From Eledone cirrhosa (lineage: Eukaryota), in assembly GCA_964016885.1 (NCBI GenBank), contig OZ024740.1:405728001-405792000 (forward strand): a stretch of DNA of 64,000 nt, read 5' to 3'. Every line of letters begins with the position of its first letter. The stretch's first letter is position 1. Below, piece by piece: positions 1 through 64,000 of this stretch. The notes under the pieces are model-generated. The model searched no databases. It was not told where the DNA came from and saw only the letters and a program-made list of their open reading frames with translations. Both the position numbers and the translations under genes were made by a program.

Positions 1-414
1 GCCAGTACTCATTGTTGCTGTTGTAATTACATCATTAATTACAATAGTTTCATTGTCTACACAAAAAGGTTTATTGGCAACAAATTTGACAATCTTTGTA
101 TTGTTTTTCACAAGTTGCATAGAAATTTTTGTATCTGTATTTACACTATCTTTAATGATGCTTGAATAGAAATACTCATTTGTAGTCACCTGTACTGTTT
201 ATCTTCTGTTTGGTTGCATTGTTGTTACATTGTCTTATGAATCTTTCCAGTGCCTAAAAAAGACATTGCATGACTCGGCTAAAATAATACAGTCCCCTCT
301 AATGTATAAAATTGTATTTCCAGAGTGTTGGCTGAAGAGGAAATTATCTGCTTAGGTTCATTTGTCATCTGTGTCAATTTTTCCATGTGAGCATTTACTA
401 ATACCACATGTATA

Positions 415-440
415 CACATACACACATGCACACACACATA

Positions 441-485
<45 letters not shown>
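415..485. repeat. (CA)n microsatellite
   Basis: Direct CA dinucleotide run. Confidence 0.9.
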
Positions 486-486
<1 letters not shown>

Positions 487-689
487 GTCAATGGCATAAC
501 TGGAAAGCAAAAACAAAATGGAAGATGGTTCAAACTGAGAATTTTAGTTTAATACTTAGGAGATTTGTAAAAAAATATTGGTACATAATGTTTCAAGCTA
601 ATTTTATCACTAATTTTATCACCTAGGTAACAGAAACTATCAACTACTTATATGGAGCCTTCCCGGGATTGGAAAACATTTATTTTACT

Positions 690-900
690 TGTGATCTTAC
701 TACTAACTATCCCTGTGCATCTGCCACATACAAAGTTTACCTTTTTTGTAAGTCTGCCTATTATGCCACTGTACCTCATTTATACTCAGGATTTACATTG
801 TGTACATCATATAGGCTTACTACCAACACCTTTTCTCCATATTGAGCAGAACCACTTTCTTGATGGGATCAAGGTTTTATCTTCTTTCCTGCTTACCAAA
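690..900 (-). mobile_element. Degenerate RTE LINE ORF2 fragment
   Basis: Minus-strand translation KVLVSRKEDKTLIPSRKWFCSIWRKGVGS matches the KVLVCRKENKAAVPSGKWSCSVCRKGVGRN segment of the intact RTE copies in this window. Confidence 0.75.
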
Positions 901-2235
901 ACTTTTTTTTTGTGTGTATACATGCAAGCATGTACAAGCCAGTGCAAGTATACATGTTCTAACATACTGTTCATCATACATGTACTCAGGTGTGAGTGAG
1001 CATAGATACAATGACATGTAGCAGGCAATTATAGTGTGTGCATGTGAGTATCAGATGAGGTTGGGATTTAGAGGTTTGCAGGGTAAAAATGTATTGTTGC
1101 TCATAGTTTAGTGTCAAATGAGGTGGGGGATGTATGTATGATTGATGTGTGGAGAGTTGGAAATATTTGATTTTGTGCCCAAGCAGGTGGTTAGCCTACC
1201 AGGAGTGAAAGACCTCAGGTCCTGGTTGGGACATCATTCTAGAAGGACAACTCTGATGTAAAACCTGCAACTCGATGTCAGCCAATGATGTTGACCTGTT
1301 CTATGTTTTGGATACCTGTCACTGTTGTTCAGTGAGTGGGATTGATCCAATGTAAGAATTTTCTTCATTTAGCTACAAGTACAGACATCATGTGATCTAA
1401 ACATCTTTGACGTGTTACATGAGCATGGCTGGTCATAGCTGTAAAAGGCATTTTTTTTCTTTCACTACACCATTTGCAGAAAGTCATGTTCATGCCACTC
1501 TTGTCTGAGAAAGGGATCAAGTGATAGCAATTCTCAAAACCGAGATGCTGCTATCATTATATGTATGTATGTATGTTTCTTTTTCTCTTAATTTCGAGTA
1601 CATTTTTGACTGGCCACCTTCCTGGTAGTAAGGTTGTAAAAGAAAAGAGATTGTCATCCCTTGAATGGCAAGAATGTTTTGCAAATTTTGAAGGTGCCAG
1701 CTGTCGCAGACATTTGCAGTCTATGAATTAGGGAGCTGCGCTCTTTGTCCGTGCGCACGTGTGTATGTTCTTCTGGTTAGATTATTTTATAAATTGTTAG
1801 TAATAGAGAGAGAGGCGGTTTCTAACATAGACGCAAGACTCTTTCATTGGAATTTAGACAACAACAACTAGGTAAATATGTATGTATGTCTGCATGTATG
1901 TGTATGTGTATGGAGATCTCCTATCAACAAATTTATGAAAAGGACGCAGATATGTGAAATAGATTTGCTTGCTTACATGCAATCTTTGCACAATTCTAAC
2001 TCTACACATTATTGATAGGAAACACCAGGTGATCAACAAACACTCTGACCTATTTCATACTTAAATGCATAAAATATCTCAACCTTTCCTGAGATTATAT
2101 AGATAGCATATTCTGTATACATTAACCTCCACGTACTCTTTAACATAATCACTAAACCTAAAAATTTGGTGCATCATTAGATAGTTAGACACAAATCTCC
2201 TCTAAAAAAGCATAACCTGGAATTATAAATATGTA

Positions 2236-2792
2236 GCCACTACAGTCAGTAGACACCTCTTAACCAAACATACACCCCAACACACCACTCCTACTACACC
2301 CTTCCACTCCCACCAACACCATCCTTTATCTATAAATTTATGTTGGTACAACAGAACATCCAGTCCAAACTAAAGAGGTCGTGTAGGTGTCACAACAAAA
2401 AAGACACAGTCCACGCTGTAATGTGGCCGTGTAGGTAATCATCATCATCATCATCATCGTTTAACGTCCATCTTCCACGCTTGCATAGGTTTGGACGGGA
2501 ATTTTCCCACTTGAGGCAAGATGGTTGTCTTGCTCGTATAGGACTGTCTGGCGGGTTTTCTATGGCTGGATGCCCTTCTTAACACCAACCACGTTTACAG
2601 GTAACACGGTCAAAAGCTCCCAATCTACACTGTAAATGTGGTTGGTGTTAAGAAGGGCATCCAGCCGTAGAAAACCTGCCAGATAGTCCTATATGAGCAA
2701 GACACGGTCACCCGACCAATCTTGCCTCAAGTGGGACAACTCCCGTCTAACCCATGCTAGCGTGGAAGATAGACGTTAAATGATGATGAAGA
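2236..2792 (+). mobile_element. RTE LINE 3' UTR with a nested, inverted RTE 3' end (2439-2598)
   Basis: Matches the 3' UTR of the 4490-6507 copy and ends in (GAT)n; the internal opposite-strand copy starts with (CAT)n and is flanked by an AGGTAA duplication (2433-2438, 2599-2604). Confidence 0.8.
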
Positions 2793-3284
2793 TTAAACAA
2801 ATAAACAAATAAGTAAATTATTCAAAATAATTCTTTAACATATATGAACTGGAGAGACTGACCCCTCTGGTAATTTGATACCTTAACCTTCCTTCCATCC
2901 CAAGAATTTCAGCAAGAATAGTGTCTCCTGGATCCTATCTGCCTACTATAATAGCCATCCAAATCATATGACTACTGGAGAGGACTGCTACCACAATGTT
3001 AATAACTCCATTACCAAGGAGGGGTCTGTAGGGGGAGGTTTTGGAGAAATCAGAGATTTCTATCTTGGTACCTGTTTATTTTAATTTTAAAATTTTGGTT
3101 GCGTTAGGATTAAGCCTACGAATGCACATAGTTAACAGTACTGGACATGTGTTTGACATATATGCGTAAATTTTCCCTACTTCCAAAGAATCTAACCCTG
3201 AAGATGGAAACATTTTTCCAATACTGGTTATCTTAATTTATTGAGATAATTATTATTTCTTAATTCCAGAAACTGAAGTTAGAG

Positions 3285-3682
3285 ACATTCTGAACCTCTT
3301 CTCCTTGGAGTGTCGACGGCTACAAGGCGATCTCATTTTGGCTTACAATCTCTTCAATGGCCATTACGATCTCCCTCAAGATCTCCTATTCACTCCGGCA
3401 CTTGAAAGGGGTCTACGTGGACATGACAAAAAGCTGTTTCACCGCTGCTTTCGCCTAAATAGATGGAAAGCTGCTTTCTTGATCCGCATCTCTGGACCCT
3501 GGAATCGACTTCTAGAAGAAGTAGTCAACGCGCCAACCACAATTCAAGGCGAAATTGGACCGGTGTTGGACCACTGTGTTTCCGACTGTGTAAATGTTGC
3601 CCCCCTCCCCTCCTTACATGGCATCTGAAGCATCTATCTTTTATTTTCTGTCAAATATATTGAATTGAATTGAATTGAATTC
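3285..3682 (+). mobile_element. CR1-clade LINE 3' fragment
   Basis: Translation LNLFSLECRRLQGDLILAYNLFNG...LRGHDKKL...WNRLLEEVVNA is the typical CR1/L2 ORF2 C-terminus; ends in an (ATTGA)n tail. Confidence 0.8.
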
Positions 3683-4391
3683 AAACAGACTTATAGCTTG
3701 TCTAACTTATATCCCCCAATTGAGATTTTGTCTGAAGTTATATATGTTTAATTGCGTCTCTGAGTTGAGATGTTTGAATATATCGGAGGCAAATAACTTT
3801 CTGATTGATATTGGCTACTATTTCATTGAGTAGAGTTAGATAGGTTTTTGGGTGCTATGTCTAGCATCATTAAAAACTTGTCACATTGTCCTAATATATA
3901 GAGAGATATTTGTTCATTTAGTAGTTCAAGGACACACACCGTTGGACACACAGTTTCGACATGAACATCATCTGTATGCTATCTATTCAATACCATTATC
4001 CTTCCTTTTTTGCAATGTGGATGCACTTAATTTTTCTCTCTCTGACCTGTCCCAACAAAAACATTATACCAATGGATATATTTATTTCTTTGTTGTTATG
4101 AGCCGTCTATCCTTTGCAGTCCTTTCAGTCAAATCGTTGAAACGGCAGGCAGTCTGAAAGCTGATGAATGTATCTAAATATTTGTGATCTTTTCTCATCC
4201 ATTCTATTCCTTCCTTCCTATCAATTATTCAAGCCGCTGATTTCTACCTTTCGAGGTAATGTTCCACCCAACACATTTTCGATGACATTTTGCTGTTTTA
4301 ACAGCTTCCTTACGCTCTGTTTTTCCATGTTGCTACACACACGCACACACACACACACACACACACATACACACATATATATATACATATA

Positions 4392-4469
4392 CAGGGTATC
4401 CCCCAAAAATAGATACACACTTCAGCAGCATTCTAATATAAGTGTGTATACATTTTTGGGGATAACCTA
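4392..4469. mobile_element. Tiny Tc1/mariner-type MITE
   Basis: ~30-bp imperfect TIRs CAGGGTATCCCCCAAAAATAGATACACACTT / AAGTGTGTATACATTTTTGGGGATAACCT, flanked by TA. Confidence 0.65.
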
Positions 4470-4489
4470 TATATATATATATATATATA

Positions 4490-6507
4490 TATAATAAGTA
4501 AGGCAATCAAGGATATGAAGACTGGTAAGGCGGCTGGGCCTTCGGAAATAGTTGCTGAGATGCTGAAGGCATCTGGCACGGTGGGACACACCATGGTCAC
4601 CCGCATAGTTAACCAAGTCGTACAGAATGGGGTTGTTCCGAAGGACTGGCATAGCAGCATCATCGTTAACTGTTATAAGGGTAAAGGAGACGCCCTAGAT
4701 AGGAGTAACTATAGAGGCATTAAATTAATCGACCAGGTCATGAAGGTCACGGAAAAAGTAATAGCGCAACTAATCAGAGAGAGAATTGATCTAGATGAAA
4801 TGCAGTTCGGGTTTGTGTCAGGCAAAAGCACCACAGACGCTCTTTTCATAGTACGACAACTACAGGAGAAGTACCTAGCTAAAGGTAAACCCCTCTACTT
4901 AGCTTTTGTCGACCTGGAGAAAGCCTTCGACAGAGTCCCCCGCTCCATTATCTGGTGGGCTCTTAGAAAACTAGGCGTTGACGAATGGCTTGTGAGGGCT
5001 ATACAAGCCATGTATAAAGAAACAGTCAGCAAGGTTAGAATTAACAACGAATATAGTGAAGAGTTTAGCGTAAAAGTTGGCGTCCATCAGGGCTCTGTTC
5101 TCAGCCCCCTACTATTTATTATTGCCCTTCAGGCTATAACAGAGGAGTTCAAGACAGGCTGCCCATGGGAACTCCTATACGCAGACGACCTGACACTCAT
5201 AGCGGAATCAATGGCCGAGCTAGAGAAGAAATTCCAAACATGGAAGCACGGCCTAGAGTCAAAAGGACTTAAAATTAACCTGGCTAAGACCAAAGTTCTA
5301 GTTTGTAGGAAAGAAAACAAGGCGGCGGTCCCTTCTGGGAAATGGTCGTGCTCGGTATGTAGGAAAGGCGTAGGTAGAAACTCCATCTTATGTCCTAAAT
5401 GCAAAGTATGGGTGCATAAAAGATGTAGTGGGATCACAGGTAAGCTAACTAAGAACATAGACTTTACATGTGGCCGATGTTCTGGTGCAATAAGTAGCAG
5501 CAAGTGCCCACAAAATACTAGCTCTTTCAATTGCGCAGAGGGTTCTATAGAAATAGTGGACAGCTTCCGTTACCTGGGCGATAAAATCAGCAGTGGGGGA
5601 GGGTGCTCTGAAAGTACTGTAGCTAGAGTCAGAACTGGTTGGAAAAAGTTCAGAGAGCTTATACCACTATTAGCTGCTAAAGGGTTCTCCCTAAAAATGA
5701 AAGGCAGGTTGTACGATGCCTGCATACGAACAGCAATGTTGCATGGTAGTGAGACCTGGGCATTGTGTGCAGAGGATATACGCAGACTAGAGAGGAACGA
5801 AGCTTGCATGCTCCGCTGGATGTGTAACAGTAATATACGTGAACGGCAAAGCATAAACGAACTAAGGAAAAAATTAGAGATAAGAGGGATCAGATGTTGT
5901 TTACTCGAGAGAAGGCTGCGTTGGTATGGACACGTGATGCGCATGAAAGTCGATAGCTGTATTACAAAGTGCAGGGCAATAAAGATAGACGGTAGCCACG
6001 GAATAGGCAGACCTAGAAAAACATGGGATGAGCTGATAAACTCCGACCTCATACACTTACACCTCTCCAAGACAATGTCACTGGACCGTGACCTTTGGCG
6101 GTACTCAGTAACAGAGAAGACCCGCCTTGCCAGTAGGCATCTCTAACAAACTACACCCCGTCCCGCCACCACCCCCACCCCATCCACACCACCCCGTTCC
6201 ATGTAAAGTTATGTTGGTGCCGCGCCATCCAGGCCGAAACAAACGAGATCGTGTAGGTGTCACGACAAAAAAACACACAGTCCACGCTGTAATGTGGCCG
6301 TGTAGGCAACACGGTAAAAACCTCCCAGACCCACACTGTAAATGTGGTTGGTGTTAGGAAGGGCATCCAACTGTAGAAAATCTGCCAGACAGTCCTATGC
6401 GAGCAAGACAATCACTCTTGCCTCAAGTGGGACTACCCCCGTCCAAACCCATGCAAGCGTGGAACACGGACGTTAAACGTTGATGATGATGATGATGATG
6501 ATGATGA
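4490..6507 (+). mobile_element. 5'-truncated RTE-clade LINE (RT + PHD finger + C-terminus, 3' UTR, (GAT)n tail); ORF 4515-6146 uninterrupted
   Basis: RT motifs KAAGPS, KGKGD..NYRGI, QFGF, FVDLEKAFDRV, GVHQGSVLSPLLF, LLYADD, FRYLG and RTE C-terminus RLRWYGHVMR..GRPRKTW; no endonuclease domain present. Confidence 0.95.
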
Positions 6508-6748
<241 letters not shown>

Positions 6749-6780
<32 letters not shown>

Positions 6781-7103
6781 TTTACGTCCGCTTTTCCCTG
6801 CTTGCAAGGGTGGGACGGGAACTGATTCTGGCTTGATTTCTACAGCTGGATGCCCTTCCTAACACCAACCTCATTTACAGTGAGTGCTGGGGGCTTTTTT
6901 GCCGTGGCACCTCCACGACCACTTTGCAGTGGAATGATAGGGACCCCAGTCACTATCATCTCATTTCTACAGCTGAGTAAACTGGAGCAATGTGAAATAA
7001 AGTGTCTTGCTCAAGGAAACAACACATCACCCAGTCTGAGAATTGAACTCACAACCTTTCGATTGCAAGGCCAATGCTCTAACCACTAAGCCATGTGCCT
7101 CCA
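6749..7103 (-). mobile_element. tRNA-derived SINE (family A) with RTE-derived 3' tail
   Basis: Reverse complement of the 11335-11670 copy: box A TGGCTTAGTGG, box B GTTCAATTC, tail shared with the RTE 3' UTR and (GAT)n. Confidence 0.88.
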
Positions 7104-7104
7104 T

Positions 7105-7303
7105 ATGTATGTAGTCAGGAACCTTACGGCTGAGTTCTGGCCGTTTTGACGGCTAGATCCAAACTAAACCAGTAGTATTAGAACAGCAGGGACATAGCTC
7201 AGGCGTTGGGGTCCTGATTATTTTCCTATTAGCCACTCTACTACCCTAAATATTGAGTACTCTGGTGCGTTATGGTCCACCTAGTTTCTTACCACACTTT
7301 CTT

Positions 7304-7310
<7 letters not shown>
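7105..7310 (+). repeat. Dispersed repeat, homologous in inverted orientation to 31818-31960; ends at (TA)n
   Basis: CCACTCTACTACCCTAAATATTGAGTACTCTGGT..ATGGTCCACCTAGTTTCTT matches the reverse complement of AGAAACTAGTTAGACCAT..ACCAGAGTACTCTATACTTGGGGTAATAGAGTGG. Confidence 0.6.
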
Positions 7311-7393
<83 letters not shown>

Positions 7394-7856
7394 TAGATAG
7401 ATAGATATGTTTCTTTATTAGCCACAGGGGCACAAAAGAAGGGGACAAATACAAAGGGGGAAGTTTACATACAATAAAAACATAGATAGATAGATAAATA
7501 GATAGATAGATAGATCCTCACGTGCAGGGAAAATGGAGATTAAATGATGATCATGATGAAGGAAAGAGAGAGAGGGAGAGAGAGAGTTTCTAGAATTATT
7601 GTATAATTATTTGGGCTGTAATCCAAAAATAGGCCAACTTCAACTACGTCTTACAGATCTGATGCCCTTGTCAGTCTGTTTGTACTTTGAGTATTTACTT
7701 CCAGCCACCCTCACACACCCTTCATACATTCTTCAACAATACATGCAAATTCACACACATATTATATATATATATACCACCACCCCACTCTCAAGAGCGT
7801 GAAACTAATAAACCTTTGTTCGTACTGCCTCTCTGTTTTGTTCGCGTTCAATTTTT

Positions 7857-7915
<59 letters not shown>

Positions 7916-7962
7916 TGTATATATATTATATATATATATATATATACACACACGTGTATATA

Positions 7963-8340
7963 TCATCATCATCATCATCATCATCACCGTTTTACGTCCG
8001 TTCTTCCACGCTAGCATAGGTTAGACGGGTTGTCCTGTTGTGGGCAGTGTCTGGTCAGCTGACCATGCCTTGCTCATACAGGAACTGATCTGGTTTGATT
8101 TCTACAGCTGGATGCCCTTCCTAACACCAACCTCATTTACAGTGAGTCCTGGGTGCTTTTTCGTGGCGCCTACACGTCCACTTTACAGTGTGGGCTGGGT
8201 GCTTTTTTGCCGTGGCACCTCCACGACCACCTTGCGGTGGGGGGTGTGGGGGCATATTGTCTATATGCTTCAGCTTGTACCCATGGGAGGTCGGGTACTC
8301 TGTATTACTGCGTGACGCCAGAAGTCACGGTCGTGTGTCA
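7963..8340 (-). mobile_element. RTE subfamily B 3' end
   Basis: (CAT)n then near identity to 23980-24290. Confidence 0.8.
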
Positions 8341-8686
8341 TATACAAATATATATATATGCATATATGTATATGTATATATATATATATACACACACACA
8401 CATATATATATACATACACACACACATGTATATATATATATACAAATATATATATATATATGCATATATCATCATCATCATCATCATCAACGTTTAACGT
8501 CCGTGTTCCACGCTTGCATGGGTTTGGACATATATATATATACACACACACACACACATATATATATATACGTATACAAATATATGTATATGCATATATA
8601 TATATACACATATATATAGATATGGTGTGGGTAGTACAATGAATTACTGGTATTGGTACCAAAGCAAGCATTCTATGCACAGGCAG

Positions 8687-8845
8687 ATAGAAAAAAAATG
8701 AGGAAGTTTTGTTTACATATGAAAAATAGATAATGCGTATTGACCGCGTCCACAACTCTTATGGGTTACCAATCCTCTGCGAAACACACGTAACAGGTCA
8801 ATAAATATTTTTCATATGCAAACGGAACTTCCTCGTTTTTTTTTC

Positions 8846-8848
<3 letters not shown>
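8687..8848. mobile_element. MITE-like element with ~45-bp imperfect TIRs
   Basis: ATAGAAAAAAAATGAGGAAGTTTTGTTTACATATGAAAAATA vs TATTTTTCATATGCAAACGGAACTTCCTCGTTTTTTTTTCTAT. Confidence 0.65.
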
Positions 8849-8923
<75 letters not shown>

Positions 8924-8927
<4 letters not shown>

Positions 8928-9364
8928 GATATTAACAAATGGAAACTATATTTATAAAACCATATTTATTTCATTATACATATTTCAAGGACACCAAGTT
9001 AAATTATGGTGTGCTTTCTTCAGATAAAATATAATATAGAGCAGTTTTATAAATAAATATTGATTGACATACCCTTAAAGAATGCGACCATTACTGTTGG
9101 AAGCTCCCGGATAGTAATGGTCGCATTCTTTAAGGGTATGTCAATATTTATTTATAAAACTGCTCTATATTATATTTTATCTGAAGAAAGCACACCATAA
9201 TTTAACTTGGTGTCCTTGAAATATGTATAATGAAATAAATATGGTTTTATAAATATAGTTTCCATTTGTTAATATCGTATTTTTACTCTAATTATTTGTT
9301 GATTGATTTATATCAATTATAAAAATATTTGCTTGTTGTATCCCAACAATTTAAATAGAATTTC

Positions 9365-9368
<4 letters not shown>
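8924..9368 (+). mobile_element. Penelope-like pseudo-LTR remnant with inverted 5' duplication, inserted in (TA)n
   Basis: ~170-bp near-perfect inverted repeat (8924-9095 / 9113-9280, one 4-nt indel) containing a hammerhead motif; right arm runs on to 9368; (TA)n on both sides. Confidence 0.65.
9165..9245 (+). ncRNA. Minimal type I hammerhead ribozyme (mirror copy on - strand in the left arm)
   Basis: Stem I TATTTTAT/ATGAAATA, core CTGAAGA (9181-9187), stem II AAGCACACCA/TGGTGTCCTT, GAAA (9218-9221), self-complementary TATGTA, cleavage triplet ATA (9227-9229). Confidence 0.7.
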
Positions 9369-9407
<39 letters not shown>

Positions 9408-9437
9408 TAAAATCATTCGGTTTCCTAAATCGAATTT

Positions 9438-9856
9438 TAGTCTACGACTTCAGTTATACCATTTACGTGGTTTTGTCTTTGCGTGTAATTGTTCTCATTG
9501 CACCACATAATGACGTATTATCTTCATTTTTTTCCGTTCATTGCCAGAGAACGTCTCCATGAACCACCTAATAGAATATTAGTCTACGACTTCATTTATA
9601 CCATGAACGTGGTTTTGTCTTCACATCTAATTGTTTTCACTGAACCAAATAATGACGTATTATCTTCGTTTTTTTCCGTCCTTTGCCAGGGAACGTTTTC
9701 ACGAACCAAAGTATCGTCTTACTGTCTTCCTTCGGTTGCAACGTTTTTTGAAATATTTACTTCTGCGTTCACAGATTGACTTTTTTAGTTTCAGAAGATC
9801 CCGTTAAGGCTGAAAGCAGCGATTCTTTGCTTAAACTTTAATCTGTTATTTTAATA
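9438..9856. repeat. Two ~142-bp tandem copies followed by a ~115-bp segment repeated in inverted orientation at 13968-14083
   Basis: TAGTCTACGACTTCA..TATACCAT..ACGTGGTTTTGTCTT occurs twice; AAATATTTACTTCTGC..AAACTTTAATCTGTTATTTTAAT is the reverse complement of 13968-14083. Confidence 0.65.
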
Positions 9857-9947
9857 TATATTTGCTCTACGGTTCTTATATATTTGATATATATTTATCG
9901 TTATCGAGCCCTCTTTGGATTTTATTCTTCAAATTTATTATTGTTAC

Positions 9948-11325
9948 TCATCATCATCATCATCATCATTGTTTAACATCCATCTTCCACGCTAGCATGG
10001 GTTTGGAGGGGAATTTTCCCACTTGTGGCAAGATTGGTTGTCTTGCTCGTATAGGACTGTCTGGCGGGTTTTCTACGGCTGGATGCCCTTCCTAACACCA
10101 ACCAAGTTGACAGTGTGGACTGGGAGGTTTTTACCGTGTTACCTACACGGCCACATTACAGCGTGGACTGTGTGTTTTTTTGTTGTGACACCTACACGAC
10201 CTCATTTGTTTCGGACTGGATGTTGTGGTACCAACATAACTTTACATTGGAAGGGGTGGTGTGAATGGGGTGGGGGTAGTGGAGCCGGGGTGTATTTTTG
10301 TTAGAGGTGCCTACTGACTGTAGGTTTCGCTTTGTACTTAGGCAAGGCGGGTCTTCTGTATTACTGTGTAGCGCCAAACATTTCGGTCCAGTGACATTGT
10401 CTTGGAGAGGTGTAAGTGTGTAAGGTCAGAATTTATCAAGTCATCCCAGGTTTTTCTGGGTCTGCCTACTCCGTGGCTACCGTCTATTTTTATTGCCCTG
10501 CACTTTTTTATACAGCTGTCGTCTTTCATGCGCATCACATGACCATACCAACATAGTCTTCTCTCGAGTAAACAGCATCTGATCCCTTTTATTCCTAATT
10601 TCTCCCTTAGTTCGTTTATGCTTTGCCGTTCACGTATATTACTATTACACATCCAGCGAAGCATGCAAGCTTCGTTCCTCTCCAGTCTGCGTATATCCTC
10701 TGCACACAATGCCCAGGTCTCACTGCCATGTAACATTGCTGTTCGTATGCAGGCATCATACAGCCTGCCTTTCATTTTTAGAGAAAACCCTTTAGCGGCT
10801 AATAGTGGTATAAGCTCTCTGAACTTTTTCCATCCTGTTCTGACTCTAGCTACTGTACTTTCAGAGCACCCTCCACCACTGCTGATTTTGTCACCCAAGT
10901 ATCGGAAGGTGTCCACTATTTCTATAGAACCATCTGTGCAATGGAATGAGCTAGTATTTTGTGGGCACTTGCTGGTACTTATTGCACCAGAGCACCGGCC
11001 ACATATAAAATCTATGTTCTTAGTTAGCTTACCTGTGATCCCACTACATCTTTTATGCACCCATACTTTGCATTTGGGACATAAAATGGAGTTTCTACCT
11101 ACTCCTTTCCTACACACTGAGCATGGCCATTTCCCGGATGGGACCGGTGCCCTATTTTCCTTCCTACAACCTAGAACTTTAATCTTAGACAGGTTAATTT
11201 TAAGGCCTTTTGCTTCCATGTTTGGAATTGATTCAGCTATGAGTGTTAGATCATCTGCGTATAGGAGTTCCCATGGGCAGCCGGTCTTGAACTCCTCTGT
11301 TATAGCCTGAAAGGCAATAATAAAA
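9948..11325 (-). mobile_element. 5'-truncated RTE LINE with a small internal deletion
   Basis: ORF 10338-11342 has YADD, PHD finger and RTE C-terminus; 3' UTR and (CAT)n at 9948. Confidence 0.93.
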
Positions 11326-11334
11326 TATATATAA

Positions 11335-11670
11335 GGACGCACATGGCTTAGTGGTTAGAGCATTGGCCTTGCAATCGAAAGGTTGTGAGTTCAATTCTCA
11401 GACCGGGTGATGTGTTGTTTCCTTGAGCAAGACACTTTATTTCACATTGCTCCAGTTTACTCAGCTGTAGAAATGAGATGATAGGGACTGGGGTCCATAT
11501 CATTCCACTGCAAAGTGGTCGTGGAGGTGCCACGGCAAAAAAGCACCCAGCACTCACTGTAAATGAGGTTGGTGTTAGGAAAGGCATCCAGCTGTAGAAA
11601 TCAAGCCAGAATCAGTTCCCGTCCCACCCTTGCAAGCAGGGAAAAGTGGACGTAAAATGATGATGATGAT
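11335..11670 (+). mobile_element. tRNA-derived SINE (family A) with RTE-derived 3' tail
   Basis: Box A TGGCTTAGTGG, box B GTTCAATTC, central CCTTGAGCAAGACACTT domain, tail GGTTGGTGTTAGGAA.GGCATCCAGCTGTAGAAA..GGACGTAAAA(TGA)n. Confidence 0.9.
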
Positions 11671-11683
11671 ATATATATATATA

Positions 11684-13390
11684 TCATCATCATCATCATC
11701 AACGTTTAACGTCCGTGTTCCACGCTTGCATGGGTTTGGACGGTGGTATTCCCACTTGAGGCAAGAGTGATTGTCTTGCTCGCATAGGACTGTCTGGCAG
11801 GTTTTCTACAGTTGGATGCCCTTCCTAACACCAACCACATTTACAGTGTGGGTCTGGGAGGTTTTTACCGTGTTGCCTATACGGCCACATTACAGCGTGG
11901 ACTGTGTTTTTTTGTCGTGACATCTACACGATCTCATTTGTTTCGGCCTGGATGGCGCGGCACCAACATAACTTTACATAGAACGGGGTGGTGTGGATGG
12001 GGTGGTGGTGGTGGGACGGGGTGTATTTTGTTAGGGATGCCTACTGGCTGTAGTAGGTTTTACTATGTATTTAGGTAAGGCGGGTCTTCTCTGTTACTGA
12101 GTACCGCCAAAGGTCTCGGTCCAGTGACATTGTCTTGGAGAGGTGTAAGTGTGTGAGGTCGGAGTTTATCAGCTCGTCCCAGGTTTTTCTAGGTCTGCCT
12201 ATTCTGTGGCTAGCGTCTATCTTTATTGCCCTGCACTTTGTTATACAGCTATCGACTTTCATGCGCATCACGTGTCCATACCAACGTAGCCTTCTCTCGA
12301 GTAAACAACATCTGATCCCTCTTATTTCTAATTTTTTCCTTAGTTCGTTTATGCTTTGCCGTTCACGTATATTACTGTTACACATCCAGCGGAGCATGCA
12401 AGCTTCGTTCCTTTCTAGTCTGCGTATATCCTCTGCACACAATGCCCAGGTCTCACTGCCATGCAGCATTGCTGTTCGTATGCAGGCATCATACAACCTG
12501 CCTTTCATTTTTAGAGAGAACCCTTTAGCAGCTAATAGTGGTATAAGCTCTCTGAACTTTTTCCAACCAGTTCTGACTCTAGCTACTGTACTTTCAGAGC
12601 ACCCTCCCCCACTGCTGATTTTGTCGCTCAGGTAACGGAAGCTGTCCACTATTTCTATAGAACCCTCTGCGCAATTGAAAGAGCTAGTATTTTGTGGGCA
12701 CTTGCTGCTACTTATTGCACCAGAGCACCGGCCACATGTAAAATCTATGTTCTTATTTAGCTTACCTGTGATCCCACTACACCTTTCATGCACCCATACC
12801 TTGCATTTGGGACATAAAACGGAGTTTCTACCTACGCCTTTCCTACACACTGAGCATGGCCATTTCTCAGAAGGGACCGCCGCCTTATTTTCTTTCCTAC
12901 AAACTAGAACTTTAGTCTTAGCCAGGTTAATTTTTAGTCCTTTTGATTCTAGGCCGTGCTTCCATGTTTGGAATTTCTTCTCTAGCTCGGCCATTGATTC
13001 AGCTATGAGTGTCAGGTCGTCTGCGTATAGGAGTTCCCATGGGCAGCCGGTCTTGAACTCCTCTGTTATAGCCTGAAGGGCAATAATAAATAGTAGGAGG
13101 CTGAGAACAGAGCCCTGATGGACGCCAACTTTTACGCTAAACTCTTCACTATATTCGTTGTTAATTCTAACCTTGCTGACTGTTTCTTTATACATGGCTT
13201 GTATAGCTCTCACAAGCCATTCGTTAACACCTAGTTTTCTAAGAGCCCACCAGATAATGGAACGGGGGACTCTGTCGAAGGCTTTCTCCAAGTCAACAAA
13301 AGCTAAGTAGAGGGGTTTACCTTTAGCTAGGTACTTCTCCTGTAGTTGTCGTACAATGAAAAGAGCGTCTGTGGTACTTTTGCCTGACAC
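11684..13390 (-). mobile_element. 5'-truncated RTE LINE; ORF 12071-13390 uninterrupted
   Basis: RT motifs, PHD finger, 3' UTR and (CAT)n; nearly identical to 4490-6507. Confidence 0.95.
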
Positions 13391-13391
13391 A

Positions 13392-13597
13392 TTTATTAAT
13401 AATAATAATTGTTTCTACTTTTGGCACAAAGCCAGCAATTACTCAGTGTATTACTGGTACTTTATTTTATCGACCCCATAAGGATGAAAGGCAAAGTTAA
13501 CCTCGGCGGGATTTGAACTCAGAATGGCAAGGGCCGTAACTCTATGCGTCAAAGCATGGTGTCCGGTCCTCTACCGATACTGCCAATCCACTGCCCT
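13392..13597 (-). mobile_element. tRNA-derived SINE (family B, (ATT)n tail); further copies at ~22142-22262(+), 22490-22575(+), 27050-27181(-), 36460-36649(-), 56790-56960(-), 58725-58890(-)
   Basis: On - strand GGCAGTGGATTGGCAGTATCGG..box B GAGTTCAAATCC..GTTAACTTTGCCTTTCATCC..GGGTCGATAAAATAAAGTACCAG..GTGCCAAAAGTAGAAACAATT; repeated many times in the window. Confidence 0.8.
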
Positions 13598-14122
13598 TTA
13601 TTAATAATAATAATAATAGTACTTCTTTAATAATTGTGATTCTATATGGTGCAAGTGTGACACATTCCTAGATTACTGTAGATGCAACTGTTTGTCTTTT
13701 AGACATAACAGCAGCAAGCTGTCAAGAGATTTTAAATAATAATAATAATAATGAAATTATTGTGTACAGTGCTCAGGTGCACTACAACTCGTCAAAGGTG
13801 CATGTATAGTACATATAATAATATACAAATGTCAGAGAAGTGAATAGTGTATGAGTCATGATATACATTTGTGTATGTGTATGGAGGGGGAATATTAGGT
13901 GTAGTGTTGGCGAATCTCAGGAAGCATGGAGGTTTTAAAGGATGCAGTGTCTCGACAGCTAATAATTGATTAAAATAACAGATTAAAGTTTAAGCAAAGA
14001 ATCGCTACTTTCACCCTTAACGTGATCTTCTGAAACTAAAAAAAATCAATCTGTGGATGCAGAAGTAAATATTTCGAAAAACATATATATATATATATAT
14101 ATGTAAAGATACATATATATAA

Positions 14123-14530
14123 CATCATCATCAATGTTTTTACATCTATATCTCCACACTTGCATGGCTTGGATGGGTCCTTCTCAGTACAGCATCCCTC
14201 CACTTATTGTAATCCTTTGTCATCTCCTCTGTGAGTCTCAGTGATTCAAGGTCAGCCCTCACAATCTCTGTCCAAGTCTTTCTTGGTCAACCTCTACTGC
14301 AGCGTCCTTCCACTGGCATTTCCTGGCACTTTTTCATCCAACAATCATTTCCATGTGCATCATATGTCCAAACCAATGCAGTTTTCTCTCCTGCACACCA
14401 CCTCTTAAACTCAGTTTCTCCCTCAACACATCCAAACTCTGCCTCTCTCTCACACTTACATTGTACATCCAACAGAGCATGGTTGCTCCATTTCTCTCCA
14501 ATCTATGCATGGCTTGTATCACAGAGGGAC
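14123..14530 (-). mobile_element. Degenerate RTE 3' fragment
   Basis: MHRLERNGATMLCWMYNV..LHWFGHMMHM and (CAT)n tail. Confidence 0.75.
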
Positions 14531-14842
14531 AACTCGTCTAACCCATCCTAGCAAGGAAAATGGATGTTGAATGGTGATGATGATGTGAAGATGACACGCA
14601 TACATATATTATATCATCATTAATGTTTAACATCTATTTTCCATGCTTATATGGGTTAGACAATCTGTCCTGCTCATATATTTCAGCTGGATCCATTTCC
14701 TCCTGCCAACTACTTCACAACATGGACTGGGAGCATCTTTCGTGACACCATCACCCTCTTATAAGAATGTCAAGTGAGTGAAGAAGAGATTAAGTGACAC
14801 TATTTAAATCAATGTCTGTATATGTAATGTTTCAAGTTTTTA

Positions 14843-15695
14843 CAGTCCCAAACACCATTGAGGCCTATTTTGTGTTTTACTCAGTCAGTTTTTAATGTTT
14901 AAACCCATTATATTGTTGAATAGAGCTCGTTGAGATCTTTCTTTTGCACCATTATTTTTCTCTCCCCTCCGGATCAAAAGTTATGGAAAGAAATGAGGAA
15001 AAGGATCAAGTAGAGGATCGTGTTTTGGAGCCAAGAAGAAACAAAAGACAGGGAAATGTTGTTTCTTACACTCCCAAGAAGAAGCATAAAGTTGTGGATA
15101 AACCATTTCTCGAATCTATGCAGTTTCGTGGAAAAAGATCTATCTAGGAGCCTTACTAAGGAGGAGAAGTTGGATATTCTCTCTGTACAAGCTAAATTTC
15201 ATGAGGTCATCTTTTTTCCACCACATCATTCCGATTTGCAGCCGATCGAGCTCGTATCGACCATTGCCAAGGGAGAAGTGGGAAGACAGTACACCACAAA
15301 CACCACCTTCAAGCAAGTGCTGGCTCAACTGTATGCATCATTTCAGAATCTGGTGAGTAAAACAGTCCAAGGATGCATTAACAAGGCTAATTCTCATCTG
15401 AACAAGCTTTACAAGAGCATATTAGAGCCACTGAAGATGATGAAGAGTTCGAAGATGAAGTCAGTGATGGTGGAAGTGATACTTCAGGCAGCAGTGATGA
15501 AGATAACTTCAATAAATGATGAAATACACTACTAATGGCCCTGGTTTCTTTTATTTTCTCTCAAAATCGAAAAACGTTCATAACTTTTGAATCAGAATTG
15601 CGAAACTACCAAACTATAGTTTATTCTACTTGTCAAAGCTATATCTATCTCCTAATAACATCAAAACATTGTGTTAAAAAGATGGTCAAGGACTG
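14843..15695 (+). mobile_element. Internally deleted IS630/Tc1/mariner-superfamily DNA transposon (DDE C-terminal fragment)
   Basis: ORF 15020-15535 contains HEVIFFPPHHSDLQPIELV (cf. PPYSPDLNPIE, catalytic E); possible degenerate TIRs TA-CAGTCC..ACCAT at 14843 and ATGGT..GGACTG-TTA at 15695. Confidence 0.7.
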
Positions 15696-15839
15696 TTAGT
15701 AGAATCACGATTATTATACTTAAAGATATCCTGTTGAGAAAATGTCAGTATCAAGAATGAAAGTATTTAATAGTGAAAATATTATGACTACTTCACCATT
15801 TCAAAGTATTTTTTATCAGTTTCCAGAAAATAAAAAAAA

Positions 15840-16120
15840 ACATCCTTCACTTTTCCTAGTTCGTCAAAAACAGCATACGATCCCTCAATGAATGCCTCCT
15901 TGAGGTGCTGCTTGATCTTCTCTGCATTTAGTTAGTGTACCTGGTCCATCTCGAGGTACAACACCTGTGTGTTACCCTCAAGATGCAGTGTTATGAGGCC
16001 TGCCACATCCCTTGTAATGTAGCAACAAATTTCATCTTTCTAATCCAGGTAATAACATCTCTCTCACTGCTGAAGGCCTTAATTGTGTTACTACTGGTTC
16101 TCATCTTTGTCACCATATCT
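15840..16120 (-). mobile_element. Degenerate Ty3/Gypsy gag N-terminal fragment
   Basis: Manual minus-strand translation across a frameshift and a stop: IKAFSSERDVITWIRKMKFVATLQG / LHLEGNTQVLYLEMDQ.*LNAEKIKQHLKEAF resembles invertebrate Gypsy capsid N-termini. Confidence 0.5.
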
Positions 16121-16312
16121 TCTGCAAATCAGAGAAAGTAAATAATAAAAATAAAAAACACGCTGCCGAAGTAGCTTGTCATAGAAGTGAAGGAACCTTT
16201 GCATCTCCACTTGTGTCTGGACTGAATCTCTCTAAGTGATGCTTACCTGTTTCACGTCTGGCCAGAGAGCATGGCAAAACTCACACACTCATCACAAAAC
16301 GTACGTACTCTG

Positions 16313-19092
16313 CTGCAGCACATGGACCAAGACTTAGGTCCAGCCTGCACTTCCAATGTGACGTCACTGGCCCCATGGACCAAGACAGGTCCAGCCAGCA
16401 CTTCCAATGTGACGTCACTGGCCCCATGGACCAAGACTTAGGTCCAGCCTGCACTTCCAATGTGACGTCACTGGCCCCCATGGACCAAGACTTAGGTCCA
16501 GCCTGCACTTCCAATGTGACATCACTGCAGCACATGGACCAAGACTTAGGTCCAGCCTGCACTTCCAATGTGACGTCACTGGCCCCATGGACCAAGACTT
16601 AGGTCCAGCCTGCACTTCCAATGTGACATCACTGGCCCCATGGACCAAGACAGAGGTCCAGCCTGCACTTCCCATGTGACGTCACTGGCCCCATGGACCA
16701 AGACAGAGGTCCAGCCTGCACTTCCAATGTGACGTCACTGCAGCACATGGACCAAGACAGAGATCCAGCCTGCACTTCCAATGTGACGTCACTGGCCCCC
16801 ATGGACCAAGACTTAGGTCCAGCCTGCACTTCCAATGTGACATCACTGCAGCACATGGACCAAGACTTAGGTCCAGCCTGCACTTCCAATGTGACGTCAC
16901 TGGCCCCCATGGACCAAGACTTAGGTCCAGCCTGCACTTCCAATGTGACATCACTGCAGCACATGGACCAAGACTTAGGTCCAGCCTGCACTTCCAATGT
17001 GACGTCACTGGCCCCCATGGACCAAGACTTAGGTCCAGCCTGCACTTCCAATGTGACATCACTGCAGCACATGGACCAAGACTTAGGTCCAGCCTGCACT
17101 TCCAATGTGACGTCACTGGCCCCCATGGACCAAGACTTAGGTCCAGCCTGCACTTCCAATGTGACATCACTGCAGCACATGGACCAAGACTTAGGTCCAG
17201 CCTGCACTTCCAATGTGACGTCACTGGCCCCATGGACCAAGACAGAGGTCCAGCCTGCACTTCCAATGTGACATCACTGGCCCCATGGACCAAGACAGAG
17301 GTCCAGCCTGCACTTCCCATGTGACGTCACTGGCCCCATGGACCAAGACAGATGTCCAGCCTGCACTTCCAATGTGACGTCACTGGCCCCCATGGACCAA
17401 GACAGAGATCCAGCCTGCACTTCCAATGTGACGTCACTGCAGCACATGGACCAAGACAGAGGTCCAGCCTGCACTTCCAATGTGATGTCACTGGCCCCAT
17501 GGACCAAGACAGAGGTCCAGCCAGCACTTCCAATGTGACGTCACTGGCCCCATGGACCAAGACAGAGGTCCAGCCAGCACTTCCAATGTGACGTCACTGG
17601 CCCCATGGACCAAGACAGAGGTCCAGCCTGCACTTCCAATGTGACGTCACTGGCCCCATGGACCAAGACAGAGGTCCAGCCTGCACTTCCAATGTGATGT
17701 CACTGGCCCCATGGACCAAGACAGAGGTCCAGCCAGCACTTCCAATGTGACGTCACTGGCCCCATGGACCAAGACTTAGGTCCAGCCTGCACTTCCAATG
17801 TGACGTCACTGGCCCCATGGACCAAGACAGAGGTCCTGCCAGCACTTCCAATGTGACATCACTGGCCCCATGGACCAAGACAGAGGTCCAGCCAGCACTT
17901 CCAATGTGACGTCACTGGCCCCATGGACCAAGACAGAGGTCCAGCCAGCACTTCCAATGTGACGTCACTGGCCCCATGGACCAAGACTTAGGTCCAGCCT
18001 GCACTTCCAATGTGACGTCACTGGCCCCATGGACCAAGACAGAGGTCCAGCCTGCACTTCCAATGTGATGTCACTGGCCCCATGGACCAAGACAGAGGTC
18101 CAGCCAGCACTTCCAATGTGACGTCACTGGCCCCATGGACCAAGACAGAGGTCCAGCCAGCACTTCCAATGTGACGTCACTGGCCCCATGGACCAAGACT
18201 TAGGTCCAGCCTGCACTTCCAATGTGACGTCACTGGCCCCATGGACCAAGACAGAGGTCCAGCCAGCACTTCCAATGTGACGTCACTGGCCCCATGGACC
18301 AAGACAGAGGTCCAGCCAGCACTTCCAATGTGACGTCACTGGCCCCATGGACCAAGACTTAGGTCCAGCCTGCACTTCCAATGTGACGTCACTGGCCCCA
18401 TGGACCAAGACAGAGGTCCAGCCAGCACTTCCAATGTGACGTCACTGGCCCCATGGACCAAGACAGAGGTCCAGCCAGCACTTCCAATGTGACGTCACTG
18501 GCCCCATGGACCAAGACAGAGGTCCAGCCAGCACTTCCAATGTGACGTCACTGGCCCCATGGACCAAGACAGAGGTCCAGCCAGCACTTCCAATGTGACG
18601 TCACTGGCCCCATGGACCAAGACAGAGGTCCAGCCTGCACTTCCAATGTGACGTCACTGCAGCACATGGACCAAGACAGAGGTCCAGCCAGCACTTCCAA
18701 TGTGACGTCACTGGCCCCATGGACCAAGACTTAGGTCCAGCCTGCACTTCAAATGTGACGTCACTGCAGCACATGGACCAAGACAGAGGTCCAGCCAGCA
18801 CTTCCAATGTGACGTCACTGGCCCCATGGACCAAGACAGAGGTCCAGCCTGCACTTCCAATGTGACGTCACTGCAGCACATGGACCAAGACAGAGGTCCA
18901 GCCAGCACTTCCAATGTGACGTCACTGGCCCCATGGACCAAGACAGAGGTCCAGCCAGCACTTCCAATGTGACGTCACTGGCCCCATGGACCAAGACAGA
19001 GGTCCAGCCAGCACTTCCAATGTGACGTCACTGCAACACATGGACAAACACGGAGGTCCAGCCTGCACCTCCAATGTGACGTCACTGGCCCC
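16313..19092. repeat. 53/54-bp minisatellite, ~52 copies
   Basis: Unit CATGGACCAAGAC(AG/TT)AGGTCCAGCC(T/A)GCACTTCCAATGTGACGTCACTG(GCCC/CAGCA); a 108-bp dimer periodicity is visible at ~16790-17220. Confidence 0.97.
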
Positions 19093-19224
19093 TCATTTCT
19101 GACAAGACTTCCCCTGCACTTCTGGCTCCCTAGCTCCACACTTTCTTTCATTGTTTAATTGCCTCTTTTTTTTTTCTTATTTACACTCTCTTTTTTTGTT
19201 TCCTTATTGCCATATATAGTGTAT

Positions 19225-19250
19225 AGTAGTAGTAGTAGTAGTAGTAGTAG

Positions 19251-19325
<75 letters not shown>

Positions 19326-19357
19326 GTGGTGGTGGTGGTGGTGGTGGTGGTGGTGGT
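19225..19357. repeat. Compound trinucleotide microsatellite (TAG)n(TTG)n(CTG)n(GTG)n
   Basis: Four abutting pure triplet tracts. Confidence 0.95.
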
Positions 19358-20097
19358 TTTATCTTCCGAAACACCAAAATTTCTTTGTGCAAATCCAAGC
19401 AGTTTTAGAGTTGCCCACAAAACATATTGTTGCTCTGCAAATCATTTTAAAAATTATTTTTATTATTGGTTATTGATTTTTATCATAGGCATAGAACATT
19501 ACCATGTTCGAGGTTGTGCTGTTTCTTTTAATCTACAATTTATAGGCAAAGAAAAATAAAATCTTGAGACACGGCGAAAAGCACCCAGCACACACTGTAA
19601 ATGTGGTTGGTGTTAAGAAGGGCATCCAGCCGTAGAAACCTACCCAGAAACAGTCCTATATGAACAAGACACGGTTACCCGACCCAATTTGCCTCTAATA
19701 AGACAAACCCGTCTAACCCGTGCTAGCATGGAAAATAGACGTTAAATGACGTTAATAATGCTGATGAAATTATAATATATGTATGTAACTTCTTTAATTA
19801 CATCCGTGCATGGGTCCTCAACTCAAACGATAAATGCGAATCAGCGAGGTGGGATGGGGGGGGGGGGGGGCTTCTACGTGGTCATTTTGGCCTATTAAAA
19901 GTAGCAGCTAAAAATCACACTCTGTCTTCTTAAAAAAAATAAAGGAGACGCACTAGATAAAGTAACCCCACATATACTATATCTGAAAATAAGACGAAAT
20001 GGTCACAACTGGAAATCATTTTACCACACGTATGCTTAACTAGGGCTAAACAATAACAACCATCAATGCGGCTTCGTCAAAACGTCAACATCACTTA

Positions 20098-20247
20098 ATC
20101 CAATAGGTGTGTGATGTAGCTCTACTTCCATTGGTTGAAATTCTTAACCACGTGGCCATCTTATAAAATTGCATAATAGAAATCCAATTTGGTCGTCATT
20201 CAGTTGCCCGACTTCTGTATATAAGGAATTGAATAAGTCAGGTAGGT
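20098..20247 (+). promoter_or_regulatory. Candidate AASS promoter and short non-coding first exon (~20198-20241)
   Basis: CCAAT (20100), ATTGG (20130), E-box CACGTG (20149), TATAAAA (20162), Inr-like TCATTC/TCAGTT (20196-20205), donor CAG|GTAGGT at 20241/20242; the ATG-containing exon has its own acceptor, so an upstream exon is required. Confidence 0.4.
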
Positions 20248-22799
20248 GTGCTACTTTTGGTTTGAAATTGTTTATATTTCAACTTCAGTCAATTAAAGTG
20301 CGTTGATAATGAAAAGTCTATTCGTTAATTTGTTTCGTTTTGCTTTATGAATATTGTTTATTTGACTATTGCATCCCTTAGATAGTGTTAAACCCCGATT
20401 CAAATTATTTATTGATTTTACAAATATTGTGTTACATATAGCCCCTGGTCAGCCCTGATTGAACTGACCTATTACCAAAAATGTTCCAGGCATGATCGTG
20501 TTTTTTTTTTTTTTTTTTTGTACAGTTACGACTACATTGACCAATGTGCCCTTTGTGAAGAACTAAGGGTCAAATTAAACTGCTTCCTCGTTGCTTTGGC
20601 AATATTAAAATATAATTTTTTGCCCAGCTCACATCTTGGTTTTGATTTCGATTCCCTGTTGGAACTATTTCATTTTAAGTGGTTGGTTTCTCCCGATGCT
20701 TTAAATACATACCTAAGAAGTCATTTCTGTGTTTAATTAGTGCGTGTAGAAAAAGGATGGAAAATTAGTCTCTAATTTTGCGGAGAATAATTTTAACATT
20801 GAGGGTTATTCAAATTTTCCGTATTTTCATGTCTCTTCATCATTCATTACATTTATGGTGAATTATTCATTACAGCGATAGATAACAAATGTTACATCCA
20901 GTATGGATTTCTATAATTACAACGAAACCACACATTTCAATATTGATTTTCAACATAGACACCAAGCCTCAATTTTTGTGGTAATCGTATAATCGACAAC
21001 CCCGAAATGATTCTGCCAACTAACACATTTCCATATAGCCGAGTTTTTTTCCTTGCATCTCATTGTCTTCCCGTCACTCACACACACTATCCTACTTGCT
21101 AGTAGCCTGTTGGCTTGTTTATTTAAAAAAAAAATGAAATAAAATAAACGTCGACAGAAAGTTTATGTTAGATAGATTTCACAATTACCGCTCGTTCTTC
21201 ACATTCTTTCGGTTTTCGGCTTTTAATGTTATTTCTAGATAATTAAATATTTATCCTTAGTTCTTGCTCAATGAACTTTTCTTTTATATGTTTTTAGTTC
21301 TGTATATCTATTGTTCAAGAAAATATTACATCTAAGGACGGGTACGGACAAAAGGGTCACCTCCACATGTTTTTAACGTATCATTTGTCCGAGAATCTTT
21401 TTTAGTTTTGAATTTAGAAACTAAACATGTCTTTCTATTGTATAGAGACGTAAACACCGATGGAATTTTCCGATCATGTAATAGTCTTCAATAAATAGCA
21501 AGAACTGCTTGTTATTGATATTTATTGCAGTTTCTGGTATGTGAGAAACCACTGATTACTTTGTATAAGAAATGAAATAATTTTTATCGTGTTCAGAAAG
21601 AGAACGAATTTGGTTAAAAAATAATAAAAAATTAACTGCACTTTTTACATTTCGAGGTTGAGCTAACATAAACAATTTTCAGTAATCCGTTTATAATGCG
21701 AAATTAACCCCTTTAGCTCACATATGATCAGTTTAGGACTAATTAATTTTAAAATATGTTATTTTTGTATTGTACTCGAGAAAGCACAAAAAATAATCTT
21801 TCTTAGATAAAACTAAAATTCAAAGCGTTATCAAGCCACATTTTCAAAAAGACTTTGCATTGAAAGAATATTTTTCTTACTATTTTTTCATTACATAAAG
21901 TTGAAATAACCTCAAGTTATTCGTTTATTCATTTCTCCCGCCTCTGAATATCATCAACATAATTACTTCTCACTGTCTACTTTGTACGAATGCGAGTTAG
22001 ACCTAACAAGTGAAAGATGGACACTTCACATTTTATATGGTTTCATTTTTCTGTATAGTTGTGTTGACATATATCACGTTGGTTCGCTACTATGTCTTAG
22101 CATGTTTGGTTCATACATGTGTGTACATTATATAGTATTATTTACGGCCCTTGCCATTCTGAGTTCAAATTCCGTCGAGGTTAACTTTGCCTTTCATCCT
22201 TACGGGGTCGATAAAATAAAGTACATAATTGCTGGCCTTGTGCCAAAAGTAGAAACAATTATTTACTGGACGGCGTGTCAGAAGCAAATCAATAGTTTTC
22301 ACCTGAATAAGATTATATTTTCTGTTGGATTTAAAAGTTGAAATAATTCATTTAATTTTTTTTTATTTCCACTATTTATTCCTTCTTCCACTTACCAACG
22401 TTGTCATATAGACAAGTTAGATTGTAAGCCTACATCCACAATTATTCAAGGCACCATTCATTTTTTCGGCAACTCAGTTATATTATTATCATCCTTACGG
22501 GGTCGATAAAATAAAGTACCAGTAATGCTCTGGGTAATTGCTGGCCTTGTGCCAAAAGTAGAAACAATTATTATTAGATATATACAGAAATTTGAATTAA
22601 AAAGAAAATCTGTGCTATAAAACTGCGATAGCTTGGAATAATTCTTTCTTAACATTAATGGTAATTTTTTGTTATCGAAATTATATAGACGGCACAAATT
22701 AAAAAGACTATTGAAAATTTCAATTTAATTTAACTTATCTAAACGGTGTAATTCCGAATTGAGATATTCCTAAGTTGTATTTCCTCAGAGTTGGTCCCT

Positions 22800-23420
22800 C
22801 TTACAGATTCTCGTCGTCTCTCCAACGCTTTGACTATTTAATCTTCAGTGAGGCCTGGTCAATGTCCGACTCTCCAGAGTCCTGCGACTAGTCTGCCTTG
22901 CCCAAACGGTTTGGAGGTCTCGGTCTGCGTAAATGCTAACCTTCCTTTCTTTCCTCCCTCATTGGTGGGTGACATCCTTTCCTTTCCAACATGGACTAGT
23001 TCCACCAGGGAGATGGATGAAGCTTTACTACAGTGGAGAGAGCTGGGGTTGTCAGTTCTCGATACTGATGAGGATATATGGAAGCAGAGAGTATGGGACA
23101 ATCTGCATTCGAATGAAACTTTTAACTCTGTCTTTGATCATTCTGATCAATTTTCTAAGTGCCACCTTTCTGCAAGTACAAAGTTCTCGGGGGCCTGGAT
23201 TGATGCCCTGTCTGACACCAACATTAGTGGTCTTCACAGTCTGGACGAACTTTACATCTCCATTGACCTCTGAGTGGGAGCCAATGTCTGTGGTAGGTCC
23301 TTCGATTCCACATGCCTCCTTGTTTTATCCTGCTGCCTGAATACGGGTCGCTTTGCCCACCACACCAAGCTAAACCTGATCATTAAGCGGGTCCTAGCTC
23401 GGATAAATATCCCCTCATAT
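22800..23420 (+). mobile_element. Degenerate non-LTR retrotransposon C-terminal fragment (CRE-like, restriction-like-endonuclease type)
   Basis: KQRVWD..SGAWIDAL..LDELYISIDL*VG and GRFAHHTKLNLIIKRVLARINIPS resemble the SGAWL..LRLG / GR..RH..LN..KRAL..IPS segments of CRE-clade ORFs; contains stops and frameshifts. Confidence 0.55.
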
Positions 23421-23979
23421 CAACAGTGACTGTCCATATGTGAATTCTCAAGTTTAGTATAACAAATAGATAGCTCTACTCCACAGGCACCTGTTCTGAT
23501 ACTGTGTTGTCTAGTTGAGGGTAATAACCACCACCATCTGGGGTGGGTTAACCATTAAGCAAAATAAGCACATGCTTGGAGCATCAAGAGAAGAGGGGCA
23601 CCATTTTATTGAAATTAATTGTATTTGTCATTCCCTCATTTATTTTTTTAGCACTCTTTATATACGGGGGTCATCATGGTCTTATCAATGCTAAGGACAA
23701 CAAAAGGACTTAATTAGGCCCTATCCACTATGATAATTAACTGTATCAGTTAGGTTCTACACCTGCTTTTCTTATCGCTAGTCAGATGTGAGTAGAATAT
23801 TTGTCTTTATGACCAAGTTTTCTTCTTTCATTGGATATGCTCAATCTGAGATGTGAAAGATAAAATCGTGTGGGGTTTGAACTCGGAACCAATATAAATA
23901 TAAAACTCTTTAAGCTTTAAACTTTGGAGTTAATTATTTACAAAGGTATTGACATAGGAGCTTCCAATATTAACTTTTT

Positions 23980-25490
23980 TCATCATCATCACCGTTTTAC
24001 GTCCGTTCTTCCACGCTAGCATGGGTTAGACGGGTTGTCCTGTTGTGGGCAGTGTCCAGTCGGCTGACCATGTCTTGCTCAAACAGGAACTGATTCTGGC
24101 TTCATTTCTACAGCTGGATGCCCTTCCTAACACCAACCTCATTTACAGTGAGTGCTGGGTGCTTTTTTTCAGTGGCGCCTACACGTCCACTTTACAGTGT
24201 GGGCTGGGTGCTTTTTTGCCGTGGCACCTCCACGACCACTTTGCAGTGGGATGGTGTGGGGGGTCGGGTCTTCTGTATTACTGCGTGACGGGTATGGTCA
24301 GCTTTTATCACCTCATCCCAGGTCTTCTTGGGTCTCCCCACTCCGTGACTTCTTTCGACTTCTAGTGCTCTGCACCTTTTTATGCAGCTTTCATCCTTCA
24401 TACGCATCACATGTCCATACCAACGCAACCTCCTCTCCTGCACACAGCATTTGATTCCTCTTATGCTCAGTCTCTCTCTCAATTCGTTTATGCTTTGCCA
24501 TTCGCGTATATTACTATTACACATCCATCGGAGCGTGCAAGCTTCATTTCTTTCTAATCTGCGCAACACCCAGGTCTCACTACCATGTAACATTGCTGTT
24601 CGTATACACACATCATACAGTCTGCCTTTCATTTTGAGGGAAAAGCCTTTTGCAGCTAGCAGTGGCAGTAGCTCCCTGAACTTCTTCCATCCCGTTCTTA
24701 CCCTAGTTATTGTACTTTCCGAACGCCCACCTCCGCTACTAATTTGGTCACCTAGATAGTAGAAGCTGTCTACTGTTTCTACAGAGCCCTCCCAGAGTTT
24801 GATGGTGCTTGTTTCCTGTGCAGTTTGCTGTTTGCTGTCCCTGCGCAGCTGCTACATATTAAGTTAAGCTTCCTGAGATCCCACTACATCTCTTGTGTAC
24901 CTATTGTTTGCATTTGGGGCAGAGGATGGAGTTACTACCTACACCTTTCCTATATACTGAGCAAGGCCATTTCCTTGAGGGGATCTGGGATCTGTTTTCT
25001 CGTCTACTTACAAGAACCTTAGTCTTTATCAGGTTGACTTTGAGACTCTTTCTTTCTAGTCCCTGCTTCCATGTTTGGAATTTATTCTCTAGTTCCACCA
25101 TAGATTCAGCTATAAGTGCGAGATCATCCGCATATAGGAGTTCCCATGGGCATCCGGTCTTAAACTCCTCCGTTATTGCCTGCAAAACTATAATGAACGG
25201 GAGAGGGCTAAGAACAGAGCTCTGGTGGACACCGACCTGTATGCTTGCTATAGTCATTGCTAACCCTAACTTTGCTGACTGCTCCTCTATACATGGCTTG
25301 CACAGCTTTCACAAGCCATTCATCTACTGCTAATTTTCTAAGAGCCCACCAAATTATAGCACAGGGGACTCTGTAGAAGGCTTTTTCCAGATCGACAAAT
25401 GCCAGGTAGAGCGGCTTATTTTTAGCTAAGTACTTTTCCTGTAACTGCCTTACAAGGAAAAGGGCATCAGTGATGCCTTTTCCTGGTAAA
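23980..25490 (-). mobile_element. Degenerate RTE LINE, subfamily B, upstream of the first AASS coding exon (putative intron 1)
   Basis: Fragmented ORFs with LLYADD, KWPCSV..CPKC, RRLRWYGHVMR..GRPKKTW; (CAT)n tail at 23980. Confidence 0.9.
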
Positions 25491-25744
25491 AACCTTTATT
25501 AATAACAATGATTTCAATTATAAAGTTGAACAATTTTCTTACAGATTGCTCTATATTTTTCTTTCTGTTTATCCTCACATTTAACTAAGCAAGTCGATTA
25601 TAGTTTCAAGAAGTATACACAATACTTTTACTTATTTCCTTTTTCGTTTTCTTAGAAGGAAATTTATTTTAGTTAATTCCCACAACTAATTGTTTATTAG
25701 CATCATCACATTATTATGATTTTCTTTTCACAGATTCTGCCAAT

Positions 25745-25966
25745 ATGTGGTCGGCGTCCCTTTCGAAGTTGCATCACTTTCCACCTGTAAGTGTATTGAG
25801 CCGACGGTATTTTGGCGATAAAAGAAAGGTTCTAGCTATCCGCAGAGAAGATATTAATGTTTGGGAAAGAAGAGCTCCCCTTTCTCCAGCACATGTGAAA
25901 CAACTTGTGAAAGATGGCATTAAAGTCATTATACAACCTTCTAATCGTAGGGCTTACAGTATGATG
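25745..25966 (+). CDS. AASS: Alpha-aminoadipic semialdehyde synthase (LKR/SDH), first coding exon, including a probable mitochondrial presequence
   Basis: Acceptor TTTTCACAG|25734; [43 protein letters not shown] is the LKR N-terminus; donor ATG|GTAAGT, phase 0, 222 nt. Confidence 0.95.
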
Positions 25967-26140
25967 GTAAGTTTTCAATAGTGACCATAATTTCTTTGTA
26001 TAGCCATTGAAATGAAATCATCACAAAAAGTAAGTAAGTATTACATAATGTAGTCCTACATATCCTAAGATAGGACAGTCATGGTTAGAATGCCTTTGAT
26101 CATAAGTTTGCTCAGTTGGAGTTGACCTGGGAAAAAATAA

Positions 26141-26328
26141 CTTTAAATTGGCCATATCTGGCCAGAATTCTCTCACCTCTTTCAGTTCGAACTGGCCACT
26201 GATACTGATGTTAGAGTATTGTTCTCAAAATAAATAATATCAAAATCTCATAGATTCGATATTATGTGATGTAAGCCTTTACCATGAAAATATAATAGTA
26301 AATATAGAGTAATGTAAATGTTAAAGGG
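26141..26328 (-). mobile_element. piggyBac-type MITE (same family as 56471-56667)
   Basis: Reverse complement aligns along 56471-56650; terminus AAAGGG-TTAA. Confidence 0.7.
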
Positions 26329-27189
26329 TTAAACCTAGCTGTCTTTTCCTTTCTTCCAACATAATTAAAAAAGTTCTATTCTACTCGTTGCATTTGCTTC
26401 TTTTCTTGAGTCTCACTGTCTTCTATTCAAACATTATACTAAAAATATTTCCCAATTGTTCTTTCAAGAACTACATCCTTCACGAACACATTTCTAATCC
26501 ATGTCTTCCATCCATACACTAATCAGACTAAAGACTAGACTTCCTCTTCAGGACCAGAAAATGCTTCAGCTCCTGACAGTTATTAACCCTTTACAAATTA
26601 TGACCCACAATGGAATTCTGTTCCCACATATTAGCCAGTTCTGCCACTATACATACAGTAATTTTAGATCACATCACCAAAAAAAAAGCCACCAGCATGA
26701 AGTTATACACCAACACACTTTAGATTCTGGCTCAGAAATTTACTTTCATCTCACCCTGCCTTTTCTACTGCTGTAAAAAAAAAATAAATAAAAAAAATGC
26801 TGGTGACCTAGTTTTCAGCTGAATTTGTGTCATGAGCTAGTTCTTATAGATGAATCTGGCAGAATTGAAGAAGAAATTCCAAACATTGAAGCAAAACCTC
26901 ATAAAGAACTTTGCAACAACTAATGTCTTAGTAAATAAGAAAGAAGACAAAGCACTGATTCCACCAGGAAAATGTCTGCTCTATATGCCAAAAAAGAGTT
27001 GGTAGGAATTCCATACTGTGTATGAAATGTAAACTATATGTACATAAAATAATTGTTTCTACAATAGGCACAAGGCCAGCAATTTTTCCAGTGTATTACT
27101 GGTACTTTATTTTATCGACCCCTGTTAGGATGAAAGGCAAAGTTAACCTCGACGGAATTTGAACTCAGAATGGCAAGGGCCAATGAAAA

Positions 27190-28030
27190 ATCTAGACTCC
27201 AAATGTGTCAGATGTACATGAGTAGGGATCAGTAAGAGCAAGTATGATACAGGCTCTCTCAAATGCTCAGATGACTCCCTAGAAATAGTTGACAACTTCT
27301 GCTACATGGGTAACCTAATCAATTGGGAATGTGGATGTTCTGAAACTAGTTACAAAAAGTTCAAGGAGCTACCACCTCTGGCTACAAAGGGCCTCTCTCT
27401 CAGGATGAAATGCAGATTGTGTGATGCTTATATCTGAACTGAAATGCTACACGGAAACAAGACTTGGGCTTTGAGCACAGAGAATTTGTGAAGACTAGAA
27501 AGAAATGAAGGGGGCATGCACCAATGGATGTGTAATAGTAATGTACATGAACAACAAAGCATTAATGTGCATGGGTAAGAGCACTCAATGTTGAGGGAAC
27601 TTGAGGAGGACCTAGGAAAACATAGGATATGTAATGAAGTTTAGCCTCACAGGATCAAGTTGACTACTGATTTGTCGTACTACAAAAGACCTGCCCTCAT
27701 GCGACCAAGTTGAGACATGTATTAATATTTAAGTTAGCAAATGGTGGTGTTGGTGCTCCAATAAAATGTACCCAGCCCTAAATACTCTAAAGTAGTATTG
27801 CCAATGACATGGTAAAATGTCTTCTGTATACCCTGTAAAGTGGTACTGATGATGCTACAATAATATACACCCAGCCATCTCTGTAAAGTGGTAAGTGCTG
27901 GTGCCATGATAGAATGCATTCAATGCACTCTGTAAAGTGGTTGGCATTAAGAAGGGCATTCAACTGTAAAAACCATGACAGACTGGAATGTATGAGCATG
28001 ACCTGTCTATTCTCAGAATGTGACATAAAA
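27190..28030 (+). mobile_element. Old, degenerate RTE fragment and 3' UTR
   Basis: Decayed matches to SIEIVDSFRYLG, KFRELIPLL, RRLERNE and to the UTR modules. Confidence 0.65.
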
Positions 28031-28151
28031 CAGTGATGGTGATTATAATGGTGGCCTCCACTGGTCGTGTGCCACCTCTATCCTTAGAAAGTTAACTTGA
28101 AATTCTCTTCCTGTTCATATTTTTCTTGCAGTTTATTTAACTACTTTGACT

Positions 28152-28472
28152 CTAGTGGTTAGAGCATTGGCCTTGCAATCGAAAGGTTGTGAGTTCAATT
28201 CTCAGACCGGGTGATGTGTTGTGTCCTTGAGCAAGACACTTTATTTCACATTGCTCCAGTTTACTCAGCTGTAGAAATGAGATGATAGGGACTGGGGTCC
28301 CTATCATTCCACTGCAAAGTGGTCGTGGAGGTGCCACGGCAAAAAAGCACCCAGCACTCACTGTAAATGAGGTTGGTGTTAGGAAGGGCATCCAGCTGTA
28401 GAAATCAAGCCAGAATCAGTTCCCGTCCCACCCTTGCAAGCAGGGAAAAGTGGACGTAAAATGAAATGATGA
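28152..28472 (+). mobile_element. tRNA-derived SINE (family A)
   Basis: Near identical to 11335-11670. Confidence 0.9.
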
Positions 28473-28734
28473 TCTTACTAGTCTAGAAGACCATGAGCAC
28501 AGCTCCACCTCCCTGGTCAGATTGTTAAAAAAAGAAAAATCTGCAAGGATTGAAGCTAAATATTCCCTACATTAATCTTACTTAAAATATAAAGGGCACA
28601 AGCTACTCTCATCCTTTTTTTTCATCTCTACATGTACTTTGATTCCTCGTTATTTCATAGTAGCTTTATGGTTAAGGCACTGAAGTTCTGGCTCCAGGTT
28701 CACAGAGTTGGTATGCCATTTTAGATATTCTGTG

Positions 28735-29050
28735 AAGGCATGTGGCTTAGTAGTTAGGGTGTTTTACTCACAGTTGTAAGATTATGAGTTAGAGTCCCAG
28801 TGGCATGTTGTGTCCTTGAGCAAGACACTTTATGTTGCTCCGGCCTACTTAGCTGGCAAAATTGAGTTTTACCTGTAATTCAAAAGGGCCAGCCTTGTCA
28901 AACCATGTCAAAAACTGAATTTCCCTGAAAACTAAGTTATGGGTACACATGTTTGTGGATTGCTCAGCCACTTGCAAGTTAATTTCACAAGTAAACTGAG
29001 CGATTAATTAAATCAACTGGAGCACTTGTCATCAGAACCAATGGAAATCC
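28735..29050 (+). mobile_element. Older tRNA-derived SINE sharing the head and central domain with family A
   Basis: GGCATGTGGCTTAGTAGTTAG..TGTCCTTGAGCAAGACACTTTA followed by a different 3' part. Confidence 0.6.
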
Positions 29051-29269
29051 AACACACACACATATATTGTTCCATTAAGCATAACATTTAACACTAAAGC
29101 AATTTTCTGTCATGTGTGCCAGTACTAAGTGACATTGATCATATGGACTACGAATAATATTCGAATACATATGCACCCCATGTTTTCTGAAAATAAAAAA
29201 TGCAGTCTAATTTATTTATACAATGCTGTCTAATTTATTACCTTAAATATTTGTTTTCTTGTTCTATAG

Positions 29270-29446
29270 GAATATGTCCAGGCTGGTGCTGATTATCAAG
29301 AAGAAATGAATGAGGCTAGCTTGATTGTTGGTGTGAAACAAGTTCCTATAGATTTACTTTTGCCAGATAAGACTTATGCTTTCTTCTCACACACTATCAA
29401 AGCTCAGGAAGAAAATATGCCCCTACTGGATGCTCTTTTAGAAAAG
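29270..29446 (+). CDS. AASS: AASS coding exon 2 (LKR domain)
   Basis: Acceptor TTGTTCTATAG|; 177 nt EYVQAGADYQEEMNEASLIVGVKQVPIDLLLPDKTYAFFSHTIKAQEENMPLLDALLEK; donor AAG|GTATGT; phase 0-0 (absent from the ORF track). Confidence 0.95.
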
Positions 29447-30372
29447 GTATGTATTTTTTAAGGATAACTAAAAAACGATTGGCAGAGTCATTAGGATGTC
29501 AGATCAAATACCTCGATATTGATTTCAGCTCATTTGCACTCTGAGTTCAAATCCTGTTGTAGTCACCTTTGCTTTTCATCTGTTCAGGGTTGATAAAACA
29601 AAGTATCAGTCAATGGATTGATAGAATTGTTAAAGTGTTGGACAATGTTTTGCAATATCTAATCCACTTCTAAGTTCAAATCTCTCCTATCAGGAGTTAC
29701 GACCAGGAGATATCAGTGGATGTATTGTTTCCTTGATCTCATCTAATGATTAGTTCCTTTTTTCTCCTTATAAAGAACTCAAATATTTAAAAAATATATA
29801 TATAATGGCATTATCTTCTATTTTAAGTTATTTTTACATTATAAAGAAACAGACAGATTAATTATCATTTCATATAAAATTAGTATTATTTCAGCATTTA
29901 TTACCATTAACCATTTCATCTGTAAACATAATGCCAATTGCTGTTAGAAACCTCTAACAATTGGTTAAACCTTTCATCTTTCTAGAATGCTTTGCAGTTT
30001 TCTTTCCAGCTCACTGCACTCTGAGTTGAAATCTTGCTGAGGTTCACTTTGCCTTTGTTCCTTTCAATAAAAAAAATACTACTCCAGTACTGGTGTCAAA
30101 TTTTCTTCTATATCTCTTTCTTACTTCCCTTCCCTCTCTTTCTGGAAGAAATTGGCTTTATTGAGACCTAGAAAGGGGATGGGCCTGCCAGGTTAAAAAT
30201 GTTCAAGGCATGTTGTAAATCATTTCAGTGTCCGTATACTCCATCATGAGTTATGGCACTATACATTCACCTTTCACTTAAATTTATTGCCAAAAGTAAA
30301 TCTACTAGTTCCCTATATCATAGGAATGCTGTTATGATATCATCCATTTTCTTTTTTTTTAATTATTTCTAG

Positions 30373-30525
30373 AATATTCGACTCATTGATTATGAAAAAA
30401 TTTTGGACAGCAAAGGTCAAAGGCTAGTTGCTTTTGGAAAGTATGCTGGTGTGTCTGGAATGATAAATATCCTCCATGGACTAGGTTTACGTCTTCTCGC
30501 TCTTGGACACCAAACTCCATTTATG
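30373..30525 (+). CDS. AASS: AASS coding exon 3 (LKR domain)
   Basis: Acceptor TTATTTCTAG|; 153 nt [51 protein letters not shown]; donor ATG|GTAAGT; phase 0-0. Confidence 0.95.
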
Positions 30526-31246
30526 GTAAGTACTAAAGAAAATACTTTGTTATCCATCATCTTTTTTTCATGCTGGCATGAATGATAGTTTTTCAATATT
30601 TCTATATAATCTGTTGTTATAATGGATGTTCTTACTACCATTTTAGAAGTATTTAATCTGATAAAATATATAATAGATTAAGATTCTATAACAATCTCTC
30701 TACTATTGGTGCTGCAATAAAATCCATCCAGTACATCCTGTAAAGTGGTTGGCATTAGGAAGGTCATCCAACCAAAGAAACTAGGAAAAAAGGATAGAAA
30801 GGACTCTTCAATAATATTAAGGACATAACATTTCTAATGTTAGTGCTATAATAAAATGCAATCAGTATACACTGTAAAGTGGTTATTAGGAAACGCATGC
30901 AGCTGTAGAAACCATGCCTAAAATGGAATGTATTGAGTGAGATGTGGTTTACTGACCTATCCAGGACGACAGTAGCTCTGATTAAGTAGTGACTTGATCT
31001 GTAACAACCAATCCAACCCATGCTATCATGGAAAAACAGATAAAAAACGATGTTGATGATGAAGATTATAATAACTTACCATTTCCAGTTTGGAATCAAT
31101 TAAATCATTTTCTGTTTATTTGAAATGCATGCTTACAAAGCAAAGTTTTGCCTGTGTAGCTGTTGCTCTCACTGCCATATTTCTCATATAGCACAGAAAC
31201 TAACTATGTTGTACCTAGCAAATGTTTCTAATTCAATGTAGTTTAA

Positions 31247-31420
31247 CCCTTTAGCGTTCAAACTAGACAAATCCGGCTGAAATTATTTCACCCTTATTTG
31301 TTCAAATCGGCCAAGTCCAGCTGCTGACACCCACAGTAAGACATTCTAAAAATAAACAATAACATCATAAAATCTCGTTGACTTGATATTACTGTGAGAT
31401 AAAGCCTTTACTATGAAATA
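31247..31420 (-). mobile_element. Partial piggyBac-type MITE (same family)
   Basis: TTAA-CCCTTTAGCGTTCAAAC terminus; internal AAAATCTC..GATATT..GTGAGATAAAGCCTTTACTATGAAA matches 26243-26290. Confidence 0.55.
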
Positions 31421-32018
31421 CAACACTTAATATAGTGAAACTTGAAACACGTTTTTTTAACGTAAGTACAACAGATTTTTTGGTGAGTCTATCAACATAG
31501 AATACATTAGCTCTCCAGTTAAATTTAGTCCGTTTTCAGTTTCACATCAATTTTCTGTGAAAATTTTTTGTGTTTTTTTTTCAAAGTTAGATGTTTGCAT
31601 ATGAATTGTGCTTGTCCTTAACACATGAATGTCATGACCTTTCAGTCCAAAATTAAGGTCACTTTTTTATAAACATCATCGCAGTATGTATAAAAGAACA
31701 GTCTATTTTTACTGTAGTGTATATATTCAATATATATAAAGAGGGAGAGAAAGAGTAGTAATAATAAATACAAAGACGAAAATCCAGAGAGAACTTGATA
31801 AGAGTTGTGTGAGTGCGTATATATATAAATCAGGGTGGATTTAGTTAGAAACTAGTTAGACCATTACTGACCAGAGTACTCTATACTTGGGGTAATAGAG
31901 TGGGTAATATGAATGAGTGAGGATCCCGATGGCTGAGATCTTGCTAGTTCTGGACTGAATGGAAAAGGCCTTGGCAGTACTAACTGTCTCATCAGGAGGT
32001 GTCATTTACAGGTGTCAT

Positions 32019-32246
32019 TTACAGCACCACACTCGACTGCGCAAATTGTGTCCTGATATCACTAAGCCAGATATCTATGTACACCACCACATGGAGCCAC
32101 TCCCTCAACAAACCAGATACTTTTGTGAAGAATTCTTCACAAAAATATCTGGTTTGTTGAGGGAGTGGCTCCATGTGGTGGTGTACATAGATATCTGGCT
32201 TAGTGATATCAGGACACAATTTGCGCAGTCGAGTGTGGTGCTGTAA
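32019..32246. repeat. 228-bp spacerless palindrome (114-bp arms, 1 mismatch)
   Basis: Arms TTACAGCACC..GTGAAGAA / TTCTTCAC..GGTGCTGTAA, centred on GAATTC (32130-32135). Confidence 0.95.
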
Positions 32247-32289
32247 GAAAGTTTTATTGTGTTTGACACACAATGTATATCTGTGGATA

Positions 32290-34626
32290 TCTAGGAGACA
32301 AGTGTACTTCGCAAGAAGGGAAGCAGAGGAAAGAAAGTTCAAGCATGTTCTACAACACGAGGACCAAAAACGTGAGGTGTTCAGGATTGCTAGGCAATGT
32401 GTCAAGGAAAACCGTGATATTGTCGGGGAGAAGTGTGTACTTAATGATGATGGTGTACTTGCCATCACTGTCGCTGATAAGAAGGTAGCTTGGAAGTGTC
32501 AGTACGAAAGGCTACTAAATGAGGAGAATAAATGGGAGAAAGACAGTCTCCCCCACATCGATCCAATAGAGGGACCAGCAGTGTTAGTTGAAGGTAGTAT
32601 AATAAGTAAGGCAATCAAAGATATGAAGATGGGTAAGGCGGCTGGGCCTTCAGAAATAGTTGCTGAAATGCTGAAAGCCTCTGGAACGGTGGGACACACC
32701 ATGGTCACCCGGATAGTAAACCAAGTCATACAGAATGGGGTTCCGAAGGACTGGCGTAGCAGCATCATCATTAACTGCTACAAGGGTAAAGGAGATGCCC
32801 TAGATAGGAGTAACTATAGAGGCATTAAATTAATCGACCAGGTCGTGAAGGTCACAGAAAAAGTAATAGCGCAACTAATCAGAGAGAGAATTGATCTAGA
32901 TGAAATGCAGTTCGGGTTTGTGTTAGGTAAAAGTACCACAGACGCTCTTTTCATTGTACGACAACTACATGAGAAGTACCTAGCTAAAAGTAAACCCCTA
33001 TACTTAGCTTTTGTCGACTTGGAGAAAGCCTTCGACAGAGTGCCCCATTCCATTATCTGGTGGGCTCTTAGAAAACTAGGTGTTGATGAATGGCTTGTGA
33101 GAGCTATACAAGTCATGTATAAAGAAACAGTCAGCAAGGTTAGAATTAACAACGAATATAGTGAAGAGTTTAGCGTAAAAGTTGGTGTTCATCAGGGCTC
33201 CGTTCTTAGCCCCCTACTATTTATTATTGCCCTTCAGGCTATAACAGTGGAGTTCAAGACCGGCTGCCCATGGGAACTCCTATACGCAGATGATCTAACG
33301 CTCATAGCTGAATCAATGGCCGAACTAGAGAAGAAATTCCAAACATGGAAGCATGGCCTAGAATCAAAAGGCCTTAAAATTAACCTGTCTAAGACTAAAG
33401 TTCTAGTTTGTAGGAAGGAAAATAGGGCACCGGTCCCATCCGGGAAATGGCTATACTCAGTGTGTAGGAAAGGAGTAGGTAGAAACTCCATTTTATGTCC
33501 CAAATGCAAAGTATGGGTGCATAAAAGATGTAGTGGGATCACAGGTAAGCTAACTAAGAACATAGATTTTATATGTGGCCGGTGCTCTGGTGCAATAAGT
33601 AGCAGCAAGTGCCCACAGAATATTAGCTCATTCCATTGCACAGATGGTTCTATAGAAATAGTGGACACCTTCCGTTACTTGGGTGACAAAATCAGCAGTG
33701 GTGGAGGGTGCTCTGAAAGTACAGTAGCTAGAGTCAGAACTGGATGGAAAAAGTTCAGAGAGCTTATACCACTATTAGCCACTAAAGGGTTCTCTCTAAA
33801 AATGAAAGGCAGGCTGTATGATGCCTGCATACGAACAGCAATGTTACATGGCAGTGAGATCTGGACATTGTGTGCAGAGGATATACGCAGACTGGAGAGG
33901 AACGAAGCTTGCATGCTCCGCTGGATGTGTAATAGTAATATACGTGAACGGCAAAGCATAAACGAACTAAGGGAAAAATTAGAAATAAGAGGGATCAGAT
34001 GTTGTTTACTCGAGAGAAGACTACGTTGGTATGGTCACATGATGCGCATGAAAGACGACAGCTGTATAAAAAAGTGCAGGGCAATAAAAATAGATGGTAG
34101 CCACGGAGTAGGCAGACCCAGAAAAACTTGGGACGACTTGATAAATTCCAACCTCACACACTTACACCTCTCCAAGACAATGTCACTGGACTGAGATCTT
34201 TGGCGCTACACAGTAATACAGAAGACCCGCCTTACCTAAGTACAAAGTGAAACCTACTACAGTCAGTAGGCACCTCTAACAAAATACACCCCCGTCCCAC
34301 TACCCCCACCCCATCCACACCACCCCTTTCAATGTAAAGTTATGTTGGTACCACAACATCCAGTCCGAAACAAATGAGGTCGTGTAGGTGTCACGACAAT
34401 AAAACACAGTCCACGCTGTAATGTGGCCGTGTAGGTAACACGGTAAAAACCTCCCAGTCCGCACTGTAAACGTGGTTGGTGTTAGGAAAGGCATCCAGCC
34501 GTAGAAAACGAGCCAGACAGTCCTATGCGAGCAAGACAAACACTCTTGCCTCAAGTGGGAAAACTCCCGTCCAAACCCATGCAAGCGTGGAAGATGGACG
34601 TTAAATGATGATGATGATGATGATGA
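32290..34626 (+). mobile_element. Longest RTE LINE copy (5'-truncated, full RT + PHD finger, premature TGA at 34192), intronic in AASS
   Basis: ORF 32203-34194 with all RT motifs; 3' UTR; (GAT)n tail. Confidence 0.95.
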
Positions 34627-35147
34627 TATATATATAGACAAGTTGCATATGGTTTTTTTGTGTGAAACACAAACAAATGTATTTAACTTGTTGGTTGCTC
34701 CTTGATCAATACAATTTCATACATAAAATCAAGGTTGCACAATGATATTAAGTCAAGTGTGACATGACATCTTGAACAAGCTGCCAGAAAGGTGTATGCA
34801 TATGTGACAACACAAAATAGAGATATATATACTAGCATAGTGCCATCAAAAATGACTGGGTTACAGTGGTTCATATAGAGAAAGTTAAATAGGAGAGTGT
34901 GTTATTCATTCTTGAAACAATCAAACATTAACTCACTGAGCACTCAATACATGTAAATAGAACTTAGATTTTATATTACAAGTAAAATGTTGACAATGAT
35001 TTCAAAATGTTGACTGGTTAGTATTGTTAAATTATATGTATAATTAACATATATGTTTGTGCCTTAAAGCTTTGGGCCAACCAATGACTTGTGATAGAAT
35101 TTGATAGGCAGAAACTACAAGGAAGCCTGTCATATATGTGCATTTAT

Positions 35148-35478
35148 GGAGGCACATGGCTTAGTGGTTAGAGCATTGGGCTTGCAATCGAAAGGTTGTG
35201 AGTTCAATTCTCACACCGGGTGATGTGTTGTTTCCTTGAGCAAGACACTTTATTTCACATTGCTCCAGTTTACTCAGCTGTAGAAATGAGATGATAGAGA
35301 CTGGGGTCCATATCATTCCACTACAAAGTGATCGTGGAGGTGCCACGGCAAAAAAGTACCCAGCGCTCACTGTAAATGAGGTTGGTGTTAGGAAGGGCAT
35401 CCAGCTGTAGAAATCAAGCCAGAATCAGTTCCCGTCCCAGCCTTGCAAGCAGGGAAAAGCGGACGTAAAATGATGATG
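35148..35478 (+). mobile_element. tRNA-derived SINE (family A)
   Basis: Near identical to 11335-11670. Confidence 0.9.
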
Positions 35479-37009
35479 TGTGTCAGTCCATGCAGGTATC
35501 TTCATATCGACACTGTTTAAGAAACAAATGGTGACATTTATTTATATCTCCCCCATAAAACACATCCTACAGTGAAACGCCTCATCAAGCCAGGTATATA
35601 CATATAGAATAAAGTATGGGTTGCCTCTAAAATAGTCCAACCTATGCAAGCATGGAAAAGATAGATTTAGAAAGGATGAAACTTGGACAAGTGTTCTTTT
35701 TCAAACACTGAAATTATTCTTTGTTAACCTTAAACTTTCATTCATCTTGTAAAGACTGAGGTGTCTATAAAATTTATACCGGTAATGTGCTGAGACTGAT
35801 TTAAGTACCTATACATCTTCACCTATAACAATTGTGCTTAGTGCCTTATGAAAGCAATCAATATCTTCTTGAGTTGAAGCAAACATCTGAGACATAGTAT
35901 GAATATACACCTTAAGAGTTGTCAATAATTCTCTCTGTTCTCAGTTCAAATACTGCAACAGTCAACTTTTATTTCATCCTTTTGAGTCAATAAATTAAAT
36001 TAACTCTCCAGAGTGATGGATTGGAAGAATTGGTAGAGTGTTTGTGTTCTGAGTTCAAATCCTGCACTGATTTGGGTTCCTTTAGCTGAGCCCCACTTTG
36101 TTGCATTGAAATTGGGTCTCTAATTTGAAGATACCTTCTCATAACCCATAAAAAGGGTTATGGGCATGCTCTCCTTGACTAAACAGTAAAATATATTTTT
36201 TTAATCTGCTTTTGATTATAATCAAAAGATGATTTTAAAAATATATCAACAGTAAGTGAAGGGAAATTAACACTGATAATTATTGGTGCTAATTTCCCTT
36301 CACTTAACTCTTTAATGTCCTGTACCAGAGAATAACATATTAGATAATGTAATCCTAGTCATACTTTTTGCTTTAAAAATAAATAAGATCCACTATTTAA
36401 TTAAACATGTAACGAGCATGTATCCTATTATGCCAAATATTTTCAACATCTCTCAGACTAATTATAATTGTTTCTACTTTTGGCACAAGGCCAGCAATTA
36501 TCCCAGTACATTACTGGTACTTTATTTTATCGACCCCATAAGGAGGAAAGGCAAAGTTAACCTTGGCAGGATTTGAACTCAGACCGTAAAGGGGCGTAAC
36601 TCTATGCTGTAAAGCATGGTCTGACGCTCTACTGATACTGGCAATCCACCCTCCATCACTCTAAACAACCTAGACCCAGCTGCTATTTAGTCTATCACAA
36701 TAATGTTGCTGCTAGTTCAGGACCTTGTGTTGATGGATATATAGCATGCTACTAATGCTTTATTATTATTTTTTTAAATGTTTATTTGTTTAGTTTTTGT
36801 TATAACCTTGATTTTTTTACACACAAAAACCTACACTGTATTGGCCTGTGTACCTCCTGTGTTGGCCTGTGTACCTCCTGTGTTGGCCTGTGTACCTCCT
36901 CTATTGTTTAATGTCAGCCCTGTGTGGCTAATAAAGAAACCATTATTATTAACGGTAATCATAATAAGGGTTTATTTATTGGCCACACAGGGCTGACATT
37001 AAACAAGAG

Positions 37010-40000
37010 CCAACACAGGCCAACACAGGCGGTACACAGGCCAACACAGGCGGTACACAGGCGGTACACAGGCCAACACAGGCGGTACACAGGCCAACAC
37101 AGGCGGTACACAGGCCAACACAGGCCAACACAGGCGGTACACAGGCGGTACACAGGCCAACACAGGCGGTACACAGGCCAATACAGGCGGTACACAGGCG
37201 GTACACAGGCCAACACAGGCGGTACACAGGCGGTACACAGGCCAACACAGGCGGTACACAGGCCAACACAGGTGGTACACAGGCCAACACAGGCGGTACA
37301 CAGGCCAATACAGGCGGTACACAGGCCAACACAGGCGGTACACAGGCCAACACAGGCGGTACACAGGCCAACACAGGTGGTACACAGGCGGTACACAGGC
37401 GGTACACAGGCGGTACACAGGCCAACACAGGCGGTACACAGGCCAACACAGGCCAACACAGGCGGTACACAGGCGGTACACAGGCCAACACAGGCCAACA
37501 CAGGCGGTACACAGGCCAACACAGGCGGTACACAGGCCAACACAGGCGGTACACAGGCCAATACAGGCGGTACACAGGCGGTACACAGGCGGTACACAGG
37601 CCAACACAGGCGGTACACAGGCGGTACACAGGCCAACACAGGCGGTACACAGGCCAACACAGGCGGTACACAGGCCAACACAGGCGGTACACAGGCCAAC
37701 ACAGGCGGTACACAGGCCAATACAGGCGGTACACAGGCCAACACAGGCGGTACACAGGCGGTACACAGGCCAACACAGGCGGTACACAGGCGGTACACAG
37801 GCCAACACAGGCGGTACACAGGCCAACACAGGCGGTACACAGGCCAACACAGGCGGTACACAGGCCAACACAGGCGGTACACAGGCGGTACACAGGCCAA
37901 CACAGGCGGTACACAGGCCAACACAGGCGGTACACAGGCCAACACAGGCCAATACAGGCGGTACACAGGCCAATACAGGCGGTACACAGGCCAACACAGG
38001 CGGTACACAGGCCAACACAGGCGGTACACAGGCCAACACAGGCGGTACACAGGCCTACACAGGCGGTACACAGGCGGTACACAGGCCAACACAGGCGGTA
38101 CACAGGCCAACACAGGCGGTACACAGGCCAACACAGGCGGTACACAGGCCAACACAGGCGGTACACAGGCCAACACAGGCGGTACACAGGCCAACACAGG
38201 CGGTACACAGGCGGTACACAGGCCAACACAGGCGGTACACAGGCCAACACAGGCGGTACACAGGCCAACACAGGCGGTACACAGGCCAACACAGGCCAAC
38301 ACAGGCGGTACACAGGCCAACACAGGCGGTACACAGGCCAACACAGGCGGTACACAGGCCAACACAGGCGGTACACAGGCCAACACAGGCGGTACACAGG
38401 CCAACACAGGCGGTACACAGGCCAACACAGGCGGTACACAGGCCAACACAGGCGGTACACAGGCCAACACAGGCGGTACACAGGCCAACACAGGCGGTAC
38501 ACAGGCCAACACAGGCGGTACACAGGCCAACACAGGCGGTACACAGGCCAACACAGGCGGTACACAGGCCAACACAGGCGGTACATAGGCCAACACAGGC
38601 GGTACACAGGCCAACACAGGCGGTACACAGGCCAACACAGGCGGTACACAGGCCAATACAAGCGGTACACAGGCCAACACAGGCGGTACACAGGCCAACA
38701 CAGGCGGTACACAGGCCAAAATAGGCGGTACACAGGCCAACACAGGCGGTACACAGGCGGTACACAGGCCAACACAGGCGGTACACAGGCGGTACACAGG
38801 CGGTACACAGGCGGTACACAGGCCAACACAGGCGGTACACAGGCCAACACAGGCGGTACACAGGCCAACACAGGCGGTACACAGGCGGTACACAGGCGTA
38901 ACACAGGCGGTACACAGGCCAACACAGGCGGTACACAGGCGGCACACAGGCCAACACAGGCGGTACACAGGCCAACACAGGCGGTACACAGGCGGTACAC
39001 AGGCGGTACACAGGCCAACACAGGCGGTACACAGGCCAACACAGGCGGTACACAGGCCAATACAGGCGGTACACAGGCCAATACAGGCGGTACACAGGCC
39101 AACACAGGCGGTACACAGGCAAATACAGGCGGTACACAAGCCAACACAGGCGGTACACAGGCCAATACAGGCGGTACACAGGCGTACACAGGCGGTACAC
39201 AGGCCAACACAGGCGGTACACAGGCGGTACACAGGCCAACACAGGCGGTACACAGACCAACACAGGCGGTACACAGGCCAACACAGGCGGTACACAGGCC
39301 AATACAGGCGGTACACAGGCCAACACAGGCGGTACACAGGCCAACACAGGCGGTACACAGGCCAATACAGGCGGTACACAGGCCAACACAGGCGGTACAC
39401 AGGCCAACACAGGCGGTACACAGGCCAACACAGGCGGTACACAGGCGGTACACAGGCGGTACACAGGCCAACACAGGCGGTACACAGGCCAACACAGGCG
39501 GTACACAGGCCAATACAGGCGGTACACAGGCCAACACAGGCGGTACACAGGCCAACACAGGCGGTACACAGGCCAATACAGGCGGTACACAGGCCAACAC
39601 AGGCGGTACACAGGCCAACACAGGCGGTACACAGGCCAACACAGGCGGTACACAGGCCAACACAGGCGGTACACAGGCCAACACAGGTGGTACACAGGCC
39701 AACACAGGCGGTACACAGGCCAATACAGGCCAATACAGGCGGTACACAGGCCAATACAGGCGGTACACAGGCCAACACAGGCGGTACACAGGCCAACACA
39801 GGCGGTACACAGGCCAATACTGGCGGTACACAGGCCAACACAGGCGGTACACAGGCCAACACAGGCGGTACACAGGCCAATACAGGCGGTACACAGGCCA
39901 ATACAGGCGGTACACAGGCCAACACAGGCGGTACACAGGCCAATACAGGCGGTACACAGGCCTATACAGGCGGTACACAGGCCAATACAGGCGGTACACA

Positions 40001-43000
40001 GGCCAATACAGGCGGTACACAGGCCAACACAGGCGGTACACAGGCCAACACAGGCGGTACACAGGCCAACACAGGCGGTACACAGGCCAACACAGGCGGT
40101 ACACAGGCCAATACAGGCGGTACACAGGCCAATACAGGCGGTACACAGGCCAATACAGGCGGTACACAGGCCAATACAGGCGGTACACGGGCCAATACAG
40201 GCGGTACACAGGCCAACACAGGCGGTACACAGGCGGTACACAGGCCAACACAGGCGGTACACAGGCCAATACAGGCGGTACACAGGCCAATACAGGCGGT
40301 ACACAGGCCAATACAGGCGGTACACAGGCCAATACAGGCGGTACACAGGCCAACACAGGCGGTACACAGGCCAACACAGGCGGTACACAGGCGGTACACA
40401 GGCCAACACAGGCGGTACACAGGCGGTACACAGGCGGTACACAGGCCAACACAGGCGGTACACAGGCCAACACAGGCGGTACACAGGCCAACACAGGCGG
40501 TACACAGGCGGCACACAGGCCAACACAGGCGGTACACAGGCCAACACAGGCGGTACACAGGCCAACACAGGCGGTACACGGGCGGTACACAGGCCAACAC
40601 AGGCGGTACACAGGCCAACACAGGCGGTACACAGGCCAATACAGGCGGTACACAGGCCAATACAGGCGGTACACAGGCCAATACAGGCGGTACACAAGCC
40701 AACACAGGCGGTACACAGGCCAATACAGGCGGTACACAGGCGGTACACAGGCCAACACAGGCGGTACACAGGCCAACACAGGCGGTACACAGGCGGTACA
40801 CAGGCGGTACACAGACCAACACAGGCGGTACACAGGCCAACACAGGCGGTACACAGGCCAATACAGGCGGTACACAGGCCAACACAGGCGGTACACAGGC
40901 CAACACAGGCGGTACACAGGCCAATACAGGCGGTACACAGGCGGTACACAGGCCAACACAGGCGGTACACAGGCGGTACACAGGCGGTACACAGGCCAAC
41001 ACAGGCGGTACACAGGCCAACACAGGCGGTACACAGGCCAACACAGGCGGTACACAGGCCAACACAGGCGGTACACAGGCCAACACAGGCGGTACACAGG
41101 CCAACACAGGCGGTACACAGGCCAACACAGGCAGTACACAGGCCAACACAGGCGGTACACAGGCCAATACAGGCGGTACACAGGCCAATACAGGCGGTAC
41201 ACAGGCGGTACACAGGCCAACACAGGCCAACACAGGCGGTACACAGGCGGTACACAGGCCAATACAGGCGGTACACAGGCGGTACACAGGCCAACACAGG
41301 CGGTACACAGGCCAACACAGGCGGTACACAGGCCAACACAGGCGGTACACAGGCCAACACAGGTGGTACACAGGCCAACACAGGCGGTACACAGGCCAAT
41401 ACAGGCGGTACACAGGCCAATACAGGCGGTACACAGGCGGTACACAGGCCAATACTGGCGGTACACAGGCCAACACAGGCGGTACACAGGCCAACACAGG
41501 CGGTACACAGGCCAATACAGGCGGTACACAGGCCAATACAGGCGGTACACAGGCCAACACAGGCGGTACACAGGCCAATACAGGCGGTAGACAGGCCAAT
41601 ACAGGCGGTACACAGGCCAACACAGGCGGTACACAGGCCAATACAGGCGGTACACAGGCCAATACAGGCGGTACACAGGCCAATACAGGCGGTACACAGG
41701 CCAATACAGGCGGTACACAGGCCAATACAGGCGGTACACAGGCCAATACAGGCGGTACACAGGCGGTACACAGGCCAACACAGGCGGTACACATGCCAAC
41801 ACAGGCCAACACAGGCCAATACAGGCGGTACACAGGCCAATACAGGCGGTACACAGGCCAATACAGGCGGTACACAGGCCAATACAGGCGGTACACGGGC
41901 CAATACAGGCGGTACACAGGCCAACACAGGCGGTACACAGGCCAACACAGGCGGTACACAGGCCAACACAGGCGGTACACAGGCCAATACAGGCGGTACA
42001 CAGGCCAATACAGGCGGTACACAGGCCAATACAGGCGGTACACAGGCCAATACAGGCGGTACACAGGCCAAAACAGGCGGTACACAGGCCAACACAGGCG
42101 GTACACAGGCCAACACAGGCGGTACACAGGCCAACACAGGCGGTACACAGGCCAATACAGGCGGTACACAAGCCAATACAGGCGGTACACAGGCCAACAC
42201 AGGCGGTACACAGGCCAACACAGGCCAACACAGGCGGTACACAGGCCAACACAGGCGGTACACAGGCCAATACAGGCGGTACACAGGCCAATACAGGCGG
42301 TACACAGGCCAATACAGGCCAATACAGGCGGTACACGGGCCAATACAGGCGGTACACAGGCCAACACAGGCGGTACACAGGCCAACACAGGCGGTACACA
42401 GGCGGTACACAGGCCAATACAGGCGGTACACAGGCCAACACAGGCGGTACACAGGCCAACACAGGTGGTACACAGGCCAACACAGGCGGTACACAGGCCA
42501 ATACAGGCGGTACACAGGCCAATACAGGCGGTACACAGGCCAATACAGGCGGTACACAGGCCAACACAGGCGGTACACAGGCCAATACAGGCGGTACACA
42601 GGCCAATACAGGCGGTACACAGGCCAATACAGGCGGTACACAGGCCAAAACAGGCGGTACACAGGCCAACACAGGCGGTACACAGGCCAACACAGGCGGT
42701 ACACAGGCCAACACAGGCGGTACACAGGCCAATACAGGCGGTACACAGGCCAATACAGGCGGTACACAGGCCAACACAGGCGGTACACAGGCCAACACAG
42801 GCGGTACACAGGCCAACACAGGCGGTACACAGGCCAACACAGGCGGTACACAGGCCAATACAGGCGGTACACAGGCCAATACAGGCGGTACACAGGCCAA
42901 TACAGGCGGTACACGGGCCAATACAGGCGGTACACGGGCCAATACAGGCGGTACACAGGCCAACACAGGCGGTACACAGGCCAACACAGGCGGTACACAG

Positions 43001-46000
43001 GCCAATACAGGCGGTACACAGGCCAATACAGGCGGTACACAGGCCAACACAGGTGGTACACAGGCCAACACAGGCGGTACACAGGCCAATACAGGCGGTA
43101 CACAGGCCAATACAGGCGGTACACAGGCGGTACACAGGCCAATACAGGCGGTACACAGGCCAACACAGGCCAATACAGGCGGTACACAGGCCAATACAGG
43201 CGGTACACAGACCAACACAGGCGGTACACAGGCCAATACAGGCGGTACACAGGCCAATACAGGCGGTACACAGGCCAATACAGGCGGTACACAGGCCAAT
43301 ACAGGCGGTACACAGGCCAATACAGGCGGTACACAGGCCAATACAGGCCAACACAGGCCAATACAGGCCAATACAGGCGGTACACAGGCCAACACAGGCG
43401 GTACACAGGCCAATACAGGCGGTACACAGGCCAATACAGGCGGTACACAGGCCAACACAGGCGGTACACAGGCGGTACACAGGCCAATACAGGCGGTACA
43501 CAGGCCAACACAGGCGGTACACAGGCCAACACAGGCGGTACACAGGCCAATACAGGCGGTACACAGGCCAACACAGGCGGTACACAGGCGGTGCACAGGC
43601 CAATACAGGCGGTACACAGGCCAACACAGGCGGTACACAGGCCAACACAGGCGGTACACAGGCCAACACAGGCGGTACACAGGCCAACACAGGCGGTACA
43701 CAGGCCAATACAGGCGGTACACAGGCCAACACAGGCGGTACACAGGCCAATACAGGCGGTGCACAGGCCAATACAGGCGGTACACAGGCCAATACAGGCG
43801 GTACACAGGCCAACACAGGCGGTACACAGGCCAATACAGGCGGTACACAGGCCAACACAGGCCAATACAGGCGGTACACAGGCCAATACAGGCGGTACAC
43901 AGGCCAACACAGGCGGTACACAGGCCAACACAGGCCAATACAGGCGGTACACAGGCCAATACAGGCGGTACACAGGCCAATACAGGTGGTACACAGGCCA
44001 ATACAGGCGGTACACAGGCCAATACAGGCGGTACACAGGCCAACACAGGCGGTACACAGGCCAACACAGGCCAATACAGGCGGTACACAGGCCAATACAG
44101 GCGGTACACAGGCCAACACAGGCGGTACACAGGCCAACACAGGCGGTACACAGGCGGTACACAGGCCAACACAGGCGGTACACAGGCCAACACAGGCGGT
44201 ACACAGGCGGTACACAGGCCAACACAGGCGGTACACAGGCCAACACAGGCGGTACACAGGCCAATACAGGCCAACACAGGCGGTACACAGGCGGTACACA
44301 GGCCAACACAGGCGGTACACAGGCCAACACAGGCGGTACACAGGCCAATACAGGCGGTACACAGGCCAACACAGGCGGTACACAGGCCAACACAGGCGGT
44401 ACACAGGCCAACACAGGCGGTACACAGGCGGTACACAGGCCAACACAGGCGGTACACAGGCGGTACACAGGCGGTACACAGGCCAACGCAGGCGGTACAC
44501 AGGCCAACACAGGCGGTACACAGGCGGTACACAGGCCAACACAGGCGGTACACAGGCCAAGACAGGCGGTACACAGGCCAACACAGGCCAATACAGGCGG
44601 TACACAGGCCAACACAGGCGGTACACAGGCCAACACAGGCGGTACACAGGCCAATACAGGCGGTACACAGGCCAACACAGGCGGTACACAGGCGGTACAC
44701 AGGCCAATATAGGCGGTACACAGGCGGTACACAGGGCGGTACACAGGCCAACACAGGCGGTACACAGGCCAACACAGGCGGTACACAGGCGGTACACAGG
44801 CCAACACAGGCGGTACACAGGCCAACACAGGCGGTACACAGGCCAACACAGGCGGTACACAGGCCAACACAGGCGGTACACAGGCGGTACACAGGCGGTA
44901 CACAGGCGGTACACAGGCGGTACACAGGCCAACACAGGCGGTACACAGGCCAACACAGGCGGTACACAGGCCAACACAGGCGGTACACAGGCCAACACAG
45001 GCGGTACACAGGCCAATACAGGCGGTACACAGGCCAATACAGGCGGTACACAGGCCAACACAGGCGGTACACAGGCCAACACAGGCGGTACACAGGCCAA
45101 TACAGGCGGTACACAGGCCAATACAGGCGGTACACAGGCGGTACACAGGCCAACACAGGCGGTACACAGGCGGTACACAGGCCAACACAGGCGGTACACA
45201 GGCCAACACAGGCGGTACACAGGCCAATACAGGCGGTACACAGGCCTACACAGGCGGTACACAGGCCAACACAGGCGGTACACAGGCCAACACAGGCGGT
45301 ACACAGGCGGTACACAGGCCAACACAGGCGGTACACAGGCCAACACAGGCGGTACACAGGCGGTACACAGGCGGTACACAGGCCAATACAGGCGGTACAC
45401 AGGCCAACACAGGTGGTACACAGGCCAACACAGGCGGTACACAGGCCAATACAGGCGGTACACAGGCCAATACAGGCGGTACACAGGCCAATACAGGCGG
45501 TACACAGGCCAATACAGGCGGTACACAGGCCAACACAGGCGGTACACAGGCCAATAAATGCGGTACACAGGCCAATACAGGCGGTACACAGGCCAATACA
45601 GGCGGTACACAGGCCAACACAGGCGGTACACAGGCGGTACACAGGCCAACACAGGCGGTACACAGGCGGTACACAGGCCAACACAGGCGGTACACAGACC
45701 AACACAGGCGGTACACAGGCCAACACAGGCGGTACACAGGCCAATACAGGCGGTACACAGGCCAACACAGGCGGTACACAGGCCAACACAGGCGGTACAC
45801 AGGCCAATACAGGCCAATACAGGCGGTACACAGGCGGTACACAGGCCAACACAGGCGGTACACAGGCCAACACAGGCGGTACACAGGCCAACACAGGCGG
45901 TACACAGGCCAACACAGGCGGTACACAGGCCAACACAGGCGGTACACAGGCCAACACAGGCGGTACACAGGCCAACACAGGCGGTACACAGGCGGTACAC

Positions 46001-49000
46001 AGGCCAACACAGGCAGTACACAGGCCAACACAGGCGGTACACAGGCCAATACAGGCGGTACACAGGCCAACACAGGCGGTACACAGGCCAACACAGGCGG
46101 TACACAGGCCAACACAGGCGGTACACAGGCCAACACAGGCGGTACACAGGCCAATACAGGCGGTACACAGGCCAACACAGGCGGTACACAGGCCAACACA
46201 GGCGGTACACAGGCCAACACAGGCGGTACACAGGCCAACACAGGTGGTACACAGGCCAACACAGGCGGTACACAGGCCAATACAGGCGGTACACAGGCCA
46301 ATACAGGCGGTACACAGGCGGTACACAGGCCAATACAGGCGGTACACAGGCCAACACAGGCGGTACACAGGCCAACACAGGCGGTACACAGGCCAATACA
46401 GGCGGTACACAGGCCAATACAGGCGGTACACAGGCCAACACAGGCGGTACACAGGCCAATACAGGCGGTACACAGGCCAACACAGGCGGTACACAGGCCA
46501 ACACAGGCGGTACACAGGCCAATACAGGCGGTACACAGGCCAATACAGGCGGTACACAGGCCAATACAGGCGGTACACAGGCCAATACAGGCGGTACACA
46601 GGCCAATACAGGCGGTACACAGGCGGTACACAGGCCAACACAGGCGGTACACATGCCAACACATGCCAACACAGGCGGTACACAGGCCAATACAGGCGGT
46701 ACACAGGCCAATACAGGCGGTACACAGGCCAATACAGGCGGTACACAGGCCAATACAGGCCAATACAGGCGGTACACGGGCCAATACAGGCGGTACACAG
46801 GCTAACACAGGCGGTACACAGGCGGTACACAGGCCAACACAGGCGGTACACAGGCCAACACAGGCGGTACACAGGCCAATACAGGCGGTACACAGGCCAA
46901 TACAGGCGGTACACAGGCCAATACAGGCGGTACACAGGCCAATACAGGCGGTAACAGGCCAAAACAGGCGGTACACAGGCCAACACAGGCGGTACACAGG
47001 CCAACACAGGCGGTACACAGGCCAACACAGGCGGTACACAGGCCAATACAGGCGGTACACAGGCCAATACAGGCGGTACACAGGCCAACACAGGCGGTAC
47101 ACAGGCCAACACAGGCGGTACACAGGCCAACACAGGCGGTACACAGGCCAATACAGGCGGTACACAGGCCAATACAGGCGGTACACAGGCCAATACAGGC
47201 CAATACAGGCGGTACACGGGCCAATACAGGCGGTACACAGGCCAACACAGGCGGTACACAGGCCAACACAGGCGGTACACAGGCCAACACAGGCGGTACA
47301 CAGGCGGTACACAGGCCAATACAGGCGGTACACAGGCCAATACAGGCGGTACACAGGCCAACACAGGTGGTACACAGGCCAACACAGGCGGTACACAGGC
47401 CAATACAGGCGGTACACAGGCCAATACAGGCGGTACACAGGCGGTACACAGGCCAATACAGGCGGTACACAGGCCAACACAGGCGGTACACAGGCCAATA
47501 CAGGCGGTACACAGGCCAATACAGGCGGTACACAGGCCAAAACAGGCGGTACACAGGCCAACACAGGCGGTACACAGGCCAACACAGGCCAACACAGGCG
47601 GTACACAGGCCAACACAGGCGGTACACAGGCCAATACAGGCGGTACACAGGCCAACACAGGCGGTACACAGGCCAACACAGGCCGTACACAGGCCAACAC
47701 AGGCAGTACACAGGCCAACACAGGCGGTACACAGGCCAATACAGGCGGTACACAGGCCAATACAGGCGGTACACAGGCCAATACAGGCGGTACACGGGCC
47801 AATACAGGCGGTACACAGGCGGTACACAGGCCAACACAGGCGGTACACAGGCCAACACAGGCGGTACACAGGCCAATACAGGCGGTACACAGGCCAATAC
47901 AGGCGGTACACAGGCCAACACAGGTGGTACACAGGCCAACACAGGCGGTACACAGGCCAATACAGGCGGTACACAGGCCAATACAGGCGGTACACAGGCC
48001 AATACAGGCGGTACACAGGCCAACACAGGCGGTACACAGGCGGTACACAGGCCAATACAGGCGGTACACAGGCCAATACAGGCGGTACACAGGCCAACAC
48101 AGGCGGTACACAGGCCAATACAGGCGGTACACAGGCCAATACAGGCGGTACACAGGCCAATACAGGCGGTACACAGGCCAATACAGGCGGTACACAGGCC
48201 AATACAGGCGGTACACAGGCCAATACAGGCCAACACAGGCCAATACAGGCGGTACACAGGCGGTACACAGGCCAATACAGGCGGTACACAGGCCAATACA
48301 GGCGGTACACAGGCCAATACAGGCGGTACACAGGCCAACACAGGCGGTACACAGGCCAATACAGGCGGTACACAGGCCAACACAGGCGGTACACAGGCCA
48401 ACACAGGCGGTACACAGGCCAACACAGGCCAATACAGGCGGTACACAGGCCAATACAGGCGGTGCACAGGCCAATACAGGCGGTACACAGGCCAATACAG
48501 GCGGTACACAGGCCAACACAGGCGGTACACAGGCCAACACAGGCGGTACACAGGCCAACACAGGCGGTACACAGGCCAATACAGGCGGTGCACAGGCCAA
48601 CACAGGCGGTACACAGGCCAATACAGGCGGTGCACAGGCCAATACAGGCGGTACACAGGCCAATACAGGCGGTACACAGGCCAACACAGGCGGTACACAG
48701 GCCAACACAGGCGGTACACAGGCCAATACAGGCGGTACACAGGCCAACACAGGCCAATACAGGCGGTACACAGGCCAATACAGGCGGTACACAGGCCAAC
48801 ACAGGCGGTACACAGGCCAACACAGGCCAATACAGGCGGTACACAGGCCAATACAGGCGGTACACAGGCCAATACAGGCGGTACACAGGCCAATACAGGC
48901 GGTACACAGGCCAATACAGGCGGTACACAGGCCAACACAGGCGGTACACAGGCCAACACAGGCCAATACAGGCGGTACACAGGCCAATACAGGCGGTACA

Positions 49001-52000
49001 CATGCCAACACAGGCGGTACACAGGCCAATACAGGCGGTACACAGGCCAACACAGGCGGTACACAGGCCAACACAGGCGGTACACAGGCCAACACAGGCG
49101 GTACACAGGCCAATACAGGCGGTACACAGGCCAACACAGGCGGTACACAGGCGGTACACAGGCGGTACACAGGCCAACACAGGCGGTACACAGGCGGTAC
49201 ACAGGCCAACACAGGCGGTACACAGGCCAACACAGGCGGTACACAGGCCAACACAGGCGGTACACAGGCCAACACAGGCGGTACACAGGCCAATACAGGC
49301 CAACACAGGCGGTACACAGGCCAACACAGGCGGTACACAGGCCAACACAGGCGGTACACAGGCCAACACAGGTGGTACACAGGCCAATACAGGCGGTACA
49401 CAGGCCAACACAGGCGGTACACAGGCCAACACAGGCGGTACACAGGCCAACACAGGCGGTACACAGGCGGTACACAGGCCAACACAGGCGGTACACAGGC
49501 CAACACAGGCGGTACACAGGCGGTACACAGGCCAACACAGGCGGTACACAGGCCAACACAGGCGGTACACAGGCCAACACAGGCGGTACACAGGCCAACA
49601 CAGGCGGTACACAGGCCAACACAGGCGGTACACAGGCCAACACAGGCCAATACAGGCGGTACACAGGCCAACACAGGCGGTACACAGGCGGTACACAGGC
49701 CAACACAGGCGGTACACAGGCCAACACAGGCCAATACAGGCGGTACACAGGCCAACACAGGCCAACACAGGCGGTACACAGGCCAATATAGGCGGTACAC
49801 AGGCGGTACACAGGCCAACACAGGCGGTACACAGGCCAACACAGGCGGTACACAGGCCAACACAGGCGGTACACAGGCGGTACACAGGCCAACACAGGCG
49901 GTACACAGGCGGTACACAGGCCAACACAGGCGGTACACAGGCGGTACACAGGCCAACACAGGCGGTACACAGGCCAACACAGGCGGTACACAGGCGGTAC
50001 ACAGGCCAACACAGGCGGTACACAGGCCAATACAGGCGGTACACAGGCCAATACAGGCGGTACACAGGCCAACACAGGCGGTACACAGGCCAACACAGGC
50101 GGTACACAGGCCAATACAGGCGGTACACAGGCCAATACAGGCGGTACACAGGCGGTACACAGGCCAACACAGGCGGTACACAGGCGGTACACAGGCGGTA
50201 CACAGGCCAACACAGGCCAATACAGGCGGTACACAGGCCAACACAGGCGGTACACAGGCGGTACACAGGCCAACACAGGCGGTACACAGGCCAACACAGG
50301 CGGTACACAGGCCAACACAGGCGGTACACAGGCCAACACAGGCGGTACACAGGCCAACACAGGCGGTACACAGGCCAACACAGGCGGTACACAGGCCAAT
50401 GCAGGCGGTACACAGGCCAACACAGGTGGTACACAGGCCAACACAGGCGGTACACAGGCCAATACAGGCGGTACACAGGCCAATACAGGCGGTACACAGG
50501 CCAATACAGGCGGTACACAGGCCAACACAGGCGGTACACAGGCCAACACAGGCGGTACACAGGCCAATACAGGCGGTACACAGGCCAATACAGGCGGTAC
50601 ACAGGCCAATACAGGCGGTACACAGGCCAATACAGGCGGTACACAGGCCAACACAGGCGGTACACAGGCCAACACAGGCGGTACACAGGCCAATACAGGC
50701 GGTACACAGGCCAATACAGGCGGTACACAGGCCAACACAGGCGGTACACAGGCCAACACAGGCGGTACACAGGCGGTACACAGGCCAACACAGGCGGTAC
50801 ACAGGCCAATACAGGCGGTACACAGGCCAATACAGGCGGTACACAGGCCAATACAGGCGGTACACAGGCGGTACACAGGCCAACACAGGCGGTACACAGG
50901 CCAATACAGGCGGTACACAGGCCAATACAGGCGGTACACAGGCGGTACACAGGCCAACACAGGGGGTACACAGGCCAATACAGGCGGTACACAGGCCAAT
51001 ACAGGCGGTACACAGGCCAACACAGGCGGTACACAGGCGGTACACAGGCCAACACAGGCGGTACACAGGCGGTACACAGGCCAACACAGGCGGTACACAG
51101 GCCAATACAGGCGGTACACAGGCCAATACAGGCGGTACACAGGCCAATACAGGCGGTACACAGGCCAACACAGGCGGTACACAGGCCAATACAGGCGGTA
51201 CACAGGCCAATACAGGCGGTACACAGGCCAACACAGGCGGTACACAGGCGGTACACAGGCGGTACACAGGCCAACACAGGCGGTACACAGGCGGTACACA
51301 GGCCAACACAGGCGGTACACAGGCCAATACAGGCGGTACACAGGCCAATACAGGCGGTACACAGGCCAATACAGGCGGTACACAGGCCAACACAGGCGGT
51401 ACACAGGCCAATACAGGCGGTACACAGGCCAATACAGGCGGTACACAGGCCAACACAGGCGGTACACAGGCCAATGCAGGCGGTACACAGGCCAATACAG
51501 GCGGTACACAGGCCAATACAGGCGGTACACAGGCCAACACAGGCGGTACACAGGCCAACACAGGCGGTACACAGGCCAACACAGGCGGTACACAGGCCTA
51601 CACAGGCGGTACACAGGCCAATACAGGCGGTACACAGGCCAACACAGGTGGTACACAGGCGGTACACAGGCCAATACAGGCGGTACACAGGCCAATACAG
51701 GCGGTACACAGGCCAACACAGGCGGTACACAGGCCAATACAGGCGGTACACAGGCCAATACAGGCGGTACACAGGCCAACGCAGGCGGTACACAGGCCAA
51801 TACAGGCGGTACACAGGCCAATACAGGCGGTACACAGGCGGTACACAGGCCAACACAGGCGGTACACAGGCCAATACAGGCGGTACACAGGCCAATACAG
51901 GCGGTACACAGGCCAATACAGGCGGTACACAGGCCAACACATGCGGTACACAGGCCAACACAGGCGGTACACAGGCCAATACAGGCGGTACACAGGCCAA

Positions 52001-55000
52001 TACAGGCGGTACACAGGCCAATACAGGCGGTACACAGGCCAATACAGGCGGTACACAGGCCAATACAGGCGGTACACAGGCCAACACAGGCGGTACACAG
52101 GCCAACACAGGCGGTACACAGGCCAATACAGGCGGTACACAGGCCAATACAGGCCAATACAGGCGGTACACAGGCGGTACACAGGCCAATACAGGCGGTA
52201 CACAGGCGGTACACAGGCCAATACAGGCCAATACAGGCGGTACACAGGCCAATACAGGCGGTACACAGGCCAATACAGGCGGTACACAGGCCAATACAGG
52301 CGGTACACAGGCCAACACAGGCGGTACACAGGCGGTACACAGGCGGTACACAGGCCAATACAGGCGGTACACAGGCCAACACAGGCGGTACACAGGCCAA
52401 TACAGGCGGTACACAGGCCAACACAGGCGGTACACAGGCCAACACAGGCCAATACAGGCGGTACACAGGCCAACACAGGCCAATACAGGCGGTACACAGG
52501 CCAACACAGGCGGTACACAGGCCAACACAGGCGGTACACAGGCCAACACAGGCGGTACACAGGCGGTACACAGGCCAATACAGGCGGTACACAGGCCAAC
52601 ACAGGCGGTACACAGGCCAACACAGGCGGTACACAGGCGATACACAGGCGGTACACAGGCCAATACAGGCGGTACACAGGCCAATACAGGCGGTACACAG
52701 GCCAATACAGGCGGTACACAGGCCAACACAGGCGGTACACAGGCCAACACAGGCGGTACACAGGCGGTACACAGGCCAATACAGGCGGTACACAGGCCAA
52801 TACAGGCGGTACACAGGCCAACACAGGCGGTACACAGGCCAATACAGGCGGTACACAGGCCAATACAGGCGGTACACAGGCGGTACACAGGCCAACACAG
52901 GCGGTACACAGGCGGTACACAGGCCAACACAGGCGGTACACAGGCCAATACAGGCGGTACACAGGCCAACACAGGCGGTACACAGGCCAACACAGGCGGT
53001 ACACAGGCCAATACAGGCGGTACACAGGCCAATACAGGCGGTACACAGGCCAATACAGGCGGTACACAGGCCAATACAGGCGGTACACAGGCCAACACAG
53101 GCGGTACACAGGCGGTACACAGGCCAACACAGGCCAATACAGGCGGTACACAGGCCAACACAGGCGGTACACAGGCGGTACACAGGCCAATACAGGCGGT
53201 ACACAGGCCAACACAGGCGGTACACAGGCCAATACAGGCGGTACACAGGCCAATACAGGCGGTACACAGGCCAACACAGGCGGTACACAGGCCAACACAG
53301 GCGGTACACAGGCCAATACAGGCGGTACACAGGCCAATACAGGCGGTACACAGGCCAACACAGGCGGTACACAGGCCAATACAGGCGGTACACAGGCCAA
53401 TACAGGCGGTACACAGGCCAATACAGGCGGTACACAGGCGGTACACAGGCCAACACAGGCGGTACACAGGCCAACACAGGCCAATACAGGCGGTACACAG
53501 GCCAATACAGGCGGTACACAGGCCAACACAGGCGGTACACAGGCCAATACAGGCGGTACACAGGCCAATACAGGCCAATACAGGCGGTACACAGGCCAAT
53601 ACAGGCCAATACAGGCGGTACACAGGCCAATACAGGCCAATACAGGCGGTACACAGGCCAATACAGGCGGTACACAGGCCAACACAGGCGGTACACAGGC
53701 CAATACAGGCGGTACACAGGCCAATACAGGCGGTACACAGGCCAACACAGGCGGTACACAGGCCAACACAGGCGGTACACAGGCCAACACAGGCGGTACA
53801 CAGGCCAACACAGGCGGTACACAGGCCAATACAGGCGGTACACAGGCCAACACAGGCGGTACACAGGCCAATACAGGCGGTACACAGGCCAATACAGGCG
53901 GTACACAGGCCAACATAGGCCAATACAGGCGGTACACAGGCCAACACAGGCCAATACAGGCGGTAGACAGGCCAATACAGGCGGTACACAGGCGGTACAC
54001 AGGCCAACACAGGCGGTACACAGGCCAACACAGGCGGTACACAAGCCAACACAGGCGGTACACAGGCCAATACAGGCGGTACACAGGCCAACACAGGCGG
54101 TACACAGGCCAATACAGGCGGTACACAGGCCAATACAGGCCAATACAGGCGGTACACAGGCCAATACAGGCGGTACACAGGCCAACACAGGCGGTACACA
54201 GGCCAATACATGCGGTACACAGGCCAATACAGGCGGTACACAGGCCAACACAGGCCAATACAGGCGGTACACAGGCCAACACAGGCGGTACACAGGCCAA
54301 TACAGGCGGTACACAGGCCAACACAGGCGGTACACAGGCCAATACAGGCGGTACACAGGCCAACACAGGCGGTACACAGGCCAATACAGGCGGTACACAG
54401 GCCAACACAGGCGGTACACAGGCCAACACAGGCGGTACACAGGCCAATACAGGCGGTACACAGGCCAATACAGGCGGTACACAGGCCAATACAGGCGGTA
54501 CACAGGCGGTACACAGGCCAATACAGGCGGTACACAGGCCAACACAGGCGGTACACAGGCCAACACAGGCGGTACACAGGCCAATACAGGCGGTACACAG
54601 GCCAACACAGGCGGTACACAGGCCAACACAGGCGGTACACAGGCCAACACAGGCGGTACACAGGCCAACACAGGCGGTACACAGGCGGTACACAGGCCAA
54701 TACAGGCGGTACACAGGCGGTACACAGGCCAATACAGGCGGTACACAGGCCAACACAGGCGGTACACAGGCCAACACAGGCCAACACAGGCAGTACACAG
54801 GCCAACACAGGCGGTACACAGGCGGTACACAGGCGGTACACAGGCGGTACACAGGCCAACACAGGCGGTACACAGGCCAACACAGGCGGTACACAGGCCA
54901 ATACAGGCGGTACACAGGCCAACACAGGCGGTACACAGGCCAATACAGGCGGTACACAGGCCAATACAGGCGGTACACAGGCCAATACAGGCGGTACACA

Positions 55001-56323
55001 GGCGGTACACAGGCCAATACAGGCGGTACACAGGCCAACACAGGCGGTACACAGGCCAACACAGGCGGTACACAGGCCAACACAGGCGGTACACAGGCCA
55101 ACACAGGCGGTACACAGGCCAATACAGGCGGTACACAGGCCAATACAGGCGGTACACAGGCCAACACAGGCGGTACACAGGCCAATACAGGCGGTACACA
55201 GGCCAACACAGGCAGTACACAGGCCAACACAGGCCAACACAGGCAGTACACAGGCCAACACAGGCGGTACACAGGCCAATACAGGCGGTACACAGGCGGT
55301 ACACAGGCCAATACAGGCGGTACACAGGCCAACACAGGCGGTACACAGGCCAACACAGGCCAACACAGGCAGTACACAGGCCAACACAGGCGGTACACAG
55401 GCCAACACAGGCGGTACACAGGCCAATACAGGCGGTACACAGGCCAACACAGGCGGTACACAGGCCAACACAGGCCAACACAGGCAGTACACAGGCCAAC
55501 ACAGGCGGTACACAAGCCAATACAGGCGGTACACAGGCGGTACACAGGCCAATACAGGCGGTACACAGGCCAACACAGGCGGTACACAGGCCAACACAGG
55601 CGGTACACAGGCCAATACAGGCGGTACACAGGCCAACACAGGCGGTACACAGGCCAACACAGGCAGTACACAGGCCAACACAGGCGGTACACAGGCCAAT
55701 ACAGGCGGTACACAGGCCAACACAGGCAGTACACAGGCCAACACAGGCGGTACACAGGCCAACACAGGCGGTACACAGGCCAATACAGGCGGTACACAGG
55801 CCAACACAGGCGGTACACAGGCCAATACAGGCGGTACACAGGCCAACACAGGCGGTACACAGGCCAACACAGGCGGTACACAGGCCAACACAGGCGGTAC
55901 ACAGGCCAACACAGGCGGTACACAGGCCAATACAGGCGGTACACAGGCCAATACAGGCGGTACACAGGCCAACACAGGCGGTACACAGGCCAATACAGGC
56001 GGTACACAGGCGGTACACAGGCCAACACAGGCGGTACACAGGCGGTACACAGGCCAACACAGGCGGTACACAGGCCAATACAGGCGGTACACAGGCCAAT
56101 ACAGGCGGTACACAGGCGGTACACAGGCCAACACAGGCGGTACACAGGCCAACACAGGCCAACACAGGCCAATACAGGCGGTACACAGGCCAACACAGGC
56201 GGTACACAGGCGGTACACAGGCCAATACAGGCGGTACACAGGCCAACACAGGCCAATACAGGCGGTACACAGGCCAACACAGGCGGTACACAGGCCAACA
56301 CAGGCGGTACACAGGCCAACACA
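37010..56323 (+). repeat. 19.3 kb satellite of 10-mer GGCCAA(C/T)ACA and 11-mer GGCGGTACACA (basic 21-bp dimer, ~920 dimer equivalents)
   Basis: Continuous array with occasional homo-runs of either monomer and rare point variants. Confidence 0.99.
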
Positions 56324-56470
56324 GTGTAGGTTTTGTGTGTAAAAAATAAAACATTAAAAAAAGTAATAATAAGCATTTGTAGCATGCTATATATCCATCA
56401 ACACAAGGTCCTGAACTAGCAGCAACATTATTGTGATAGACTAAATAGCAGCTGGGTCTAAGTTGTTTAG

Positions 56471-56667
56471 CCCTTTAGCATTCACATTACTCTATATATA
56501 CTATTATATTTTCATGGTAAAGGCTTTACCTCACATAATATCGAATCTATGAGATTTTGAAAGAATTTATTTTGAGAACAATACCTTAACATCAATTTGA
56601 ACGACTAGTTACAGCCAGTTTCAACAGAAAGGGATAGAGAATTCTGACCGGTTTGAACATTAAAGGG
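56471..56667 (+). mobile_element. piggyBac-type MITE inserted into the right terminal repeat of the foldback
   Basis: TIRs CCCTTTAGCATTCACA / TTTGAACATTAAAGGG; flanks TTAG (left) and TTAA (right); interrupts the arm homology, which resumes at 56672. Confidence 0.8.
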
Positions 56668-56977
56668 TTAAAGTGATGGAGGGTGTCAAGGTTTATAGCC
56701 ATACTTTGCAACCTGTTGTATTGATGATTTGGCAAACTGTCTAACCCTTGCTAGTGTGGAAAATGGCCGTTAAACAATGATAACGATGATACTTTTCTAA
56801 ATAATCTAAGCATAAGGCCAACCAATTTGATGGAAGGGCAAAGTTGATTAAATCAATCCCAGTACTTGACTTGTACTTTATTTTATTGACTCCAAAAGGA
56901 TGAAGAGCAAAGTTAACTTTGGCAAGATTTGAACTCAGAATATAAAGTACTAGAGCAAATACTGCAATGGCATTTAT

Positions 56978-58683
56978 CCTATACTTAGCTTTTGTTGACT
57001 TGGAGAAAGCCTTCGACAGAGACCCCCGTTCCATTATCTGGTGGGCTCTTAGAAAACTAGGTGTTGACGAATGGCTCATCAGAGCTATACAAGCCATGTA
57101 TAAAGACACAGTCAGCAAGGTTAGAATTAACAACGAATATAGTGAAGAGTTTAGCGTAAAAGTTGGTGTCCATCAGGGCTCTGTTCTTAGCCCCCTACTA
57201 TTTATTATTGCCCTTCAGGCTATAACAGAGGAGTTCAAGACCGGCTGCCCATGGGAACTCCTATATGCAGATGATCTAACGCTCATAGCTGAATCAATGG
57301 CCGAGCTAGAGAAGAAATTCCAAACATGGAAGCACGGCCTAGAATCAAAAGGCCTTAAAATTAACCTGGCTAAGACTAAAGTTCTAGTTTGTAGGAAAGA
57401 AAATAAGGCGCCGGTCCCTTCCGGGAAATGGCCATGCTCAGTGTGTAGGAAAGGCGTAGGTAGAAACTCCATTTTATGTCCCAAATGCAAAGTATGGGTG
57501 CATAAAAGTTGTAGTGGGATCACAGGTAAGCTAACTAAGAACATAGATTTTACATGTGGCCGGTGCTCTGGTGCAATAAGTAGCAGCAAGTGCCCACAAA
57601 ATACTAGCTCTTTCAATTGCGCAGAGGGTTCTATAGAGATAGTGGACAGCTTCCGTTACCTGGGCAGCAAAATCAGCAGTGGGGGAGGGTGCTCTGAAAG
57701 TACAGTAGCTAGAGTCAGAACTGGTTGGAAAAAGTTCAGAGAGCTTATACCACTATTAGCCGCTAAAGGGTTCTCCCTAAGAATGAAAGGCAGGTTGTAT
57801 GATGCCTGCATACGAACAGCAATGTTGCATGGCAGTGAGACCTGGGCATTGTGTGCAGAGGATATACGCAGACTAGAGAGGAACGAAGCTTGCATGCTCC
57901 GCTGGATGTGTAATAGTAACATACGTGAACGGTAAAGCATAAGCGAACTAAGGAAAAAATTAGAAATAAGAGGGATCAGATGTTGTTTACTCGAGAGAAG
58001 GCTACGTTGGTATGGTCACGTGATGCGCATGAAAGACGACAGCTGTATAACAAAGTGCAGGGCAATAAAGATAGACGGTAGCTACGGAGTAGGCAGACCC
58101 AGAAAAACCTGGGACGAGCTGATAAATTCTGACCTCACACACTTACACCTCTCCAAGACAATGTCACTGGACCGAGACCTTTGGCGGTACTCAGTAATAG
58201 AGAAGACCCGCCTTACCTAAATACAAAGTAAAACCTACTACAGCCAGTAGGCATCTCTAACAAAATACCCCCCCCCCCCCCCTATCCACACCGCCCCTTC
58301 AATGTAAAGTTATGTTGGTGCCACAACATCCAGGCCGAAACAAATGAGATCGTGTAGGTGTCACGACAAAAAAACACAGTCCACGCTGTAATGTGGCCGT
58401 GTAGGCAACACTGTAAATGTGGTTGGTGTGAGGAAGGGCATCCAGCTGTAGAAAACCTGCCAGACAGTCCACGCTGTAATGTGGCCGTGTAGGCAACACG
58501 GTAAAAACCTCCCAGCCCCACACTGTAAATGTGGTTGGTGTTAGGAAGGGCATCCAGCTGTAGAAAACCCGCGAGACAGTCCTATGCGAGCAAGACAACC
58601 ATTCTTGCCTCAAATGGGAAAACCCCCATCCAAACCCATGCAAGCGTGGAACACGGACGTTAAACGTTGATGATGATGATGAT
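56978..58683 (+). mobile_element. 5'-truncated RTE LINE with a nonsense codon at 57933 and a partial 3' UTR duplication
   Basis: ORFs 56967-57935 and 58020-58220 lie in one frame; UTR module repeated at 58376-58495; (GAT)n tail. Confidence 0.95.
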
Positions 58684-59385
58684 TTACCAATTCTGCCAAT
58701 CTACCAATCTTAAGTGGACATAATAATGATTTCTACTTTTGGCACAGAGCCAACAATTCATGGAAGGGAAAAGTGAATTATATCAACTCCAGTACTTGAG
58801 AGGTACTGTATTTTATTGACCTCAGAAGTATAAAAGGCAAAGTTGACCTCAGTGGGATTTGAACTCAGAATGTGTAGGGCCTTAACTAAATGTTCTAGTA
58901 GACTTAATAAAATGTTTCCTGCTGACAGGACAAATGGTATTTAAAGTCTGAAGCCAATGATAGTAGTAATACCTAAATTTATGAACTTGTTTGTGGACAG
59001 ATGTTCAGCACCTGAATGTCATTGTTATGCTGGATTTTGACAGTTGACAGATATGGGGCTGGGTAGGGACTTCAAATGCTAAATAGTTTCAAGGTTACAA
59101 ATGATGTTTCAGAAAGCATTTAAAAAAAATTATGAATTGATTTAAGAATAAGGGTTTCAATGCAGTTAATTACTTTAACTGTCTACTACATATTAACACC
59201 TAAATCTCCTTTAAATTACACTTTATTTTCTTAGTAGAAGAAAAACACATTGAACAATGTAGTTTCCCAAGTATTTGCTGTCCATAAAGTCGGAAAGACG
59301 GCAGTCCACTTAAAGAAGGAGCCCCATGTGGCTGTTGCAGCAGGTGTCTCTGGTCATTCACTGCGGTAAAACTTTTGACATTTTG

Positions 59386-59721
59386 TCTGTGGGGTATGGC
59401 TGAGGCACAGCTCAGACTGGGGTGTAGTGACTCTCCCGCCCCTCTCTGTGGGGCATGTCTGTAACACCTCTCAGACTGGGGTGTAATGACTGTCCCCTTC
59501 TCTGTGGGGTATGGCTGAAGCACTGCTCAGACTGGGGTGTAATGACTGTCCTGCCCCTTCTCTGTGGGGTATGGCTGAGGCACTGCCCAGACTGGGGTGT
59601 AATGACTGTCCCATCTCTGTGGGGTATGGCTGTAACACCACTCAGACTGGGCTGTAATGACTGTCCTCTTCTCTGTGGGGTATGGCTGAGGCACTGCTCA
59701 GACTGGGCTGTAATGACTGTC
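59386..59721. repeat. ~52-57-bp minisatellite, ~6 copies
   Basis: CTCTGTGGGGTATGGCTG(AGGCACTG/TAACACC.)CTCAGACTGGGGTGTAATGACTGTCC. Confidence 0.92.
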
Positions 59722-60076
59722 TCCTCTCTTTCTTTTGCTGCTTGATACTTCTTTCTTTTTCTCCTTTTCATTTTCTTTTTTATTTCTTCCATTTCTGTTC
59801 CCCCTTTAATAGTGTGTTAGGTTTTTATGAGATACTGCTCAATTATTCTTATATAATGTCAATGGCCTTTCACCACATTGGAAGATTTTGTATATTGAGT
59901 AAATTGTATAAGAAAGGTAGGATGGTCATGGAATGAAAGTCTTTGATAATATATTTAGTTAGAGATAACTTGCAGCTGCACAACTGCATATTGCTGAATA
60001 TACAAACTTACTGTTTAATGACCTTTCACTGGCTGTTTCATGCTGTTACAGTTGGCCATTATATACATACATACAT

Positions 60077-60778
60077 CTTGTAAGGTGGTCATGCTGGGGA
60101 CATGAGAAAATAGTACCCAGTCCACCTTGTAAGGTGGTCATGCTGGGGACATGAGAAAATAGTACCCAGTCCACCTTGTAAGGTGGTCATGCTGGGGACA
60201 TGAGAAAATAGTACCCAGTCCACCTTGTAAGGTGGTCATGCTGGGGACATGAGAAAATAGTACCCAGTCCACCTTGTAAGGTGGTCATGCTGGGGACATG
60301 AGAAAATAGTACCCAGTCCACCTTGTAAGGTGGTCATGCTGGGGACATGAGAAAATACTACCCAGTCCACCTTGTAAGGTGGTCATGCTGGGGACATGAG
60401 AAAAAAGTACCCAGTCCACCTTGTAAGGTGGTCATGCTGGGGACATGAGAAAAAAGTACCCAGTCCACCTTGTAAGGTGGTTGTGCTGGTGATTTCCAAA
60501 AAGTATTCAGTTCACCTTGTGTGGTAGTTGTGCTGGTGACATGATGAAAAAGCACCAAGTCCATACTGTTAAATGGCCATTTTGGTGTCATGATAAAAAG
60601 TACCCATTCCACATTGTAATGTGGTTGGCATTAGGAAGGGCATCCAGCTGTAGAAACCAAGCCAAAATATAGACCTGTATGAGCAAGATGTGGTCACCTG
60701 ATCTGATTTGTCTCATAACATGACAACCCATCTAACCCATGCAAGCATGGAAAAATAGACATTAATTGATGATGATGA
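60077..60778 (+). repeat. 49-bp minisatellite (8 near-perfect + ~3 diverged copies) running into an RTE-type 3' end
   Basis: Unit CTTGTAAGGTGGTCATGCTGGGGACATGAGAAAATAGTACCCAGTCCAC, then GTGGTTGGCATTAGGAAGGGCATCCAGCTGTAGAAA..(GAT)n. Confidence 0.92.
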
Positions 60779-62019
60779 TACACATGGATATTGTGCTACA
60801 CGTTTCTTCCTTCAATTATTGCAGTGTTTGATCCTATTATACTGTAAACAATATATGTGTGTATCCTGCTTTTTAGAATAGATATACCGTATCCCTGTGA
60901 GTTGTAAGAGGTGACTAAAAGGGTTGGTGTCACAAAAGACATCCAGCTGTGAAACATTGTCTCAAAACATCCCTTCCAACCCATGCTAGAATGGAAAAGT
61001 AAATGTAAAAATGATGATGACATCATCATCATCATCATCATCATTTTACATCCGCTTTTCCCTGCTTGCAAGGATGGGACGGATCCTATTCAGCACGGCA
61101 TCTCCGTGAGCTTCAGCGATCTGACAGCAGTTATTAATTGTGTTAGCATTAAACACTATCATCATCATGCTTTTTACCATAAATATATTTTCCCTTTTTA
61201 TTTCTATTGGGCCTTACTGCTACTTTTTAAAATAGCCTACTAACTGTATGTCTATCTCAAATCAATTAATCATAATTTTCGCTTTTCTGAATCTATTTTT
61301 TTTAAACACTTGAGAGAATGTTCTCTTGACACTCTCCTGGGGTTTCTTAGCTTGGTTTCCCTCTCTCGGTGCATATTTCTTATTTTTATTCTGGTGCTGA
61401 GTAAGTAGGTCAATAGAGAGTGTTCTTCATACACTACAGCCCAGTGCCAGTAATAGACTCACAACCTTTTAAGTGAGAGATCAAACACTTCATCTATTCC
61501 AGTTCAGCAATTTGGTCTTAAAATTTATTACCATATGTATGTATGTATAAGAAATGTTAGTGTTTTGATTCAAACAGCCATAAATATTGTCCATAAAACA
61601 TTTTATACAAAATCAGTAAAATAATTTATGCAGATCTTATATTTTTCGTCGATTAATAACTGACTGTAATTTCTGGTTTGCCTACATGCTTTTTATCATT
61701 CACTACTGAATATAGCTGTCATTCAAGTATTCTTTAATTTACATACAAACCTAATTTATTTAAATTTACATAAATTATCAAAAGATTAACAATTTTAAAT
61801 AAGAAAGTAACTGGTTTGTCTACATATTTTTTCATTCAGTACTGAATGTAGCTGTCCTTCAAATATTTATATACAAACCTATTTTATGTAAATTTACATA
61901 AACTATCAAAAGATTATCAATTTCCAATAGGAAAGTAATCAGAGAACAAAAAAAAAACAAACAAAGAGAACAAGCAGACAAAAAAGTGGAAGAAGACACA
62001 CACACACTCAATGACATTC

Positions 62020-62262
62020 TAACAAGGTGCATTGGATATCCCTCACAACATAGCATTAGTAAACTCAGCATAAGAGGAATTGGTTGGAGTGTGCCAGATA
62101 GAAGACTGCTGGTATGGACATGTGATATGTATGGAGGATAGCAGCTGCATAAAGAAAGCAAAGAAATCCCAGTAGCTGCAACCTGTGGAAAAGGTAGGCC
62201 CAGGAAACCTTGGAATGAGGTAGTGAACAGAATTAAATGTATTTTCCTTCGGCAGAAGAATA
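62020..62262 (+). mobile_element. Degenerate RTE C-terminal fragment interrupted by an LTR
   Basis: RRLLVWTCD / GRPRKPWNEVV-like decayed translation. Confidence 0.6.
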
Positions 62263-62263
62263 G

Positions 62264-62609
62264 TGTCACAGAGGTGAATTGGCTGAAGTGTGAGCCAATC
62301 AAAGCCCTCAGCGAGACAAGTTGCTGGACTACTTGGACCAGAGACAGAGTTGGCTGACAGGCAGAGAGACACAGAGAGTTCACTGAACGACAAGCATTAA
62401 GACGTTCGACATTTGATATGCCACATTCTTTTCACATCTCCACAGCCAACACGATGTGAAGACTTGCTCAACCTTCTCTTGTTATTTTCGATTCCATATT
62501 TGTACAACAAATAAAAGGGAATTTTTGTTATAATGGATTATGTCGTTTTTGTCATTGCCTTCTGAATTGATAAATATAATATCTCCAGCGACACTTAATC
62601 AACGTTATA
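62264..62609 (+). mobile_element. 5' LTR of a Ty3/Gypsy element
   Basis: Starts TGTCAC, contains AATAAA (~62510), ends GTTATA just before the PBS; boundaries approximate because the 3' LTR is outside the window. Confidence 0.65.
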
Positions 62610-62612
62610 AAA

Positions 62613-62630
62613 TGGTGACCCCGACGTGAT
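62613..62630 (+). other. Primer binding site complementary to the tRNA-Trp 3' end
   Basis: TGGTGACCCCGACGTGAT, the canonical 18-nt tRNA-Trp PBS. Confidence 0.92.
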
Positions 62631-63156
62631 CAACATGCCACTTACCACTCTACATAATAAATGGTGATATGGATTTACTTTATACAAAAAAATTTGGACA
62701 CGATAACAAGAAAATTATGGACAACAACATTTTTTCTCTCTCTGATGGACACTTATCATAGCAGCAGCTCGATCGAAATATATGATTTAAAAAAAAAAAA
62801 GAATCAAAATTCATGGCGCCAGCTTTCTTCTTCAAAATTCATGTTTCCCGCCCAAATTCTGATTGGGTGACGCCATTTTAAAAAAAAAAAAGATTTTTGC
62901 CTTCATTTCCGGAGAGCTCATAATGGCCGACTTCCGTCTTCTTCGTTCGTTTTCCCGCCAAATTGACTTTAGAGCAATGGCATTTTGAAAAATATGAAAG
63001 AAAAGAAAATTTTTTTTTTATTCTTAACATTTGTCTCTTCAACAACGACAGAAAATACCATTGTTTTTATTTTACATTTTTCTCTTCCCTTGGATTCCTT
63101 TTGGCCTGCATTTTCCCTGTTGTTCTCTATTGCTTACTGCCATACCTTAATTCACG

Positions 63157-63954
63157 ATGGCTAGTATTTCATTGCCAGTGTTTGCAGGCGACGTCCGTGT
63201 CTGGTTCGCCCAGATTGAATCGCATTTTGCTGCGAATGGCATAACGTCCGAAGACAGACAACTACATATTCTTTTGAGTGCTATCCCGGCGTCTTTAACG
63301 ACACTGCTTAAGGATCTGATTACTGATCTGGCCCATGGAGCTACCTATGAAAGCGTTAAGTGCGAGGTGCTGCAGCGTACCACGTTGTCCGCAGAGAAGA
63401 GGTTTCAAACCCTAGTAAATGACGAGCATTTGGGTGATCGGACGCCGAGCCAGTTCCTACGTCGAATGAAAGAACTGGCGGAGGACGCTCCAGCTGATAG
63501 CGCCCTCCTGAGATAGCTTTTCTTTTCGAGGCTGCCGCCCAATGTCCAGTCGATATTGGCGCCTATGATGGAGACTAGTTCAGTCGAGCAACTGGCGTCT
63601 TCGGTGGACAAAATTATGAGTTTCACAGGAAAGCTTGCCTCCTTCGCTACATCTCGGCCGCCGGTTGAGGTCTCTTCGTTCTCTCCAGCGGCTGCCATTC
63701 ACACCGATCAGTCGCTCACGTCTACGGCAATTCTTCAAGCCATAGCACAACTCACGAAAGAGGTGAGAAAATTGAGTTTCTCCAGGGCTCAATCGCCCAG
63801 ACGTTGTCTACAGAGCCATTTGCCCTCGCCACACCGCCGCCACACAAACAAACCAGGACTGTGCTACTATCACAGCCGTTTTGGCGTGGCGGCACGTTGT
63901 TGTAGACAGCCCTGTTCCTTTTCCAACCAGGGAAACGAATTTCAGGAGACCTGA
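63157..63954 (+). pseudogene. gag: Gypsy (CsRn1-like) gag with one in-frame TAG at 63514
   Basis: LPVF..DVRVWFAQIESHF, LGDRTPSQFLRRM, LFFSRLPPNVQSIL, CHCC knuckle CYYHSRFGVAARCCRQPC, terminal GN. Confidence 0.88.
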
Positions 63955-63971
63955 GCACAGCACAGTCTCCT
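63930..63971 (+). promoter_or_regulatory. -1 ribosomal frameshift signal at the gag-pol junction
   Basis: G GGA AAC heptamer in gag phase; stem-loop AGGAGAC..GTCTCCT starts 7 nt downstream; the -1 frame is open to the window end (KRISGDLSTAQSPLTLPNNRAF). Confidence 0.75.
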
Positions 63972-64000
63972 CTGACACTCCCAAATAATCGTGCGTTCTT

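Follow-up and report, generated by a model that had tools for sequence, protein, structure and literature searches.

Results

Likely host gene and features of the locus

Within the window, i.e., the whole 64-kb stretch of DNA that was analysed, three coding exons of AASS (alpha-aminoadipic semialdehyde synthase) lie upstream of a palindrome of ~20 kb (36647-56685). The exons match an Octopus sinensis protein (P0001), which agrees with the cephalopod host proposed in the first-pass annotation, and the first of them also matches the Pfam family AlaDh_PNT_N. Searches for further AASS exons gave no match at E <= 1 from 30525 through 64000. Because the exon at 30373-30525 is the last one in the window, the palindrome likely sits in the following AASS intron; judged from the three upstream exons, its earlier placement within a gene, here an octopod AASS, is thus likely correct. 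The features are as follows.

7409 to 7485, minus strand: separate insert of ~77 nt between (ATCT)n runs, with an end sharing 18 nt with the inner arm
25733 to 25966, plus strand: AASS coding exon (tblastn, P0001, region of residues 8-85, 84%)
29270 to 29446, plus strand: AASS coding exon (P0001 residues 86-144, 95% identity)
30373 to 30525, plus strand: last AASS coding exon in the window (P0001 residues 145-195 of 946, 98% identity)
36459 to 36649, minus strand: SINE copy, head facing the palindrome, ~8 nt of the head missing (87% to the copy at 13400-13591)
36647 to 36835, plus strand: left outer arm, likely the 5' portion of retroposon copy E1 (matched in inverted orientation by 56322-56470 and 56672-56685)
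36836 to 36900, plus strand: tandem domain of the left arm, three 21-nt units that each carry the left-specific base (TRF, 3.4 copies)
36901 to 36949, plus strand: left inner arm, likely a retroposon 3' end, in which an (ATT)n tail comes after AATAAA at 36930
36950 to 36960, no strand: central spacer of 11 nt, containing a 4-nt inverted repeat
36961 to 37009, minus strand: right inner arm, likely the 3' end of copy E2, with AATAAA and an (ATT)n-like tail on the minus strand
37009 to 56322, minus strand: minisatellite array of 19,314 nt, an irregular succession of 1,836 subunits with 11 or 10 nt each
40624 to 50184, no strand: internal tandem duplication of ~4.85 kb, 40624-45170 vs 45476-50184 (gapped subunit alignment)
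56322 to 56470, minus strand: right outer arm (inverted match to the left outer arm)
56467 to 56671, plus strand: TTAA-type MITE inserted in the right arm between a TTAG and a TTAA
56672 to 56685, minus strand: last 14 nt at the outer end of the right arm (matching 36647-36660 exactly in inverted orientation)
56740 to 56790, plus strand: RTE-type retroposon tail, directed away from the palindrome

Anatomy of the palindrome

Arm comparison and repeat finding both recovered what had been described from the letters alone, namely one palindrome whose right side is enlarged by a repeat and whose parts follow each other as outer arm, tandem domain, inner arm and short middle. The asymmetry of the expansion was likewise reproduced, with three units in the left arm and the 19,314-nt array in the right one. 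Since the inner arms (49 nt each, 92% complementary) flank the 11-nt spacer, the centre lies at about 36955, close to the ~36953 given before. The outer arms are 97.6% alike (160 matches, 4 mismatches and two 1-nt indels for left 36647-36839 vs right), and ~27 nt of the left outer arm lack a counterpart in the right one. Both junctions of the array are in register with the left arm. Folding of the central hairpin (36836-37080) was far beyond chance (z = -20 vs 200 shuffles).

Neither the outer arm nor the array unit has another locus in the 64-kb window: no second copy of the outer arm was found besides the two arms, its outermost 14 nt occur only at the two ends, and the unit is confined to the array and the three left-arm units. 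Of nine sequencing runs, three from one sample, possibly the source of the assembly, contained a fraction of 0.84-0.90 of 135 words from the region 35700-37030; fractions of 0.12, 0.04 and 0.04 in three other organisms carry no weight as evidence. Scans of metagenomes, where octopod DNA is unlikely, yielded 0 matches each for the inner-arm motif and the unit motif.

Composition and growth of the array

As a single stretch of 19 kb with a 21-nt unit, the array is a minisatellite of great length; it is homogeneous and arranged head to tail, and 1,746 of the 1,836 subunits are perfect. The earlier length of 19.3 kb was confirmed, but the earlier count of ~920 units was simply this length divided by 21; parsing resolved 957 subunits with 11 nt and 879 with 10 nt, the latter in two variants (507 and 372). 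Steps from one subunit to the next comprise 821 AB, 821 BA, 136 AA and 57 BB. A minus-strand ORF of 3,742 aa in the array was dismissed as a by-product of stop-free units.

One base separates the units of the two arms, as had been noticed at first sight. The form GGAGGTAC occurs three times in the left-arm units and never in the array, and GGCGGTAC 914 times in the array and never in the left-arm units. As the left-diagnostic base is present in 3/3 left units and 0/914 array units, the expansion postdates the divergence of the arms, in support of the order of events proposed earlier.

The internal duplication of ~4.85 kb was detectable only via gapped alignment and rare variants, not via exact long repeats: exact runs of at least 20 in the subunit code numbered 0, vs 1-4 in three Markov controls. 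The gapped alignment scored 351.5, against 128 and 86 in two pairs used as controls; 385 of its 463 subunit columns are identical, and 44 of the 78 differing columns are subunit gaps. Rare variants form 14 pairs at an offset of 4.9 kb, a number reached in 0 of 1000 label shuffles. Nested duplications were found at ~1.57 kb and ~0.58 kb as well. The subunits departing from the three canonical forms number 90 of 1,836 (0.5% per base). Among the single changes in the 11-nt subunit, 24 of 54 are C-to-T or G-to-A at its CpG, duplicated variants among them not being independent; this is the pattern of methyl-C decay.

Flanking elements and target site

The SINE reported at the left end does adjoin the palindrome. 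The related copy at 13400-13591 extends further at its head, and the last three nucleotides of the adjoining copy (CAC) are at the same time the first three of the left arm. In the right arm, the inserted MITE (~200 nt), which we take to be piggyBac-like from its TTAA and CCC termini, is 83% identical to 26160-26332 and has a weaker relative at 31243-31446. The segment 56686-56740 gave no convincing alignment to any of 11 SINE/RTE 3' regions, and Rfam returned nothing meaningful for the right end (56380-57000; two matches far below the gathering score).

At the true ends of the palindrome the direct repeat is 2 nt long (TC on each side), outside the termini CAC...GTG; the left CAC is also SINE sequence, and a 2-nt repeat is near chance. 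Termini of this kind with TSDs of 2-3 nt are known from CACTA/EnSpm-type elements. No TSD longer than 3 nt was found across all boundary pairs of 36640-36662 and 56670-56695. A 10-nt near-repeat around the SINE plus the left arm was considered as a TSD and rejected, both pieces being (AAT)n-like tails. The ORF lists around the array contained no transposase-like ORF. Palindromic MITE-like elements are present elsewhere in the window (8924-9280).

Inner ends resemble retroposon tails

Both arms end at the centre with AATAAA and an (ATT)n-like tail. The ATT-type SINE tails of the window, six of six, likewise finish with AGAAA(C/T) and (ATT)n. The end of the left arm (36923-36940) is identical over 18 nt to 7409-7426 (blastn E 2.2e-4; nhmmer E 0.041), a length reached in 1 of 500 dinucleotide shuffles, and there too the insert end continues into a microsatellite tail. 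A 23-nt end motif (at most 5 mismatches), searched outside the array, occurs at three places, i.e., both arms and the insert at 7409. The 18-nt motif is short and AT-rich, and the insert is the one such case in single orientation; alternatively, this insert may be a fragmentary member of a foldback family. Full-text literature searches for the tail motif found no paper, and 8 of the 12 supplements of PMC9115989 gave no match.

Facing retroposon tails no more than 100 nt apart form four pairs among the 31 other tails in the window. Random placement, a control that ignores insertion clustering, predicted 0.53 such pairs and produced at least four in 15 of 10,000 trials. Identities between copies in the window are 75-95% for RTE pairs and reach 96-98% in short SINE pairs. 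With 4 mismatches in 164 positions the outer arms are closer than most retroposon pairs, which favours one event over two independent insertions. Another minisatellite of the window (49 nt, 60077-60625) can be aligned with a unit that is repeated in an RTE 3' region and SINE body.

The tail stems of the two arms folded no better than shuffles (z -0.37 and 0.33); that of the insert at 7409 had a z of -1.97. No Pfam family was found in three short frames, and neither an upstream ORF2 remnant nor a tRNA-like head was recovered; neither is expected in a short 5'-truncated copy. The 35-aa frame of the outer arm gave one chance-like match among 1.84 billion proteins. A reading in which the outer arm is the last part of a LINE ORF was rejected: the sole match, P0121, is a protein with a 7-fold repeat and 8/16 identities per repeat, so that its E-value is a sum of weak matches.

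Discussion

Origin of the inverted pair

On balance, the evidence leans towards two copies of one retroposon 3' end that lie tail to tail, with an internal minisatellite that expanded in one of them. The identity of the retroposon, the route to the inverted pair and the order of events, which we infer from the sequence, would be as follows. A retroposon end of ~310 nt may at first have lain in the likely AASS intron; it would have contained roughly one 21-nt unit, similar to the motif at its own terminus. A second, inverted copy would then have arisen beside its tail, via insertion into the simple-repeat tail or via local fold-back copying, which would account for both the nucleotides missing from the SINE head and the three shared at the left junction. 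The copies would have diverged by a few percent, a base of the 11-nt subunit changing in one of them, before each amplified its own subunit version. Slippage and unequal exchange at rising scale would have enlarged the right copy, at first by gain and loss of subunits and then by duplications of 0.58, 1.57 and finally 4.85 kb that completed the array. The TTAA-type MITE would have inserted into the right arm last.

The first-pass annotation had favoured a foldback/MITE family. Its layout and asymmetric expansion stand, but its reading of the arms as the terminal inverted repeats of such a family found no support, given the lack of an 8-10-nt TSD and the retroposon-like inner ends. A non-autonomous foldback DNA transposon (Tetris-, Rehavkus- or TU-like) with modular TIRs, mobilised in its entirety by a transposase encoded elsewhere in the genome, in which the tandem domain of one TIR expanded, appears doubtful to us, if still deserving serious weight. 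Flanking, tandem and inner domains around a short middle are indeed arranged as in Tetris in the available parts of its description (PMC4079207), the outer arms are 97.6% alike, both arms can be taken to terminate at one and the same base, so that CAC...GTG would form the termini and TC the 2-nt repeat flanking them, and palindromic MITE-like elements occur at 8924-9280. However, the left CAC is expected as SINE sequence anyway and a 2-nt repeat arises by chance in about one case in 16, whereas a TSD of 8-10 nt as in Tetris is lacking. The polyadenylation-like signal and tail at the inner ends are common to an insert in single orientation, tail-to-tail retroposon pairs are common in the window, and no second outer arm lies within it. 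The two readings could also be combined: a tail-to-tail retroposon pair may have created a hairpin with CAC...GTG termini that is now moved by a DNA transposase as a foldback element, which we regard as improbable. If true, this would be an octopod foldback family derived from a class I element, with a seed repeat able to grow to arrays of several kilobases at each new site.

An assembly artefact, such as two haplotypes joined end to end or over-expanded repeats, is unlikely to account for part of the array length or of the internal duplication; the arms and a repeat would be genuine under this reading too. The 4.85-kb blocks differ at 78/463 columns, 44 of them subunit gaps, as alleles or a noisy consensus might, but no more than 90/1,836 subunits (0.5% per base) are non-canonical, 24/54 changes follow methyl-C decay at CpG (duplicated variants not being independent), both array junctions keep the register of the left arm, and the duplications are nested at three scales. 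We give still less credence to a replication template switch that duplicated ordinary, non-mobile intron DNA a single time in inverted orientation, with a chance minisatellite that expanded later. Template-switch models have been described, as far as the accessible parts of the sources go (PMC5453318, PMC2621351), and the 3-nt overlap at the left junction, the clipped SINE head, the short inverted repeat in the spacer and the missing TSD would fit them. Yet the end of the duplicated piece coincides exactly with a signal-plus-tail motif present again at 7409-7426, and the piece is therefore unlikely to be unique DNA. Template switching that acts on a retroposon copy is part of the explanation we favour.

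Relation to known systems

The comparisons below refer to the available portions of the cited papers. In Tetris of Drosophila virilis, the source of the TIR-220 satellite, TSDs are 8-10 nt long, several complete copies exist and arrays are found on many contigs (PMC4079207). The palindrome shares with it long inverted arms with outer unique, tandem and inner domains and a short non-coding middle, unit numbers that vary (in Tetris between arms and alleles) and a unit resembling another part of the arm (PMC4079207). Tetris units are 220 nt long and AT-rich (PMC4079207), whereas the subunits here have 10 or 11 nt and are GC-rich; unlike in Tetris, the direct repeat is 2 nt at best, one copy is seen in the window and the inner ends resemble retroposon tails. 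For Rehavkus of Tribolium, termini of > 11 kb were reported, and satellites with 2-12 copies in the inverted termini form arrays of up to 80.5 kb in a sister species (PMC12581902), so that large expansion from an inverted arm is already known. Rehavkus, however, is a named DNA transposon family with TIRs, whereas the ORF lists around the present array hold no transposase.

Arrays from the 3' parts of retrotransposons include the Ogre 3' UTR repeats (PisTR-A, Lathyrus satellites), the L1 3' end in the cetacean common satellite, and HeT-A (PMC9659126; PMC7004042). Their common theme, which would apply to our case too, is that short tandem repeats within the non-coding 3' portions of retroelements now and then grow into long arrays. 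They involve LTR elements or long monomers, and in Lathyrus mostly centromeric positions, whereas the unit here has 21 nt, is likely intronic and, unlike in those arrays, faces an unexpanded sister copy.

Inverted TE dimers formed by double insertion are known from Drosophila (PMC5932611), and 3' self-priming of Penelope-like elements was predicted to yield tail-to-tail repeats (PMC3846280). Both resemble the present locus in that two opposite copies at one site make a palindrome with a short spacer, and 5' junctions form by microhomology without TSD (PMC5932611, PMC3846280). Penelope junctions are mostly head to head (PMC3846280), and no Penelope ORF was seen here. Inverted dimers were deemed unlikely sources of satellites in the available text of PMC5932611; here the array grows within one arm, not from the dimer.

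Implications

The general process, in which arrays grow from repeats of transposons such as Tetris, Rehavkus and Ogre, has already been described, and the locus is likely a striking case of this known route by which mobile DNA seeds repeat arrays. Our searches found no paper on such arrays in the animal group of the host. Under the retroposon reading the full ~20 kb would not move as a unit, and a word of caution follows in that retroposon tails can mimic a foldback-like layout. If the palindrome lies in an AASS intron, the pre-mRNA would be predicted to form a hairpin of ~110 bp, with the sense AATAAA at 36930, making RNA editing or early polyadenylation candidate consequences. The locus comes with an internal control, in that the copy with ~1,800 subunits has, at a distance of 100 nt, a sister with three units; a single diagnostic base places the expansion after the two copies had separated. 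With long reads from several animals, it would become possible to measure directly the first stages by which a handful of repeats turns into a long array.

Genomic setting and anatomy of the palindrome

The window is octopod: its first coding exon of AASS (alpha-aminoadipic semialdehyde synthase) shares 88% identity with the protein of Octopus sinensis. Three AASS exons at 25.7–30.5 kb on the plus strand correspond to residues 8–195 of 946, and the following exon is absent from the window. Because these exons precede the palindrome and the next one lies outside, the palindrome is likely intronic, and its placement within a gene by the first-pass annotation is to that extent probable. The structure comprises the following parts:

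36647–36835, left outer arm
36901–36949 and 36961–37009, inner arms
37009–56322, minisatellite array, 19,314 nt
56322–56470 and 56672–56685, right outer arm
56467–56671, TTAA-type MITE, ~200 nt, splitting the outermost right 14 nt from the remaining right arm

The palindrome described at first pass is a real and unusually clear structure. Of 164 positions aligned between the outer arms, 160 are identical; the alignment contains two indels of 1 nt each, and ~27 nt of outer arm were found on the left side only; the terminal 14 nt (36647–36660, 56672–56685) have no other occurrence within the window. The inner arms, 49 nt each and 92% complementary, are separated by an 11-nt gap, and the hairpin at the palindrome centre has a folding z of -20. 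Relatives of the right-arm MITE lie at 26160–26332 and 31243–31446. This MITE has TTAG at its left edge and TTAA at its right, the uninterrupted left arm reading TTAG, junctions that we take to fit piggyBac insertion at a non-canonical site. Two small AT-rich palindromes (36191–36246 and 36253–36306, 86–89%) lie immediately left of the SINE that adjoins the left arm.

The minisatellite array

The array of 21-bp units exists as previously noted, but not as a plain 21-mer: subunits of 11 nt (957) and 10 nt (879) alternate irregularly, and 1,746 of the 1,836 are perfect. One diagnostic base occurs in all three left units and in none of the array units, 914 of which have the alternative form. Because the left-unit base is absent from every array unit, unit multiplication in one or both arms came after the arms had separated, which upholds this part of the proposed expansion after arm divergence; either base may be the older. 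Rare variants revealed that 4.85 kb of the array are duplicated in tandem: 385 of 463 columns agree between the two blocks, and 14 variant pairs lie at this offset, a number matched by none of 1,000 shuffles. Smaller duplicated blocks of about 1.57 kb and 0.58 kb are nested in the array. Among 54 single changes to the 11-nt subunit, CpG transitions account for 24, a non-independent count since variants have been duplicated. They agree with a report that places octopus methylation on gene bodies, with relatively higher levels on satellites (PMC9476566). Given duplications at several scales and these CpG changes, the array looks aged and assembled stepwise, and does not appear to be a satellite caught at its birth.

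A stop-free frame of 3,742 codons (45246–56474, minus strand) crosses the array and is taken as a by-product, because the subunits have no stop codons on that strand. In three sequencing runs from one sample, possibly the assembly's own source and uninformative on the array, a fraction of 0.84–0.90 of the words of 35700–37030 was present. That the array length is partly assembly-made seems to us improbable.

Retroposon-like inner ends

The inner ends, more than the outer ends, tell what the arms are. At the centre both arms carry AATAAA followed by an (ATT)n-like tail. Each of the window's six ATT-type SINE tails finishes in the style of these arms, and a similar motif terminates the tails of octopus SINEs. 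Immediately before the left tail, 18 nt of the arm are an exact match to the end of a separate insert of ~77 nt at 7409–7485, flanked by (ATCT)n runs (E 2.2e-4; 1 of 500 shuffles; nhmmer E 0.041), the only insert outside the palindrome with this motif; upstream of it, similarity is loose only. A common tail with loosely alike upstream sequence is the pattern of tail-sharing retroposons (PMC4758252, PMC5786205). The 21-nt repeat unit is itself similar to the terminal motif of its own arm. Counting against a retroposon origin, folding of a stem in the tail was not above shuffles, a 35-aa outer-arm frame gave one chance-like protein match, and the outer-arm frames contained no Pfam families.

Among 31 other retroposon tails in the window, four pairs of 3′ ends face each other tail to tail within 100 nt:

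11656/11706
14570/14627
58663/58726
61008/61045

Random placement, a control that ignores clustering, gave 0.53 expected pairs and reached four in 15 of 10,000 trials. This excess suggests that new copies insert into the simple-repeat tails of older ones. On the evidence of the window, a retroposon reading is better supported than the foldback-family label.

Other repeats in the window

2447–2793, head-to-head RTE-type tails, an outward-pointing pair forming a ~350-nt palindrome
4437–6512, 9948–11324, 11674–13414, 24296–25494, 32191–34635 and 56978–58683, RTE-like LINE copies (at least six) with RT and PHD-like regions
8924–9280, palindromic element, ~360 nt, 96% self-complementary, adjoining a (TA)n run
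16321–19092, second long minisatellite, 53 nt × 52 copies
32019–32246, hairpin with two arms of 114 nt each, near-perfect at 99% complementarity, zero spacer
59386–59729 and 60077–60625, minisatellites with 56-nt and 49-nt units
63151–63954, DUF7041 ORF pieces at the right edge

Five of the RTE-like copies are 87–95% alike and one about 75%; the longest has an ORF at 32191–34194 with RVT_1 and PHD-like matches. The 32019–32246 hairpin lies immediately upstream of that copy and is preceded by a 13-nt tandem duplication. The element at 8924–9280 looks like a TA-site MITE, and the DUF7041 pieces presumably belong to the gag portion of an LTR element. Four adjoining trinucleotide runs (TAG, GTT, TGC, TGG; 19224–19357) follow the 53-nt minisatellite, which did not match any of four retroposon ends. 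The 49-nt unit aligns with a repeated unit present both in RTE 3′ regions and in the body of a SINE, and its minisatellite continues into such an element; by alignment this minisatellite derives from an RTE/SINE 3′ region.

Origin of the palindrome

We consider it moderately probable that the palindrome stems from a retroposon end with a facing inverted copy. A short retroposon end carrying one repeat unit would have been the start; a second, inverted copy would have arisen at its tail, the unit would have multiplied separately in each copy, the right copy would have undergone runaway growth via slippage and unequal exchange, and the MITE would have inserted afterwards. Because the arms are highly identical, a single event is favoured over two separate insertions (PMC5932611); fold-back copying or self-primed cDNA (PMC3846280) would be examples of such an event, and the window does not tell these routes apart. 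A one-off duplication of non-mobile DNA is highly improbable.

The foldback family proposed at first pass we regard as unlikely. The CAC...GTG termini with a 2-nt repeat would fit a DNA element, and are presumably compatible with a CACTA-type one too. The layout of the arms does resemble that of Tetris, a foldback-type DNA transposon, but the target-site duplication of 8–10 nt given for Tetris (PMC4079207) is missing, and the family label is not established. As the first-pass annotation had remarked, there is no clear duplication: the direct repeat at the true ends is TC only, and the boundary pairs tried gave at most 3 nt. The SINE does abut the left end, its head overlapping the left arm by CAC, and it is without about 8 nt of head that a sister copy has. 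A foldback DNA element that itself arose out of facing retroposon tails is an improbable alternative.

Among titles and abstract beginnings, mostly of openly available papers, none dealt with the 21-nt repeat or an octopod foldback family. Major expansion out of inverted termini is already known, repeats linked to the foldback-type transposon Rehavkus in Tribolium reaching up to 80.5 kb (PMC12581902). Arrays originating in retrotransposon 3′ regions are likewise known (PMC9659126, PMC7004042).
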